From Raillietiella orientalis (taxonomy: Eukaryota), in assembly GCA_036172245.1 (NCBI GenBank), contig JAYWIR010000066.1:1-64000 (forward strand): a DNA stretch of 64,000 nucleotides, read 5' to 3'. The notes under the pieces are model-generated. The model had not been told where the DNA came from and did not search any database. It saw nothing but the letters and a program-made list of their open reading frames with translations. This document shows, piece after piece, positions 1 to 64,000 of the stretch (the stretch's first letter is position 1; each line of letters opens with the position of its first letter). The translations under genes were made by a program, and so were the position numbers.

Positions 1-1080
1 GTCTCTGAGAGGGAGAGGTACGCGTGGCTCCCATTCTCACCAGGGTGCCGTAACCAAGCAGCTCGTGATGGGCCACCTGTCCGCACGAGTCAAAGCCGCA
101 CGCGGATCGTCCCTATCGAGGGAATCGACTGGACCGTGGCCAGACTTCATTGCAGTGGAAAACCCCTTTGCGGTTACCGTGCTGACAGATGCATCCGCTG
201 ACTGCTTCCTTTTTCAGACTCCCTGATTGAGTACGGACGGGGAGGACGCGTTCAAATAGCGTGCAAGCCTCGGGGGACGCTCCGTGGAGGCGAGTCCGGC
301 AGAGACCAGGAACCAACCAAGGTCGCCGTGACCTCTGCGTAGACCAGGCAGCAGGCGACTGCGTTTAGCGCTTTCCAGGGAGTGTGAGCAACAGGCCGGG
401 ACAGGGAGGCAGACGAGTCCGCAAGATCTTTCAGCCTCGCTTCCTTCTTCCCGTCGCTCGGGATCCTTTGGAAACCTACCGGCGAGGACCCACACCCTCT
501 TAGCAGTGTCTTCCTGTTCTTCGTCCCAGGCACATTCCCGACCTCCGTATACCCCAGGTCTCTCCTGCAGGCAGGCATAGGCTACGAGGGTGGAGGAAAA
601 CCCTCCTATCGAGCCACACTCCCGCTAGCAATGGAGCCACTGGGTCTGGCCGCACACCGCCACCCTACAGCTGGCGACGAGCAATGCACTTCGCAGCCGA
701 AGGGACCTCTGGATGAGGGGCTTCTCCGCACCCGTCCTACACACCTCTCTCACCCCATTCACACGGAAGACATCCACGAGATGAATCCCAAAGTTTTCTT
801 TCACCTCTCCTCTCCCCCCCCCCCCCCTCCTTCCCTTTTCTTTTTTTTTGGCAGCGTTTCTGAGGGCCGGTGAATGAGCTGGGCGCGGCGATGCACTCAG
901 AGAGACCAGCGAACCGTCACCACCGCGCCACGGGTTCATCCGAGCAGGTAATCAGAGCCCCTCCCCCCTCCGCACCCAGCGGCGAAAGCGCTAATTGAAC
1001 ACCAAAGGCTCCGGTCATCCTGAAGTGATTCGGGAGCTGCTGAGGAGCCGCGAGTGTTACGGGACGACTCACGTTTCCAT
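1..1080 (-). mobile_element. Possible highly decayed RT fragment
   Basis: Only weak collinear resemblance to the main copy (LIQRSLRLRSALL against VRRGIRQGDSLS). Confidence 0.25.
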
Positions 1081-1109
1081 GGAACCCATTTCACACCCAT
1101 TAAGCAGGC

Positions 1110-1990
1110 ACAACTGCCGGAGGTGAACGAATCCAATCTACTTAGCACTTGCAAAATTGCAATCCTATGGTCAATGAGTTTCCCATTAATTCCGCAGTCC
1201 AAATCAGAAGGGAAAACAAAGCTTGGATATTCGAAACTAAATTCCGGGAAAACGAAGGGAACGAACAAACAAATCGTCGAAGATGTCGTCGAATTTCACG
1301 GAAGACGTGTTTTGAATTCCGCTGAAATGCCCATTCTCCCTTTTCGATAGGCAACGTGTGGTTTCCCTTCTGCACTCCGACCCACGAGTCATCCCACGCA
1401 GACATCTACTTCTACACGAAACCACCACTAGGTGTAGGAAGCGCCGTAGAAATTTGGTGGAAAAATGAAAATAGAAATGGAGGAAAAAAGGATTCGACTG
1501 GTGCGATTTTTCATCTCCACCTTTTGACGGTGCTTGCAGATTTCACGCACTTGTGGTACAAAGTCACGTGGGAAAGAAAGACAGCACCGGGCAGGAGGAT
1601 CCATTTTCTGTTCCCGCCGCCGTCCCCGCGTGGGCCACGGCCAGAAGGGTCGCCGTTCGGACCTTCCGAGCCTTTACCACTTTCGAAGTGGCCGAGTGCA
1701 GCGCATTGGAAGTACCACGCGAAATGGTGGTGGTGGTGTACAGTTGCACAACACAAAGTTCGCGCGCGACAACCCACTCTCAGCAAATTCATGGAAGTCG
1801 CACACGACACTGCAGATGGAGGAACGGGAAGAATAGAGAAGAAAAAAGAAAAGAAAAATCCGAAGTGGGGCCATCGAGCCATCCGGGTTGGGCACCAGCG
1901 CTTGAAGGGCAGTCGTACGCAGAAGCAAAAACTCACAGAAGTCTTTGATCCTCAAGATGTCTTTCGGAAATCCAGGTTGAAAAAATTCTA
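1110..1990 (+). pseudogene. Possible decayed Mutator-like (MULE) transposase fragment
   Basis: SFPLI....GKTKLGYSKL and ARQPTLSKFMEV resemble, in the expected order, the P-L..KT...Y and HP....F.E regions of animal MULE transposases. Multiple frameshifts. Confidence 0.35.
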
Positions 1991-3254
1991 CTTGAATTTA
2001 AGAAAACCGAAAAGTCCACTGAAACAGCACAGGGAAGATGAAGACGAAACGAGCTGACTAAGGGCACGTTGAGACGAAGCCCCCCCCCCCCCTCAACTGC
2101 CGGACGATCAGACGGTAAGGAAGCGGCAGCCGAAGAACGGTCTGGATGTTTGTTTCCTGCCTTTTTCTCTCCAGGAGCCGCACCCTTACTTTTATGGACA
2201 TCCAGGAAGCTTCCGCCATGTGAAGAGGTTCGTTAAACACCAAACGAAAACACATGCCGACTGCGTGGAATGAGAATGAAACGACGAGCAACATAGAGAG
2301 AGGACAGGAGAACGGTTGATGAAGCAAAGGAAGAATCCTCGTCCATCTTCGCAATGAATACACATTTCCTGTTTTGGGAACATTCCCCACCGAAGACGAG
2401 CGATCCGATTCCAAGCACGCGCCAACACCGATGTTTCACGCCCCCCCCCCACGATGTCTTGGAGACATCGCTTATTCCACGGCTACCGAAGCAGAATCCT
2501 CCATCCTCCGGAAGATTTTCAACGCGACAAACTTGAAAGGCACCGACGGAAGATTTCGGGAGCAGACTGCCACCGGAGAGCGCGTTTGCGCGCAAAACAG
2601 GGGTGCTCCGTTCGAGGCTGACAAACAGACCCCAGAAAGATGGGATCAGAGAAGCAGTGCAGAAGAGCCACGAGCACTGCAGGAAGGAAGCGCCACCATT
2701 TTGAACAACACCGCAAAGAAGCAGGACCAGGGAGATCAGCTGAGGCAAATACATCAGGAGTTGGGGGGGTGGGGAGGTAATTCAGAGTGACACGACGATG
2801 ATCCGGACCTCGTACTTTATGTACATACAGATAGAGGTTTCGTCGTGTACATTTTTCCTGAAGACTACATTGCTACTAGGGTGTGCAACGGAAAAAAAAA
2901 AATCATCTGTGCGGTAGCGGTTTGGCAGCCTGGGAAGACCAAATCAAATCGAGTTGCACACAGAGTGCTAAAAAAAGAAAAGAAAAGCATAGCTAACAGG
3001 ATTGCCAGAACTGGAACAAGAGACGTCTCTCAAGATGCATTCGTTTCTGGGAAACTGGAAAGATTTCGCACGACTGGCGTCCCCTCCCCCCCCCCCCCCC
3101 CTTCCCCGCCCAACACCACGCTCGCGGTCACCACGACTGGGAGAGTCCCCCGATCGTCCTCCTGGAACAGATCCGGACGAAAGGCACCTTCGGGGCAGTT
3201 CTTTTTCTTTCGCGCCGGTTGTTCTGGCAGCGTTTCCCGGTCGCTGTCGTTTTT

Positions 3255-3940
3255 TGTGTGGAAGAAGCAAGCGAGAAGACGCCACTCTACGAGGAGGAAT
3301 GAGCGTGGGTCCCCATGTGTGTGGAAGAAGCAAGCGAGAAGACGCCACTCTACGAGGAGGATGAGCGTGGTCCCCATGTGTGTGGAAGAAGCAAGCGAGA
3401 AGACGCCACTCTACGAGGAGGGATGAGCGTGGGTCCCCATGTGTGTGGAAGAAGCAAGCGAGAAGACGCCACTCTACGAGGAGGGATGAGCGTGGGTCCC
3501 CATGTGTGTGGAAGAAGCAAGCGAGAAGACGCCACTCTACGAGGAGGGATGAGCGTGGGTCCCCATGTGTGTGGAAGAAGCAAGCGAGAAGACGCCACTC
3601 TACGAGGAGGGATGAGCGTGGGTCCCCATGTGTGTGGAAGAAGCAAGCGAGAAGACGCCACTCTACGAGGAGATGAGCGTGGGTCCCCATGTGTGTGGAA
3701 GAAGCAAGCGAGAAGACGCCACTCTACGAGGAGGGATGAGCGTGGGTCCCCATGTGTGTGGAAGAAGCAAGCGAGAAGACGCCACTCTACGAGGAGGGAT
3801 GAGCGTGGGTCCCCATGTGTGTGGAAGAAGCAAGCGAGAAGACGCCACTCTACGAGGAGGAATGAGCGTGGGTGCACATGTGTGTAGAAGAAGTATGATG
3901 TCACGAGGATTAAAGAGTGTAGGTCCACATGTGCGTAAAA
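3255..3940. repeat. 63-bp minisatellite, about 10 near-identical units plus a degenerate one
   Basis: Unit TGTGTGGAAGAAGCAAGCGAGAAGACGCCACTCTACGAGGAGGGATGAGCGTGGGTCCCCATG in head-to-tail array with 1-3 nt indels and no spacers. Confidence 0.97.
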
Positions 3941-5879
3941 CTGTGAAGGGATACTGCTTCGTTTTTGTGCTTTTTTTCTTAAATGAAGAGGAAAAAAGGT
4001 ACCTTCTGTCTGCTGAAGAGGTCGCAGGTTTTCAGCCCGTACTTTGGGATGGACCGTGTCCTGATGAATGCAGGCTGAGTTTTAGACGGTTCTATGTGAA
4101 CTCTGGGAGGTCGTGAGACCTTGCTGTAAACCATAAGAAGCTTTCTGGTTCTACTGCTTCACAGCTGCCGCAAAAGACGGATCCTGCTGGTCGGTCTCTT
4201 CGAAGTTCTCAGAAAGCGGGGAATCTTTCGAGACGTCTGACGTCATGCAGTTCCCTGATTGCATTTTCCCCTCTGTTCCCAAAAGACTTCCTCGCTTTGT
4301 CTCTTCTGCATGAGCAGTTCGCTAAGTGCTCCCAGCATCCCTGAGAAAGGAGAGGTCGGCTGGCATGAGTAAACCCGGAAACAGGACCTGGGATGAGTAG
4401 AGGCAAAGGACTCCCATCTCGAACATGGGTATGGAGTCCGTTGCCTCTCCGTCGCAGGCCTCGAGGGAAATGTTGCCTCCGCTAAGAACGAGAAGAGACA
4501 GGGATCTGCACGTGGGCGTTTTCTCATCACGAGAGGAGAAGGGAGATGCTTGCTCGGAAAGGTTGGCTTTGATGAACGTCAATAAGGGCTGATCGAAGTT
4601 TGCGCTGCTCCAGGATAGTCCTTCTCCGTCCTCATGCATTTAGAATAGATGGTCAGTCACACTTTCAAGGGGCTGGACTTGTGAGACCTCCGAGAGGGCT
4701 CATCGTGCCGACGGAACGCTTAGCAGATCGGCATCGAACGCGGGAGGAAGAGCGCGGTTGCGACTGCGCCCGTTGTTCGTGCCCCGTTCATCCTGGGGGT
4801 GAGGGGATCGCTCAAGAGACGCAGAAATGATGGCAGAACAAAGGCAAGAGATGCGTGCCTTCCGTGCGGCTGCATCAAGCATCTGGCTACTTTGCATCTT
4901 TCTTAGGGTTTTTCTGAAGGGAGCAGCGCGCTTCTTGCACTCTGGAGAAGTATCAGCCAGCTCCGTGGTGTGCAGTGGTGCGGCTTCATCTCCACCAACG
5001 GAGAGGAACCGCGAAGGCAACTGATGCTCCCCGATTCCTGCAATGACTCCGAGGGTCAGCTTCCGATCCCGGCCACTCGGCGGGGGCGTCCGGTCTTCAG
5101 CACGCGTCACAAGCGGCATCCCGGTGCCGCACCCGATGCCTATCAGCCAACCGGCGTCATTCTGCCGGTGGGGAAGTGGGGTGCGGTGGGAGGCTGGGAA
5201 CGTGGGCATCTGTCTCTTTCCATCACTGAATGAATTGGTCGAAGGACGTCTCCGAAATAGGCTGGACACCTACGCGGATTCTGACCTACGAGCAACAAAC
5301 CGCTTTTGATTCATTAGACGTCCAGGGAATGGTCCCAGGCCCTCCTCCCTGCCGCCTTCCTCCCGGGAGACGTGCGGGCAAGCCTCCAGAGAAAAAATCC
5401 ATCCGGTGGCAGCCAACGATGCGATCCTTCCATTCCCTTTAAGGGGGACGCTGCCGTCTGAGAGCTTGCCCGTAACCTTCCGGGTCAGGGCAACCGAAGT
5501 GCTGCCGTCGTTTGTGCTCAAGCAGGAGACAGAGTGGACTCTGGATAAACCGCTTCGTGGACGTAGAGCCACGAACTCTCGCGTGAGCGGTAAGGACGAC
5601 GAGGCACCTTTCCACGTAAACCACTGTCCACTCGTCAACGACAAACCGACACATCTCCTGTTCAAGATCCTCCCAGGAAGGAATGCACCTTTCCAATCGG
5701 GGAAGATGGAAACCTGGACGTCAGCACCTCGCGCTCGGCGCTAATGACCAGGGCCACCGCTCCATTCAAAGGGGAGCTTCAAACTCCATCCACTCCAACG
5801 GAAGAATCACCTTCTCAGATTTTCATCGGGGCTAGACGGATCGCAAAGAATGACAGCAGCACGCTGAACTGATAATGAT

Positions 5880-5885
5880 TTTATT
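5880..5885 (-). terminator. Candidate polyadenylation signal (AATAAA) of the prohormone-4 homologue
   Basis: tttatt on the plus strand, about 55 nt downstream of the stop codon. Confidence 0.55.
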
Positions 5886-5938
5886 GAAATGCTTAATCTA
5901 AGTTTCTGGATAGATCCGGATGATGCCAGGGTGACCTT

Positions 5939-6138
5939 CTAAGGAGAATCCAAAAAGCCGGTGTGGGTCAATTTCTGCAGGAAGTATTTGAGATCTGCAA
6001 GTTCCGAGTCCTTGAAGCCCATGCTTTTCAGCATCCCGACATCACCGCGGAGGATGGCAACGAAAACGCTTCGCAGATGATTGATATCTGATCTCATCAA
6101 ATGCAGAGCTGCTCCGAAATCTTCAATGGTCACAGACT
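5939..6138 (-). CDS. Prohormone-4 homologue exon 4 (terminal coding exon)
   Basis: Polypyrimidine acceptor tttctctttttctcctcgaacag|. Encodes ESVTIEDFGAALHLMRSD...THTGFLDSP followed by TAG. Confidence 0.96.
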
Positions 6139-9100
6139 CTGTTCGAGGAGAAAAAGAGAAACAAAGTTTTCTTACTCGAATCATCTCAGGTTTTCACATG
6201 TGCGCTTTGACCTGTTGAGCGAGTTTGACGCACATATGCGTTTCTTATGGATTTCTAATGAGTTTTTTTTTTTTTTCACTTTCTCTCATGTACCGAGTTT
6301 CTTATTTTTGTAAAATAACGAAATTTTTATGACAAATTTTTTTTTTCCATCGGAATTTACAATACATCTGCCGTGCGTTTGACGTATCTGTTCGTTTTCG
6401 CCAATTTTAATAACGCCCCTACGGGTAGAAGATCTTATTGAGAAAGTGACTCTCTTAGCAGGTTAAACAGCTCGATGAGAAATGGTTACAGCACAAGGGA
6501 TGTAAAACGAAGGGTTATGAATTTTTTTCTTGATCTACCCTTCCGCCGTCACAGCAGTGCCTTTCAGCAAGGGTATGAACAAAATGGCTCAGAGAGAATC
6601 CAACGGAGCTTTGACATTTTTTTTTTGAAAAGGAAAGGACAAAAAACCGGCCATCACATTCCATTTCGGGATTAACAGTGTTCCCACTCCAGGTTGCGGG
6701 TTTGGCACCACTGCCTTTGGTTTCTTCAAAGCACCCCGTATTTCCCTTGCTAGCGCAAAGTTTACGAGATGCTAGGAACTGAAGTTTGCAAGGGGGAAAA
6801 AAAAAAAACTACTGGAGGAAGCTTTCGGACGGTGTGTCCACCGGCCGGTTTCTTGCAACGCAACCTTGCCCTTCGCAGACCTTCGTAGGTCAAGCATTTT
6901 CAGAGGTTGCGCACGAGGCCGCCGCGAAACGCTCGTTTCCAGCTTTTCACCCTTTGTATCTTCTATTGCGTGATCGCGGGCTACGGAATGGGGAGTAGGG
7001 GCGGTGCCACGAAATCTCCTGTCAAGGGTTTGCGAATTCCCTTTCCTCACCGATGGTGGTCATCGATGAATCCGGCATCAGCTGTCCAGTTCAATCAATT
7101 TTCGCACAGCTCCTTCCAATGAAGGCAAAGAAGCCTCGAAAAGAAAATCCCTGGCAAGAAGATGCAAATTTCACCTTTTTGTTTGAAAATTCCGGATTAT
7201 GTGTATGTACTCCTTCACCATGCAAGATATTTTTGGCGCTGAGTGTACCTCCCGGTCATGCAAACCTCTATTATTTTGCATGTTTTCTTTTTTAAACATG
7301 GAAGCAGCTCATTGGGGATCATTGAGGACGTCGTATTTGAAGGTATCCTTCGCTTTGCTGATCAAGACCCAAGGATATCTGACATCCTTGTCTGACATTA
7401 CTTGAGGGCGAACAATCTTGCATCAACAAACCAACTCTTCTTGCTCCTTTAGACGTGCCCATGCGCGGACTTCCTTAGTCAAAAGGCGAAAGGATTATGC
7501 CCTGGAATGGGGACGGGAGTTGTTCCTTCAGCGTCTGCGGATGCCTCCAGATGCGCAGACATCCTCCTTCCCGTGTGTGATCATCCCAAGTTCGTCCGTG
7601 GTCGCAAGTTAATCCACGAGGGTGGACTGTCTCAGCGAAACAGTCCCCGCCCCCGTGGAAAAGATACACTGGGCTCGCAAATCGAAGACACACAGAACCT
7701 AATCCTGTGCGGTGTTCCTCTTCGAAGACCCCTCGTCTCTAATCTGCGAAGGAAGACCTGGAGTGCTAATGGAATCCTGCGTGTGACGTCTTCATTCCAC
7801 CCACCACCAAGGATAATCCCACGAAGTTTCTCCGCGGAGAGTGGGGAAAGCACGGAGGGATGCTTGTTGCCCTATCCAGTTATCTCGAGGTCATCTTCCG
7901 AGATGGAAAAAGCTTGAAACTTTGGAACAAGGTCAGGAGAGTGGATGAAATGAAATTGAAGGCACGAGAAGGATTTTTTCGATCGTGCAAGAGGAGGGAT
8001 CAATGACTTGCCGAATGGAGAAGCTGAAAAAGTAGACAAGTCACAGCACTTTGGGGAAGACTTGGAAGGAGGACTTTGAGAAGAATGGCTACAGGGAAGT
8101 CGGATGCCAATGAAGCCTCGACAATGCATCCGCCTTTAAAAAAAAAAAAAGAAAAACAAGAGGAGGAGAAAAGTTTCCTGCTTCCAAGGAAGATTCAGTG
8201 AGGATCACAAACAGTTCTTCCTGTGAAGGTGATGCCAACGTGACTTCTCGCAACCCCGTCACAAGGCTTCATTCCTGGAGCTCTATTTTGAGTCCCAGTC
8301 CATCTCCTGAACCGGAAACTGTGAATCGGCGCACCAAGTGCAACGATTTAGAAACAGACCGCTCCGCAGTAGTGCCGCGTTACTTCTAAATCTGCTACTG
8401 AATCTACTGCTAAGTCTACTGCCACGGAATTCACTTCCGAGTCTACCACTTCAGGATCTGCCTCTAGATCTGCTTCTGAAGCTGCTACTTCTAAATACGA
8501 CGGCAACCTTCTTTACGAAACATCCGCTCTTCTTAGTATTCAAAATCGGAAGGAGTGGAGCAGAGGATGCCGAGTTATTTGCTTAATGGATCGACACCGA
8601 AATACATCTAAAATCCATTCGCTCACGTGACATTAATCCAGATGACGGTGAATAAATAAGCAAACCTGCGTGAGCATCTAAAATTAAGTGAGGTGCTTTT
8701 CGATTAGGGTTGCTCATTGCTTCTTTATTTTGCCCTGTTGTTGCACCTTTTCCATTCTATGGCTGTGCTTACATCCCATTTTTACGGACGCTGCGTCTTT
8801 CACGCACTGCACCTCATGTATCATTCTGACATCGGGGAGAGAGGGATGCCATGGTTACTTCCTCTTTATCAACACGAGTCTGAGTACTTCCTACGAAACC
8901 GTTAAGACCGTTTCCAACGGGGCACACAGGAGCAGCAACTTCAGACGGTGCGATCAGTTCCTCAATATTTTATTTTCAATTAACAGCTGAATTAAAGATT
9001 GAGTAGCTGGTGCGGTGTATTCACCATTCTATCGCCGCTCGCGACTGACGCCCTACCCACGTGGATCGGCAGTTAAATGCAGCCTTGGCAAAAAGCGCTT

Positions 9101-12100
9101 TTGATCTCCCGGGTAGGGGAGAGGAGATTTTTGAAAAAAATGGATAAAGAAAGCAAATCCTTGAGGAATGATCAGTAAGTATGCAACTCTCGGAAAATTC
9201 CAGGTATCTTTCCGTGTCCATTCGCCTCGAGTCATTCTCTTGCGCGCTTTCCTTTTGATCGCTCTCTTTTTGTCCGATACGGCACGGAGCCACCGAGCTA
9301 CACGCTGAAAGAGATTTCGATGAGGGCGCCACCGTTCGTTTCCTAAGGTTCGGCACGCTTCCGCCCATTCCTACCTGTTCGATGTTAGGGAATGAAAGAC
9401 CACAAGGGACGTTTTCCATACCTGAAAGTGCTATCGCGACTTTTTCGACTCCGCCCAGGGGGGCAAGGGCATCCCTCGCCTTGGATCCGAAGAGTTTCTG
9501 CAAGAAGTTCGGACCGTGGCTTTCGATGAGCGACTTCAGGAAGCTCGCCGTTTCCTCCACCGGAGGGCGCCTTGCTGCAAAGACAGGATCCGCAGCTGAA
9601 CGTGGGCAGGCAAAAAGAGGGCTGGGCCGTCGTCGATCGCGGGTTCTCCGCACGGGGCACCGCCTGCTTGCCGGACGGCTCGCGGCGTCGAGGATGTAAG
9701 CGGCGCTTCCTCCTCGCAGCGAGCGGAGGGCACGCGTGGCCCAACGCACCGCGTGCGACGGCGGAAAGCTGGTGGTGCCTCGAGCATCCACCAGCTGGGC
9801 ACATGTCCGTTTGTCCCTGTTTTCCGATCCCTAGAAGCGTGCGCTGGAGTCCACCCGAAGTCGGACAGTGCAGCACCTGCAGTGCAGGACCACCGCAACG
9901 AGGCAGAGAACGAAGGTGCTGCGTGTGTGTGCGCAAGAGGAGGAGGGAAAGAAAATGCATTCTGGAAGATGCGGCTCCTAAAAAGACGCGTCCTCTTCGT
10001 TTGGGGAAAGCTTGGAGCCGCCGTGCAAGAGGGTCCTCAGCACCGTGCCTTCGTGGGCAGGGGTGATCCCCAGGAAGTTTGCGACCCAAGCCGGTAGGTC
10101 GGGGCGCTCGGCAGCGAGCCGTGGTCGCATTTCGACTGGGCACTTCCCTAGCGGGCGGCGGCTCCGCTTCGCACCCTTCGGGTCGAAGGGGGCTGCCGAA
10201 GAGGCGGCCGCTCCTGGGGTCGGCCGGGATCACCAGGCTCCCTAATTGTTGCGCACGGACGCCCTTCTGTTGCCAGGGCTCTTTCCGGAGCCTATGCAAA
10301 ACACCTCATTTAGATAAGCGATTTAGATCAGGTTAATGATCCAGGAAAAGTCGTTATGTGTCTCCCGAGTGCTTCGGCAGTCTATCTCTCCCTCTCGTGG
10401 GATCGAAGTGTGTTTTATGATAGGAACGCCAGGGATTTCTGTGTGCGCGTGTGTGTGTCTCGAGGAAGAGGGGAAGGATGGTTGTTCCTGCCCGCCTCCT
10501 TTCGCTGCTCCGAACCCGGGATGCCGCGACGCTTCTTGCGGAATGGATCCTCGCGTTGATGTTTCATCCCAGCTCGAGTTCAGAGAGACTCCACCCCGAT
10601 CCCTGGACACGGAGACGAGCGGGAGAGATTGAAACGGAAAGGGTGCATTCAGACGGGAGAGAGAGGCGTGTGAGATGCGGCGGTTCGCGTGCATCCTCTC
10701 GCTGTTTTCATGCTTATTCGGAGGGAAAGGGGGACCAAAGAAGGAAGAGGAGAAGAAGAAGAGGAAGGGGGAGAGACCGAAAACAACAATCAGACATTCC
10801 GTGCTGGCCGGGAAGAAGATTCCCGTGCACGCCGAGGAACCTGAATTCGGTTGGCTGAGGAATACCGGGATACTTCGGGTCCGGCTCCGCTCGCTGTACA
10901 TGGATTCACCCGCAGTCGTAATTTTCAATTAAGTGCGATGACGTAGAGGCACAGAATTACCTCCTCATCATCTGGGGAATTGATCCTCACAGTGTACAGA
11001 GGATGCGAGAATGATGCGAGGGATTAGCTGACTCCGGAGGCTTGGGAAATGCACGAGGAGCTCGCATGGAAAATGGAAGGGAGGAGACCAAAAGAGATTA
11101 GAAGATGCTTCAGTCTCTTTCTTTCTTTTCTTTTTTGAAAGCGCACTGTTTCTTCTCCTTTTCCTATCCTCAAAGTGCACGCTAATGGAGCCACCGAATA
11201 GTTGCTGTTGTCGCCTTCGATCGGCTGCATAAAGAAACCTCTGACGAAGTCTTGTCGTTACTGCCCTGTTCTTCAGCGGATTGCCCTTTTAGAAGAGCCA
11301 ATCCCGAAAGGAGATTTCGCCCCCCAAAAGCGTCGCGATGGCAACAAAGGTGCAGGGGGCAGCAAATAGGGGAAAAAGCAGAGACGAAAAGGGTTCCAAA
11401 AATGGGTCTGGCGGGAAAAAGTTCCCCCGCTTCTTTTGTTTTGTTCTCGGTGGATGAGACTGTGTCTCACTTTCGTAACCCCTCGCTCTCTTCCTCCTCC
11501 TCCTCTTCTTCTCCAAAAAAGCAAAAAAACAAAAAACAAACAAACCTGGAAAGCTGCATCATTATTTGCTTCTCTCGCAAAGAACGACCCCGTCTGTTCG
11601 GCGAAATGATCCTGGGAGATTCCTCCGAGAGATGGGAATCTGCCTCAACAGAAAATTGCTTGTCTCTTATTCACTGAGAACTCCGAGGACCATTCCCAGA
11701 GGATAGGACGCTTCCCCCCCCCCCATGCAATCGTAGGTGTGCCTTCCCGCTTCGATGTTAACAAATGAGTGCCGAGTCCTTGGGGCGCGCTGCTCGAGAC
11801 TCCGGGCGTCAAGAAACGAAGGCCGGAAGGAAGGGAAAAAGGAAAAGAAATCCAGTGGAGGAGTCGGCGATCCGTCAACCTCCTGCCGCGCTCAGTCCTC
11901 GGCGCGTGGCCGTGGACGTCCACCTCCTCGTAGTCGCCCCCAGGAGCGCGCCAAAAGGACCCACCAAGGGAAATTCCTGCACTGGAAAAGAGAGAAAAGG
12001 GAAATGCAAGTCTGCGGGTTGAGACGGGGAACCTGTCCCTACCGCAGACCTCGGATAGCTGCCCCTTTTCCTGCCGGGGGATCGAAACTCGGGACAGCCA

Positions 12101-15100
12101 ATCCCACCCTTTCGTGCGGTTTCATCTTCGCCCGGAGGACGCAAGGGTCCCTTGAGAGGGCAGCTGAAAACCGGAAGGAGGCAGCCTCGAGTCGCATCGC
12201 CTACGCTTCAGCCTTCGATGCCTCGCTCCAAGGCCCAACGATGGCCAGGAGAGGGGCAATCCCACGTGTCCACGGAGAGCATCAGGTGTCCCTGGGTCAG
12301 GCAGCGTTTCGAGGCACAACCAAACCAGGAAACGTTCCGGTTTTCAGCTGCCCTTCCTGGAAGCTTGTTCCTTCTCGGGGAGCGAATATCGTCGAGAACT
12401 CCCCGGGTCGCTCGCCTCTCGGAGGCGCCAACCTAAACCATCACCGCCCTCTTCCGAACAAGCGCGAAAGGGTGGGCGGGCCACTTCGGATTTTGCGTCC
12501 CCCGGCAGGGAAGATGGCAGCCATCCGAGGTCTGCAGTAGGGACAGGTGCTCCGACCACAGAGCCGGTCTGTCGTGCCAAGGCTCCGCCTCTCAAAGAGA
12601 ACTCAACCTCCTCTCCCCTCCCGTCTCGGAGGGAGGGTGAGAGGAGGTTGAGTAACGCCCTCCTTCCATCCCGCAACCGCCGCGAAAAAGCGTGGAGCTC
12701 TCGGTCCAGGACATCGCCCAAGAGCAGCCACGTCGTGACAGCAATGGGGACCAGAAGTCTCTCGACGCTTCCGGCGGAGCACTAGGGAACTGCAGCTCTA
12801 GGCGGTCGGTCAACAAGAGAACGCGGCGGTCACACGCGCGTTCCACGCTGTTGATTTTTTTTTTCTTATTTTTTTTCCCTCCCCAGGGGCTCGGAGGTCG
12901 GGACGACGACCACGCTGGTGGCCTTTTGTGCGCTTCCCGGCGACCCGCATGACGCTCGCAGGGTCACGCGCAACCCATCGCCACACAAGGAGACGGGTTC
13001 GGGTCGGGAGTGACACCCCGCCTTCGGGGAAGAGGGTGCCGATAAGGACCACGGATGGAGCGGCGGCTCCTGCGAGAGATGTCTCTCCCTCCCTCTCCCC
13101 CACCGGAACTCGAAATCCAGGAGAACTGCTCCTGCAGAGGGAATGCTCGAGCGCACCTTCGCTGCTGTTCTCGCCGATGCGGGCGGCGAAGTCAGGGCCG
13201 GAACGAGTGGGACACTTCCTGCGCGCGGGAAGGCAGGGATGCCACATGTCCCGCCTGCGGAGGAGCGGAAGTCCGCTTCCCGGCCTCCTTGGTGCTGATC
13301 GAGCGGAGGCATCGACCTCGGTTTCCGACCGGAGGGTGCGCGCTCCTCTCCTGCTGCTGCTCTGGCGCTCCGGATGACCCTCAGCGGTGACCACCCTCTG
13401 CGTGACTCAGATCATCGTGACGCGACACCTCTCAACGTCCTCTGCCAACAAGCCGAGTGCCCTGGACAGTCAGGAATGGGAATCCCTCCCGACATCCCAA
13501 CTCTGGAAAGCTCGCCCGAGAGCCGCGCGAGAACCCAATCTGCGCGGGCGGGGTGAAGGTGAGGTCACCTGAAGCATCCTGCGCGGGACGGCCGGCATCG
13601 GTCCCTTCCCTTCATCGCTTCTGGGCTGCTCTTCCCCACATCGCCCTTTTCTCCTGGCGATCGCCGGGTTCATCGTTCCAGCATCCAGCAACGCACGATC
13701 CGATTGGAGGAACAAGAAAAAACCTACCTCACCGTCGTCCCGCGCAGGATGCTGCAGGTGATCTCACCTTCACCCTGCCCGCGCAGATTGGGTTCTCGCG
13801 TGGCTCTCGGGCGAGCTTTTCAGAGTTGCCGTCCGGCAGTGCCCGAGAGGGCAGTAAGGCGGCGGAAGGGGAGGAGGATCCTCAAAGATCTCTGTGGGTT
13901 GACCCCGAAAGAATCCTGGGGTCACTAGGCAGCGAAGGGTGCCGTCACTCTTTCAAGAGGAGGAAAGGAGTCGGCGGTCCCACGGCGAGAACGCGAGAAC
14001 TCTTCACGTGTCATGGTGGCGCCTCTCCCCGACCTACTCGCCCCTGTGGGGTGCACGATCCGACCGCTATCGAGTGGGGGGAAAGCATTTACAGGAGCGG
14101 CGACGGTGGATCCAAGGTCGACAAACGGCAAGGTCAAAGGCCGCGTAAGAACGTACGGACGGTCTGCCGGCCCAGCCTCCCACAAACCCGCGACGACCAT
14201 TCGAGAGGCGAGGAAGAGCCGCAGGCGAGCCATCGACCTGGAGATGAGCCGATGACACGGAGATGAACCCAGGACCCGAAGATGAGCCAAAGGCACGGGA
14301 ATGAGACGAAGGCACAGCGATCAGGCAGCCCACACGGAGATGAGCTGACCACTCAATGATGAGACATTGACGTGGAGATCAGTCGACGTCACGGTGATTA
14401 GCCAAAGACACCGAGATGAGCCGAAGACCCGAACATGAGTCGACTCTACAATGGTCAGTCCACGACACAGTGATGTAGCAAAGGCACGGAGATGACCCCA
14501 TACGAAGACGACCTTCCCTGACCAATACAATGCTGTTGCTTCTTCCGTGGTATCGGAGGCGCCTCGGGCGTGTCCGGGCGCGATCTCTCCTTTCCGCCGT
14601 CCGCTCCCGCCTCGGGCGTCTTCCAGAGCTTGGCGCGCAGCAGCTTTGAGCCCTCACCTGCTACGCACAGCCTGGGGTCCTCGTCGTAGCCGTTGGGGCA
14701 GTCCGGAGAACCGTCGCAGAGGTACTGGATCGCGATGCAGAGGTCCTGACCCGGGCACTTGAACGGCTCGTACAGGACGCACTCGAACTCTTCCTTCCTG
14801 TGGTTGTCTGGAAGACACGACAGAAAAGGGTAAGGGGTAGCTCGAGGTCCAGAAGAGGGAAGAAAGGAGGTCGTCGTGCCAGCAGCCATCCGGGAGACGG
14901 ACGGACCCGCGCGCGAGCGCTCGCGTCCGGCGCTTAGACTCGTAGAGTCGAGTAACCGCTGCTCGCCCTCCCGAAGACCTTCCGAATTTCTCCCCCTTAC
15001 CCTCCCCCACACTTCCGTAAGAAAAACGGCGGCGGCCAAAGTGGTGGAGGGCAGGGACAACGCCTCGCGTCGTGCACGGGCTCCAGCGCATCCCGGTGCT

Positions 15101-18100
15101 CCCTCTGGAAAAGCGGATGCGAGGAAAAGAAAGGAGGGGGCAGAACGCCGCAAGGGAAGGGAAGGGGGGACGCCCCCGCGGGCGCGCGGCACACCGCTGC
15201 CATCGGGCAGCCGAAGGGAGACCGGCGGGGGAAGCCCTGCTCTTGCTCCTCTCCTCCCTCCACGCATCCCGCCTTGTCGCATTCCCGGAGCTACGGATTT
15301 CCCCTGCCTCCCTCCCCTTCCTTTTGGATTCCGCAGGGGAAAGAACGATGCAGAATGACAAGAGAACTCCCTGGGGCAGATCGCGAAAGTTTTCTGGGCA
15401 CTCTCTCTCACGAGAGGTCTCTGAGGACGCCGCACCACTCCTCCAGCACTTAGGACCTCAATCCCCTCCGCCTGCTACACACACACACACACACACACGA
15501 CCTTCCGCGCCGCTAGAATGCCACCCGCCTGCAATTTTGAACCTGCGAGCGTTCGAGCCGGTCCGGATGCGTTCGCGGGGGGGCGCGGCGGTCTGACGGG
15601 CGCGCCTCGCTACTGGTTCGCCCGCGTTGCTGGCTGGAGGATGGGAACACGTTGAGAGTGGTGCGCCGAGCACGCAGGAAGCCGTGCCTGACGTGGACAC
15701 GTGCACTGCATGCGTGCTGCTGCTGCTGCTCGTGCACGCGTGTGCAGGGGCACGTCCGATCGTGTCCTCCTGCACGGTGCTGGCGGGGACCCCCGGGCGG
15801 TCAGCCTGCGCCCCCGCACGGGCGTGGGGAAGGGAAGGGAGGATTGCAAAGAGTCCGCGGAACGTGCGAACCTAAGAGTCGAAGGCGACCCGCGCGCGGC
15901 TCCCGTGAGGTTAACAAGAAAAGTGTCCAAAATATTTATTTTTCATTTCCTACCTCCCGCTCGCGAGATTAAGGGATAGACAGCGGCTATTTGGCGATGC
16001 AATCATCAGTTGTAAATCTCCCATCCAGTGATTCCTTGGGAAATTCCCCAGCAGGCCCTGCTCCTCCTGCACAATACATATTCCGCTTCCTAGGAAACCG
16101 TATGGATGATGCAATTTCGCAGCCCTGATTAGGAGGGAGATGCAGGTACGTTCGCGAGAGAATCGGGGTTTTCCTCTCGAGAAACAGATGAATTCTTCTT
16201 GTTCTCGGGAAAAGGGAAACATTAATATAATAATTGCAACTGTATCTTGGGAAGAGGGAGAGAGGCGTGGACTACTGCACGCCTACCTATCAACGTGTGA
16301 AGCGTTCCGGGGGGGTATTTTACACTGGACACTTTTACGTAAGCACGCGTTTCGGTGTGAGCCATTCGGATGAAAACGGGAAAACGTACGGTGGACCACT
16401 CTGTTTACAAGGGGGAGGAGGGAAAAAAATTCCCGCAAGTTCACGTGGCGCGCGGAGCGAAAACGGATAAGGCCGAAACGCACGCGCTCCACGCTCCAGG
16501 GCTTCATTGGGCTGTCGGTCGGTCGCCCATTCATTTTTGTGACGTTTCGCGCACGCAGATCTCGATCGGAGTTTCCATTGGGTGGCGGCAACAATGGAGA
16601 AGCCTGCCACTGTTGCGTCACTGAGCTGATTGGGCGCCAGCAGCCCACGAGACTCGATCGCGGGAAGCGCGAGAGGGGGTGCGCCTTCCGCGAGTCCCCG
16701 TGGCGCCTGTGCCTGATGGTCCTCGAACAACCCCAACGGCGAACTGACCCCATTGGGTCCCGTAGTTTCTGCGCTGTGCGGCCGCCCCGTTTTCCCCCTC
16801 AACCGTGAAAACGACAAACACCGGCAGGGGATACGCGATATCCCCAGGAGGTGACGCGGGCCCACGCACGTCCCGTGGACTTTGTCCGTGTGGACTTTCC
16901 CGGTGATGCAGGAGTGATGAGAGGATGAACCGTCCTCCGTCTGTTTTTGAATGCTGGGGAACGTTCGCCGGCATGAAAACCTCCACCAAGTGTGCGTAGA
17001 GGTTTTTTCTTCTTCTTCTTCCCCCGTCCGATCAGCAAGACATCGGTCCAGGCTGTCGGTGGCTGCTGTTTGCAGTGGGCGAAGGAATCGATGCTGTCCA
17101 TCGAGTAAACAGCAAGTCAGAGGATGCGAGCCGTCGCTTCCTGTTTCTGGAACCTCGAAAACCGAGGTTTGAAGTTCAGAACCTCGGGCAGTTGCAAAGT
17201 TCATCATCGAAGAGAAATCCTTGCGTCTCCAGAGCGATTCCCTGGTCATCGAAGGCTATCTGAGGTTTCTTGCAGGATGCTTCAGAGACGCTTCCGAAAT
17301 TGAATGAGATCGGAACGGAGAAGGGGGGAGGGGGGAGGACAAAACTGCTCAGCGGATTCCTGATTGGCTGAACAATTTTTCCACCGTCCTCCTGGTCACC
17401 ACAGCTGAGCACAAAAAAAAACATCTTGATCTGAAGACCAGGTGATTTGCTTCTCTCAAAGGAAACAGCTTGGACCATCGGTCTTCAAAGGTCTTCTGTG
17501 GAAGCTTATCATGGGAGCACAGCAAGCAAATTTCTTGAAACCAGGGGACCAGTGAATAGCTGAGAATACTTCTCAGGTAACATTCACGTCTCACTGGTGT
17601 TCCTTGGACCATCGGATTCATCATCGGACGTTTCGGTTTCAACCCGAAACTTTGACCTTTCTTGCCTACGGATCCGCTCTTTTCTTAAGCATCTACTTCC
17701 GGGTATGCTGACGTGTCCCATTTCGGAAACCCGCATGTGTTTGGTCGACCTGCATGCATCCCCTCATGACCAGACGGTCTCATCTGAGCAGCCATTCCAT
17801 TCCAGAAGGGAATTCTCCGAATATTCAACCCTAGATCGGTTGCCAGCAACTCCCTCCGGGTGTCCTGGAACCGTCATGGTTCGCAGGGCAGTTTCTACGG
17901 GAAGATTATGGAATCGGATATGGTGCCAGGTATTCTCTGCACTCTTTAAATCCCTGTTCCCTGGATGAGAGGGCTTTCCTTGGAGAATTCACCGGAAACG
18001 GGCGCAGTCTGGTCGCCGGCCACATGCCGAACTCGCCTCGGACACCGCCCCGTCCAGGTGGATACCATCAATCCTCAAGTTGTTTCCTCCTTCAGTATTC

Positions 18101-21100
18101 CCCCAGTGAAAACGTGATGCATGATGTCCCCGGGAGTCCCCGGTTGTGACGGCATCCCTCCGGAGAAGTGCTCATCCTGTTTGCATCCGCCTGCTCCAAG
18201 TGTGACTGTCGCAAAGCGAGAGAAAGACCGCGAACAGACGCGGAGAACACCAAAGGAAGACACCTGCAGCGGGGGAGCAAGCTCTCGATCTTCGGCCACC
18301 TTCGTTCCTTGGCGAACGTCTCCGATCGCCTTGGTGACCAGCACCAGCAGCAAGGTGCCCCGTGCCGTGACGAGGCCTTCGACAGCGACGATTTCGGCTG
18401 CTTTTCAATGGATGCAGGGGTGGCAGGTGAGGGAGAAGGAAAAAAAAAAAAAAAAAAAAAACCACGACTGGTTTGATGAGGGAGCCGGATGTCGGACGTT
18501 GACTCGTTGGAGAACGTTCTTCTTCTTCCTCTGGAATCTGATTCGTGGGGTTTCCGGAGAGCGCCGCAACGAGTCGTCCTGCTGTCGGAGGTGCGGTTGC
18601 GTGTAAGCACTGTGCACCCGGCAAAAAACACCGGGAATTTTCACGGGGGTCCTCCGCTTCGGCCTGCATTCCGAAGGCGCTCCTTTCTATATGCGCTCGT
18701 TGCATCCATCCGAGATCCACGAAAAGGTGCTCGAAACACGCGAACACCTCCTTTGATTTCGTGTTTGCCAGTGCGTGCGCTTGCCGAGCTGCGCACCGGC
18801 ACTGAACTGCTCAGCCAAGTGCACCTCTCACTACCCACTTGCCAGAGGGCAGCCCGGAAGTGTGCTCCTACGGTCCCAGCGCCAGGATGCAAAAATGGCT
18901 TCCGAAGCTAAGAGTGGTTAAGCGGGGGCATGTGCTTGGGACACGCGTCCTTGAAACGCAATCAGAAGATCGATTGGAGGTCACCGCCGCCCCGCCGGAA
19001 TCGCCGCCGACGCAGTGCCTTCCCCGTCCCACATCCTCTCCGGAACCCCTGCCCCCCCCCCCCTTTTTTTTTTTTTTTCCTATCCCCTTTTTTAGCGAGC
19101 TTTGGACTGCTTGCATCCTCGTTTCCTTCCTGTTTATTCTTCCGCTGTGGTTCGCTCGAGCGGTCCAAGTGGAGGCAGATCAGACGTCAAAGCAGTATCC
19201 AACACAAAAGCACGTTCAATCTAAAAGCCATTAGAAACGGGAAAACGTTAACGATCAGCGCGTTTTGCGTGTACATCGGGGGAGGGGGGAAAGGAGGAGG
19301 GGAGGGGGAGAACGGGAAGAGGACAAGCACCTCCTTAAATGCAAAAGCAAACAATGGAGGAAAACGCATCCCTCTTCTCCCTCCCGCTCCGGCCGGACTG
19401 CTCGGAGGAGGAAACACCCAGGGACCACGCGCTCATTCCGCGGTGTTTTTTCTTCCCTTTTGCTTTACCTTCATTATTTCTTTCGATGGCTTTCGACGCC
19501 GCTCGACGGCCGAAGCGAAATCGGCTGCTGGGTCCCTATCCTGGTTTCCAGAGAGGACGAAGAGAGCGTGCAAGGAGAGCGAGCCCAGAGAACAGGGGGG
19601 GGGGGGGGAAATGCTCTCGCGTGAGAAACTCCATCCTGAATTCCCCTGCAGGGCCGCCGCGTTACCCGGGGAAACGAACGCACTCGAATTCTTGACGTTA
19701 ATGGGGCGGGTCCGAGCATTTCCCCGAACGCGATCCTCCCCGGAGAAGAAAAAGAAGAAAGGAGCGAACGATCTGTCTTCCCGCTGCAAGAAAAACACGC
19801 AAAACGTGCGTGGCTTCCCTCCTCAGTTTCCTCTGTCTCGAGGGTTGGTTGTGGGAGGTGGGAAGGTGGAGGGGGCGGAGAAGGGAATGGTTGAACCCGA
19901 GTGAGATGGGGTCCAGCCTTGGAGCGCTTGACTGACCGCAAGCACGTGATTTATCCTCCTGGTTCCAGACATCGCCTTTCCTTTCGCTTTAACAGGATCC
20001 AGAAGGCTTTCGTATTCTCCTGTGGTTTCCGGGAGAGGAACCATCCCCACTCATCCGTGCCAGTGGTTTTTCTTGCGCGATGCACGGAGCGCTCCGGGTC
20101 GAATCCGGCCGCCAAAGACCCAAAGCCAACATCTGTCAACGAAGGACCCGTGCTGCCGTCGGAATGGCTCCGCAGCTTCGCCGGGCATTTCGATTCAGAA
20201 CGCTCCAGGCTTCAGGGGGTCTTTGCCCATTCAGAACTTCCCTTTTCCTCTGACTGCGGGTGCTGTCCGCCTCGGTTTGGAAAGCACGGCGCTGCCGGCA
20301 TGGATTCCTCGAGACGGCGGTGGTGGACAGCGTTCCTCTCCCCGGATTCGACGGTTTCCTTTTTTCTCTGTAGATGACCCCCCACATGGGCCCGATCGTG
20401 CCCCCACTTCCGCCCTCCCTGATGCGACCTCGGTGGTGTTCTCGCGAGCCGACTGTCGGTGAATTAGGGAGCTCGCATCACCCCATTCCAGCGTAAGCTC
20501 GTGCTCGCTGCCGTCCTCCGAGAGGCGGGGATAACGAGGAAGGGGCGGGGTAGCCGCAGGCAGAGCAACGCCTTTCCAGGGATCGCCGCTGCACACCCTA
20601 CAGAACTTTCCAGGGAACCTGTCCCCCGCTTTGGGGAGCAGCAAGATGGCCCCCACCGGAACACCGTGTAGAATAGGGCCTGGCTCGGCATCATACAGGA
20701 TCTACATGCGAAGAAGGAGAGGAAACCGATCGCTCCGTCCTATTCTCTCCTTATTTGCTTACTACCTTCGTTGTTCTTCCCCTCATCCCAAAAGTAAATC
20801 TTCCTGTAGGCATTTCATGCGATGGGCGCCAATGGAACGGCAGAACCATTTCCCTATTCCTTCGAGTTCGTTCCGCTGTAGATGGGCATCCTTGCGTTGT
20901 CGGGTGAGAAGAACAGAACCCTACAGTCTCTCATCCTAGAGAGACCCCTGGCAACACGGAGCCAACACTTCCCCCCTTTCGAAGTTCCAAGAGAGATAAA
21001 CCCATCCAGCATCCGCACGTCTCCGGGGATGCCTCGGAGGGCTTTGCGACCACGAGAAGTGGGTGAAGAATTTCTTCGTGCTCCACCGCCCATGATCCGC

Positions 21101-24100
21101 ATCGGAGCGCTCCTCCAGCCTCGCCATCCGTGCAGACTGGAGAGGGAACGCTGGTGAACTCAGTGCCCCACTAGCGACAGCTCGCTCCTCTGGTTCCTTC
21201 CTGGAGGCCACACAGCAGCAGTGTGGCCCTCCATAGACTCTGCAGTCGTGGGTCCTCTACCATACGCTGCTCCGCCGAATGGACCTTGACGGAGGGAAGA
21301 TCGCTATGCAACTCGGCAATCACACGAAGAAAACTTCGTCGTCCATCTCCGATCTCTTCAGGACGAATCCGGCCGCCGAAGACCCAAAGCCCGCAGACTC
21401 CCAGCATCCTTCAACGAAGGATCCGTGCTGCCATCGAGGTGGGTCTTCAGTCTCGCCGAGCATCACTGTCTCCGGCCTTGTTCCGAGTCAGCTTCCTCCT
21501 CGCCGCCACGCGGCGCTCTTCGACCACCGTGCCCGGCGGCACCTCTCGCGGCAGCCAGCGCTCTTATTCTGCGAGCACGGCGACCTCGACCTTCCTCTCC
21601 TCCGCAGGCCCCCTTCTCCTTCCTCCTGCACACCGAGACTCCAGCAAATTCCTGACTGCATCCTGTTGCGATTCAGGAACACGTGTGCATCGCAACACTG
21701 TCCGATCAGTCTGCCCCCTCCAATCACCAGCTAAGTCTCGTCCGATCGGAATGTCCAATGCTCTCCAAGGGACGGGAATCCCAGATCCTTCTTGGGAAGG
21801 AGAAACCCCTGCGTCGAAAACGCCCGCTGGGCAGGGTCCCGAAGTGGTTGGCGCAGTCGTGGCTCGGTGGCCACACAGACGGCACCCATTTCTTCGGGAG
21901 CGTTCCTCTGATATTCTCGGTCCTCTGACGTATTCGGAAAGACGGGATCTCCCTGGAGACCGGGTGCTCCGGGAAAGAGGGGGAGCGGACGTGCGAAACA
22001 GACCGAAGAGGTGGTCAACGATCCGAAGGGAATTCCTCCGACTTTTGGGCTGCCACCAAACAGATCGGTCGAAGGTCGGGCCGGGTTCTCCCTTGCCTCT
22101 CGAGGACGACCCAATGGCGGGAGTTGTCCGGTTTGTTGACCTCTTTCCCTTCCTTTCCCTGATTCTTCTGACCCGGTTTCCCTTGACGCTCGGGGCAGCT
22201 CAGTGGCTGTTGCAGCGGGAGAGATTCGTTGCGGACAGGAATCCTGCTGGGTCAAAGGAGAGGCGCCCTGCTCGCATCGGCGTGTACCCGGATGAAGGGT
22301 ACCTTTTGCACGTGGTCACGTCGCAGGGAGGGGTGGGTGGGAGTTGAGTCCAACTTGCCTTCCCTTGCCCTCGGACAAACTACCTTCGGGCACAGAGCAC
22401 AGCATATCTCCACCCTCTCCGCCTCGGACCCTTCCTCCTCTTGACGAGGGCCGCGCCTCTCTCCCGTCATCGGCCTCGGCAGCTGCAGCAGCTGCTACTC
22501 CCCTTGCGGTGGACGTCTCAAGACGGATCCGGACGCGAGCCCAACTGTCAGGGACCATGAAAGACCTCCAGCAGATGACGCCCGGTCCCGCCACGGGAAG
22601 CGAGGAGGTCCGGAAAGGTGCGGTGGGGGCGGTTCTACCTGGAGAGGGTGGGTGGAAGGCACTGAGGCTTTCCGCTGCTGCCTTTCCTCTTCTTCCGCCC
22701 GGGGCGAAGAGTCGCTCGCCCGGCGGTGCGGCGGACCGCAGCCTGCTGGACGCTCCCGGGCTCCTTCTTTCGACGCGGAGGAAGAGGGACTGACGGGTGG
22801 GGGGAGGAGGAAGACAGAAAATTCTCAGATACTTCTGTCCGAGGCAGCGCCGCTGCACTTCGCAGAGGTCCGACAACGCCCGCCGGCAGAGTCCCCGTGC
22901 CAACAATCAAGCCTCCCATCCGATCGCCACGGCGGGCTCTTTCTAGCCAGACCCCTCTGCTGCCTCGCAGGGAGGCAGGCGCCACATTGATGCGCGCCCC
23001 TTCCCGTCCCTGCCCCGTGGGCACCCTGCACCCTGCGCAGTTCCGATACCTCGCCCCCCCCCGAGTCTCCTTACCCTCCACTCCCTTATTCTGCCTGCCT
23101 GTCCCTGCGAAGGTCCTCGAATCAGAGATCCCGCACTGTCCCGAGGCATGCCTGGTGGGTGCGCACCGGACCGTGGCCCGCATGACCCCCGTGGCTTTGG
23201 AGCGTGCCCTACGGAAGGACTGGAGTTTCCCGGCGAACCCTTCGCTTTCTCTGGCAGTCAGGAAGGGGAAGAGGCTATTCCCTCGGCCCCCGAGTGGAGA
23301 GGACGCGAGCCGCTTCTGACCTCAGGTCGTCTACCGCCCAACCGCGAGCCGCACCGAAGCGGCGAGAGACGACGGCGGGAGAAGAAACGCGCTGCCGAGA
23401 CGCACGGGGGACTCGCGGGGAGCGGACGCTGCTCCTGCAAAAGGGACAGACGAGGTCGCGCAGAGGTCCGTGGGGCGGCGGTGCCCTTTCGGAACCGCCC
23501 GGAAGTCGGAGAGTCGACCCAGGCCCCCGCATCCCTGTAGCCTGGCCCGTTCTTCCCTTTCGATGACCTCCTGGAGGAGGCGAGGACGCACCTCGGCTCC
23601 CCGGGGCGGGATCGGAGGCACCGCAGGCGGAAGGAAAGAAAGGAGAACCGTGGGCGGTCCCGCTTCTCCCCGAAGGAGTCCCAGGAGATTCGGCATCCTA
23701 GCCGCGAGGGCAAGCCAGCAGTCAGGAACGGGCTATTCCAACCCAGGGCTCTGCGCAGCGGAGGGCCTTCTGGGATTTTCCTCGGTGGGGAGGGAAGAGG
23801 AGGAGGGGCAGCCGAGGACACCCGACGTAGCGGGGCAGGGAAATAAAGTTCTTCCCAGACTCGCGCCGGGAAGAGACGAAGCTTCCTGCTCCTCTCTCCC
23901 CTGACAGACCCGAAAGTCACCAGATTCTCGCCTCCACGATGGCCGGAGGAAAAAGAAAATGGGCGCATGGCCCTCTCCAGAGGGAGGAGAGAAGCCGGTT
24001 GGGGAAGGGTAGCCAAGGGGGGGGACGAGAGGACGGGGAAGCAGTCGAGAGTGTCCGACTGTTCCTATCCTTCCGACGGACCCGGGATTGATAGAGCCCT

Positions 24101-24677
24101 GGGAGCAGAGACCAACTGCATGCCATCCGAGGGGGTGCGAATTTCCCCGGCGCTTCCCGACCCCTCCCATCCCTTCTCTCGCGCCCTTTTTCCTCCCCTT
24201 GCTTTGCGAAGGACCGGACGGGCACGCGCGCGAGCGCCACCGCATGGGTGGCAGAAGGTGGGACGGAAGATGACGCGCAGGAGTCTGCTGCGAACCACCC
24301 TCTTCCTTTCACCCCCTTCCATCATCGTTCCCGTCGCCAACCCCGGGGTGTGTGGTGGGGAGGGAAGGGGGCGGAGGCACGACCCGTCGCCAAGGAGACG
24401 CTGCCCGGAGCGCGAGCGCCTCGAGCGGTGCTCGTCGCCGGGCGAGGACAGCGACGGCAGCGCGGCGAGGACGCACCTCGTCCGCTTCCCCACGGTGAAA
24501 GGGGCGCGTAGGGAGAACCCTGCATCGGGTCGACATGCGCATGGGGACGGGGACGGAGCGCCTACCTCTGCCGTCCTGCTGATTGAACACGTGGAATAGC
24601 TCCATGCACGTCGCCAGCGACGCCACGTGGAGGAAGACGACTGCGAACACCACGCTCCACTCCATCTTCATCCTCAT
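5939..24677 (-). CDS. Prohormone-4 / IDLSRF-like neuropeptide precursor homologue; spliced CDS join(24677-24566,14807-14658,9574-9422,6138-5939), 204 aa
   Basis: Four exons with canonical GT-AG introns, all phase 1, splice into one 615-nt open frame: MRMKMEWSVVFAVVFLHVASLATC-MELFHVFNQQDGRDNH-RK-EEFECVLYEPFKCPGQDLCIAIQYLCDGSPDCPNGYDEDPRLCVAARRPPVEETASFLKSLIESHGPNFLQKLFGSKARDALAPLGGVEKVAIALSESVTIEDFGAALHLMRSDINHLRSVFVAILRGDVGMLKSMGFKDSELADLKYFLQKLTHTGFLDSP. Exons 2-4 match arthropod prohormone-4 as recalled (YEPFKCPG, RPPVEETASFL, LGGVEKVAIALSES, TIEDFGAALHLMRSD, GFLD). Confidence 0.93.
9422..9574 (-). CDS. Prohormone-4 homologue exon 3
   Basis: 153 nt. Acceptor tctttgcag| and donor AG|GTATGG. 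Encodes ARRPPVEETASFLKSLIESHGPNFLQKLFGSKARDALAPLGGVEKVAIALS. Confidence 0.96.
13498..13828. repeat. 93-bp inverted repeat pair (MITE or foldback-like) in intron 2
   Basis: 13498-13590 is the reverse complement of 13736-13828 with about five mismatches, separated by a 145-bp spacer. Confidence 0.9.
14243..14506. repeat. Degenerate 19-bp minisatellite, about 14 units
   Basis: Period 19: GATGAGCCGATGACACGGA, GATGAACCCAGGACCCGAA, GATGAGCCAAAGGCACGGG, GATGAGCCGAAGACCCGAA and so on. Confidence 0.85.
14658..14807 (-). CDS. Prohormone-4 homologue exon 2 (LDL-receptor class A domain)
   Basis: 150 nt. Acceptor tcttccag| and donor AG|GTGAGG. Encodes the six-Cys LDLa motif CVLYEPFKC...CIAIQYLCDGSPDCPNGYDEDPRLC. 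Confidence 0.96.
17100..18400 (-). mobile_element. Highly decayed L1/Tx1-like RT fragment in intron 1
   Basis: KAIGDVRQGTKVAED resembles SAIGNLKRRKAPGED. VAGDQTAPVSG resembles ISPEQTYAVPG. DQEDGG resembles PRQDGG. Confidence 0.4.
19950..22340 (-). mobile_element. Two decayed L1/Tx1-like fragments in intron 1
   Basis: LLLPKAGD (RT motif) near 20630 and IRVHADA (YADD-like) near 22285. The LWVFGGRIRP block is present twice (about 20100 and about 21365). Confidence 0.45.
24566..24677 (-). CDS. Prohormone-4 homologue exon 1 (signal peptide and start of mature peptide)
   Basis: Hydrophobic signal-like stretch WSVVFAVVFLHVASLATC. Donor AG|GTAGGC at 24566/24565 gives phase 1, matching exon 2. The start could be any of the ATGs at 24677, 24671 or 24665. 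Confidence 0.78.
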
Positions 24678-24719
24678 CTTCCTCCCGGCGAGCTCTCCCG
24701 GCGCCAGGCGGAGAGGGGC

Positions 24720-24760
24720 GAACTACGAGGCGGGAGGATACGGAGCCCCGCTTTTAACGC
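24720..24760 (-). promoter_or_regulatory. Candidate core promoter of the prohormone-4 homologue
   Basis: TATA-like TTAAAAG (24757-24751) in GC-rich DNA, about 30 nt upstream of an Inr-like GTAGTTC and about 75 nt upstream of the first ATG. Confidence 0.35.
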
Positions 24761-25204
24761 GCGCGCGCCCCCTCCTTCGCCCGCTCGCGTTAGGGACAGG
24801 CGCTCTCTGGACAACTCGCCCGAGAGGAGGGCGGGGGGACGCCGTGCGCGTGCGCCTCTGGGTGGCACGCGCGAACGATCGCCGGGCACGCCCCTGACCC
24901 GCTCCCCACTCGCCGGGCTCGGAGGGCGCGAAAGTCAGCGCGAACCGTCGCCCTACCCGGGTGGCGGCGGCGATAGCACGACGCTCCCGGGTTGGCTCTC
25001 CAGGAGCAGACCGCGCGACCTCTTCCGACCAGGAGAGGACGCGACTTTTCCCTTCCCAGGCGCCACCCTGAAGGAGCGCCGTGCTCCTCTCTAGGGTCCG
25101 CTGGGGCGGTCACTTCCTGATCTGGCCGTGGAGAGGCGCAGTAGCGGCAGTCTCGACCAGGGTCTCCGACAGTCCGAGCCAGGCTGGTCGGATCCTCTCG
25201 GTCA

Positions 25205-25500
25205 CCCTTCTCCTCCTCCTCTTCCTTTCCGCCTCTTCCCTTTCCCCTTCTCCTCCTCTTCCTTGTACTCCTCCTCTTTCACTTCCTCCTCCTGTTCCCT
25301 TCCTCTTTATTCCTTATCCCCTCTTCCTCTCCTCCTTCTCCATCTTTTCCTCCTTTCCTCCTCTTTCTCTTCTCTTCGCTTCTTTCTCTTCCCTTCCTCC
25401 TTCTCCTCCCCCCCTTTTCTTCCTCATTTCTTCTCCCCTATCTTTCTCCCTGCACTGCACCGTCACCTCGACGCTGTTCCTCCTCTCTTCCTCCTCCTTC
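25205..25500. repeat. Polypyrimidine/polypurine low-complexity tract
   Basis: About 300 bp almost entirely C/T on the plus strand, upstream of the prohormone-4 homologue. Confidence 0.9.
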
Positions 25501-25509
25501 TAGCCATCC

Positions 25510-26560
25510 CCTCGATACGAGGTGGCCGCAACGGACGGTTCGAGAGGAGCTTTGCACAATTGTCGGGGGCAGACTGACATCACACCCCTGACCGCATCCT
25601 ATTCCTCTGGCGCAGACCTTCGGGATGCACACGCCGAGGCCTCCTGGAGACAGTCCGACGCTCGGGCTCGGGTCACGAAGGAGGTCAGCTCGCTACGCAT
25701 CGCGTGCCACCACCCTGGTATCCCAGAGGGAGTGCACCCTCAAGGATGTCTCACCAGACCCACGGAAGTGCATCCTCTTCCTCCCTCGCCGTTGCACTGC
25801 CTTCCCCGTGGGGGAGGGGGAGTCAAGAGCAGTCCAGCAGGGAAGAAGGACGTCGCAGATACCAAGGAAACTCTCTCGAAGGTTTCGGGAAACTTGCCGA
25901 CAGCAGCGTCGCCAGACATCCGTCCCGTACGGACCACTCGAAACGCCCCCGGAAGACTCAGGGATCCCCGCGGCCTTCGCGGGCGCCTCCGCGCCAACTC
26001 CCGCGTAGCAGCGCCCAGCGATCCAACGCTCGCCCTTCTCAACAGCGCGAGAGTGACGAAGGTTGCGCGTATGCATCCTGCGGGCGTCAAAGCCTGTGCA
26101 TCCTTCTCGCTCGCTCTTGTGCTGCCCTCCGACGAAGCGGCAGCGTCTGGCGACGGCTCTGCTACTCCCAGCGCCTCTTCGGGCGCAGCGCCACGGCAGC
26201 TGCCGCGGCCATCGCAGCGTCCTGCTGCTTCTGCGTCTGGAAGCACAACCGGGAGAGGGCAGCGCGATCGCGATGCGATCTCTGTCGACCTCCTTCCTGA
26301 CGACCGCAGCGGGATAGCCCCACCTGGAGGAATGAGAGTCGAAATGGCCAACCCCCACGGGAAGATGCCGGTGACCTTCCTTCCCTTTCTACTCCCCACG
26401 GCCAACGGTTTATCTTTTCATTTCTTTATTTGGCACCCATTCCTCTGTCCCCCAAGCCTTCCCCGGGAAGTCGGCAGGGAATATGAGCGCCTTATCTTTT
26501 TCGTTTTCCCTTTATTGCGCACGCCCATTGTTGTAATTTACAACAAACGCCTCAGCGTGG
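25510..26560 (+). mobile_element. Decayed 3' part of an L1/Tx1-like element, tail-to-tail with the main copy
   Basis: GRFERSFAQLSGA...TPLTASYSSGADLRDA is homologous to ERLEETFERLAGS...TSPYSSGADLHDA of the main element (about 26730-26830, minus). Ends in a pyrimidine-rich UTR. Confidence 0.65.
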
Positions 26561-27490
26561 CCTTCTCGCTCAGGATAGCCGAGCCATTCCTCCCAGTTAA
26601 AAATCGTCCCGTACACAAAGGGACTGCTCCCACTGGGGAAGGAGTCGGGGAGGAGTGGAGAGTAAGAAGGAAGCGCCAATGAAGGAACAAATGGGGAGCA
26701 GGATGGACCAGTGTCCCCACGGCACCCCACGTGCATCGTGAAGGTCTGCACCAGAGGAGTAGGGTGAGGTCAGCAGCCGTAGAGGGGTCAGCTTGCTCCC
26801 GGCTAGTCTCTCGAAGGTCTCCTCGAGTCTCTCCCATTGGACCATCTCATGGAGCCCATCTTCGCAGGTAGGCAGTGACGATTCCTCGGGTGAACGGCCA
26901 CGGTCCTCCTTCCATCTTGGCGACCGCCGCAAAATCGTGATGTCACCGCCCTCAGAGAGATGCGGTCGCAGCGTCAGTTAGCTGGCCCGTCTTCCATTCT
27001 CCTATCTTCCTCTCCCTTTCGGAGATGGTAACAGTAACCTCCAACTTCGCCGCTACATCGCTGTCCAGATCTTCCATTAGGGAGGTCAGAGCAGCAGCGA
27101 GGGGGGTTCTTCCTGACCACGCTCTTTTTCGGATCCTCCAGGATCTCTCGGAGAATGCAACTTCTGTAGCTCCCAAACAGGAACCATTGTTCCTGTAGGG
27201 CGCGTTGCATGCCGCTCTGTGCCCCCGTGCGAACGGTTTCCAGGCACTACCGTTCGCGGGGCGACAGGTGATCCATCCGTGGTTATTACGGTTCAGGGTA
27301 GCCACCCTTCGTAGCTGGGGTCTGCATCAGTTGATGCGGCGCAGATGGAGTGCAAGAAAGCTGGTGAGCCCCGTATTGCCAGTTGCTTGCATGACGAGGA
27401 GACGTGCAGGGACGCACCAGCAGGTGCACCACAACTCCGGCACAACGACCATTAAGCGGAACTGGAGCTGAAGCTCCAGAAGCTCCAACG

Positions 27491-28867
27491 TCAGGAGGCC
27501 GAGCCGCCGTCCTGACGCGGAATGCACAAGTCCTCCAAGCGGACTCGGGCCCTCTCGTTGCCCCAAAGGACGATACGGAGGAGGTCCTTCGTCCCATTTT
27601 TGATCCTTTCTGTGGAGGTACAAGCAAAAAGCAGGGGGCGGAGGAAAGGAGCCGCGAACGTGTTCCAAACCGCGGCCCGTTCAGGCAGGAAAAACCTGCC
27701 GCCTCGGAACGGGCCGATCGCCGTCTCTACTTTTTGGAGGCAGCCGGACCACGCTTCCGCAGGGGAGTAGTCCCCCAACGGCACACCAAGGGACTTGAAG
27801 TACCTCACCGTGGGAATCCCCAAACGGACCCAGTCCTGCTGCCCTGCCCACGCCGCACCAACTGGCATCACGGACGACTTCGCCTTGTTCGCCGTAAGTC
27901 CGGTTCCCCGATGCAGCAGGTCGAAGAACTCCTCGACCGCCGCAGCCGGGGTGGACATAGGGAGCAGCAGAAGGTCGTCGGCGTACGCTGAAACGGCCGG
28001 CGTACCGGCACAGTCGTGCGGCAGGTGCGCCAGAGTTACCCTGTACGCTCTCAGTACCAACTCAAAGTAGGTGCTGAAGAGCAAGGGGCTCAGGCTGTCT
28101 CCCTGCCGGATCCCACGCCGCACCGGCACGCCGTGCACGGTCTGCCCGCTGAAAGTAACATTGATGTGCGCGTCGCGCCAGCAGGAGCGCAGATAGGCCA
28201 CTAATGAGGCCGGGAAGCCCAAGCCTTCCAGAAGCTCCAGAAGGAGATTCTGGTCGACGCAATCGAATCCTTTTCGCAAGTCTATTGCGACCGCAAGGGC
28301 TCCCTCCCCCACCCGACCATCCAACCCCTTGCCAGCGCACGCACCGGAATTCCGGCTGCGCACCAAGCTCCTTTCATGTTGGAGCTCTAGCCAGGTGGAA
28401 GCGTGGAACAGGTTCGCCTCCATGCTTCGCCCGGGAACAGCATATGTCTGTTCCGGGCTGATGAAGATGTTGGCAACCCGTCCCAGACGCTCTGCCCACA
28501 TCTTGGCTATCAACTTGGCGTCCGCATTCACTATTGTGATGGGTCGCCAGTTGTTCATGCTCCTCAGATCTCCTCCCTTAGGGAGGAGCCGCACCTTTGC
28601 CGAACGAAACGAGGCGGGAACGTCACATGTTTCGCGTATCAGCAAGGTGAGTTGCTGTACCAGGGGGGTAAGCTCAGCCGCGAAAGTTTGGTAAAACTCC
28701 GCGGGCAGGCCGTCCTCCCCTGGAGCCTTGCGCCTCTTGAGATTTCCGATGGCCGAGAGGATCTCGTCCATCGTGAAAGGCTCGTCGAGGGTCTTTCTCT
28801 CCTCCTCCCCGATCGCTGGAGCGCCTTCCGGGAGCAGGAGTCGTGAGACATCCCGCTCAGGAGGCAT
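27491..28867 (-). pseudogene. Reverse transcriptase domain of the L1/Tx1-like element (458-aa open frame)
   Basis: KAPGEDGLPAEFY, LLPKGGD..NWRPITIVNADAK, QTYAVPGR, IDLRKGFDCVD, GIRQGDSLSPLLF, SAYADD, GLTANKAKS, FKSLGVP and LCIPRQDGG. A frameshift follows DGG (LGLLTLELL continues in another frame). Confidence 0.93.
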
Positions 28868-28955
28868 TCTTGCGTACAGGGAGGAGTAAAAACACCGCAG
28901 AAGACCACGAACCTGAGTGGGGGCCGATCGTCCAGCAAGCCGATCCGGACTGCCA

Positions 28956-29188
28956 GACTAATAATCTGATTGAGACTAGAAATCAATACAATTTGCATAT
29001 GTCCCATCATCTCAACCCCATCTACTCCATTCTCAGCACATTCCGCAACAAAATATTTCCTAATTCAAGCAGCTTCATCGTCACTCTTTCTATTCACCTG
29101 CATTATTTCTAACGCCTTCTCCTCCATCATATCCCCAACTATCTCAATAATCATACTCATAAAATTAGGCATACTACCATTTCATCTC
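28956..29188 (+). pseudogene. ND2: NUMT: nuclear copy of a mitochondrial ND2 fragment
   Basis: Abrupt shift to A/C-rich, G-poor DNA. With the invertebrate mitochondrial code (TGA=W, ATA=M, AGA=S) it reads LMIWLSLEINTICMCPIISTPSTPFSAHSATKYFLIQAASSSLFLFTCIISNAFSSIMSPTISMIMLMKLGMLPFHL, with ND2 motifs W..LEIN, KYFLIQA and KLG..PFH. Confidence 0.92.
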
Positions 29189-30278
29189 GGCCCTTGCTCT
29201 GTACTCCGCTAGCCTGCGGATGTCGGGGGTCCTGGCGTAACGTCGGGCCTGTAGATAAGCCCTTTCGTTACGTACCCCGTCCCCAAATCCCGCAGGTAGG
29301 CGGTGCAGAGGGAACTGGTCGCAGAACTCCTGGACCGACCGCTTAAAGCGGTCCCAATCCTGGAGTGTCCGCAGCCTGAAGCTCCGTATGAACGTGCGGA
29401 GATGTTCCGCCGCGTCCGGGAGCTTCAGCCAGTCCCCTGGGAGACGCCACGCTGACGAGGAGGGGCCCCTGTCGCGCGGATGGATCTCGAGGACTAGCGG
29501 CCGATGGTCGGACAGCTCGCATGGTAACTTGCCGCGCCTGCCCACGCGAGGGCACAGGTGCTGGTCAAGGAACACGTGATCGATACTGTCCTCCATCCCC
29601 GGTTCACTGGCCAACAAGTTACAGGTGTGCACCGCCGTGCACACCTCGTTGACCAGGTCTCGCTCGTGATTCTGCCCATCTGGTTTCAGGCGAACGCTGA
29701 AGTCCCCTGCGACCAGATGGTCATTCCGCACGCTTGCCTCGGTCAGCAAGTCGCGCCGGAGGGCAAGGAAAAATTCTTCCCTCGCGCTCCTGGTCGTCAA
29801 GTCTGCGCCGCTCGGGGCGTACACGTTCGTGACGATCAGGTCGATGGAGTCCGACCACCTGAGAATCAGCTGGCCCACACGACCGTGGTCGTCGAACCGC
29901 ACGCCCGCGCTGTGGCCTCGACGGCTAGCCGAAGCAGGTAGGCAACACCGCAACTCTTCAGTGTCCCACACCGATACCACGGCCGCCCTCCGGAGATCCC
30001 ACCCCCTTCGTATCTTGTTTTCCCCTTTGTCCAGGAACTCTGTTCCCGGATAGTTTTTAATAAACACCCCGGCGCACCCGGGTGATAAACAGCCGCCCTC
30101 CGGAGATTCGTTCGATCTCTTGCGCTTGTTCTGCAGAGATCACGTGGATCTCCTGCAGCAGCGCAAGGTCGAAGGATTCCAGAAGGGCGGCCATGTCTCG
30201 TCTCCTGCCGGCGTCTGTCATGCCGTTCACGTTCCAAACGGCGATGCGCAGACGACAGCGGGAGGCGATTCCCGGCAT
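29189..30278 (-). pseudogene. Apurinic-like endonuclease domain of the L1/Tx1-like element (frameshifted, interrupted)
   Basis: Motifs are split across three ORF-track frames (30057-30692, 29866-30237, 29174-30067). The likely start is ATG 30278 (MPGIASRCRLRIAVWNVNG). Confidence 0.88.
29982..30107 (+). mobile_element. 5'-truncated retroelement 3' tail (94 bp) with 16-bp target-site duplication
   Basis: GCCGCCCTCCGGAGAT occurs at 29982-29997 and 30092-30107. Removing the insert restores EIERISGGRPWYRCGTLKSCGVAYL. The insert has a pyrimidine tract, a hairpin, AATAAA and a terminal GC hairpin. Confidence 0.85.
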
Positions 30279-30372
30279 TACTGCCGGGAAGATGACGGTG
30301 TGGGGGAACCCGCCTCCTCGGAGGCGGGTGAGATGGCCATGGGGGTTTCGGTCTTCAGACCGTAACCACATG

Positions 30373-31005
30373 ACCCGCGTCGGAGGCCATGTGGTTACGG
30401 TCTCTGCGTGTGGCACCTGGCGTTGCGAGTTCGAATACTCGGCAAGAATCGACGCAAAGAGTTTGTGCGCGTCGTGGGTTGGAGTAGGAGACCCGCCAGA
30501 TGACGCTGCTCGACCTGATTTCGGGGGCGGCGCCCAGTAGTGGTTCAGACTGTATGCCCCCGACGAGGTCCCACAACGGCAGTCAACCTCCAAGTCCCTT
30601 CCAGGAATCAAGGAGTGGAAGTTCTCCTCCGGTTGTGCATAGAAGCGGACTCCCCTTTGGGGGCATCCTCCGTAGGGTAGGTGTGTCGCCACATCTCTAG
30701 AGTTCCAGAGAAGCGCGCCGCTTTTTTCAGGGAGAGAGCCCTTCTGAGTTTCGGAAGCGTCCCTTCGGGGTTCTCTTCAGAGGAGTGAACAGGAGCGGTT
30801 CCCTTGCGGGTTCCCTTCGGAGAAGAAAACATGGAGCGGACCCCTTCGAGGGTCCATCCGGAGAGAGTAAAGAAGGGGAGGATTCTCTTCCCGGTTCCCG
30901 TCGAAGACAACCAGGGTTGGGAGGATCCCTTCGGGGATGCCTCCCCAGGCTTGAGAGGTGGTCCCTCCTCGTTATCTTCAGGAATTAACGCACGTACCCT
31001 CGGGT
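30373..31005 (+). mobile_element. tRNA-derived SINE, copy A (near full length)
   Basis: Head with an A-box-like TGTGGTTACGG and a B-box-like GAGTTCGAATAC. The body aligns by eye with the copies at 31283, 36390, 37590 and 55370 (for example CCTTCTGAGTTTCGGAAGCGTCCCTTCGGGGTTCTCTTCAGAGGAGTGAACAGGAGC). Confidence 0.75.
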
Positions 31006-31282
31006 GAGGTGGAAAACAGTCTCAAAGAGATGCGTGGGACGCTGGTTCTTGAAGTACTCAGCGAACCTCCTCAAAAAAAAAAAAGATGAAAGCGAAGAAG
31101 GATTTCCATTGTCCATGGAAACCCTTCTTCCATTGGATGATGGAAATCCTTTTCGCTTTTTTTTCCCTTCCAGCATTTTTTTTCAGGTTTTTCAGGTTTT
31201 CTTTTTTTTGGTTTGCTAAGTACCTCAAGAGCCAGTCACGTGCCTCGCAACGCACGTGGCACTTTAATACTGTTCCAAGTCA

Positions 31283-32090
31283 CCCGCGGAGGGTGCGTGT
31301 TATTCTTCAAGATAGGGGGGGCAACCCCAGAAAGGGTCCCGCCCTATGAATCCAGGAAGGCTCGGAGTCCGTTCCTCTCACGTTCGGGGAGGGGGGGGAT
31401 CGCACCTCCCACCCTGGTTGCCTCCGAAGGGGGACCCAAAAGGGAACCTCCTTCCTCATTCTCTCCGGAGGGACCCTTCCGGAAAGGGGGTGGTTCTCTC
31501 CATTTCATCTTCTCCGAAGGGAACCCGGAGAGGATCCGCTAGTAGGAATTTCTTCTCCGGAGGGAACCCGCAAGGGAACAGCTCCTGTTCACTCCTCTGA
31601 AGAGAACCCCGAAGGGGCGCTTCCGAAACTCAGAAGGGGCGCTGCAGCTTCCCGCAGGGGGATCGCTCCCGCTTGCTTCCTTGCACTCTTCTGGAAAGGC
31701 GGCGACTCAGAGGGTCCCCCCCGCAACAGAGGGGGCCGCTCCTTTAAACAACTGGAGAGGTGCCTGTGAAGGCTCCTGCTCCATCTTGTAAACCAAAGGG
31801 GACCCCCGGTGAGGGGGGTTTGCTCTCCGCTGTATGACCGGAGGGGGAACTCACCACTCCTTTATTCCTGGAAGGACCCGAAGGTTGACTCCCATTGTTC
31901 CGGCCTTCATCGGGGGCCTCCCGGCTTAAACGACCACCGGTGCCACACCCGAATGTCTCGGCCAACCAGCGCCATTGCAGGAGAAACTCGGAACCCATCG
32001 ACGCAGTGACGTCAGTTTCTGCCGTAGCATTCGAACCCGCGACGCATAGTGCCACGCGCGGAAGCCTTAACCACAAAGTCTCCAGCGCTG
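31283..32090 (-). mobile_element. tRNA-derived SINE, copy B
   Basis: Minus-strand head GTGGTTAAGG...GTCGCGGGTTCGAATG, the same body, and tail CTTGAAGAATAACACGCACCCTCCGCGGGTG. Confidence 0.75.
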
Positions 32091-35000
32091 GCCTCTCGAG
32101 GACCCCTCGACGGAGAAGGAACAGTCGTCTCCCTGCTCAGCCCTACTCTGGGAGCTCTCCCGGTGCATTAACCATCTGCAGCATCCTCATGAAAAGTACC
32201 AAAGCTGCGGAGGAGACAGCAGGCAGCAGCGAATGAAGTCCCGATGGGCCTGTTCGAAAAGGAAATTCGAATCCGAGGCTGGGTTGGGGTCCCGGCGTGG
32301 GCCATCTGCTATACCCCGTCCTCTTCCCTCGGCAAACACGCGTCCTGCGAGAGCAGCGGAGCGCCCTTGTCCTGGGAAGCAAACGACGGCAGCTAAATCC
32401 CCGATTCGTGTTGTCTAGGCAACAGCGAATTGTTAGCTTGTTTGTTTTGATAGACTGTGTGAGTGGGACTGGGGAAACTCCCACACCCAAATCGGGACAT
32501 TTCAATGCCCTTCGCATGCAGACGATGGCGATCTCAAGTGGCTCTCCGAGACGACGGCCACGCCCTCCTTCTCTCGCCGTTGCGTGGCAGGGAATCGCCG
32601 GAGGAGAGGCACTTGGGAACCCTGGAGAGGTGAGGCACGCCGTCAAGAATGTCTGCCGCGGCGCAGCGACGAAAGTGCGTCTCTCCGCGGTGCGCTCTCG
32701 TCCCTAAGGCAGCCTCCAGAGCATCCAGGCAGCGCGCGCGGGAGGTTCCTGCCTCCCGCAGCAAGTGCACCCCCTTGGGCACTTTCCTCACCGAGGCACG
32801 GGGACGTTTTCCGTTGCGGGGGAGGGCCCAGTGCATCAACGAGGTCGCCGTCGGTCTTCTAGCGACTGGAGAGGGTGGAAGAAGGCATCCGCTAGGGGGC
32901 ACGACCGCGAACACGGCGTGACCTGACGCAAACAACCCGCGCCGCGACGGAGCGGCAGGCAGGGGAGCATGCGCGGACTGCGTGGGGTGCAGCAGGGAGG
33001 CGGAAGCGATCCCGCGTCTTCTGCCGGTGCCCTACCGTCGGGATGGGAGAGTCTGGCAGCGGTTCTTTCGAGCCCAGTCGGCACCCCTGGAGACGCGTCT
33101 GTTTCATTCTTCCACGGCTGTGGTCGCAACGGTGCCCCGCGGGTGCTGCAATGGCATCGTGAGCAACAGGAAGATGCAGAAAGCAAATGAAACGAACAGG
33201 AGAAAGAAGGAAGAAGCTACAGGAAGAAAGGGACGCCATTTCTCAGGTACCACCGCCATGGTGCGACGTGCTATCAGGTCACCTCGTCTGAAAGCAGCGG
33301 ACAAGCGAAAGGTTCCGATCCGCAGGGCCGCATCACACCATCTTTGACCTTCTCTCTCCTCCTCTCCCCATCGGTCACGCTCATTTATTTTTGCATTGAT
33401 TGCAGCTTTCCTTTGGCGCATGCAGCCCGTCCCAAGCGAAACCAAGCGAGGGCTGTTCCCGGCCTACTTGCGAAAAGGGCGGAAGTGCCCGCCGCTCCGA
33501 TCTCTGCCTCCGAATTCCTTGCAGTCCCCGGCTCAGTCCGAGGTGCGCGCGGGGTCCTCATGAATTCGTAAGGAACTCATTGATTTACGGCAAGGCACCA
33601 ACCGCTCCGCTCGCATCTGTTTACGTCTGCGCCAGCAGAGGCAGTGGCGCCAATCACAGACGCTAATTGCAGCTCCGCACGGTACGAGTCCCTTCCATCT
33701 GTCCCCGCCCTTACCGCCTCCCATCATGCCCTCTGAGCCTACCCCCTCTTCAAGACCCTCCCATTCCTCCCTTCCCGAGAAGAGCGGTTGGATCGGAATC
33801 ATCACTCCTTCTTCCGGCTGAAAAAGGAGACCCCAGGACGGGGCTCTCGCGCCGCTCTCCCTCCCACCCTCATCTGCACCGGCTGCTACCAGAAGCACCG
33901 GCGCTTCCATAGAGAGGAGCAGCCCTCTGCTCCGAGGCAGCCAGCCACCCTTCCCTATCCGTCCCAGAGAGCGAAGAGCCGACCCGTCGGCCCCCTTCCG
34001 GCGCACCTCTCAGGTCGGCGCTCCTCGCCGCGCGTGCAGAGCTTCCTCCTGTCCACGCTCCTGCTCCTCGCCCGCTCCCACGGGAGAGTTCGAAGCTGCG
34101 CGCGCTTTCGATCCGTTCGACGGTCGACCCGGCGCGCCGCCCGGCGCTGGCACGCCGCGAGCGCGGCTCCGCGTCGCCCGGGTACGAGGCGGCGGACCGT
34201 CGCAACGCCCGGGTTACGAGGGAACATTTCCTCCTCCCGGTCGTGCGGGAGAGGCGCTCGGGGAGCGTTGTCGGTCGAAGCACAGCTGCAGTGGGTTTCC
34301 GTGTGCCCCACCCCTCGCTACACTGGCGATCCCTGGATAGACTCTGCTTATGAGTGAATGCTCACTTTGAATGGTCTGTTACATAATATTTATTTTTATA
34401 GCTATGTCTAATAGGATTCGACTCATTAAAAACATGAATACAACTCTATATTTAAGAATTACGCACCATAAAACAATAAAAAGAAACAGTCTGTAATTGC
34501 CCTAGCAGCGCCCTCATACCACCGGAGGGGCACTCGCTTCGTACGCAAATCCCTCAGTGGGCGAAAGCCACAAAAAGCTGAGTGGTCCAAACGAGCAAAA
34601 CACAGAGCTCCCAAGTTGTTCTTCCAACTAACGTGCGAGCGTCAGAAGATGTAATTGCGCTGGACTGGCATTGGGAGCATCCGGAAGATCCTAGCCGAGC
34701 ACAGGGCGTGCACTTCCTGCAAGCACTGCGCTCTCACCGAGAGGACCGGTGCTTCGAGGCCAATGAATTCTCTCTCAACACCCTTTCCCTTCCCTTCAGT
34801 CGCCGAGGACGGTGGCCGGCCTTTGCACGGAGACATCTACCCAAGAGGCCAAAGTGTGCTTCAGTCACCATCTGGTTCCCGTCCTCGACAAGCTGTTCAT
34901 ACGATTTCGAATTACTTCAGGGGACGGCCTTTCCATTCTTCTTACTAACGTAATGACTAATGACGATGATTCGTCTGAAGAAAAGGAGAATCAAGAAAGG

Positions 35001-35329
35001 GCCCTCACTAGGGATTATTAAGGGAATAGAACTTACTCTGTTTGTCCCTTGGATCCTAGGATGGGACAAAGGACCTCGCTTCAAGAAAGCCGCGTGCACC
35101 TTTCGATGACCATAGGAAGAATTTCTGCCAGCTTCTGTCTGGAGATCAGAGCTCAGCGAGTACCCTGAGGCTGCTCTGATCGGGGAAGGGGGGCTCGGAA
35201 AGCGTTTGTGTGGTTCGTTTTGAGTGGACGAAGAAGGGGAGTTTGTTCGAAGCAGAAACTTTTGTCTTCTTGCGGACTTTTTTCCTTGGTAAGGGTGTCA
35301 CGGACTGAGTGATGGAGCACGACGTATCA

Positions 35330-35640
35330 TGACGTCATCGTACTCTGTCGGCATGGCGCTCAACAATGCAATTTAAAAATACAGACCAAGTGATGAAAAA
35401 ACAGGCCTGATTCAGGCTTCTCTGCGCTCCCCCGCAAAGCCGGACTTTGAGGCGCGCCGTCTATTTTTAGACTGCATTGTTGGGCTCCGTGCTGATCGCG
35501 CACGCTGACGTCACGCCGCGAACCCCAACTTGAGGCGGGCTGCTTTCAATTCGCTCGCCGTGTATTTTTAGACTGCATTGTTGGGCTCCGTGCTGATCGC
35601 GCACGCTGACGACACGCCGCGAAGCCGGACCTGAGGAGCA
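35330..35640. repeat. About 55-bp motif in three copies: one forward, two reverse in a ~100-bp tandem duplication
   Basis: TGACGTCA...CAACAATGCAATTTAAAAATAC at 35330-35382 against TATTTTTAGACTGCATTGTTGGGCTCCGTGCTGATCGCGCACGCTGACG at about 35462 and about 35563. Confidence 0.85.
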
Positions 35641-36389
35641 CCGGTTTCAATCCGCACGAGATAGAGATGTCAGTGGAGGACGCAGAGCTTCAGTTTCGCG
35701 GATGAGTTTTATAACCTTGAAATCGGTCGGGGTCGGTTTGGTCTTCATCGCGCATTTCCTACAGCTTATTGTAATTCAAGGATAAGCTACTTAAAGGCAG
35801 CCCGCCTCAAGTCTCGCTTCGAGTCTCTACGTTCGCCGCAAAACCAAACTTGGAGCGGGATGGTTTCGTGCCGCTCACGCTATACAAAACTGGGATTTTC
35901 GAATTCCTTGATGAGTAAGCTTGTTGCCAACCACGATGTGTTCAGTGATTACCAACTGAATTGGCATGCATACGTTTACCTGAGGATGGAGGAAAGGGTA
36001 GGGAATAACTGCAACGATGAATCCGCTCCTCCCATGTCTGATCCCAAGAACGAAGAAACTTTCTTGGTTTTCCGAGCAGCTCTTCTTAGCTCTTCGAACG
36101 GAGGGCTTTTGGTGGAAGGCGCTCTTTTGTTTTCATCCGGACGAGGCTCTGCATAAAGATCTCACCCGATCACGAACGCACCATCATTGCAAACAGTCGC
36201 AAACTTCCGGAAAGGAATCCAAGCATCCTTTCCAAGATGATGATGCACAGCAAGTCTAGAGGAGGAACGCTGGTCCCCTGTGAGCCTCAGGAAGGCCATT
36301 CTGAAAAGCCAGTCGGTTCGTAAGGGCAGGAAAGTCACGCTCTCGTTTTTAGATTCGAATGGCGAGCATCAAACCCTATCTATTTTATC

Positions 36390-36975
36390 GCTACCTGAGG
36401 GTTGCGTGTCACTCAAGTTAAGGGGTACCCTGGGAGCGGACCATCCTATGAATCCAGGAAGGGCTCCGGAGGAAGTAGTCCTTTCCTCTTGCGCTTAGTA
36501 GGGGAACCCTGAAGAAAATCACCTCTTCCTTATTCTCTCCAGAATGTGTTCTGGAGGGGGACCACTCCTCATTTCTTCTCCAGAGGGATCCCCAGAAAGG
36601 ATCCGCTCCCTCCTTCCTCCTCTAAAGAGAATCCCAAAGGGACGCTTCCCAATTTCTTTGAAGGGCCTCTCTCCGAAGGGAGCAGATCACTTCTGACACT
36701 CTGGAAAGGCAGCCATCTCCGTGATACCCGACGGAAGGTCCATTTTCCACCACCGCAGGGGGATCCCGTAGGGCTCCCTGACGTCCTGGAGGGACCCCGG
36801 AAAGTCAGTTTCCAATCCCGGTCAGTAATCATCTCCATATCACATCTATTCTTCCTTCACAAAAACTTTCCTACAAACCCCCTAGGAACCAAAAGGAACC
36901 GACAAGAGCATCCGGCGATTCGAACCCGCGACTCCTGGCGCCACGCGCGCGGGGAGACTGCAGTCATACGGCCGC
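36390..36975 (-). mobile_element. tRNA-derived SINE, copy C (internally deleted or diverged)
   Basis: Plus-strand GATTCGAACCCGCGAC (B-box reverse complement) near 36917. Shares body blocks CCTATGAATCCAGGAAGG and AAAGGGACGCTTCC. Confidence 0.65.
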
Positions 36976-37589
36976 CTCGCGCGGACTTGTCCCAGAGCCT
37001 GCCACCGCTGATGATGACTCGAATCATCGTTTCCACGAGGGTGCAAAAAATCCACCGTTTGAAGTTAGTTGCCAAGCAATCCAATGACCATTTAATATTT
37101 TATTCACATTAATTGGTGATTTTATTAATTAGTTCGCATAAATTATTCACCATCTGCGGCGGTACTGTGTTTGTCGTCGCATGTGTCAACCGATGCCTCC
37201 TGATGGATGCCGAAGGGTTCCAGCGTGCAAGATGCAGAGGGCACAATCAGATCCCATCCTTACATCGTGCATGCGCTCCCTTACCATTATGGATCTCCCT
37301 GCTGCTCTTCTGCGATGCTTTTTTTTTCTTTCCCTGGTCTCCTCCGTACCATCAGCGTCAATTGGCATGTGGAAAATGCCGTTTCAGCCGCTTCCACTCC
37401 AGCGTGGGGACGAGACGTAGGCAAAACGTGACCACCTCAATGGAAGCTGGAACAGTTTCCGGGATAACCGTGAGGCACCACTTGGACCAGTTTGCGCAGC
37501 AGCGCAGTCTTGGGGGAGTCAGCTGATGCTGGAGCGTAAGCTGATGGAAATCCTTCTTTTCTGTCTTCGCAGTTCTTCAACACGGGTCC

Positions 37590-38330
37590 TCGCTATCCGA
37601 GGGTGGGTAATTCTTCAAGATATGGGGTACCCAGGGAGGGAACCGCCCTATGAATCCAGGAAGGACTCGGAGTCCTTTCCTCTCACGTCTGGGGAGGGAT
37701 TCCCGGAAATGGAGATCACCTCCACTCTGGTTGCCTCCGAAGGGGGATCCAGAAGAGAATCCTCCTTCCTTATTCTATCCGGAGGACCCCGGGGGGGGGG
37801 TCCGCGCTCCATTCTTTCTTCTCTGAAGGGAACCCGGAAAGGATTCCATCCTGAAATTCCTTCTCCGGAGTGATCCCCCGCAAGGGATCCGCTCCTGTTT
37901 ACTCCTCTGAAGAGAAGCCGGCAGGGACGCTTCCGAAATTCAGAAGGACGCAGCTTCCCCGAAGGGATAGTCTCGCTTCTCTGCACCCTCTGGATAGTTG
38001 GTGGCAACACACCTACTCCATCAGTACGACGCGGAGGGTCCCCCCGGAATGAGGTCCGCTCCTTCACAACCGGAGGGGAGCTCCCACTCTGTGATTCCTG
38101 GAAGGCCCCGGAGGTCGACTCCCATTTGTCCCGGCCCTCATAGGGGGTTTATCCGGTTTTAACCGCTAACAGTGCCGCACCCGGATGAATGTAGGCCGAC
38201 CAGCGTCATCTTGTGGGGTCAACTCAGAACCCACGACGCACTGCGTCGATTCCTTCGGAGTATTCGAACCCACGACGCATGGTGTTACGCGCGGAGGCCA
38301 CCGTAACCACACGGCCTCTGACGCGGGCGT
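37590..38330 (-). mobile_element. tRNA-derived SINE, copy D
   Basis: Its reverse complement aligns along its length with copy A, including the head CGCGTCAGAGGCCGTGTGGTTACGG...GGGTTCGAATACTC. Confidence 0.75.
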
Positions 38331-38699
38331 ATGAGCACAGATGAAGTAGCTCGGTGCGTTCCACACCAGCGCACTCATCTTCTACCACGGCGTTTTCACG
38401 AGCATCTGACATGTCTGCCAGCCCTTCTGTCAAAGGTCATTTCTGCGAACAGGGTCAAGCGTTGCCGCCGCTGAAACGCCTGTTGCATGAAGTCCTCTGG
38501 AGCGTGTCCGCGAGTCGAAACTGCACGCGTTCGCAAGGTGCTGGACCGAAGAACGCACCGAGCTGATTCCTAGGCTAGTGGGGCCAGGAAAAAGTCATTT
38601 CTTGTGCGTACTTTTCCTTTTTTTTTTTTTCCCTGTTGTTCTGACTAGTTGAGTCAGTTTGTGCACAAACAAACAGACCTATTTTAAGCTAGAAAGGGA

Positions 38700-39440
38700 A
38701 TTTACGTAAATGCAAGAGTAAAGGGTGCGTGGAACCAGTTCTCCGTAGGCGTGGTCCCAAGAAGCTGCTCATCGCTACGGGGCTGACATACTCAACCTGT
38801 TGGTGATAGGGACAGCGCTCTGGAGGAGTGACCCACCGCCGGACACCCAGGACAACCTCCTGATATTCTATCATGGAGGAATCCTGAGCGGGTCCAGGAT
38901 GAAACATAGGAGCAAAAGAAGACGAGGACTGCAGGGCATGTGGGGATTTGCACACAAGAGTTCATATCTTGATCTTCCCCACACTACATCCATACTGGCA
39001 GACTCTGAAAAGAATCACAGGGTTGCAGACCTATTCGCCAACGGAAGTCGTGACCGAGACATTTCAAGGAAGCAGTAACGTCCCTTACTACAATCCCATG
39101 GTTAGGACGACCATTACCCTGTTTATTACGGCCATCCTAGTCAGATGGTGGAAGATGAGGACCAGTGGAACAGCCGTATCCCCCATGGAAATCCCATGAA
39201 AGGGATTATCCGAAAAGAGATCGGCATACGGAACTGTGGTGACATGGACATTCCGATATATCCTGAAAAGGATTGGGGTCAATGTCCCAACCCACCCAAA
39301 CCCACCCTAGTGCAGAACCTAAGTAAACTTTATTGGAAAAATAATAATGAACTTTGTTCGAAGTGGAATGAATGAGTTCAAAGAGTGGATGCAAAAAGAA
39401 ATAAAATTACCCCACCCTAGTGGGATTGGGAAAAAAGCAA
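38700..39440 (+). mobile_element. Decayed non-LTR retrotransposon 3' region (second subfamily)
   Basis: CRACGDLHTRVHILI zinc-finger remnant. KEIGIRNCG is shared with about 51915-51945. Confidence 0.5.
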
Positions 39441-39452
39441 AATGAAAATGCA

Positions 39453-39772
<320 letters not shown>

Positions 39773-41021
39773 AAAGAGATTTTATATATATATATAAAAC
39801 AGGTCGTAAGCAAGTTTTACTGTAACTGTCAATGTTGGTAACCCTGGTTACCATTTGTTTTTGCTTTGATGTAAGCATATATGTATATATAGTAAAAAAA
39901 AAAGCGATGCGAGCTGTTAGTGCAGATCGAGGGCAAAATGGAAATGCTGCCGATTGAAGAATCTTCTTGGAATCTTTGGGCTGACTCCCGCTGGTACAGA
40001 ACACCCGACACGAAGGGCGAGGTTATGGAAACGAAACGTGCCTCCTGTGGAAAAAATAACTCTGGCACGCTGAGGAGATGGCGAAGGTGGACTTGGGCTC
40101 CAGCTGCAGGTTGCCGTTCGCCTCCATCAAGGCATTACGCCTGACGTCAGGGTTCCTTTGAGACGAGGCGCTCGTTGGCACGCAGTGGTGGCGCGCCGGC
40201 TGAGTTTGCGGATCCGGGATTTCGGCTTTTTTTGCCCACAGCGGCGTGCAGGCGAGGAAGAAAGCAGCAGCCTTGGAAATTGAGCAGATCACCATCAGGA
40301 AGTCTTTCCTTTTTTCCAGTTCCAAGATGTCTTGGCAGTACCAGTTGAAATCGTAACTATGATGGCTGCACGTCTGGATTCAAGTGGCCCATTCCGGCGA
40401 TGGGGTGACCGCTGCCATATTGCAGAGCCAGAAGATCGCAACGGCCAGTTCCAGGATCCCAGAAAGCATTCGCGCACGGTGGGTCTTCAGGTGGACGAAT
40501 GACATCCATCTCTCCATTCCCGGTTTTTCCTCTCTTCCTCTTTTTTTTTTTACTCGGCCACATTCATTTGGCCACTTGTTTGAACTTTTTAGGATCGAAT
40601 TACAGTGCTTGGTTGCCGAGAGCCCGTGTCCTTGCGTTTCCCAGACTGACCATGGCACTTTCGGTGCCGTCCTCTGGATCCGGTGGTGCTTGCGCCATCA
40701 TGATGAGCTGCATGCCTCCACTCGTAAAGGACGGTAAGCAGAGCGCCGGGGACGCGATTCTGCTCTGCCCGGCGCGCTGATGTGATGATGGAGCTGCTAT
40801 TTGGAAAACTGACACTTAATGACCCCATGGCAGGAATTTCGGGCATGCAGAACGCCATCCAGAGCGAACTGGGATGTCCTGCAGTGGCCATCGAAATCCC
40901 CAATGCCGAAATCTCGAAATATATGTTTATTACATATATTGATACATACATGTAGGCTCAGATTAATAGATATTATACAGATTAGAAAAATAGGTACATG
41001 GGCTTATTGTGTACATTGATG

Positions 41022-43872
41022 TATATATATTTATATATAGATTAATGTGCAAACTTATTCGGGCATACATATGTATTAATAATTATTAGCATGCTTGTTA
41101 TTAATCAAATGAATAATGACATCGATATATTATTAATAGATGTTTAAGATTATAAAAAATAAGTACATATGTTTATTAAATGCATTAACATGTATTTAAA
41201 TATATAATAGCTACACATTAAACGAATGTATGAATACCGGATTATAAAAAATAAAAAACAATGGCAACAAGGAAAACATAATGGAAGAAAATAAAGAAGC
41301 AAAAAAGGAAAATTCAGCATATGAAAACGTGGACGGCTTCGCTTGGTCCAGGAGCAGTTTGGAATTTTCAGGAAGAGCCGGCAGTCCGCATCGGCAAAAG
41401 GATTCCTGGAGTCAGCACGAGGGGGGAAAATGTCCTCCTTGGTAAGGGAAACGCGAGAAGGCAGGTGCAGGAGCACCCGGAGCAAAAGACGTGCCCACGA
41501 CTGCGCAGCTCCTCCAGCTACCTCCTCACAAATGGGGACCACCCGAGATCTGCGGACTGCAGGCTCATCCACGCTGCAAGGAGGAAGCTGATTCCCGTAA
41601 GGAGAGCAGCCAGGAGAAGGGAAGCTGATCGCTCACGGAGTCGTCGTGGCTTGTGGGACGAGTCGCTGGCTCACGTAACGAGTCACTGCTTGAGGCACCC
41701 TTGTCTGCACGCGGCCATGCATGACGCGACTGTGCACGAGATCAAAACAGCCAGAAGGAAGCTGGCGTGGGAGGATCAGCGCGTCCCTGGTCTTGCTTGA
41801 ACTCGGAGGCCAGGCCACAAGATGGCGGTTCCGGGCGGAGCTCGGCCCTTTGAGAAGGGAGAGGGAGCCTTCCGCATCGCCAGGAACGAGGAAGCGCCCA
41901 AACACCGACATGTGTTGTCAACTAGCAATCCGAGAAAGGAATCCATGTCAATATATCTATATATGGCCATCGTCACTGGACCTCTGCAACCCCGGCAGCG
42001 AAGCCGTCCTCCGAGCTCTGGCTGTCCCGCGGGCGTGCCACGGGACGCATAAGAAGGAGCTCGTGGTTGCCTCGTGCATTCGCCACGCGCAGCATCTGCT
42101 GGAGGACACGCCGGCTTGGGCGACTAAGGCCGAGACCACCTCACGGGATCACCCGGTCACGTCCGGAGCTCCCGCTTGGTACAAGGGGGGAAAAGACAAT
42201 TTGGTAACGCAATTTCCCGAAACAAAAAGGGATGAGGGAGTGGGGATGTGAAAGGCATCTTTGGTTGTAGCCTTTCTTCTTTGCTAAGTGCAGGGGTGGA
42301 ATGCTGACGAGGTGAGGGCGCCTCGCAGCTGCCCTTACGTAGGCAACTGCCATGAGGGTGGCGCCTCCCTCCTCTGTGCCAGCCGAGACGCCAGCTCGTG
42401 GCGATGATGGCGGCGCGGATGCAACCGCCCATCGTCGCGAGAGCTGCGCCAGTCGAGAGTCCGCCGCCCTCGAAGAATCTCCGCAGCAGGTCCTTGGCAG
42501 TGTCCTCCTGGTGCGGGAGCGATTCGATCGCCCCGTGCATGAGGCAGTTCGCAGATGCGGCCCCCCGCGAAACGGGGCGTCGGCGCTCGCTGGTCGCACT
42601 GGAACGGACCCGGTTCAGGGACAGCAGGACATCCAGCTGCTTCCACGTCAGGGGCAGGGGACCACAACTTCTTCTGGGGACGCATTCGGCAGTCCTTGCC
42701 ACCGAAAGAGTCCCTTCGCCCGGCAACGAGGAGTGGCGGCGTTCACCAACTCGCTCGTCTTGCAGCCGTCCAGGAATTTCGTCTCCCCTCCCCGCAGTGA
42801 TGCAAAGGAAACTCCCACCACGCCCTCTGGTGGGCGACCGTCGCTGCTTGCCCTGAAGGCAGACAGTGCCGCGGCAAGGGGCGTGGCGGCCAGGCGGGCC
42901 CGCTTCTCGCAGTCGTGCAGGGCCTGTCCAGGCGGAAGGACGAGAGGAAGACGCAGGGACCGAAGTTCGTCCGGGAGAATTCCCGAAGTGAAAGCCTGGG
43001 TCACAACCTCATCCTGTCCCCGGTCATTCGAGTTCAGTGGGGCGATTGAATGAGTTGACTCCGCGGGGAGCCAAATCCGTAGCGGCAGCAGCGGTAGAAG
43101 TCCTTCGCTGCCGGCTCTGCGCCGAAGGGTGGAGGCCCCACGGGGCAGCCCGTAATTGGGCACCGAGCGCCAGGAAGTGGGCCTGCAACCCGAGTTTTCC
43201 CAGCTCCGGGATACCCGAGCCGTCGTCCAGACGCGGCGAAACCAAGGGCAGCTCGTGGACGGAGAGGAAGACGTCTCCGGAACGCAGCCCACAGGAGGTG
43301 CAACCTGCTGTGGCACCCCTTGCAGCACAACTTCAGTGACCAGGAAGGAAGGAAGAGTGGAAGGTGCGATAGAGCCCCTCCCCTTCATTTGTATGATTGT
43401 AACTGTTAACTTTGAAAACAGAAGCAGGGGTGGATTACAGGCAGCTGCGTGTCGGAATTTCCCGCGCTATATATATATACATATATATATATATATCGAA
43501 TTATGAACACATGACATTTGTCAAACGATATGTGAAATCGCGAAAAGAAAATTCGTCACTTCCGGAGGAAGTGCCATCGTTGAGTGTTGGAAATGAATGC
43601 CAAATTTCTTTTTTGCTTTTCTTTCTTTCCGCTATTTTCAACTGTCGCCTTTGTTTATAATTTTTTATAAATCGTTATTTCTTTATTATTCATGTAATAG
43701 ACATTTATTATATATACAAATACATATCAAACACATATTTATTTTTATAATCTTTAACATATACGTATAAAGAATATATGTTCATGAACATTACTGCTTA
43801 TATTAATAAGCATGTTCATAAATATGTGCTAAAATGGATTTATATCTTAATCCATACGTAAATATATATATT
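41022..43872. repeat. Pair of ~300-bp AT-rich inverted repeats (41022-41322 and 43596-43872)
   Basis: Collinear blocks such as ATGTTTAAGATTATAAAAA, TTATAAAAAATAAAAAACAATGGCAACA and AAGCAAAAAAG recur, diverged, on the opposite strand in the right block. Confidence 0.75.
41330..43330. mobile_element. Two convergent decayed L1/Tx1-like ORF2 fragments (about 41330-42200 plus, about 42270-43330 minus)
   Basis: RPQDGGSG (plus) and VSPRLDDGSGIPEL (minus) match the IPRQDGG.G motif of the main copy. NCLMHGAIESLPH resembles the C-terminal CxxC..ES..H. Confidence 0.5.
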
Positions 43873-43949
43873 ACTCTATATAATATTTATTTTTGATCAC
43901 CTTTCGAGATTGCGGGGTTCGGGGATTTGAACCCAATCCACCATCATGA

Positions 43950-45450
43950 GATGACGGGAAAAAGCATGCGTTTGCTTAGGGCGCTCTTCCAAACGCCTCC
44001 CCATTTTCGGCAATCGGACGTGGGACAGGATTCCAGGCAGTCGAAGATGGGACTGTTACTGTTTCTGGGGAGTGCAGCCGTGCGCCCTTGGGTCAGATGA
44101 CCACCGTGAAGCGTGCACGGCTTCTCGAGTTCCCGAGGTGTCCTTTTATTCGAAAAAAATGGATCCCCGGTTTGCCTCCGCAGCTTCCAGTCCAGCGCCC
44201 GCATCCTGGCACTTCGGCGCGGGCATGCGCAGTTTCCATGGCGCCACGCGATCGGCCACGGGGCGTCCGTTGCCAGAGTCACAGCGCAGAGTCTCCGCAA
44301 GGTAGATGCCTCGGACTCGGAACCAGCTCCCAGCATTCCCTCCTCGCCTGCGTGGACCGCCGGCCTCGAGACATCCGGATCCAGCGTCTGCTGCACGCTC
44401 TCAAGCCGAGTTCATTTCCCTCGGAGGAGGTGAAAGGGCAACGGGACGTCGTTCGCGGGTACCTACTGTCACGTGATCCGCCGGCCGCGGCGAGCGCCAC
44501 GTGAACGGATCGAAGCAAACAAATGGGGGCACACCTGTCGGGGGCACATTCCCTCCTAGGTGGAAGTCCCGCAATGGGCGGACGGGCATCCCTCTTCCAG
44601 CGCTCAGGGGGTTCCCGTTGAAAACTCCCAGACCTTCTGATGACGGGCGTTCAGAAGGTAAATGGCCTGACGTCAGGCGACCGCGCGGAGTACCCTCGTG
44701 ACAGGCATGCCAGCTCGCTAGAAAAGCAGGGAACAGAGAAACAGCTTTGCGACAGGGTAGTCACGTAGGTCGCGGCAGGAACAGGCATTTTTTGGCCCGC
44801 CGGAGAGGGTCACAGACGATCGCCACAAAGCTGCTTTGTGCAGATCGTCAGCAGCTCAACGTGAGTTTCGCGCGGGCACCGTGAGCCGCGGGCCTCCGCC
44901 AACACAGGGAAAAGAGACACCTGTTGAACGAGCCGCGCCATCTCTGCGCTGGCGCCAATTTCAAGAGCACCCTGGAAGTCATCTGATGCTCCTGCGGGCG
45001 AGCAGAGAGGAACCGACGCCAAATGCGGTTTCCAGGGGACCATCCGCTGAAGAGGACTGCCCACGTGTTCACAGGCTCCTCCTCCGTGCTGTGTCCCTGG
45101 TGGCGCGAGCAAGGGGGAGCGAATGAACACCCTAGCCGATGAGCTGGTGTTCGCGGAGCGGGTCAGCATGCCCAGTCCCCGTGAGCACCCAAGCAGGCCT
45201 TCTCCGGAAATCCAGCGGACACTCCCAGCGTCCTTTCTCTTCCTCGCATCCCTTTGGCTCCGCGGTCGAAGATGGCGCTCACGACCGGAGGCAAGCAGCG
45301 AAGAGGGACGCGAGGAATTTTTATCGCGCGGCCATTGGCAGGGATCAATGCCTGCGGCGACCGCGCGGATCCCCAAAACGCGACTCTTCGAATGTGAAGG
45401 GCGTTCGAGATTTCTGCCCGCGGCCGCGACGGGGGCATCTGACCACGGGC
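43950..45450 (-). mobile_element. Highly decayed L1/Tx1-like RT fragment
   Basis: SAEMARLVQQVSL resembles AAELTPLVQQLTL, and TLSQSCFSVP resembles ISPEQTYAVP, of the main copy. Confidence 0.4.
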
Positions 45451-45461
45451 AGAAATCCAAT

Positions 45462-45562
45462 CGTCTTACTGAACCTGTTTTTACCGTTTCACTGAACCTA
45501 TTCCCACCGTCTTACTGGGTCTATCCTCATCCTCTTAGTGGGCCTATTTCCAACGTCTTACC
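45462..45562. repeat. 23-bp minisatellite, array 1 (about 4 units)
   Basis: Units of the form CGTCTTACTG(A/G)(A/G)CCTATT(C/T)(C/T)CA(C/T). Confidence 0.85.
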
Positions 45563-46870
45563 GCACCTCTAGCAGGCCGGCTTACAGAATCGAAAGTCAC
45601 AAAGAAAGGAGTACGGATGCCATGCGAAGAAGGCGGGGCACTGTTCGACAGGAAAGTCTCCTGGAGACCTTCCCCAGGGCAAGAGCCTCCCGGTTAAACA
45701 TGCTTTGATGAGAAATGGTGAATTGTGGCAGAGCTGAAAAATCTCCAGAAGCAGGCGAACCCCATATGAAAAGGGATGATGTGCTCGAAAGTGCAGTGTT
45801 CCCGCAATGCATGTCGGGGACACTGTGTGGGCGAGCGTCCTCGCCAGAGGGAGAAAATCGCGGGGGTGGAGAGGACGTAGAGGCAAAGAAGGTAGTGGAA
45901 ACTTACCCCCTTTGTTCTGCATCCATGACATCCGTTTTCAACGCCATTTTACTTATAAAACTTTGAATAAATTCAAGAGGCTGCGGTACAAACCGTGCGG
46001 AGACTCCTGGTCGCAGACGGTCTGCTGGATGTGGAAGAAGCGCGGCACTGGGAGAAAATATGGGTTGCTATAGGAGACACAACCATGAGAATTTTCAGAT
46101 GAGTCCCTGCAGGCACAGCAGAGCGGAAATGAAGGGGGAAAAAAAACACCCACATAGCAAAAGGGGAAGATCATACTGAAAATTGGGATGCAATTAAAGA
46201 AATTGCAGTCTTTCGTGAGGAAACTGATGAGATGGACTCCCTCAATCTGTCCGTGGCCAATGGAGATTCCAGCAGAGCTTCCAGTGTGACTGGCGGCACC
46301 TGAGACAGCATCGATTTCTCCAGCGAAAGCTTTCTCGAAGATGCGAATCTCGAACAAGAGGTTAAGACCAGGTTGATTCCATCTTCTGATCTTCGCTGAC
46401 TCCGTTGCCCCATTGTCTCATCGGCGAACCACTGTCACACCAGAGGATGCAAAACTCCATCTTCACTTCGGACCTGGGTGGATCTCGGCACTCCAATTAG
46501 CTCCAAAAAGTTTGGAAGATACGGGTCGAGATAAATGACAGGAAAAGTCCTGCCGATCACCATCGGAGGAGGAAAAGACAAAGCGCTTTCGCCGCTAGGG
46601 ACCGCTGCTGCTGTTGGCAAGATTCGGAAGCTGTAAGCTTGTGGGCGAGAGGTGGCGCTGTTACTACATCTTCTAATGGGACGATTACTGCTGCAGCTGT
46701 GGCTCTTGATAAGCGCATCCAGGATTGGTTTCTCCGCGAAATATTCACGCGGTCAAGTTGCCTGCACCACCTCCTTTTCTTCCGCCTCCTTCGATCTCGG
46801 AGAGAAGCAGGTGGTGATTCCAGAAGACGAGGTCCCAGGATCCTGGAAGCGGAGCCTCACATCTTGGGTT

Positions 46871-47078
46871 GTTTTACTGGGCCTATCCCCATCGTTTTAT
46901 TGAGCCCATCCCCATGGTCTAACTGAACCTATTCTTACCGTCTAACTGGGTCTATCTTCATCATCTCCCTGGGCCTATTCTCATCTTTTCACTTGACCTA
47001 TTCTCACCATCTTATTGGGCGTATTTCCATCGTCTTACTAAGCTTATCTCCATCACCGTTTCGCTGGGTCCGTTACCA
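46871..47078. repeat. 23-bp minisatellite, array 2 (about 9 units, same family and orientation as array 1)
   Basis: CGTCTAACTGGGTCTATCTTCAT, GGTCTAACTGAACCTATTCTTAC and similar units. Confidence 0.85.
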
Positions 47079-48949
47079 GGGGTTCTCTGGGCCCGCCAGC
47101 AAGCGGGCTTGGCCAGGAGACAAAGAGTTGAAGACTCGAGCCATGCACACCTCTCTCGCCCTTTCCTGGATTCAAACCAGCAAAGACGCGGACACGCTGC
47201 TGACCGGTCGTTACCTGGGGTCTCCCAGATCCATTGGGCTGCTTCGACTCTTCGATGTTGCTCCTCCCGCGCCATCCTTCTGGACGGAGAGCTGGAAGGA
47301 TGGCCTTTGGGGCTCTCCGTAAAGAAGCGTGGCGCCACCGATGAAAGAGTGCGCTCGGAACGAGGAACGCGACCAGCCGCTTTTCCACCACCGCGCAGGG
47401 ACTTCACTGTTGGGCCAAGGTGCATCCCTCCTCAGCGGAGGAAGACTACATGCATCCAAAACGAAGAGAAGCCGAGAGCTCACATCCAAAGAGGAGGAGA
47501 TGGAGGGAGGGGAGAAGACGCACAGAAACGGATGTTCGGGCAGCGGAGGCTGCAGAGTCCCAAGACGAACCGACGGGAATACGTTAGTGCTGGCAAGCGA
47601 TCCCGCGTTTCAGTCTCGTTGCTTGGGGGTAATTCGATTCCCGCGGTGGACTCGTTCCGTGCAGCATCTTTCCGCTACCGCTCCCAGCGCTGCTGTTCCC
47701 TCGCGCTGTCTTTGGCGGGTCCTGGCCGTTCGGCCCTTTCCTGTGCAGCCCGGAGGAGGCGTGGTATGGAAGAAGGCGATCCTCCCGGTTGTTTTTCCGG
47801 GTGCCCGCCCTTCCCTCCGCCTCTGCGCCCTGGCGTCGGAACCCGGTGGGCGTCCGCAGCGCGCTCCCTGTGGGTCTGATCCCGCCCCATCCGCCCCTCT
47901 CCCTCTGCTGCAAGGGCGCATTCCCACGCCCTTTTGCTGCATCCCGCCGGGAGTCTCGTGCTTCGCGCAAACGCGCGGTGCAGTCCTATCTCAGCTCAGT
48001 TGAAGCTGAGAGAGTCCATTCGGAACTGCCGGCGCGGTGGTGGTGGTGGGGGCCCGGGGAAATCCCCCCCAAAACGCTGCGGCCCTTTCTGGTTCTTCTC
48101 CTTCCCGTTCCTTAACCCATCTAGCGTTCTCAGGTGAGTGCAGGGAGTTTCAGACCGGAAGAGAGAGCACGCGCCGGCGCGAGCGTCTTCGCGCAGTGCT
48201 TCCTCACTCTCGGAAAATGGCGGCTGCATCCCCGGATGTCAGAGGGAGCGCGGGCTTTCAGAAAATCGACAACATGCGGCTTTTTTTCCCCCTTCTCTCT
48301 CCGTTATCCTTTCCTTCCTGGCCGAGTGCGTGCGTGCTCGAATCCCGGGGATGCCTCTTTGCCCGGAAATCTAATTACAGGTAAATCATCCCCGATGTCG
48401 ATGAAATTCTCGTATTGCATCGCAGAGAAGTTGTGTTTACCTCGTTCTTACGGATGTTTTGTTTTAATGAAAGATTCATAGCGAAAATCATGCACAGTCT
48501 CCTCCCTCCACCCTGCCACGGAAGGGGGGAGGAAATCGATTTTACTTCCGGCCTCATGAAAAATTAATTTCACTGCCAGTCAGCGCCATCTTTCAGAGAC
48601 ATAAGCAATGGGGTTGAGAAGGGGCGTGATGCTCACTTCTGCCGGATGGAGCGCCCCTGAGGATTGCTGTGCTCTGAGCGCGGCATGCACGAGATTTTGG
48701 CAGAACGGAAAAAATGGGGAGGGGAGAGGGAGGAGAGAAGTGACGAGCCGGCAACCGCCCGCATCGGCGGTGCTTCCAAGAGCTTTCAAACGACGACGCT
48801 AGATGGGACTCGCAAGGCCGTCTCGGACAGGTCTACGAGACCCACGCGATCATCTCCAGAGAAACAGCCCCTTCGCTGGGTTTCCTCCTGGAGAAGAAGA
48901 GCAAGGAAGGAATCGGTATGCTGGGAGAGAACGGCTCCCATATCCACTC

Positions 48950-50450
48950 GCCTCCTCGCAGTCTAGGGAGGAGGAAGTCCCAGCTGCAACCTGTCGAAAC
49001 GGGTGAAGGCACTGCTCCCCCATAAGATCGGAGGTCTGACAGCGCTCCTCACCGTCTCCAGGATTCTTTTTTCTTTTCAGGAAGCCACATGGTATGTTTG
49101 AGTCGAATTCGACATGAAGAAGAGGTCGAATTTGTGGAAAGGCGCGTGCTCCTTAGCAAGGTGCTCTTCGGCCTGCAGAATGGGCAAGAAAACAGCTCCA
49201 GCGGAAGATTCTCTGGAGGTAACACAAGCTGCGGGCTAGACCGAAAACTTTTATGCCTCCTGAGAGAGGTAGTTGGGGCCTGTATGAAGTCGTCGCAGCA
49301 GTCCGTGGACAGCGTGGATGCGCGACAGCTCCTGGATCCCACCGAGAGCCCACTGACCTTATGCTGCGCACGGAGACTGCTCGAAACTGGTCAACAGCTT
49401 GAGAGTCCTGGGTCATCCCTAGCGGGCAAACACGGAGACCGGGAGAACATCGACCTCACGTAGAAGAGGAAACAGGCAATGGTGGTGATCCGCCGCTTCA
49501 AGATGCTGCCTCGAAGCAAGGAACTACGGCAACAGGAACCAGCCATGGTGATCCTTTATTTCATTAGGGACCCTCAGGAGATCTGGAAACGGATGATCCA
49601 GAGGCCAGGAATGAGGATTCGAACGGTTTGTCACGAGTGGCAGCTGCCACAGAGTGCGACTGCATCGCTGCATCACGTAAACGATTGGAAGATTCAGCCA
49701 CAGGACCCGCGAGATGTGGAAGCATCAAGCGACCAATGCGTGGCTCCAGGGACAACACCCGCAAGGAAATGAAATAAGAAACATCCTAGAAGAACTGCTA
49801 GATTTTGAGGCCACAAACCTCTACGGGATCCGAAACATAAACCCTCCAGCAGTTGGCACAAGGATGCGGAGGAAAGACCTACCACCAGACATCCAGGATG
49901 ACCTCCTGATGTACTACGGCGGAGACATCCTGAGTAGCTGAAGCATTAGACAGGAAGAAGCCAATAAGAGCTCTGCAAGACCTGCGTAACTCGACATTTT
50001 CACCTGCCGGAACCCTGCAGTAGCCTGGACCTCCCTACGCTGGAGCGAATGAGGCGACAGCTCCAATTCCGCAGACTCACCTTTGCGTCCAAGTTCTGGA
50101 CTACACCTGGGTGCTCTCCGGAAGAATCCTCGCCAAATGGGCAACTGGCTGCGAAGGACTGACCTCGGTCATCGTGGCCACCAAGTGGAGCCTGGACCAT
50201 TTCGGCCCCCAGCCCCGACACATGGCTGCCTTTGTGCAGAAGAACCCCTGGATCTCCGTCCTCCCCGCAAGCTGGACGGCCTGGCTGCAGGAGTCCCTTT
50301 TTCTCATGGGGAAAGATCAACGGCACGAGCGAGGCAGAATGCATCTGCCTTCGGAACAGCAGATACGCTCTCCAGCTGCTGAGGGAGATCCTGGGGAACA
50401 CCAGAATCTGCTGAAGGCTTTGTTTACCCCTCTCGCTTTAGTGCTGCTCT
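48950..50450 (+). mobile_element. Decayed non-LTR retrotransposon 3' region (second subfamily)
   Basis: DLPPDIQDDLLMYYGGDILS followed by CKTC is homologous to DPPPDTQDNLLIFYHGGILS...CRACGDLHTRVH at about 38830-38970. Confidence 0.5.
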
Positions 50451-50499
50451 CCCTAAGGGGAGCAATGGACAGCCAACTGCCAGCAAGGTGATAAGTGAC

Positions 50500-51700
50500 C
50501 TGAGTGATAATGAGCAGGAAAAAGCATCTGGGTGCGTGGACAGTTCAGGAGCTGGCGGACGCCGCGACCCCGAGTGGTCCCGCCAAAAGGACTGCTACGC
50601 TGGGGAGAACTGCTAAAAATTCCTACGGAGGAGGTAGGGTGGCCCCCGGCGTGTTGGAACAGTGCTAACCTCCCCCTGAAGTGACAGGAGTCGGCGACCC
50701 TGCCGTTGCACTGGGGCCTCCTGTGCAACGCCCGCCGACACCATTATACCCGGAGGAATGTGATCCCTAAGTGCGTCAGGTGCGGAAAAAGAGAGTCCCT
50801 CCTGGACCTGCTCGTGGATTGTGTCGCCCTCCGTCCCATGTAGGAAGCTTCGCCGTGTCCCTGCGGATCCACGAGGGCAACCCCAGAGACGTTTTAGAGA
50901 GCCTCTTCTTGCGCGACGCTGGAGCGAGCTGCTCGCGATACCTCCGGAGGAGGTGAAGTGGCCCTCAGCGTGTCGGGACAGTGGCACCCTCCCCCTCGAG
51001 TGGCGGGAGTTGGCGTTGCCGGTGTTGCATGGGGAAATCCCATGCAAAGAGCGCCACCGCTTGACGCGGAGTGCGGATGCCAATTGGGGTCGATGCGGAG
51101 AGAACGACACCCTCCAGCATCCCCTTCTGCTGGACTGCGCTTCCCTCCGTCCCCTTTAGGATCGCCTAGCGACGACCCTAGGAATCCCGGTCGGCGGCCC
51201 CAGGGACATTGTGCAAACGCCCCTTCGCGCGTGGTTCCGCACTGCATGTGGGAACCAGCCGCGTCGCTGCAGACCTCGCGGGATCGTGGCGGCGTGGAAG
51301 ACCAGAAGCAAAGGGCCGAAATGGAAGAGACGCCATCACCCACTGGGCGACAATCTTCCTGAAGACCGCCTCGAGATGGCCTCACCCGAGCTAGGTACGG
51401 ACGGAACTTGCAAGTATCCCGAGAAGGATGCCAAGGACAAATCAAGGCGAAAAGTGATCCCTTCCCCAGGAAAAATTTCCCTCCCGTTTTTATCTTTTTT
51501 GTTTGCTTCCTGTTTTTTTCGGCTTTCCCTTCCCCGTCGCCGTGGAAACGGACCTCGCCGGTCTACGTACTGGTCACGGTAAGTTCCGGGAACGTGGTGC
51601 AACCACGTGGTGTTCTGCCACTCTTGGACATTTTCACTGGACTTTTGTTTTTGTTTTGTTTAATAAGCAATGCTCCCGGTAAAACCGGGCCGAAGGAAAA
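50500..51700 (+). mobile_element. 3' part of an L1/Tx1-like element (C-terminal zinc-binding region and 3' UTR)
   Basis: RWSELL...VKWPSAC...LPLEWRELALPVLHGEIPCKER...RCGENDTLQHPLLLDC is the zf-RVT/CCHC pattern of Tx1-type ORF2, followed by a UTR with hairpin. Confidence 0.75.
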
Positions 51701-51989
51701 CCCTCAGCCAGGATTGGACAACGCTGGAGGCGGTGACCGGCCTGCAGGCGACGACGAAGACGGAATCGCTGGCGGGAATGTTTGAAGGAAGGGGAACGTT
51801 CGCCGATACAAGTCTTCCCCCGGCCTCTTCATCGCGAGCATCGTGGTGAGATCAGAAACGCGGAAGATCACCAGCATTCCAGTGCCTACTGAGAATATCC
51901 TGGAAGGAGCGCGGAAGAAGGAGATTGGCATCAGGAACTGTGGCAGAGTACCCGCCTGGACCTACCGTTACGTGTTGAGGAGGATGGCG

Positions 51990-52460
51990 GTTGACACGCG
52001 GTCACGCCGAAGCGTTTGTTTATTAAAAATAAACATACCGGGAAGTGGCAGGATGCATGATCCTGCCACGTTACAAGGATATACGGAAGGAACCTTCCGA
52101 GAACCAGCGCGCAGGCCGGCGAGGTTCTCCACGACAGCACAGGGGAAGGGAAGATAAACAAAAAGAAAAAAAAATACAAACTGGGGAGGGAGGGAGGGGG
52201 CAAGAAGGGATCATCGCGTGCTGGAGAGTGTCCTCTGTATAATTGTAAGGATGCCGGCAAGTTCCTGTTTCACTGTTCCCATATGGGGACATCTTGACTC
52301 TGTCCTCAGGAAGAAGACCTCAACATGGATGGCGTCCCTGCCGTCCTGGTCTCCTCTTGCGTTGCTCCATGCAGCCACGGTCACGCCGCGTGGGCAACAA
52401 AGTGCTGCTGGGGATGAGGCCAGCGTTTTAAAGGCCGAAAGAGGCGCTTTAAAATGTCTC
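51990..52460 (-). mobile_element. L1/Tx1-like 3' end
   Basis: Minus strand carries GGGACGCCATCCA and ACCTCGCCGGCCTGCG motifs shared with the other 3' ends, a 10-bp hairpin and AATAAA. Confidence 0.6.
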
Positions 52461-52749
52461 TGAGGCTGCTCTCGGGGGTCTTGGAAGATGGCAGAAGCTG
52501 CCCCAAGTGAGTGGGCTGCCTTCCCTCCCGGGATCCCCGCGAGCCACCCCGAATGGAGAAACCAATCGGAAATGCAGACAAAGAGGGTGGCATTTCAGTG
52601 ACTTGAAAGTGTTGTGTGCACCAACACTTGGGAAAGTGTCTGCCCCCCAAAAAAGTACCGCTGTCGTTCTTATTGAAATATTACTTATTCACTAAGTTCA
52701 CCCCTCCGCGGGTCGCCCTTGGACTATCGGGAATTTTTTTTTTTTTCTG

Positions 52750-53200
52750 GTGGCCATCCTTGCTCGTCCGGATTCTGGGAGGCAGTCGGCAGCGGGATGC
52801 CCTCTGTGCGTGTGCGTCAGATCAAGGGGTGAGGAATCTTCATTCTTGCACCCGTGAGGCAGTTCCCTGCCTCTTCGGCCCCGGAATCGGGGCTCGCCCG
52901 TGCCCTTCGGAGTTTTCCCGGATGCGAAGGGCCGTAGACGTTTTTTGGTCCCTTTGCCGACGACGGGTGCGGGCTCGTGTTTCGGAAGGCCGCCGCCGCA
53001 AGCGCTGGGGCCGGTCCGAATCTTCCGAAAGGGAGCCGTCCGCTGCTCGACACTCAAGACGCTGAGTTCCACGTGCCCTCCATCCCACAGGTGTGGGACG
53101 GGCACTGGAACAACTGACATCAGGAAACTCGCCAGCCAGACGGAAGCGGAAGCCGCGGTTCCAAATGAAGAATATTCTTACGGTAGGAGGACGCTCAGCT
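52750..53200 (-). mobile_element. Decayed APE endonuclease fragment
   Basis: FIWNRG, TGPSACGG and KNVYGPS occur in the order expected for WNVNG, GT..S.GV and NVYAPS. Confidence 0.35.
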
Positions 53201-55369
53201 GCTGCCGCTTGCGTCCGAGATCTACAACAACGAAACGCGATCCTGGAAGTCTCCTTCTTGCCCGAGCGAACTCCGTCCTTTGGGGAGTTATTCCCCCCAA
53301 CGCTTCCGATCTTCCCGACAGGGAGACGGAAAAACGATAGGAAGCAAAGACGGGGATCGGCTCTGGCTAAGACGCCGGTGAACTTGGAAACACCTCCGGG
53401 TCTCCCCAGCCGCGGATGAGGGAAAGCCCGGTTTTCTCGGGACTCATCGACTGGATGGGGTGTGCTGTTCTCCCCCACCATGCAAGAGGAACGCGGGGGA
53501 CTCCCCGCCCGACCGCGAATCTCGAGGTGGGCGGAAACGAGGGAGCTATGAGAGAGAGAACGATCGCAGTCATCTCTATTGCGACGCCACCTCGGAGGGT
53601 CGAGGTGGTGCTGCGCGCACCTGGTGCCAGTTCGGGCTCCTGGATCGTCGCTCTCCGCGCACACGCACGCGCGTCACGGCCGCCGGGGTTGTGAAAAGGC
53701 CGCCGTCGATCCAGTGCTCATCTGTACCAGACTCTGGTCCGCAGAACCCTGCAGCTCGCTTCCGCTTCCCTGGCTGCTTACCCGCGGCGTGGGTCTGGGA
53801 GTCTGGATGCCATCAGCCTGACTGTTCTTCACCCTGAAGATCTCCAGGGATGTCCTTTGCCAGGCCGGCGCTTGCCGCTGGCACGTGCGGCGAGGACGGA
53901 ATCCTTGGCAACCGCATACGGCTGGAGGAAAGAGATGAGAGGACGCCGCTTAATCAAGTGTCCTCGTTCTTCGGGTTCTACCAGGATGCTTTCAAGAGCA
54001 AAGTCGCATCTTCTCTTCGGATACGCGGATGGCCTGGAGCAAAGGTCTCTCCCGAGGGCAGTTCCGCAGGGAGGAAGGGGATTTTCCCTCTTTCTTCTTC
54101 CCCTCCTGCCTCATCCGACCCGCGTCCTCGCGGATGGTCTGCAATCCTTGAGGACGACCGGAGATCGTCTACGGCGATCTTTCCTGGTCCGCTTCCCTCT
54201 CCCAGCATTCCAATTCCTCTCTTGCTTTTCTTCTCCAGAGAAGAAGCTGGAGAAAATCGCGTAGGTCTCGTCGACCTGCCCGTGACGGGACTTGCGAGAC
54301 CCATCTAGCAGCGACGCCTGGAAGCGCTTGGACGCACCGTCGATGAGGGCGGCTGCCGGCTCACGTTTTTTTTTGTACCTGGAGACCAACACACAGCAAC
54401 GCTCAAAAGGGAGGGTGGTCTCGCATGTTACCAGGAAGAGAAGGAGAGGGATCTCCGCCATCCTAGCGCCTCTTCGCGCTTTTCTCGCTGCCACCTTGTT
54501 GAGCGTAACGTCTGAGAAATGACCGCTGACTGTGCGACCCATCCGATGACCCCAGTAGATCAGAAGGAAGCTCTGGATTTTGCCGGAGGTCTCTTTCTTT
54601 CACGTGGTGTTCGGTTCGCCTCGGTGGAACTTTCAGCTCCCCCCCGGGTGCTCGTCTCTGGTTTCTGGCTGAATCATGCCCGCCGGGAGAGACCTTGCTG
54701 AGAGGGCAAGTTCCGAGACGGACACTGCCCTGGAGGGGTGGAGAGCAGGCATGCCTCACCGCTCCCTCTCCTCCCTCTTCTCGGGATCTCCCCATGCCGC
54801 CGGCTGGTTTTCGGAAGGCCCACCCATCGCTCGCCAGTACCTTCTCTCCTCTTCCTGGTGGCTACTGCCTGAGCAGGGTTCGAAAAAAAGGTCACAGTAG
54901 TTTAAGGGTACGTAAGTCGTCGTGAGTCAAGTGACACACATGGTCATTTTTCTCACGATCTTTTTTTTTTTAAAAAAAAAGAAGGGGGTCAGTGGCGACG
55001 ACCTCACGTTACCATGACGACGGAAACCCTGCGGGCTCCTCCACTCGTGCTGCATTCCTCCCAGCTTCTGTTTCTTCGGGTTTCCTTTCTTCTTCGGTTT
55101 GCCAAGTGCCGAAGACCGGCGCCATTCACAGATGAGAACGACACCCCCATTTCTTGTGAATGCAGAATGACACTCCAGCGTGATGCTGGAGGCTGCTTCT
55201 TGAAGATGTAGCGATCGTCGGGACGACAAATTCGCGCACTCTGAGAGAGTTCCCTCCCCCCTCCCTCCGTTCTGCTGGCCGCCCTTACTGCCTGTCTGCG
55301 AGTTCGCCTCCGCTCTTGGACGCTCGTGGGAAAGGCAACGCCGCGACTCGACCGACGGGCACGTGCGGC

Positions 55370-55765
55370 ACATGTGCACCGCAGGTTTCCTCGGAGAGAG
55401 GGCAGGTGGCCTGGTCAGGGGGAACCCCCGAAGGGACGCAGTCCGCTCCTCCCGCTCCGGAGAGGATCCCCCGAAGGGTGGACTCCGTGACTCTCACCGG
55501 ACCTCTTTCGGCGAAGCTCCGAGGCTGCTGGAACGACCCGGGGGGTCTGCCCCCGATCCCGGCTAGTCAGCGGGGCACCTGGTCTCCAAACCAGTCATCA
55601 CGATGCCACTCCCGAAGCCCGTGGAGCCAACCGGTGTCGCCCTGAGGAGGAAGGGGGCACTCGATACCCACTGAATCTCTCACCTCCCGTTCTCGAGGTC
55701 GACCCTTCCCGGGCGGGATTCGAACCCGCGACGCCTGGCGCCACGCGGCCACCACTAGCGCGGGT
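55370..55765 (-). mobile_element. tRNA-derived SINE, copy E (5' part)
   Basis: Minus-strand GGCGTCGCGGGTTCGAATCCCGCCCGG, a canonical B-box/T-arm, followed by GGGTCGACCTC and body blocks GCGTCCCTTCGGGGGTTC. Confidence 0.65.
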
Positions 55766-55849
55766 TCTCCAGGTTCCGTAGGCTGCTTGAGGACCATTGT
55801 AGTCGCTCATCACGCCATCTTGTGGCACATTCCGGCATTAGTGAATAGG

Positions 55850-57800
55850 CTGAGGTCACGTGGGCTCCGAGGTGATCCTAGGAACCCCACTGGGCGGTTC
55901 CTGGGACATTTTTAGGCACTTGCCTCCAGCCGCGTCTCTTGCAGTTCTCTGCTGCCTTCGCGGAATCACGACTCGGTATGGAACGCCAGTCCCACCTGCT
56001 TAGCCGGATGGAAATGTCCGTTCTTCCGCTCCGGCGAGCTCCAGCTGTCCTGGGGAAAGTCGGAGGGAGCCAGCAGTTACTAGATGGCTCGAATCGTCTT
56101 TCGCCCCTACGCGCGGTTCTCCTACGACTCCAAATAGGGCGAAGGTGCAGGCTGGATACCCGGATTCTACCGGAATTCGAGTGGCAGCGGCGCGAGCTCT
56201 CCGGAAAGGAAACCTGGCTACGGTCTTCGACCCCGTTGAAGGGTCACCGACTATCTGCCACCCATCGCTCGCCACACGGTAGACAGGTCCCCTGCAAAGG
56301 AAGGGAGAGCTCCGGGATAGCGATTCCTGGACGATGCGACCGCTAAAGTCCCGAATCCAGGAGGAGTTTACCACGGGGGCGCGCACAGGTCAAAGCGTTC
56401 TCGACACGGGACTCCTTTACCTGTCGGCGAACTTGAGTGGGGACGCAGCAGCCCTGGCAGATCGTTCGTTGGCTTTCCACGGTAGAATCGGCAGGCGGCC
56501 GGGCATCACTGGGAGCGTGCTTCAGACAGGGTCGAGGTCCGGTCGAGGGCCCTCCCGCTATTCGACGACCCCTTTCCATCCTTCCCAGCCTGGCGCGGAA
56601 CCCCTTTCGCTGCAGGTGGACCCCAGATGGCAGGTTTGCTCCTCCTGACGCTCTTGCGACCCCTGGGTCTTGCTGCCTTGATGGGCGGCGTGGGCACTGG
56701 GAAATGCCCTGCTAACTACCAACCCCCACACAGGGCCCCGGAGAGAACCTATTCGGACGGACCAAGCCGGCATCCTGGAAAGGATGCAGACTCCCTCCCT
56801 CCAGCGGACAATGGTCCCTTCCCGACCCTCCCCAAAATTTCTATTTATTTTTCTTTTTCTTTTCTTTCATCTCCGTCCGCTACCCACCCCCTCCGGTCTG
56901 CGCGCCGGCGATCCGACAGGGCCGTGGACAAACGAGGTGTGGTAGGACCACGCATCCTACCGCAACTTACGAGTTTCCTTTCGAGTTTAATAAACGCCCC
57001 CGGCGTGTCCGTGTGGAAATTGGCGGCGACCAGGGGGGATCCCTCCCAAGCTTGGGAGGAACGGACTGCTTCCTCTGGAACCTTCCTGGACTCATAGGGT
57101 GGTCCCTCCGGGACCGCTCCCTAACTCGAAAGTCACACGCACCCTCGGGTAGAGTCAAAGAGCTTCGTGAGCTCTTCGTGAGGAGGCGAGCGGTTCTTCA
57201 GCATTTGGCGAAACAGAGAAAAGAGAACCGGAAGGCAAGCAGTGAAGACAGAAGAACCCAAAAGGATTTCGAACTTCATCAGAATCTTTGGTATAGTATG
57301 ACTACCACGAAACCCACCCTAGGCCAATCCTCGCGACGACCCTAGGAACCCCGCTGGGCGGTTTCTGGGACATTTTTAGGCACTTGACGCCAGCCGGCGT
57401 CTTTTGCAGTTCTCTGCTGCCTTCGCGGAATTACGACTCGGTGCAGAACGCCAGAAGAGCGCCGAAATGGAAGGGACGCCATCCACTGGGCGCGGATCTT
57501 CCTGAGAACAGCCACGAGATGGTCCCAAGCTGGGGATCACAGGCAACGAACTTACCCCATCCTGGAAAAGATGCAGAGGACGCCTGGCAGCGCAGTGATC
57601 CCTTCCCCGGTTCCCCCCCGTCCCCGCGTGTAAATCCTACCCTCCCCACTTTTACTTTTGTTTTCCCTTCCCCCACGCTGCTGAAGCGGACCTCGCCGGC
57701 CTACGGATGCGGCAGCTTTACTGCGAGTGGAAGAACCAACGGTTCAACCACATTATTTTACATCCATATAATAAATGCCGCGGCATAACCGACTGATGTC
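55850..57800 (+). mobile_element. Cluster of L1/Tx1-like 3' fragments
   Basis: A ~110-bp block is duplicated at about 55877 and about 57341. HGRQVPCK...RCDR and PKWKGRHPLG motifs are shared with 50500-51700. Two 3' ends carry AATAAA (56989, about 57770). Confidence 0.65.
57030..57152 (+). mobile_element. 3' fragment of the same SINE family (copy F)
   Basis: CCTTCCTGGACTCATAGGGTGGTCC...CACACGCACCCTCGGGTAG matches the 3' ends of copies B, C and D. Confidence 0.6.
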
Positions 57801-59039
57801 ATCCTAAGCCAACAGTAACGATCTCCCCATGAGGTCGCAGCTGACTTTTTCAGGAAAAAAAACCCTGGAAATAGACGGTAGCCTCCGGATAGCCTCCGGA
57901 TGTCCGGAAGCAACACGTTTGCTTCCCTTTATTATGCTGATGATGTCTCCGCACGGAGGAGCACGCGGGACTGCCCTTTCCCCTTCCCTTCCAAGCTGCC
58001 CGAGAAGCTCTCTCAAGGGAAGACCTCTCCTTCCGAGGAGCGCAATTCCGGTCGTTCGCCGGAGACGCCGCCGGCTCCAGTCACAGGTCGTAATGCCTCT
58101 GGCGCTGCTATGCCCGGGTGACCAGAAGGTCGCTCGAAGCCGATGGCTGCCGAGTTCCGCTCCCGGGAAGCTCATCACGCGAACCCATCTCCAAACACCC
58201 CGCGCTCCAGGAAACCCTAAACTGCGCAGGCACGCGGCTTGTCGGTCTGAAGACCTTTGACCAGCGCCCATTTTTCAGGCGTCATTGGCAATCATTTCCA
58301 TCTCACGTCTTAACGGGAACCGGTCAGCATCCTGCACGGCACGCGGAGGTGGAAGGTGTTCCGTCGATGACCTGCTCCCCACCAGCATGAAAAGTATATA
58401 TGTATACATAGGTCTACTTTGTTTGCTGCCCTTGAGCTCCTTCCCCGAGGCGGACGTCTCTGGGCAAGCCAGCTGGCTTCTCGCCAGATCACCCAGAATT
58501 CTTCGGACTCTGGGCAAGAACCGAAGTCGCTCTCTTTTGCTTTTTCGAACGTTTGTTGCTGCAAGTTGCAATCCCCCGACCCCCCCCCCCCCCCGGCGGT
58601 GACCGGATGTCGCAAGTCTTGCGGGTTCCCTCGTTCATCCGACGGAGGTGTCCCCCGCCACTCGAAAGCTCCGAAGCAGCAACCGCGTCGATCACCTCCG
58701 GGATGGAGAGAACACCAAGGTGCTTCCTCCGGTAAACGGGGGGGTCCTGGGTCCGGATTCTGACCCGTGGAATCTGCCATCCGCTGCGCCCGCCGCCCTG
58801 CGGGGGGAGGCATCGGATGATATCCCGAACCGCAGGCGCTGAAAAACCGTCTCCGCGACTGCGAGGCTCAGCACACATCATCTCCAGCCGGGTGGGGGGG
58901 GCAGCCCTTTTCAAGTCGGAACCCGTCCGAAGGAGCTTCGTCACGCCATGCGCGTTTTCGCGCGCGTCGGCACGACTGAAGCCAAAAACCCATTCCCTCC
59001 TTCCCCCCCCCCCCATCTTATCGAAAGTTCCTTCCCCGG

Positions 59040-59042
<3 letters not shown>

Positions 59043-59072
<30 letters not shown>
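59043..59072. repeat. (GA)n microsatellite
   Basis: Uninterrupted AG dinucleotide run. Confidence 0.9.
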
Positions 59073-59076
<4 letters not shown>

Positions 59077-59149
59077 TGAGACCGAATCAAAAATAACTTA
59101 CTTGACTGTGTTTGTATGACTTGCGCCCGACCTCCTAATTTGTTTGGTC

Positions 59150-59400
59150 GGGCCCCTGCCCGCACGCCATTCCGCGTCGCCTCCGAGCGCGCGCGCAGGC
59201 GGAAGGGTGACCGCGCGTGCCTTGCCGACGAGGCCATCTTTCCCCGCGAGCGGGCAAGCGGCATCCCGCGTCGCAAATCGTGAAAGGGGATGGAGGAAGT
59301 CGTTCCTTCCCACCCCGGCCCCCTCCTTTTTCCTCCCCCTCCTCCTCCTGCCCTTTTTTGCGCATGCGCAAGGGACAGTCGGAGAAATATGCTCTCCACG
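59150..59400. promoter_or_regulatory. Candidate CpG-rich housekeeping-type promoter
   Basis: Perfect NRF1/Erect-wing palindrome TGCGCATGCGCA (59359-59370), YY1/Pho-like GCCATCTT (59233-59240) and dense CGCG. Minus-strand donor AA|GTAAGT at 59102/59101. Confidence 0.4.
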
Positions 59401-62400
59401 GCGGCCGCACCTTTCGTCGTGCAAAAAGAGTCGCCGTTCCCGTTGGCCGTCCTCGTCGCAGCTCCTACGCCTTGATGCGTTCCTTCTTCCCTCCCCGCCC
59501 CCCCTCTCCCGCTCTCCCGCCGGATGGAAGCAAGTGCTAAATTTAGGTTTAACCAAGTTACTGACAGTGTTGCCACGGCCGCTCCGCAGAACCGACGAAC
59601 GCGTTCGAAGAGAGCGCTAATCGCGTTAAGAGTCCCGAACCAGTCCCGAACCAGCTCGCACACGAGTCCATTTCCATTACCATACGTTTCCGGTGGCAAC
59701 CGATAGGAAGCGCCTCAGGGGCCTTGCGAAATCTGCATCGTGCGGATTTCGCCGGTGATGAGAGTACCCGTCGATTGCGAAGAGTGTGGGCCGCTTTCTC
59801 CCTCCTGCCGAACCGGGATGGCACGCACGAGGGCCCCACCGCGGGACAATCGAATTCAAAGTCGAAGGAGATGTTCGACCGAGAGCGGCAAGCATCACCG
59901 GCTTCCTGGGAACTGGGATTACGGCCAGAAGGCGCGCGGTGTTTCCCGTGGGAGGAAGGAAGGGCTTCTTGTCTAGACTACGAGTCCCGGACCTTTGGAA
60001 AATAAAACTGAAGCCTGGCCCAGAGCAGAGGAAGTCTGGAATGTGTGTGTGTGTGTTTTTTTTTCCTCTCCTGAGGACCAAGCACACTCGTGCTAATCCA
60101 TTCCCAGGAGTGGACGGTCCGTGGTCAATTGAAATCATTTCTGCAACCATGGATGTGCAGTGTGCGCTCGTCTTCGCACTCCCCAATTTCATCTTCGTGA
60201 AGGAATTTTCAAGTGGGAACGTGAAGGATACGCGTTCTGCTGTGGAATAATTTATAAGCAGCTTCGCAGTAATTAGAAAAATGTGCGCAAATGATTGATT
60301 ATTCTGTCGCGGAGCTCTCTCGTGTGCTCCCTTCATCATCCCCAGTTGGACTTTATTTTTTTTTTCCTTCTTTTTATGTCTTTGTTTGGATTAGCAAGCG
60401 GGTCCACGCATTCGAAGGATGGACTTGCGAGGAGATGCAACCCGCCCGTTTGAGAGTACTCGCGTTCCCCGAAGCAACGAGCAGGCAGACTCCCCTCCCT
60501 CCCAGACCCATCGGATTCGGGGTGCTCCTGGGAACGCACGCAAGATCTGGATGCTGCAAGAAGGGTGAAGCGAACTCCCTTTCCTTTCGTGGTGCCCACG
60601 ACTCGGGTGAGGAGCAGCAAGCAAATCCCGGTCAAAAGAACTCCTGCCCTCTCCCAAGCACGCACAGGGACGGCCGACCACCTTCAACCTTGACTGCTCG
60701 CGAATCCTCCAGTGAAGGAATAGGTCCACGACGGCATGCCTTCGGGGGGCGCGACGATCCGGGCTGAGGGTGCGCCACGTCGTGAATCCACGCGCGAAAA
60801 GCAAACAAGCAAGCAAGCAGTGCGCAGCGGGTGCCATTCCTGGAACCACACCACTCCCCTGCTAGAAAGAGGAGGGACTCCAGCTGATCCCGTCGAGCAC
60901 AAGCCATTCGTTCCGGAGGATCCGAAAATGAATTCCGCCTCCGTGCATCGAAGCGCGTGCACGTCCTCTGCCAAGTTAAAAACGCTGGTCAGCGCCGGTG
61001 GGAAGAAAAAGAAGACGATTCAAGCAGGCAGACATCTCCTTAAAACGGCCTACTCGGTTTCTTCGGGATCGAGTTCGAACCTGTATTAGGGAAAGAGCGA
61101 AACCTCGGACCGTGCTGCACAGACGCTTGGGCTTCCCCGGAGACGAAGAAGCTGGAACCGAAGTTCCTCGTGTCTTTAATCTTCCGGCAAGGAAGAAACA
61201 GGAAGTTTGTTCGATGCTTTGCCGCTGCCACCTTGCATTTCCAGACGAGAGCCAGCGAGCTCCGCAAAGTTTCCTCGCGGTCAGAGTGGGTCCACACGGA
61301 GGACACAGCGCTTTTCCACTGTGGAAACCAATGGGTGATATTTGCGCTGCTGACACCTTCCACAGAGTGTCTTGCGAGGTTCAAAAGACCCGAGTTGCGC
61401 GTTCGAACTTCACTTTCCGCTCCGAGGACACGCGCGAAAGGGCGTATGGGGAAAGCGGAATCCTCGGAGCGTCGGCGGCCGAAGGCATGCGAGTGGTCCA
61501 AAGGTCATCGTTAAATCCACGCGGACCGGCGAAACGGATGTTTGCTCTCCGTCCTTTCTCTCTCCGGACACACGCCCTGCCTGCCTGCATCCGCGATCAC
61601 GTCCGAAAGATGGAGAACGCCAGATGCCGTTGCCGCGGCAACCGGCGACTTTGCGAGATCCCTGCGAAAAGGCCTCCGTCGGAATCTCTGACCGGGAAAC
61701 CGCTGAGGGGTTCGTTTACGAAAGAGAAAGGAACGGACGAATGTGTAGGAATAGCTAAGAAACAGCGAAACAGCTGAGAGAAACGAGCAGCTTTGCAAAG
61801 TCCTGGATATTTGCCGGCTGAAAGGACGGCAGCAGCTTCAGGCACGCCCCGTCGTGTTCCGAAGAGCTGATTCAACAAAGGATTTGTTGCATCCTCAAAC
61901 CATGTGGTGAGGACAGTGCGGAACTTCGAAACGCGGAAATGAAGGACAGGGATGAATGAAACGAGGAAGCGATTTCTAGAGGAGCGGTAGGGGTCAATGT
62001 CCTCGCTCATCTTGATGCTTAAGAGAGAGAGGTTCGGAATAAGCTACCCGACTTGGCGTTCGTGATCTCATGAAGTTTCGAGAATTGCGCATCTGATCTC
62101 GGAATTCCGAGTCTCGCGATTGCCATGGTTACCATCTTTTTGCCGTGGAATAGGTGAACGTGAAGCGTTAAGAGGCTGCTAGCTCCTCATGATCGCATGG
62201 TCCACAGTCAGTCAGGTTCATGAATTCCAAAGATTCGAAGCCGAGAAGAAGAGGAAGGATGGAATGCTCGGGCATAGGAGATGCATTCGAGAATGGGAAG
62301 TGTGAAGGAAACAGAAAAACAGAGTTCGCACGTCGGTGGCAAATGCACTTTGTCGCACCTTTCTTCTTCTTCCCCCCCTTCTCCCTGATAATTCAGAGGA

Positions 62401-63490
62401 CACACAACGAATGCGGCGATTTAAATGAGTCAACGAAATGCTCAGAGACAAAATTGAGCTTCTCAAATACGATTTTCCGAACACTTAAGCACTTCAGTGG
62501 ACACTCAAAACGCATTATTCTGCTTCCACGAGCTTGTGGTACTTCACAGCACAAATGCACTCGCAGTTAATTACGAATTACTGCAGATTGTTTTTTTTTT
62601 TTTGATTTGATATATATATATATATGTTTTGGGTAGCATTTTTTCCTCCGGTTCTCTCAGATATGTCTCATCGCTTAAACGATTCCTGATTCGAAATATG
62701 CAAAAAGATGCTTTCATTGCAATCTTTCGTTTTATTGATCCTCCTCAAGAGTTCTCTGGCTGAAAAAAAAAAAAAAGGGAAAACTTCGGTTGCTCAGCTG
62801 CGTGTTCTCAGGCACTCGGAGGCTTACCATCTCCATCGGTCGCTTTGGCATTCCTTCCGGGACGTCAAAGAATTCTCATCTTTTCCGCCCAAGTTTCAGG
62901 AGGTCATTGCTATTGCTCGCAAGAGGAAAAAAAAAAAGGAGGGGATTTCAAAATGAAGAACGGACCCGAGATGGTCATCAACGACACCTGGACGCAAGAA
63001 GTGCTCCCGAACGGGAGCGAAAGTGCTCTCCTGTGGCCGGTCGGTCAGCTGCCACAGGCGAAGCAGCAAAAACATCGGGGAACAGTTCCGTACATCCTAA
63101 GAGCTGCTGCCGTGACGCAGAACGACGGATGCGGTCCGCAACTGACGTTTCCCCGCAGATGACTGAGGTCGTTTTCCAGTCGGATTACCATCGAGTGTCC
63201 GCCGGTCTTTGCTGGTCGGAGGGTGGCTCGAGTGTGGATCCTCGCCACGCGGCAGGGACGGCCGCCCTGCGCAGTCAAGTGAATGTGATGGTTTCAAACG
63301 GACTTTTGGTTTCCACAGGCGGTCTCCGGTGTCGAACACTTCCCGAATGGGGTCGAGTTCAAGTTGGATGGGACCCAACTACTGGTGATTACTACTCAAA
63401 TTAAGTGTCAGCACCGAGCAGAACACTGGCGGCGGCGGAGAACCCACTTGATCTGACCACGCATGTGTTTTTCATATTCGGGCTGAGCTC

Positions 63491-63524
<34 letters not shown>

Positions 63525-64000
63525 ACACCCACGTGCTACAGCAGTTCCTATGTATTCAGAAAATTATTAGTCGCGTCATTCAATGTTTGAAAGCAAAACA
63601 AAAAATATATCCTGCAGCTTAAAGCACGCTGAAAGGCGCGTCCACCGAGCTGTCTACTGAGTGGCAAGTGGAACCACGGAAAGATCCCGAGTGCGAGTTT
63701 GGGAGAACAAGGAAAAAAAAAAAAAAAAAAAAAAGGGACCCGTTCCAAGGAAGCCTCCCATCTTCTGAGGAAAGCTCGCTTACAGTTTCAACCGCACTTT
63801 CTCAAAGGGCGAAACGAGCCAAAAGTCTGGAAAACGAACGATCGCTCTAACGGTTTGTGAAGCCACCTCTTCCCATGCTGAGGGCCCACTTTCGACTGGG
63901 AAAATAGGTGGCAGTGAAACCCACCTCGCGGTGCAACACCCGTCTTCCAGCAGGTTGGAGTTTCTGCGATCGCTTCCGCAGAGCTCTTCGAAAATCGGAA

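Follow-up and report, generated by a model that had tools for sequence, protein, structure and literature searches.

Here we present an intact four-exon gene in a 64-kb stretch of DNA, hereafter the window, which is a new and fast-evolving member of a known family. The locus is probably an orthologue, single and intact, of the prohormone-4/IDLSRF-like peptide gene of protostomes, of the NRAP-1 family, with an N-terminal peptide that has diverged in its lineage. That the gene is a prohormone-4 homologue whose scaffold is conserved while its N-terminal peptide differs, as originally predicted, is borne out by tblastn matches to exons 2-4 and by 79.5% identity of the spliced model to insect members over residues 47-202.

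Gene structure

The gene consists of four minus-strand exons with a 615-nt CDS encoding 204 aa, interrupted by three introns, each GT-AG and each in phase 1; all features below are on the minus strand. A TATA-like sequence, TTAAAAG, lies at 24751..24757, 74-80 nt 5' of the ATG, and may be the core promoter. Candidate exon 1 (24566..24677, 112 nt) has in-frame ATGs at 24677, 24671 and 24665, encodes a signal-peptide-like leader followed by residues 1-13 of the N-terminal segment (MELFHVFNQQDGR), and ends in phase 1 with GAG followed by the donor GTAGGC. The signal peptide is predicted to occupy 24 residues (24606..24677), with cleavage after ..SLATC or, alternatively, after ..ASLA. Beyond intron 1 (14808..24565, 9.76 kb), exon 2 (14658..14807, 150 nt; acceptor TCTTCCAG, donor GTGAGG) supplies the end of the N-terminal segment (DNH), the dibasic RK (14794-14799), the linker EEFE and the six-cysteine LDLa module (14665-14781). 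Intron 2 (9575..14657, 5.08 kb), which sits after RLCVA, leads to exon 3 (9422..9574, 153 nt; acceptor TTTGCAG, donor GTATGG), carrying the RR site (9567-9572), then PPVEE and the helices with which the conserved C-terminal domain begins. Intron 3 (6139..9421, 3.28 kb), after ..AIALS, is followed by exon 4 (5939..6138, 200 nt), which encodes the remainder of that domain, including ILRGD (6041-6055), and closes with ..TGFLDSP and a TAG stop (5939-5941). A putative polyadenylation signal, AATAAA, is found at 5880..5885, 54 nt 3' of the stop.

The protein therefore runs from a hydrophobic leader through MELFHVFNQQDGRDNH-RK, the six-Cys LDLa, AARRPPVEE and ILRGD to a C-terminal ...TGFLDSP, and every part that had been predicted (four exons, leader, 16-aa segment with RK, LDLa, RR and C-terminal domain) was recovered at these positions. 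From the predicted signal-peptide cleavage site to the first Cys there are 22 residues, with RK among them, and the part after the LDLa comprises ~117 residues without cysteine. That the locus is a decaying pseudogene which still looks intact is a practically negligible prospect: its sole point is the raised substitution rate described below, against a 615-nt CDS free of frameshifts and internal stops, canonical GT-AG sites throughout, 79% identity to insects and the retention of structural residues.

Family membership

In a tblastn search of the window with 23 family proteins, only exons 2, 3 and 4 were matched (best E 9e-21, 2e-25 and 1e-28, respectively), every one of the remaining 36 intervals having an E of at least 0.03; the matches to these exons far exceed chance. 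Searching with exon 4 returned 82 proteins which, where named, are IDLSRF-like peptide or prohormone-4, the insect proteins so named being 75% identical at an E of about 1e-22. The database search with exon 2 gave no candidate with three shared words, a weak blank. The LDLa module matches Pfam PF00057 (Ldl_recept_a; E 2.7e-8, 34.3 bits vs a cut-off of 24.1), its six Cys align with those of the family, and the conserved Cys-free C-terminal domain ending in ..TGF[LFMV]x is present in exons 3-4. No Rfam match and no tRNA were found in the window.

Insect prohormone-4, represented by many RefSeq entries and by the honey bee protein (IDLSRFYGHFNT), has the same architecture, is 75-80% identical from the LDLa to the C-terminus and has an exon ending at the same place, behind RLC[TV]A. 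The differences lie in the peptide, MELFHVFNQQDGRDNH-RK in the window vs IDLSR[LF]YGH..-KR in insects, in the pair before PPVEE (RR vs KR), in ILRGD for VENGD, and in two additional C-terminal residues. The oyster Cragi-prohormone-4 likewise combines a signal peptide and short N-terminal peptides with a six-Cys LDLa and a long Cys-free C-terminal part, but it is a lophotrochozoan protein with a second short peptide, PYLLS, and a far more distant sequence (PMC8398477).

Relationship to NRAP-1

Comparison of a family profile built from 32 members with PDB chain 8v14_A ('NMDA receptor auxiliary protein', C. elegans NRAP-1) gave an E of 3.8e-62, with profile positions 37-200 aligned to residues 11-168 of the chain. 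The exons of the window are collinear with this structure: exon 2 falls on residues 19-59 (E 2e-9), exon 3 on 62-110 (E 4.9e-14, its single match among PDB sequences) and exon 4, weakly, on 116-167 (E 0.057). Using the AlphaFold model of the locust homologue P0039 (pLDDT 86) rather than the window protein, the fold comparison with 8v14_A yielded a Foldseek E of 5e-14, a TM of 0.82 and 40% identity. Worm NRAP-1 is like the window protein in being secreted and in combining a single LDLa with an N-terminal segment that is short and variable and with a seven-helix Cys-free C-terminal domain. It differs in that identity is only about 40% (as measured on the locust homologue), in the LDLa acidic motif (NGYDE in the window vs DEYDE in the worm), and in the RK within the N-terminal segment of the window protein, from which the N-terminus may therefore be cut off.

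A 2024 Cell Rep paper (PMC11531325) describes NRAP-1 as a secreted protein of an LDLa and a helical domain which gates NMDA receptors, and which requires the disulfides and the calcium site of its LDLa; changing the worm acidic motif from DEYDE to DFSDE abolishes function. According to this work, worm mutants are partially rescued by the fly and bee homologues, the N-terminal region shows little conservation and modulates kinetics, and swapping that region between worm and fly alters NMDA-receptor desensitisation. At the sequence level, the six Cys and the D..D..DE calcium-ligand residues (CDGSPDCPNGYDED) are present in the window protein. The motif NGYDE, which is DGYDE in most insects, occurs also in the bee-like P0061.

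It had been suggested that the LDLa/C-terminal part might be the functional product, and the family's whole-length homology to C. elegans NRAP-1 supports this idea. The LDLa and helical body would then be the main product, which by homology with NRAP-1 would act extracellularly as an NMDA-receptor auxiliary protein, a function transferred to the window protein by homology only.

The first exon

Possible first exons on the minus strand, from 14808 to 64000, were scanned as combinations of an ATG with a phase-1 GT (n=596), using filters of at least 2.2 for 10-residue hydrophobicity and at least 6 of 8 for the donor match. Two combinations passed both filters, candidate exon 1 and one at 54461; candidate exon 1 is the best of the 596, and no other good signal-peptide exon with a donor in phase 1 lies close to the gene. 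By a hydrophobicity heuristic, its leader has a basic n-region, MRMKM, a core with a best 10-residue Kyte-Doolittle mean of 2.9, and small residues at ..SLA and ..ATC. In the family alignment, the predicted cleavage site falls before an [IVM]-[DE]-L motif. The exon 1-2 junction is a prediction placed from sequence features only.

Other candidates were rejected. The combination at 54461 lies ~40 kb upstream, past a retrotransposon, and has neither a basic n-region nor the family motif. An IEMSRF at 32489-32506 has no leader, is preceded by a stop and also lies past the retrotransposon; an SRLFGR at 12450-12467 sits inside intron 2, 3' of exon 2; and a P0084-like tblastn match at 23036-23128 (E 0.13) has an Arg/Gly-rich translation and no leader. 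Also, the motif scan and tblastn revealed no family-like exon in intron 1.

An alternative that we consider unlikely is that exons 2-4 are real and MELFHVF.. is an artefact of exon picking, the true first exon being elsewhere, either unrecognised in the 9.8-kb intron or upstream of the window. Consistent with this, no database protein has the exon 1 sequence: exon 1 with three upstream codons, compared with 5.8 billion protein clusters, gave four candidates, none with an E of 10 or below, itself a weak blank. Exon 1 was also missed by family N-terminal queries, being absent from the 20 best matches of N-terminal-only tblastn (best E 0.022, elsewhere), and long chance ORFs abound in this GC-rich region, where only 2 of 142 ORFs of at least 145 aa have a Pfam match. 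Against it, the scan offered no better exon, its sole other passing locus being 54461; an exon with the canonical peptide motif is absent from every frame of the 64-kb window; candidate exon 1 has the correct phase and donor; and MELFHV, immediately following the predicted cleavage, agrees with the family position-specific scoring matrix (PSSM) at the 0.24% level.

The N-terminal peptide

The unusual peptide is probably the variable N-terminal region of the family as it has diverged in this lineage. MELFHV keeps to the order seen in the family: a hydrophobic residue, an acidic one, L/F, any residue, a basic one and a hydrophobic one. Scored with a hexamer PSSM from 24 family rows that excluded the window, in a register picked by the aligner, MELFHV reached 3.93, a value attained by 267 of the 111,467 six-frame hexamers of the window (0.24%). 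A best-of-family BLOSUM62 hexamer test was weaker, with 5,776 of 111,467 window hexamers (5.2%) reaching the same score, and its 7-mer version (16.5%) was uninformative because the seventh column is misaligned. The canonical expression [ILV]DL[STANQ][RK][LF] is not matched by the window peptide, and its dibasic site is RK. Relative to the family N-terminus, that of the window protein is longer by about four residues, has F for S and H for R in the hexamer, and carries RK for KR.

The peptide had been called rewritten, which overstates the change, given that 5 of 6 hexamer positions are conservatively kept in MELFHV and that, after the leader, the unnamed marine members P0202 and P0168 start with MEL and VEL, respectively. 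The accompanying view of the family peptide as well conserved is correct for insects but not outside them. Among 67 fetched members whose N-terminus is included, 49 have the canonical motif; of the other 18, 14 have a signal-like leader followed by a different peptide, and four are apparently mis-predicted. In the non-insect Daphnia magna (IDLMKLLDQKHRSF) and the scorpion Centruroides sculpturatus (IDFSRIFQHNSANV), the peptide is, as in the window, variable past residue 3 (PMC7294237 supplement); these two and Folsomia candida, unlike the window protein, still start with ID[LF] before diverging. The full window peptide occurs in no fetched member.

We infer that the leader is removed on secretion, and that the 16-residue MELFHVFNQQDGRDNH may be released at RK by a prohormone convertase, cleavage there being uncertain because the site is RK instead of the family's usual KR. 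The honey bee counterpart of the N-terminal peptide has been seen by mass spectrometry. The oyster N-terminal peptide, MSVDFSRL, has likewise been detected by this method (PMC8398477).

Intron positions

Hemiptera and Locusta have an alternative EFLa exon joined after RLCTA (PMC7294237), which is the position of intron 2 in the window, after RLCVA; the EFLa motif, EF[LIVM]G[KR], is absent from every frame. The fragment P0090 continues into non-homologous sequence after the same ..IALS as at the intron 3 site, which suggests a shared intron 3 boundary. In the window gene, five codons separate intron 1 from the dibasic site that follows. In four mis-predicted insect proteins the boundary is apparently 2-3 codons before the first Cys, and therefore the position of intron 1 may not be conserved. 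The window gene also has no intron after ..HLMR, where the read-through forms P0079 and P0082 suggest one in some insects.

Evolutionary rate and relationships

The other spots singled out in the original prediction, ILRGD and the extra C-terminal SP, do differ from insects, as does the RR site, but the same spots vary in other non-insect members. RR precedes PPVEE in 18 of 90 members, AARRPP being found in the marine members P0084, P0087, P0168 and P0202 and in P0105 and P0179; the VENGD spot is IQSGD in Daphnia; and tails extending past TGFLD are present in other members. RR before PPVEE would be a conserved family feature and is probably not a cleavage site, since proline follows.

In the tree, the window protein falls within an arthropod-like polytomy, on a terminal branch of 0.39 vs a median of 0.024, and an arthropod affinity is suggested by identity and this poorly resolved tree. 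Private substitutions at columns with at least 95% conservation across 39 unique core rows number 11 in the window protein, compared with 18 in P0087 and 12 in P0085. Another reading is that of a divergent paralogue with a canonical IDL-type copy elsewhere in the genome, the copy described here having a new ligand or role or being in the process of drifting. The long branch and the 11 substitutions at conserved columns fit this reading, as do the duplicated prohormone-4 genes reported for cone snails (PMC12621736). We nevertheless regard it as very improbable: the unnamed non-insect members P0087 and P0085 are equally or more divergent, the six cysteines, acidic calcium ligands, splice sites and reading frame are all intact, and a second copy is absent from the 64-kb window. 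The preferred reading of a single orthologue would have the peptide keeping its hexamer pattern and gaining about four residues while the whole protein evolves faster than in insects.

Implications

To our knowledge, the neuropeptide literature regards the precursor as giving rise to an orphan peptide whose receptor is not known, and in the literature searched we found no paper naming both IDLSRF/prohormone-4 and NRAP-1. A useful point of this analysis is that it joins that view with the NRAP-1 literature, in which an LDLa and a helical body gate NMDA receptors. From this viewpoint, marked divergence of the N-terminus while the scaffold is conserved is what one would expect. Natural variants like the window protein could serve as N-terminal swaps for studying receptor behaviour. 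In annotation, the locus is best named a prohormone-4/IDLSRF-like peptide/NRAP-1-like gene and not a new hormone.

A broader reading, which we offer tentatively as rather unlikely, is that evolution of the whole NRAP-1/prohormone-4 protein has accelerated in this lineage, with remodelling of its N-terminal module. Because N-terminal swaps change desensitisation, the remodelling could reflect a lineage-specific re-tuning of NMDA-receptor kinetics or a loss of N-terminal cleavage, and in the latter case the segment would stay on the mature protein. On the same reading, the orphan neuropeptide IDLSRF may arise by processing of an NMDA-receptor auxiliary protein and not be a ligand in its own right.

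Gene structure and support for exon 1

The original prediction of an intact four-exon gene is confirmed; the gene is on the minus strand, and every one of the features listed for it is located in the sequence. Exon 1 (24677-24566, 112 nt) begins with the ATG at 24677 and ends at the donor GAG/GTAGGC. Exon 2 (14807-14658, 150 nt), which encodes the LDLa module (Pfam, E 2.7e-8), follows a strong pyrimidine tract and the acceptor ..TCTTCCAG, and has the donor GTGAGG. Exon 3 (9574-9422, 153 nt) lies between the acceptor TTTGCAG and the donor GTATGG, and exon 4 (6138-5939, 200 nt) ends with the stop codon TAG at 5941-5939. All three introns are GT-AG and phase 1, and the spliced coding sequence, its boundaries read from the sequence and checked by script, is 615 nt without an internal stop and encodes 204 aa. 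A TATA-like TTAAAAG is found 74-80 nt 5' of the exon 1 ATG and a polyadenylation signal, AATAAA, 54 nt past the stop codon.

When 23 family proteins were compared with the whole window by tblastn, exons 2, 3 and 4 were the only matches (best E 9e-21, 2e-25 and 1e-28), the remaining 36 intervals having E of at least 0.03; by this search there is no second copy of the family within the window. The exon 2/3 boundary falls after RLCVA, the counterpart of the point after RLCTA at which, according to PMC7294237, an alternative EFLa exon is spliced onto Proh-4 in Hemiptera and Locusta; an EFLG-type exon is absent from the window. The exon 3/4 boundary is suggested to be common to the window and the fetched fragment P0090, because non-homologous sequence begins in the latter after ..IALS. 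Four mis-predicted proteins, from which the insect position is judged, suggest that intron 1 may sit a few codons 5' of its place in some insects.

Exon 1 is the weak point of the gene model. Its sequence has no match among 5.8 billion protein clusters, and tblastn with the N-terminal regions of family members as queries does not recover it. Between exon 2 and the end of the window, the minus strand offers 596 ATG-to-GT phase-1 combinations as candidate first exons, and a filter for a hydrophobic core and a donor was passed by two loci only: exon 1, with three in-frame ATGs, and a locus at 54461. The latter, rejected as a first exon, is ~40 kb off with a retrotransposon in between, and it lacks both the motif and a basic n-region. 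The six residues following the predicted signal peptide cleavage site, MELFHV, score 3.93 on a position matrix derived from 24 further members of the family. When the window is read in all six frames, 267 of its 111,467 hexamers (0.24%) attain this value, although the true significance is nearer 1% since the hexamer register was picked by the aligner. In a cruder test, using the best BLOSUM62 score to any single family hexamer, 5.2% of window hexamers do as well. With the TATA-like element counted in its favour as well, exon 1 is regarded as likely to be correct.

The N-terminal peptide

The claim that the neuropeptide had been rewritten does not hold. In MELFHV, the residues M, E, F, H and V stand where the IDLSR[LF] motif has I, D, S, R and L/F, respectively, and the L is kept. 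Among the fetched family members, the H in fifth place is also present in P0088 and P0098, and the V in sixth place in P0098 and P0168; directly after the leader, P0202 begins with MEL and P0168 with VEL. The hexamer is followed by about four extra residues, past which the window sequence ..G-R-D-N-H-R-K aligns with the insect ..G-H-L-N-A-K-R.

The premise that this peptide is well conserved is correct for insects and fails outside them. Among 67 fetched members with a starting M and 20 or more residues ahead of the LDLa module, the canonical motif is present in 49 and a leader plus a different peptide in 14, and the N-terminus is apparently mis-predicted in four. The named non-insects in the PMC7294237 supplement retain just the first three residues, the peptide being IDLMKLLDQKHRSF-KR in Daphnia magna, IDFSRIFQHNSANV-KR in Centruroides sculpturatus and IDLQRLYDMQKT-KR in Folsomia candida; aligned by eye, the Daphnia and window peptides line up conservatively across ten positions. 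In oyster, MSVDFSRL was detected by mass spectrometry, as stated in PMC8398477. The divergent N-terminus is as the family description predicts.

Family placement and other variable positions

Exon 4 alone matches 82 proteins at E about 1e-22, those with names, which come from a wide range of insect orders, being "IDLSRF-like peptide" or "prohormone-4". The spliced model has at best 79.5% identity to insect members, over residues 47-202, and 56-70% identity to unnamed members that are not insect-like. A 68-row maximum-likelihood tree places the window protein within a tight arthropod-like polytomy, in no well-supported small clade, with a terminal branch of 0.39 against a median of 0.024. Among the 39 unique core rows, columns conserved to at least 95% in the rest carry 11 substitutions private to the window protein, two of which reflect the way its C-terminal tail aligns; two other members have 18 (P0087) and 12 (P0085). 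Given the long branch and these counts, the protein is fast-evolving but not the most divergent member.

The remaining positions singled out as unusual, namely the RR, VENGD and C-terminal spots, are not unique to the window, each varying in other family members. RR precedes PPVEE in 18 of the 90 members having that site, several members also carry a C-terminal tail past TGFLD, and the VENGD of insects is IQSGD in Daphnia and VESGD in scorpion (PMC7294237 supplement). As one of two readings, the original prediction had suggested a divergent paralogue with a new ligand; this is not supported and seems unlikely. The locus represents a known family, of which it is a new and fast-evolving member.

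The replacement of VENGD by ILRGD (6041-6055, minus strand) creates an RGD tripeptide in a predicted secreted protein, at a position corresponding to a turn between two predicted helices in the model of the locust homologue, P0039. The tripeptide is probably a chance occurrence.

Genomic surroundings

The window is GC-rich (0.44-0.65 in 2-kb windows), and long frames without stops are numerous on both strands. A Pfam match was obtained for only two of the 142 ORFs of at least 145 aa, the LDLa module of the gene and a reverse transcriptase, so ORF length is no guide to genes here. The reverse transcriptase belongs to a non-LTR retrotransposon remnant (27494-30776, minus strand) ~3 kb upstream of exon 1, in which one 488-aa ORF has RVT_1 (E 4e-20) and two more long, same-strand ORFs (29177-30139 and 30060-30776) have no Pfam match. 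A 63-bp unit is tandemly repeated about 2 kb downstream of the gene (3255-3893; 10.2 copies, 97% identity), and this array gives the minus strand long, repetitive ORFs that arise by chance. Intron 2 contains a degenerate 19-bp tandem repeat (14240-14443; 10.7 copies, 62% matches) just downstream of exon 2.

Relationship to NRAP-1

Structural comparison was done with a model of P0039, rather than of the window protein, predicted from a 32-row family alignment. The model has a mean pLDDT of 86, exceeding 90 across the LDLa and helical parts, and Foldseek returned one significant match in the PDB, 8v14_A ("Structure of NRAP-1 and its role in NMDAR signaling"), with E 5e-14, a target-normalised TM of 0.82 and 40% identity over 176 columns. 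The family profile matches the same chain at E 3.8e-62 (profile 37-200 to chain 11-168). The window exons are collinear with 8v14_A: exon 2 matches residues 19-59 (E 2e-9), exon 3 residues 62-110 (E 4.9e-14, with no other PDB match) and exon 4, weakly, residues 116-167 (E 0.057). On the profile and Foldseek matches, the prohormone-4 / IDLSRF-like peptide precursors of arthropods and molluscs and the NMDA receptor auxiliary protein NRAP-1 of C. elegans are one family. The term "prohormone" is absent from the NRAP-1 paper (PMC11531325, Cell Reports 2024), and "NRAP-1" and "prohormone" were not found together in the searchable literature, Lei et al. 2017 lying outside that search.

According to PMC11531325, NRAP-1-like proteins are found throughout the protostomes that have NMDA receptors, and in NRAP-1 both the calcium site and the disulfides of the LDLa module are essential. 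N- or C-terminal swaps between the worm and fly proteins alter receptor desensitisation, and worm mutants are rescued in part by the homologues from fly and honey bee. This published work on the same family lends support to the other proposal of the original prediction, that the LDLa/C-terminal scaffold is the functional product.

Conclusions

Domain order, intact structural residues and homology are evident at the sequence level. The protein is predicted to be secreted, with candidate signal cleavage positions after ..ATC or ..SLA; its N-terminal 16 residues (MELFHVFNQQDGRDNH) may be removed at RK, which is uncertain given that KR is the more usual site, and the RR-PP site is probably uncut. 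The LDLa module and helical body would act as an extracellular NMDA-receptor auxiliary protein.
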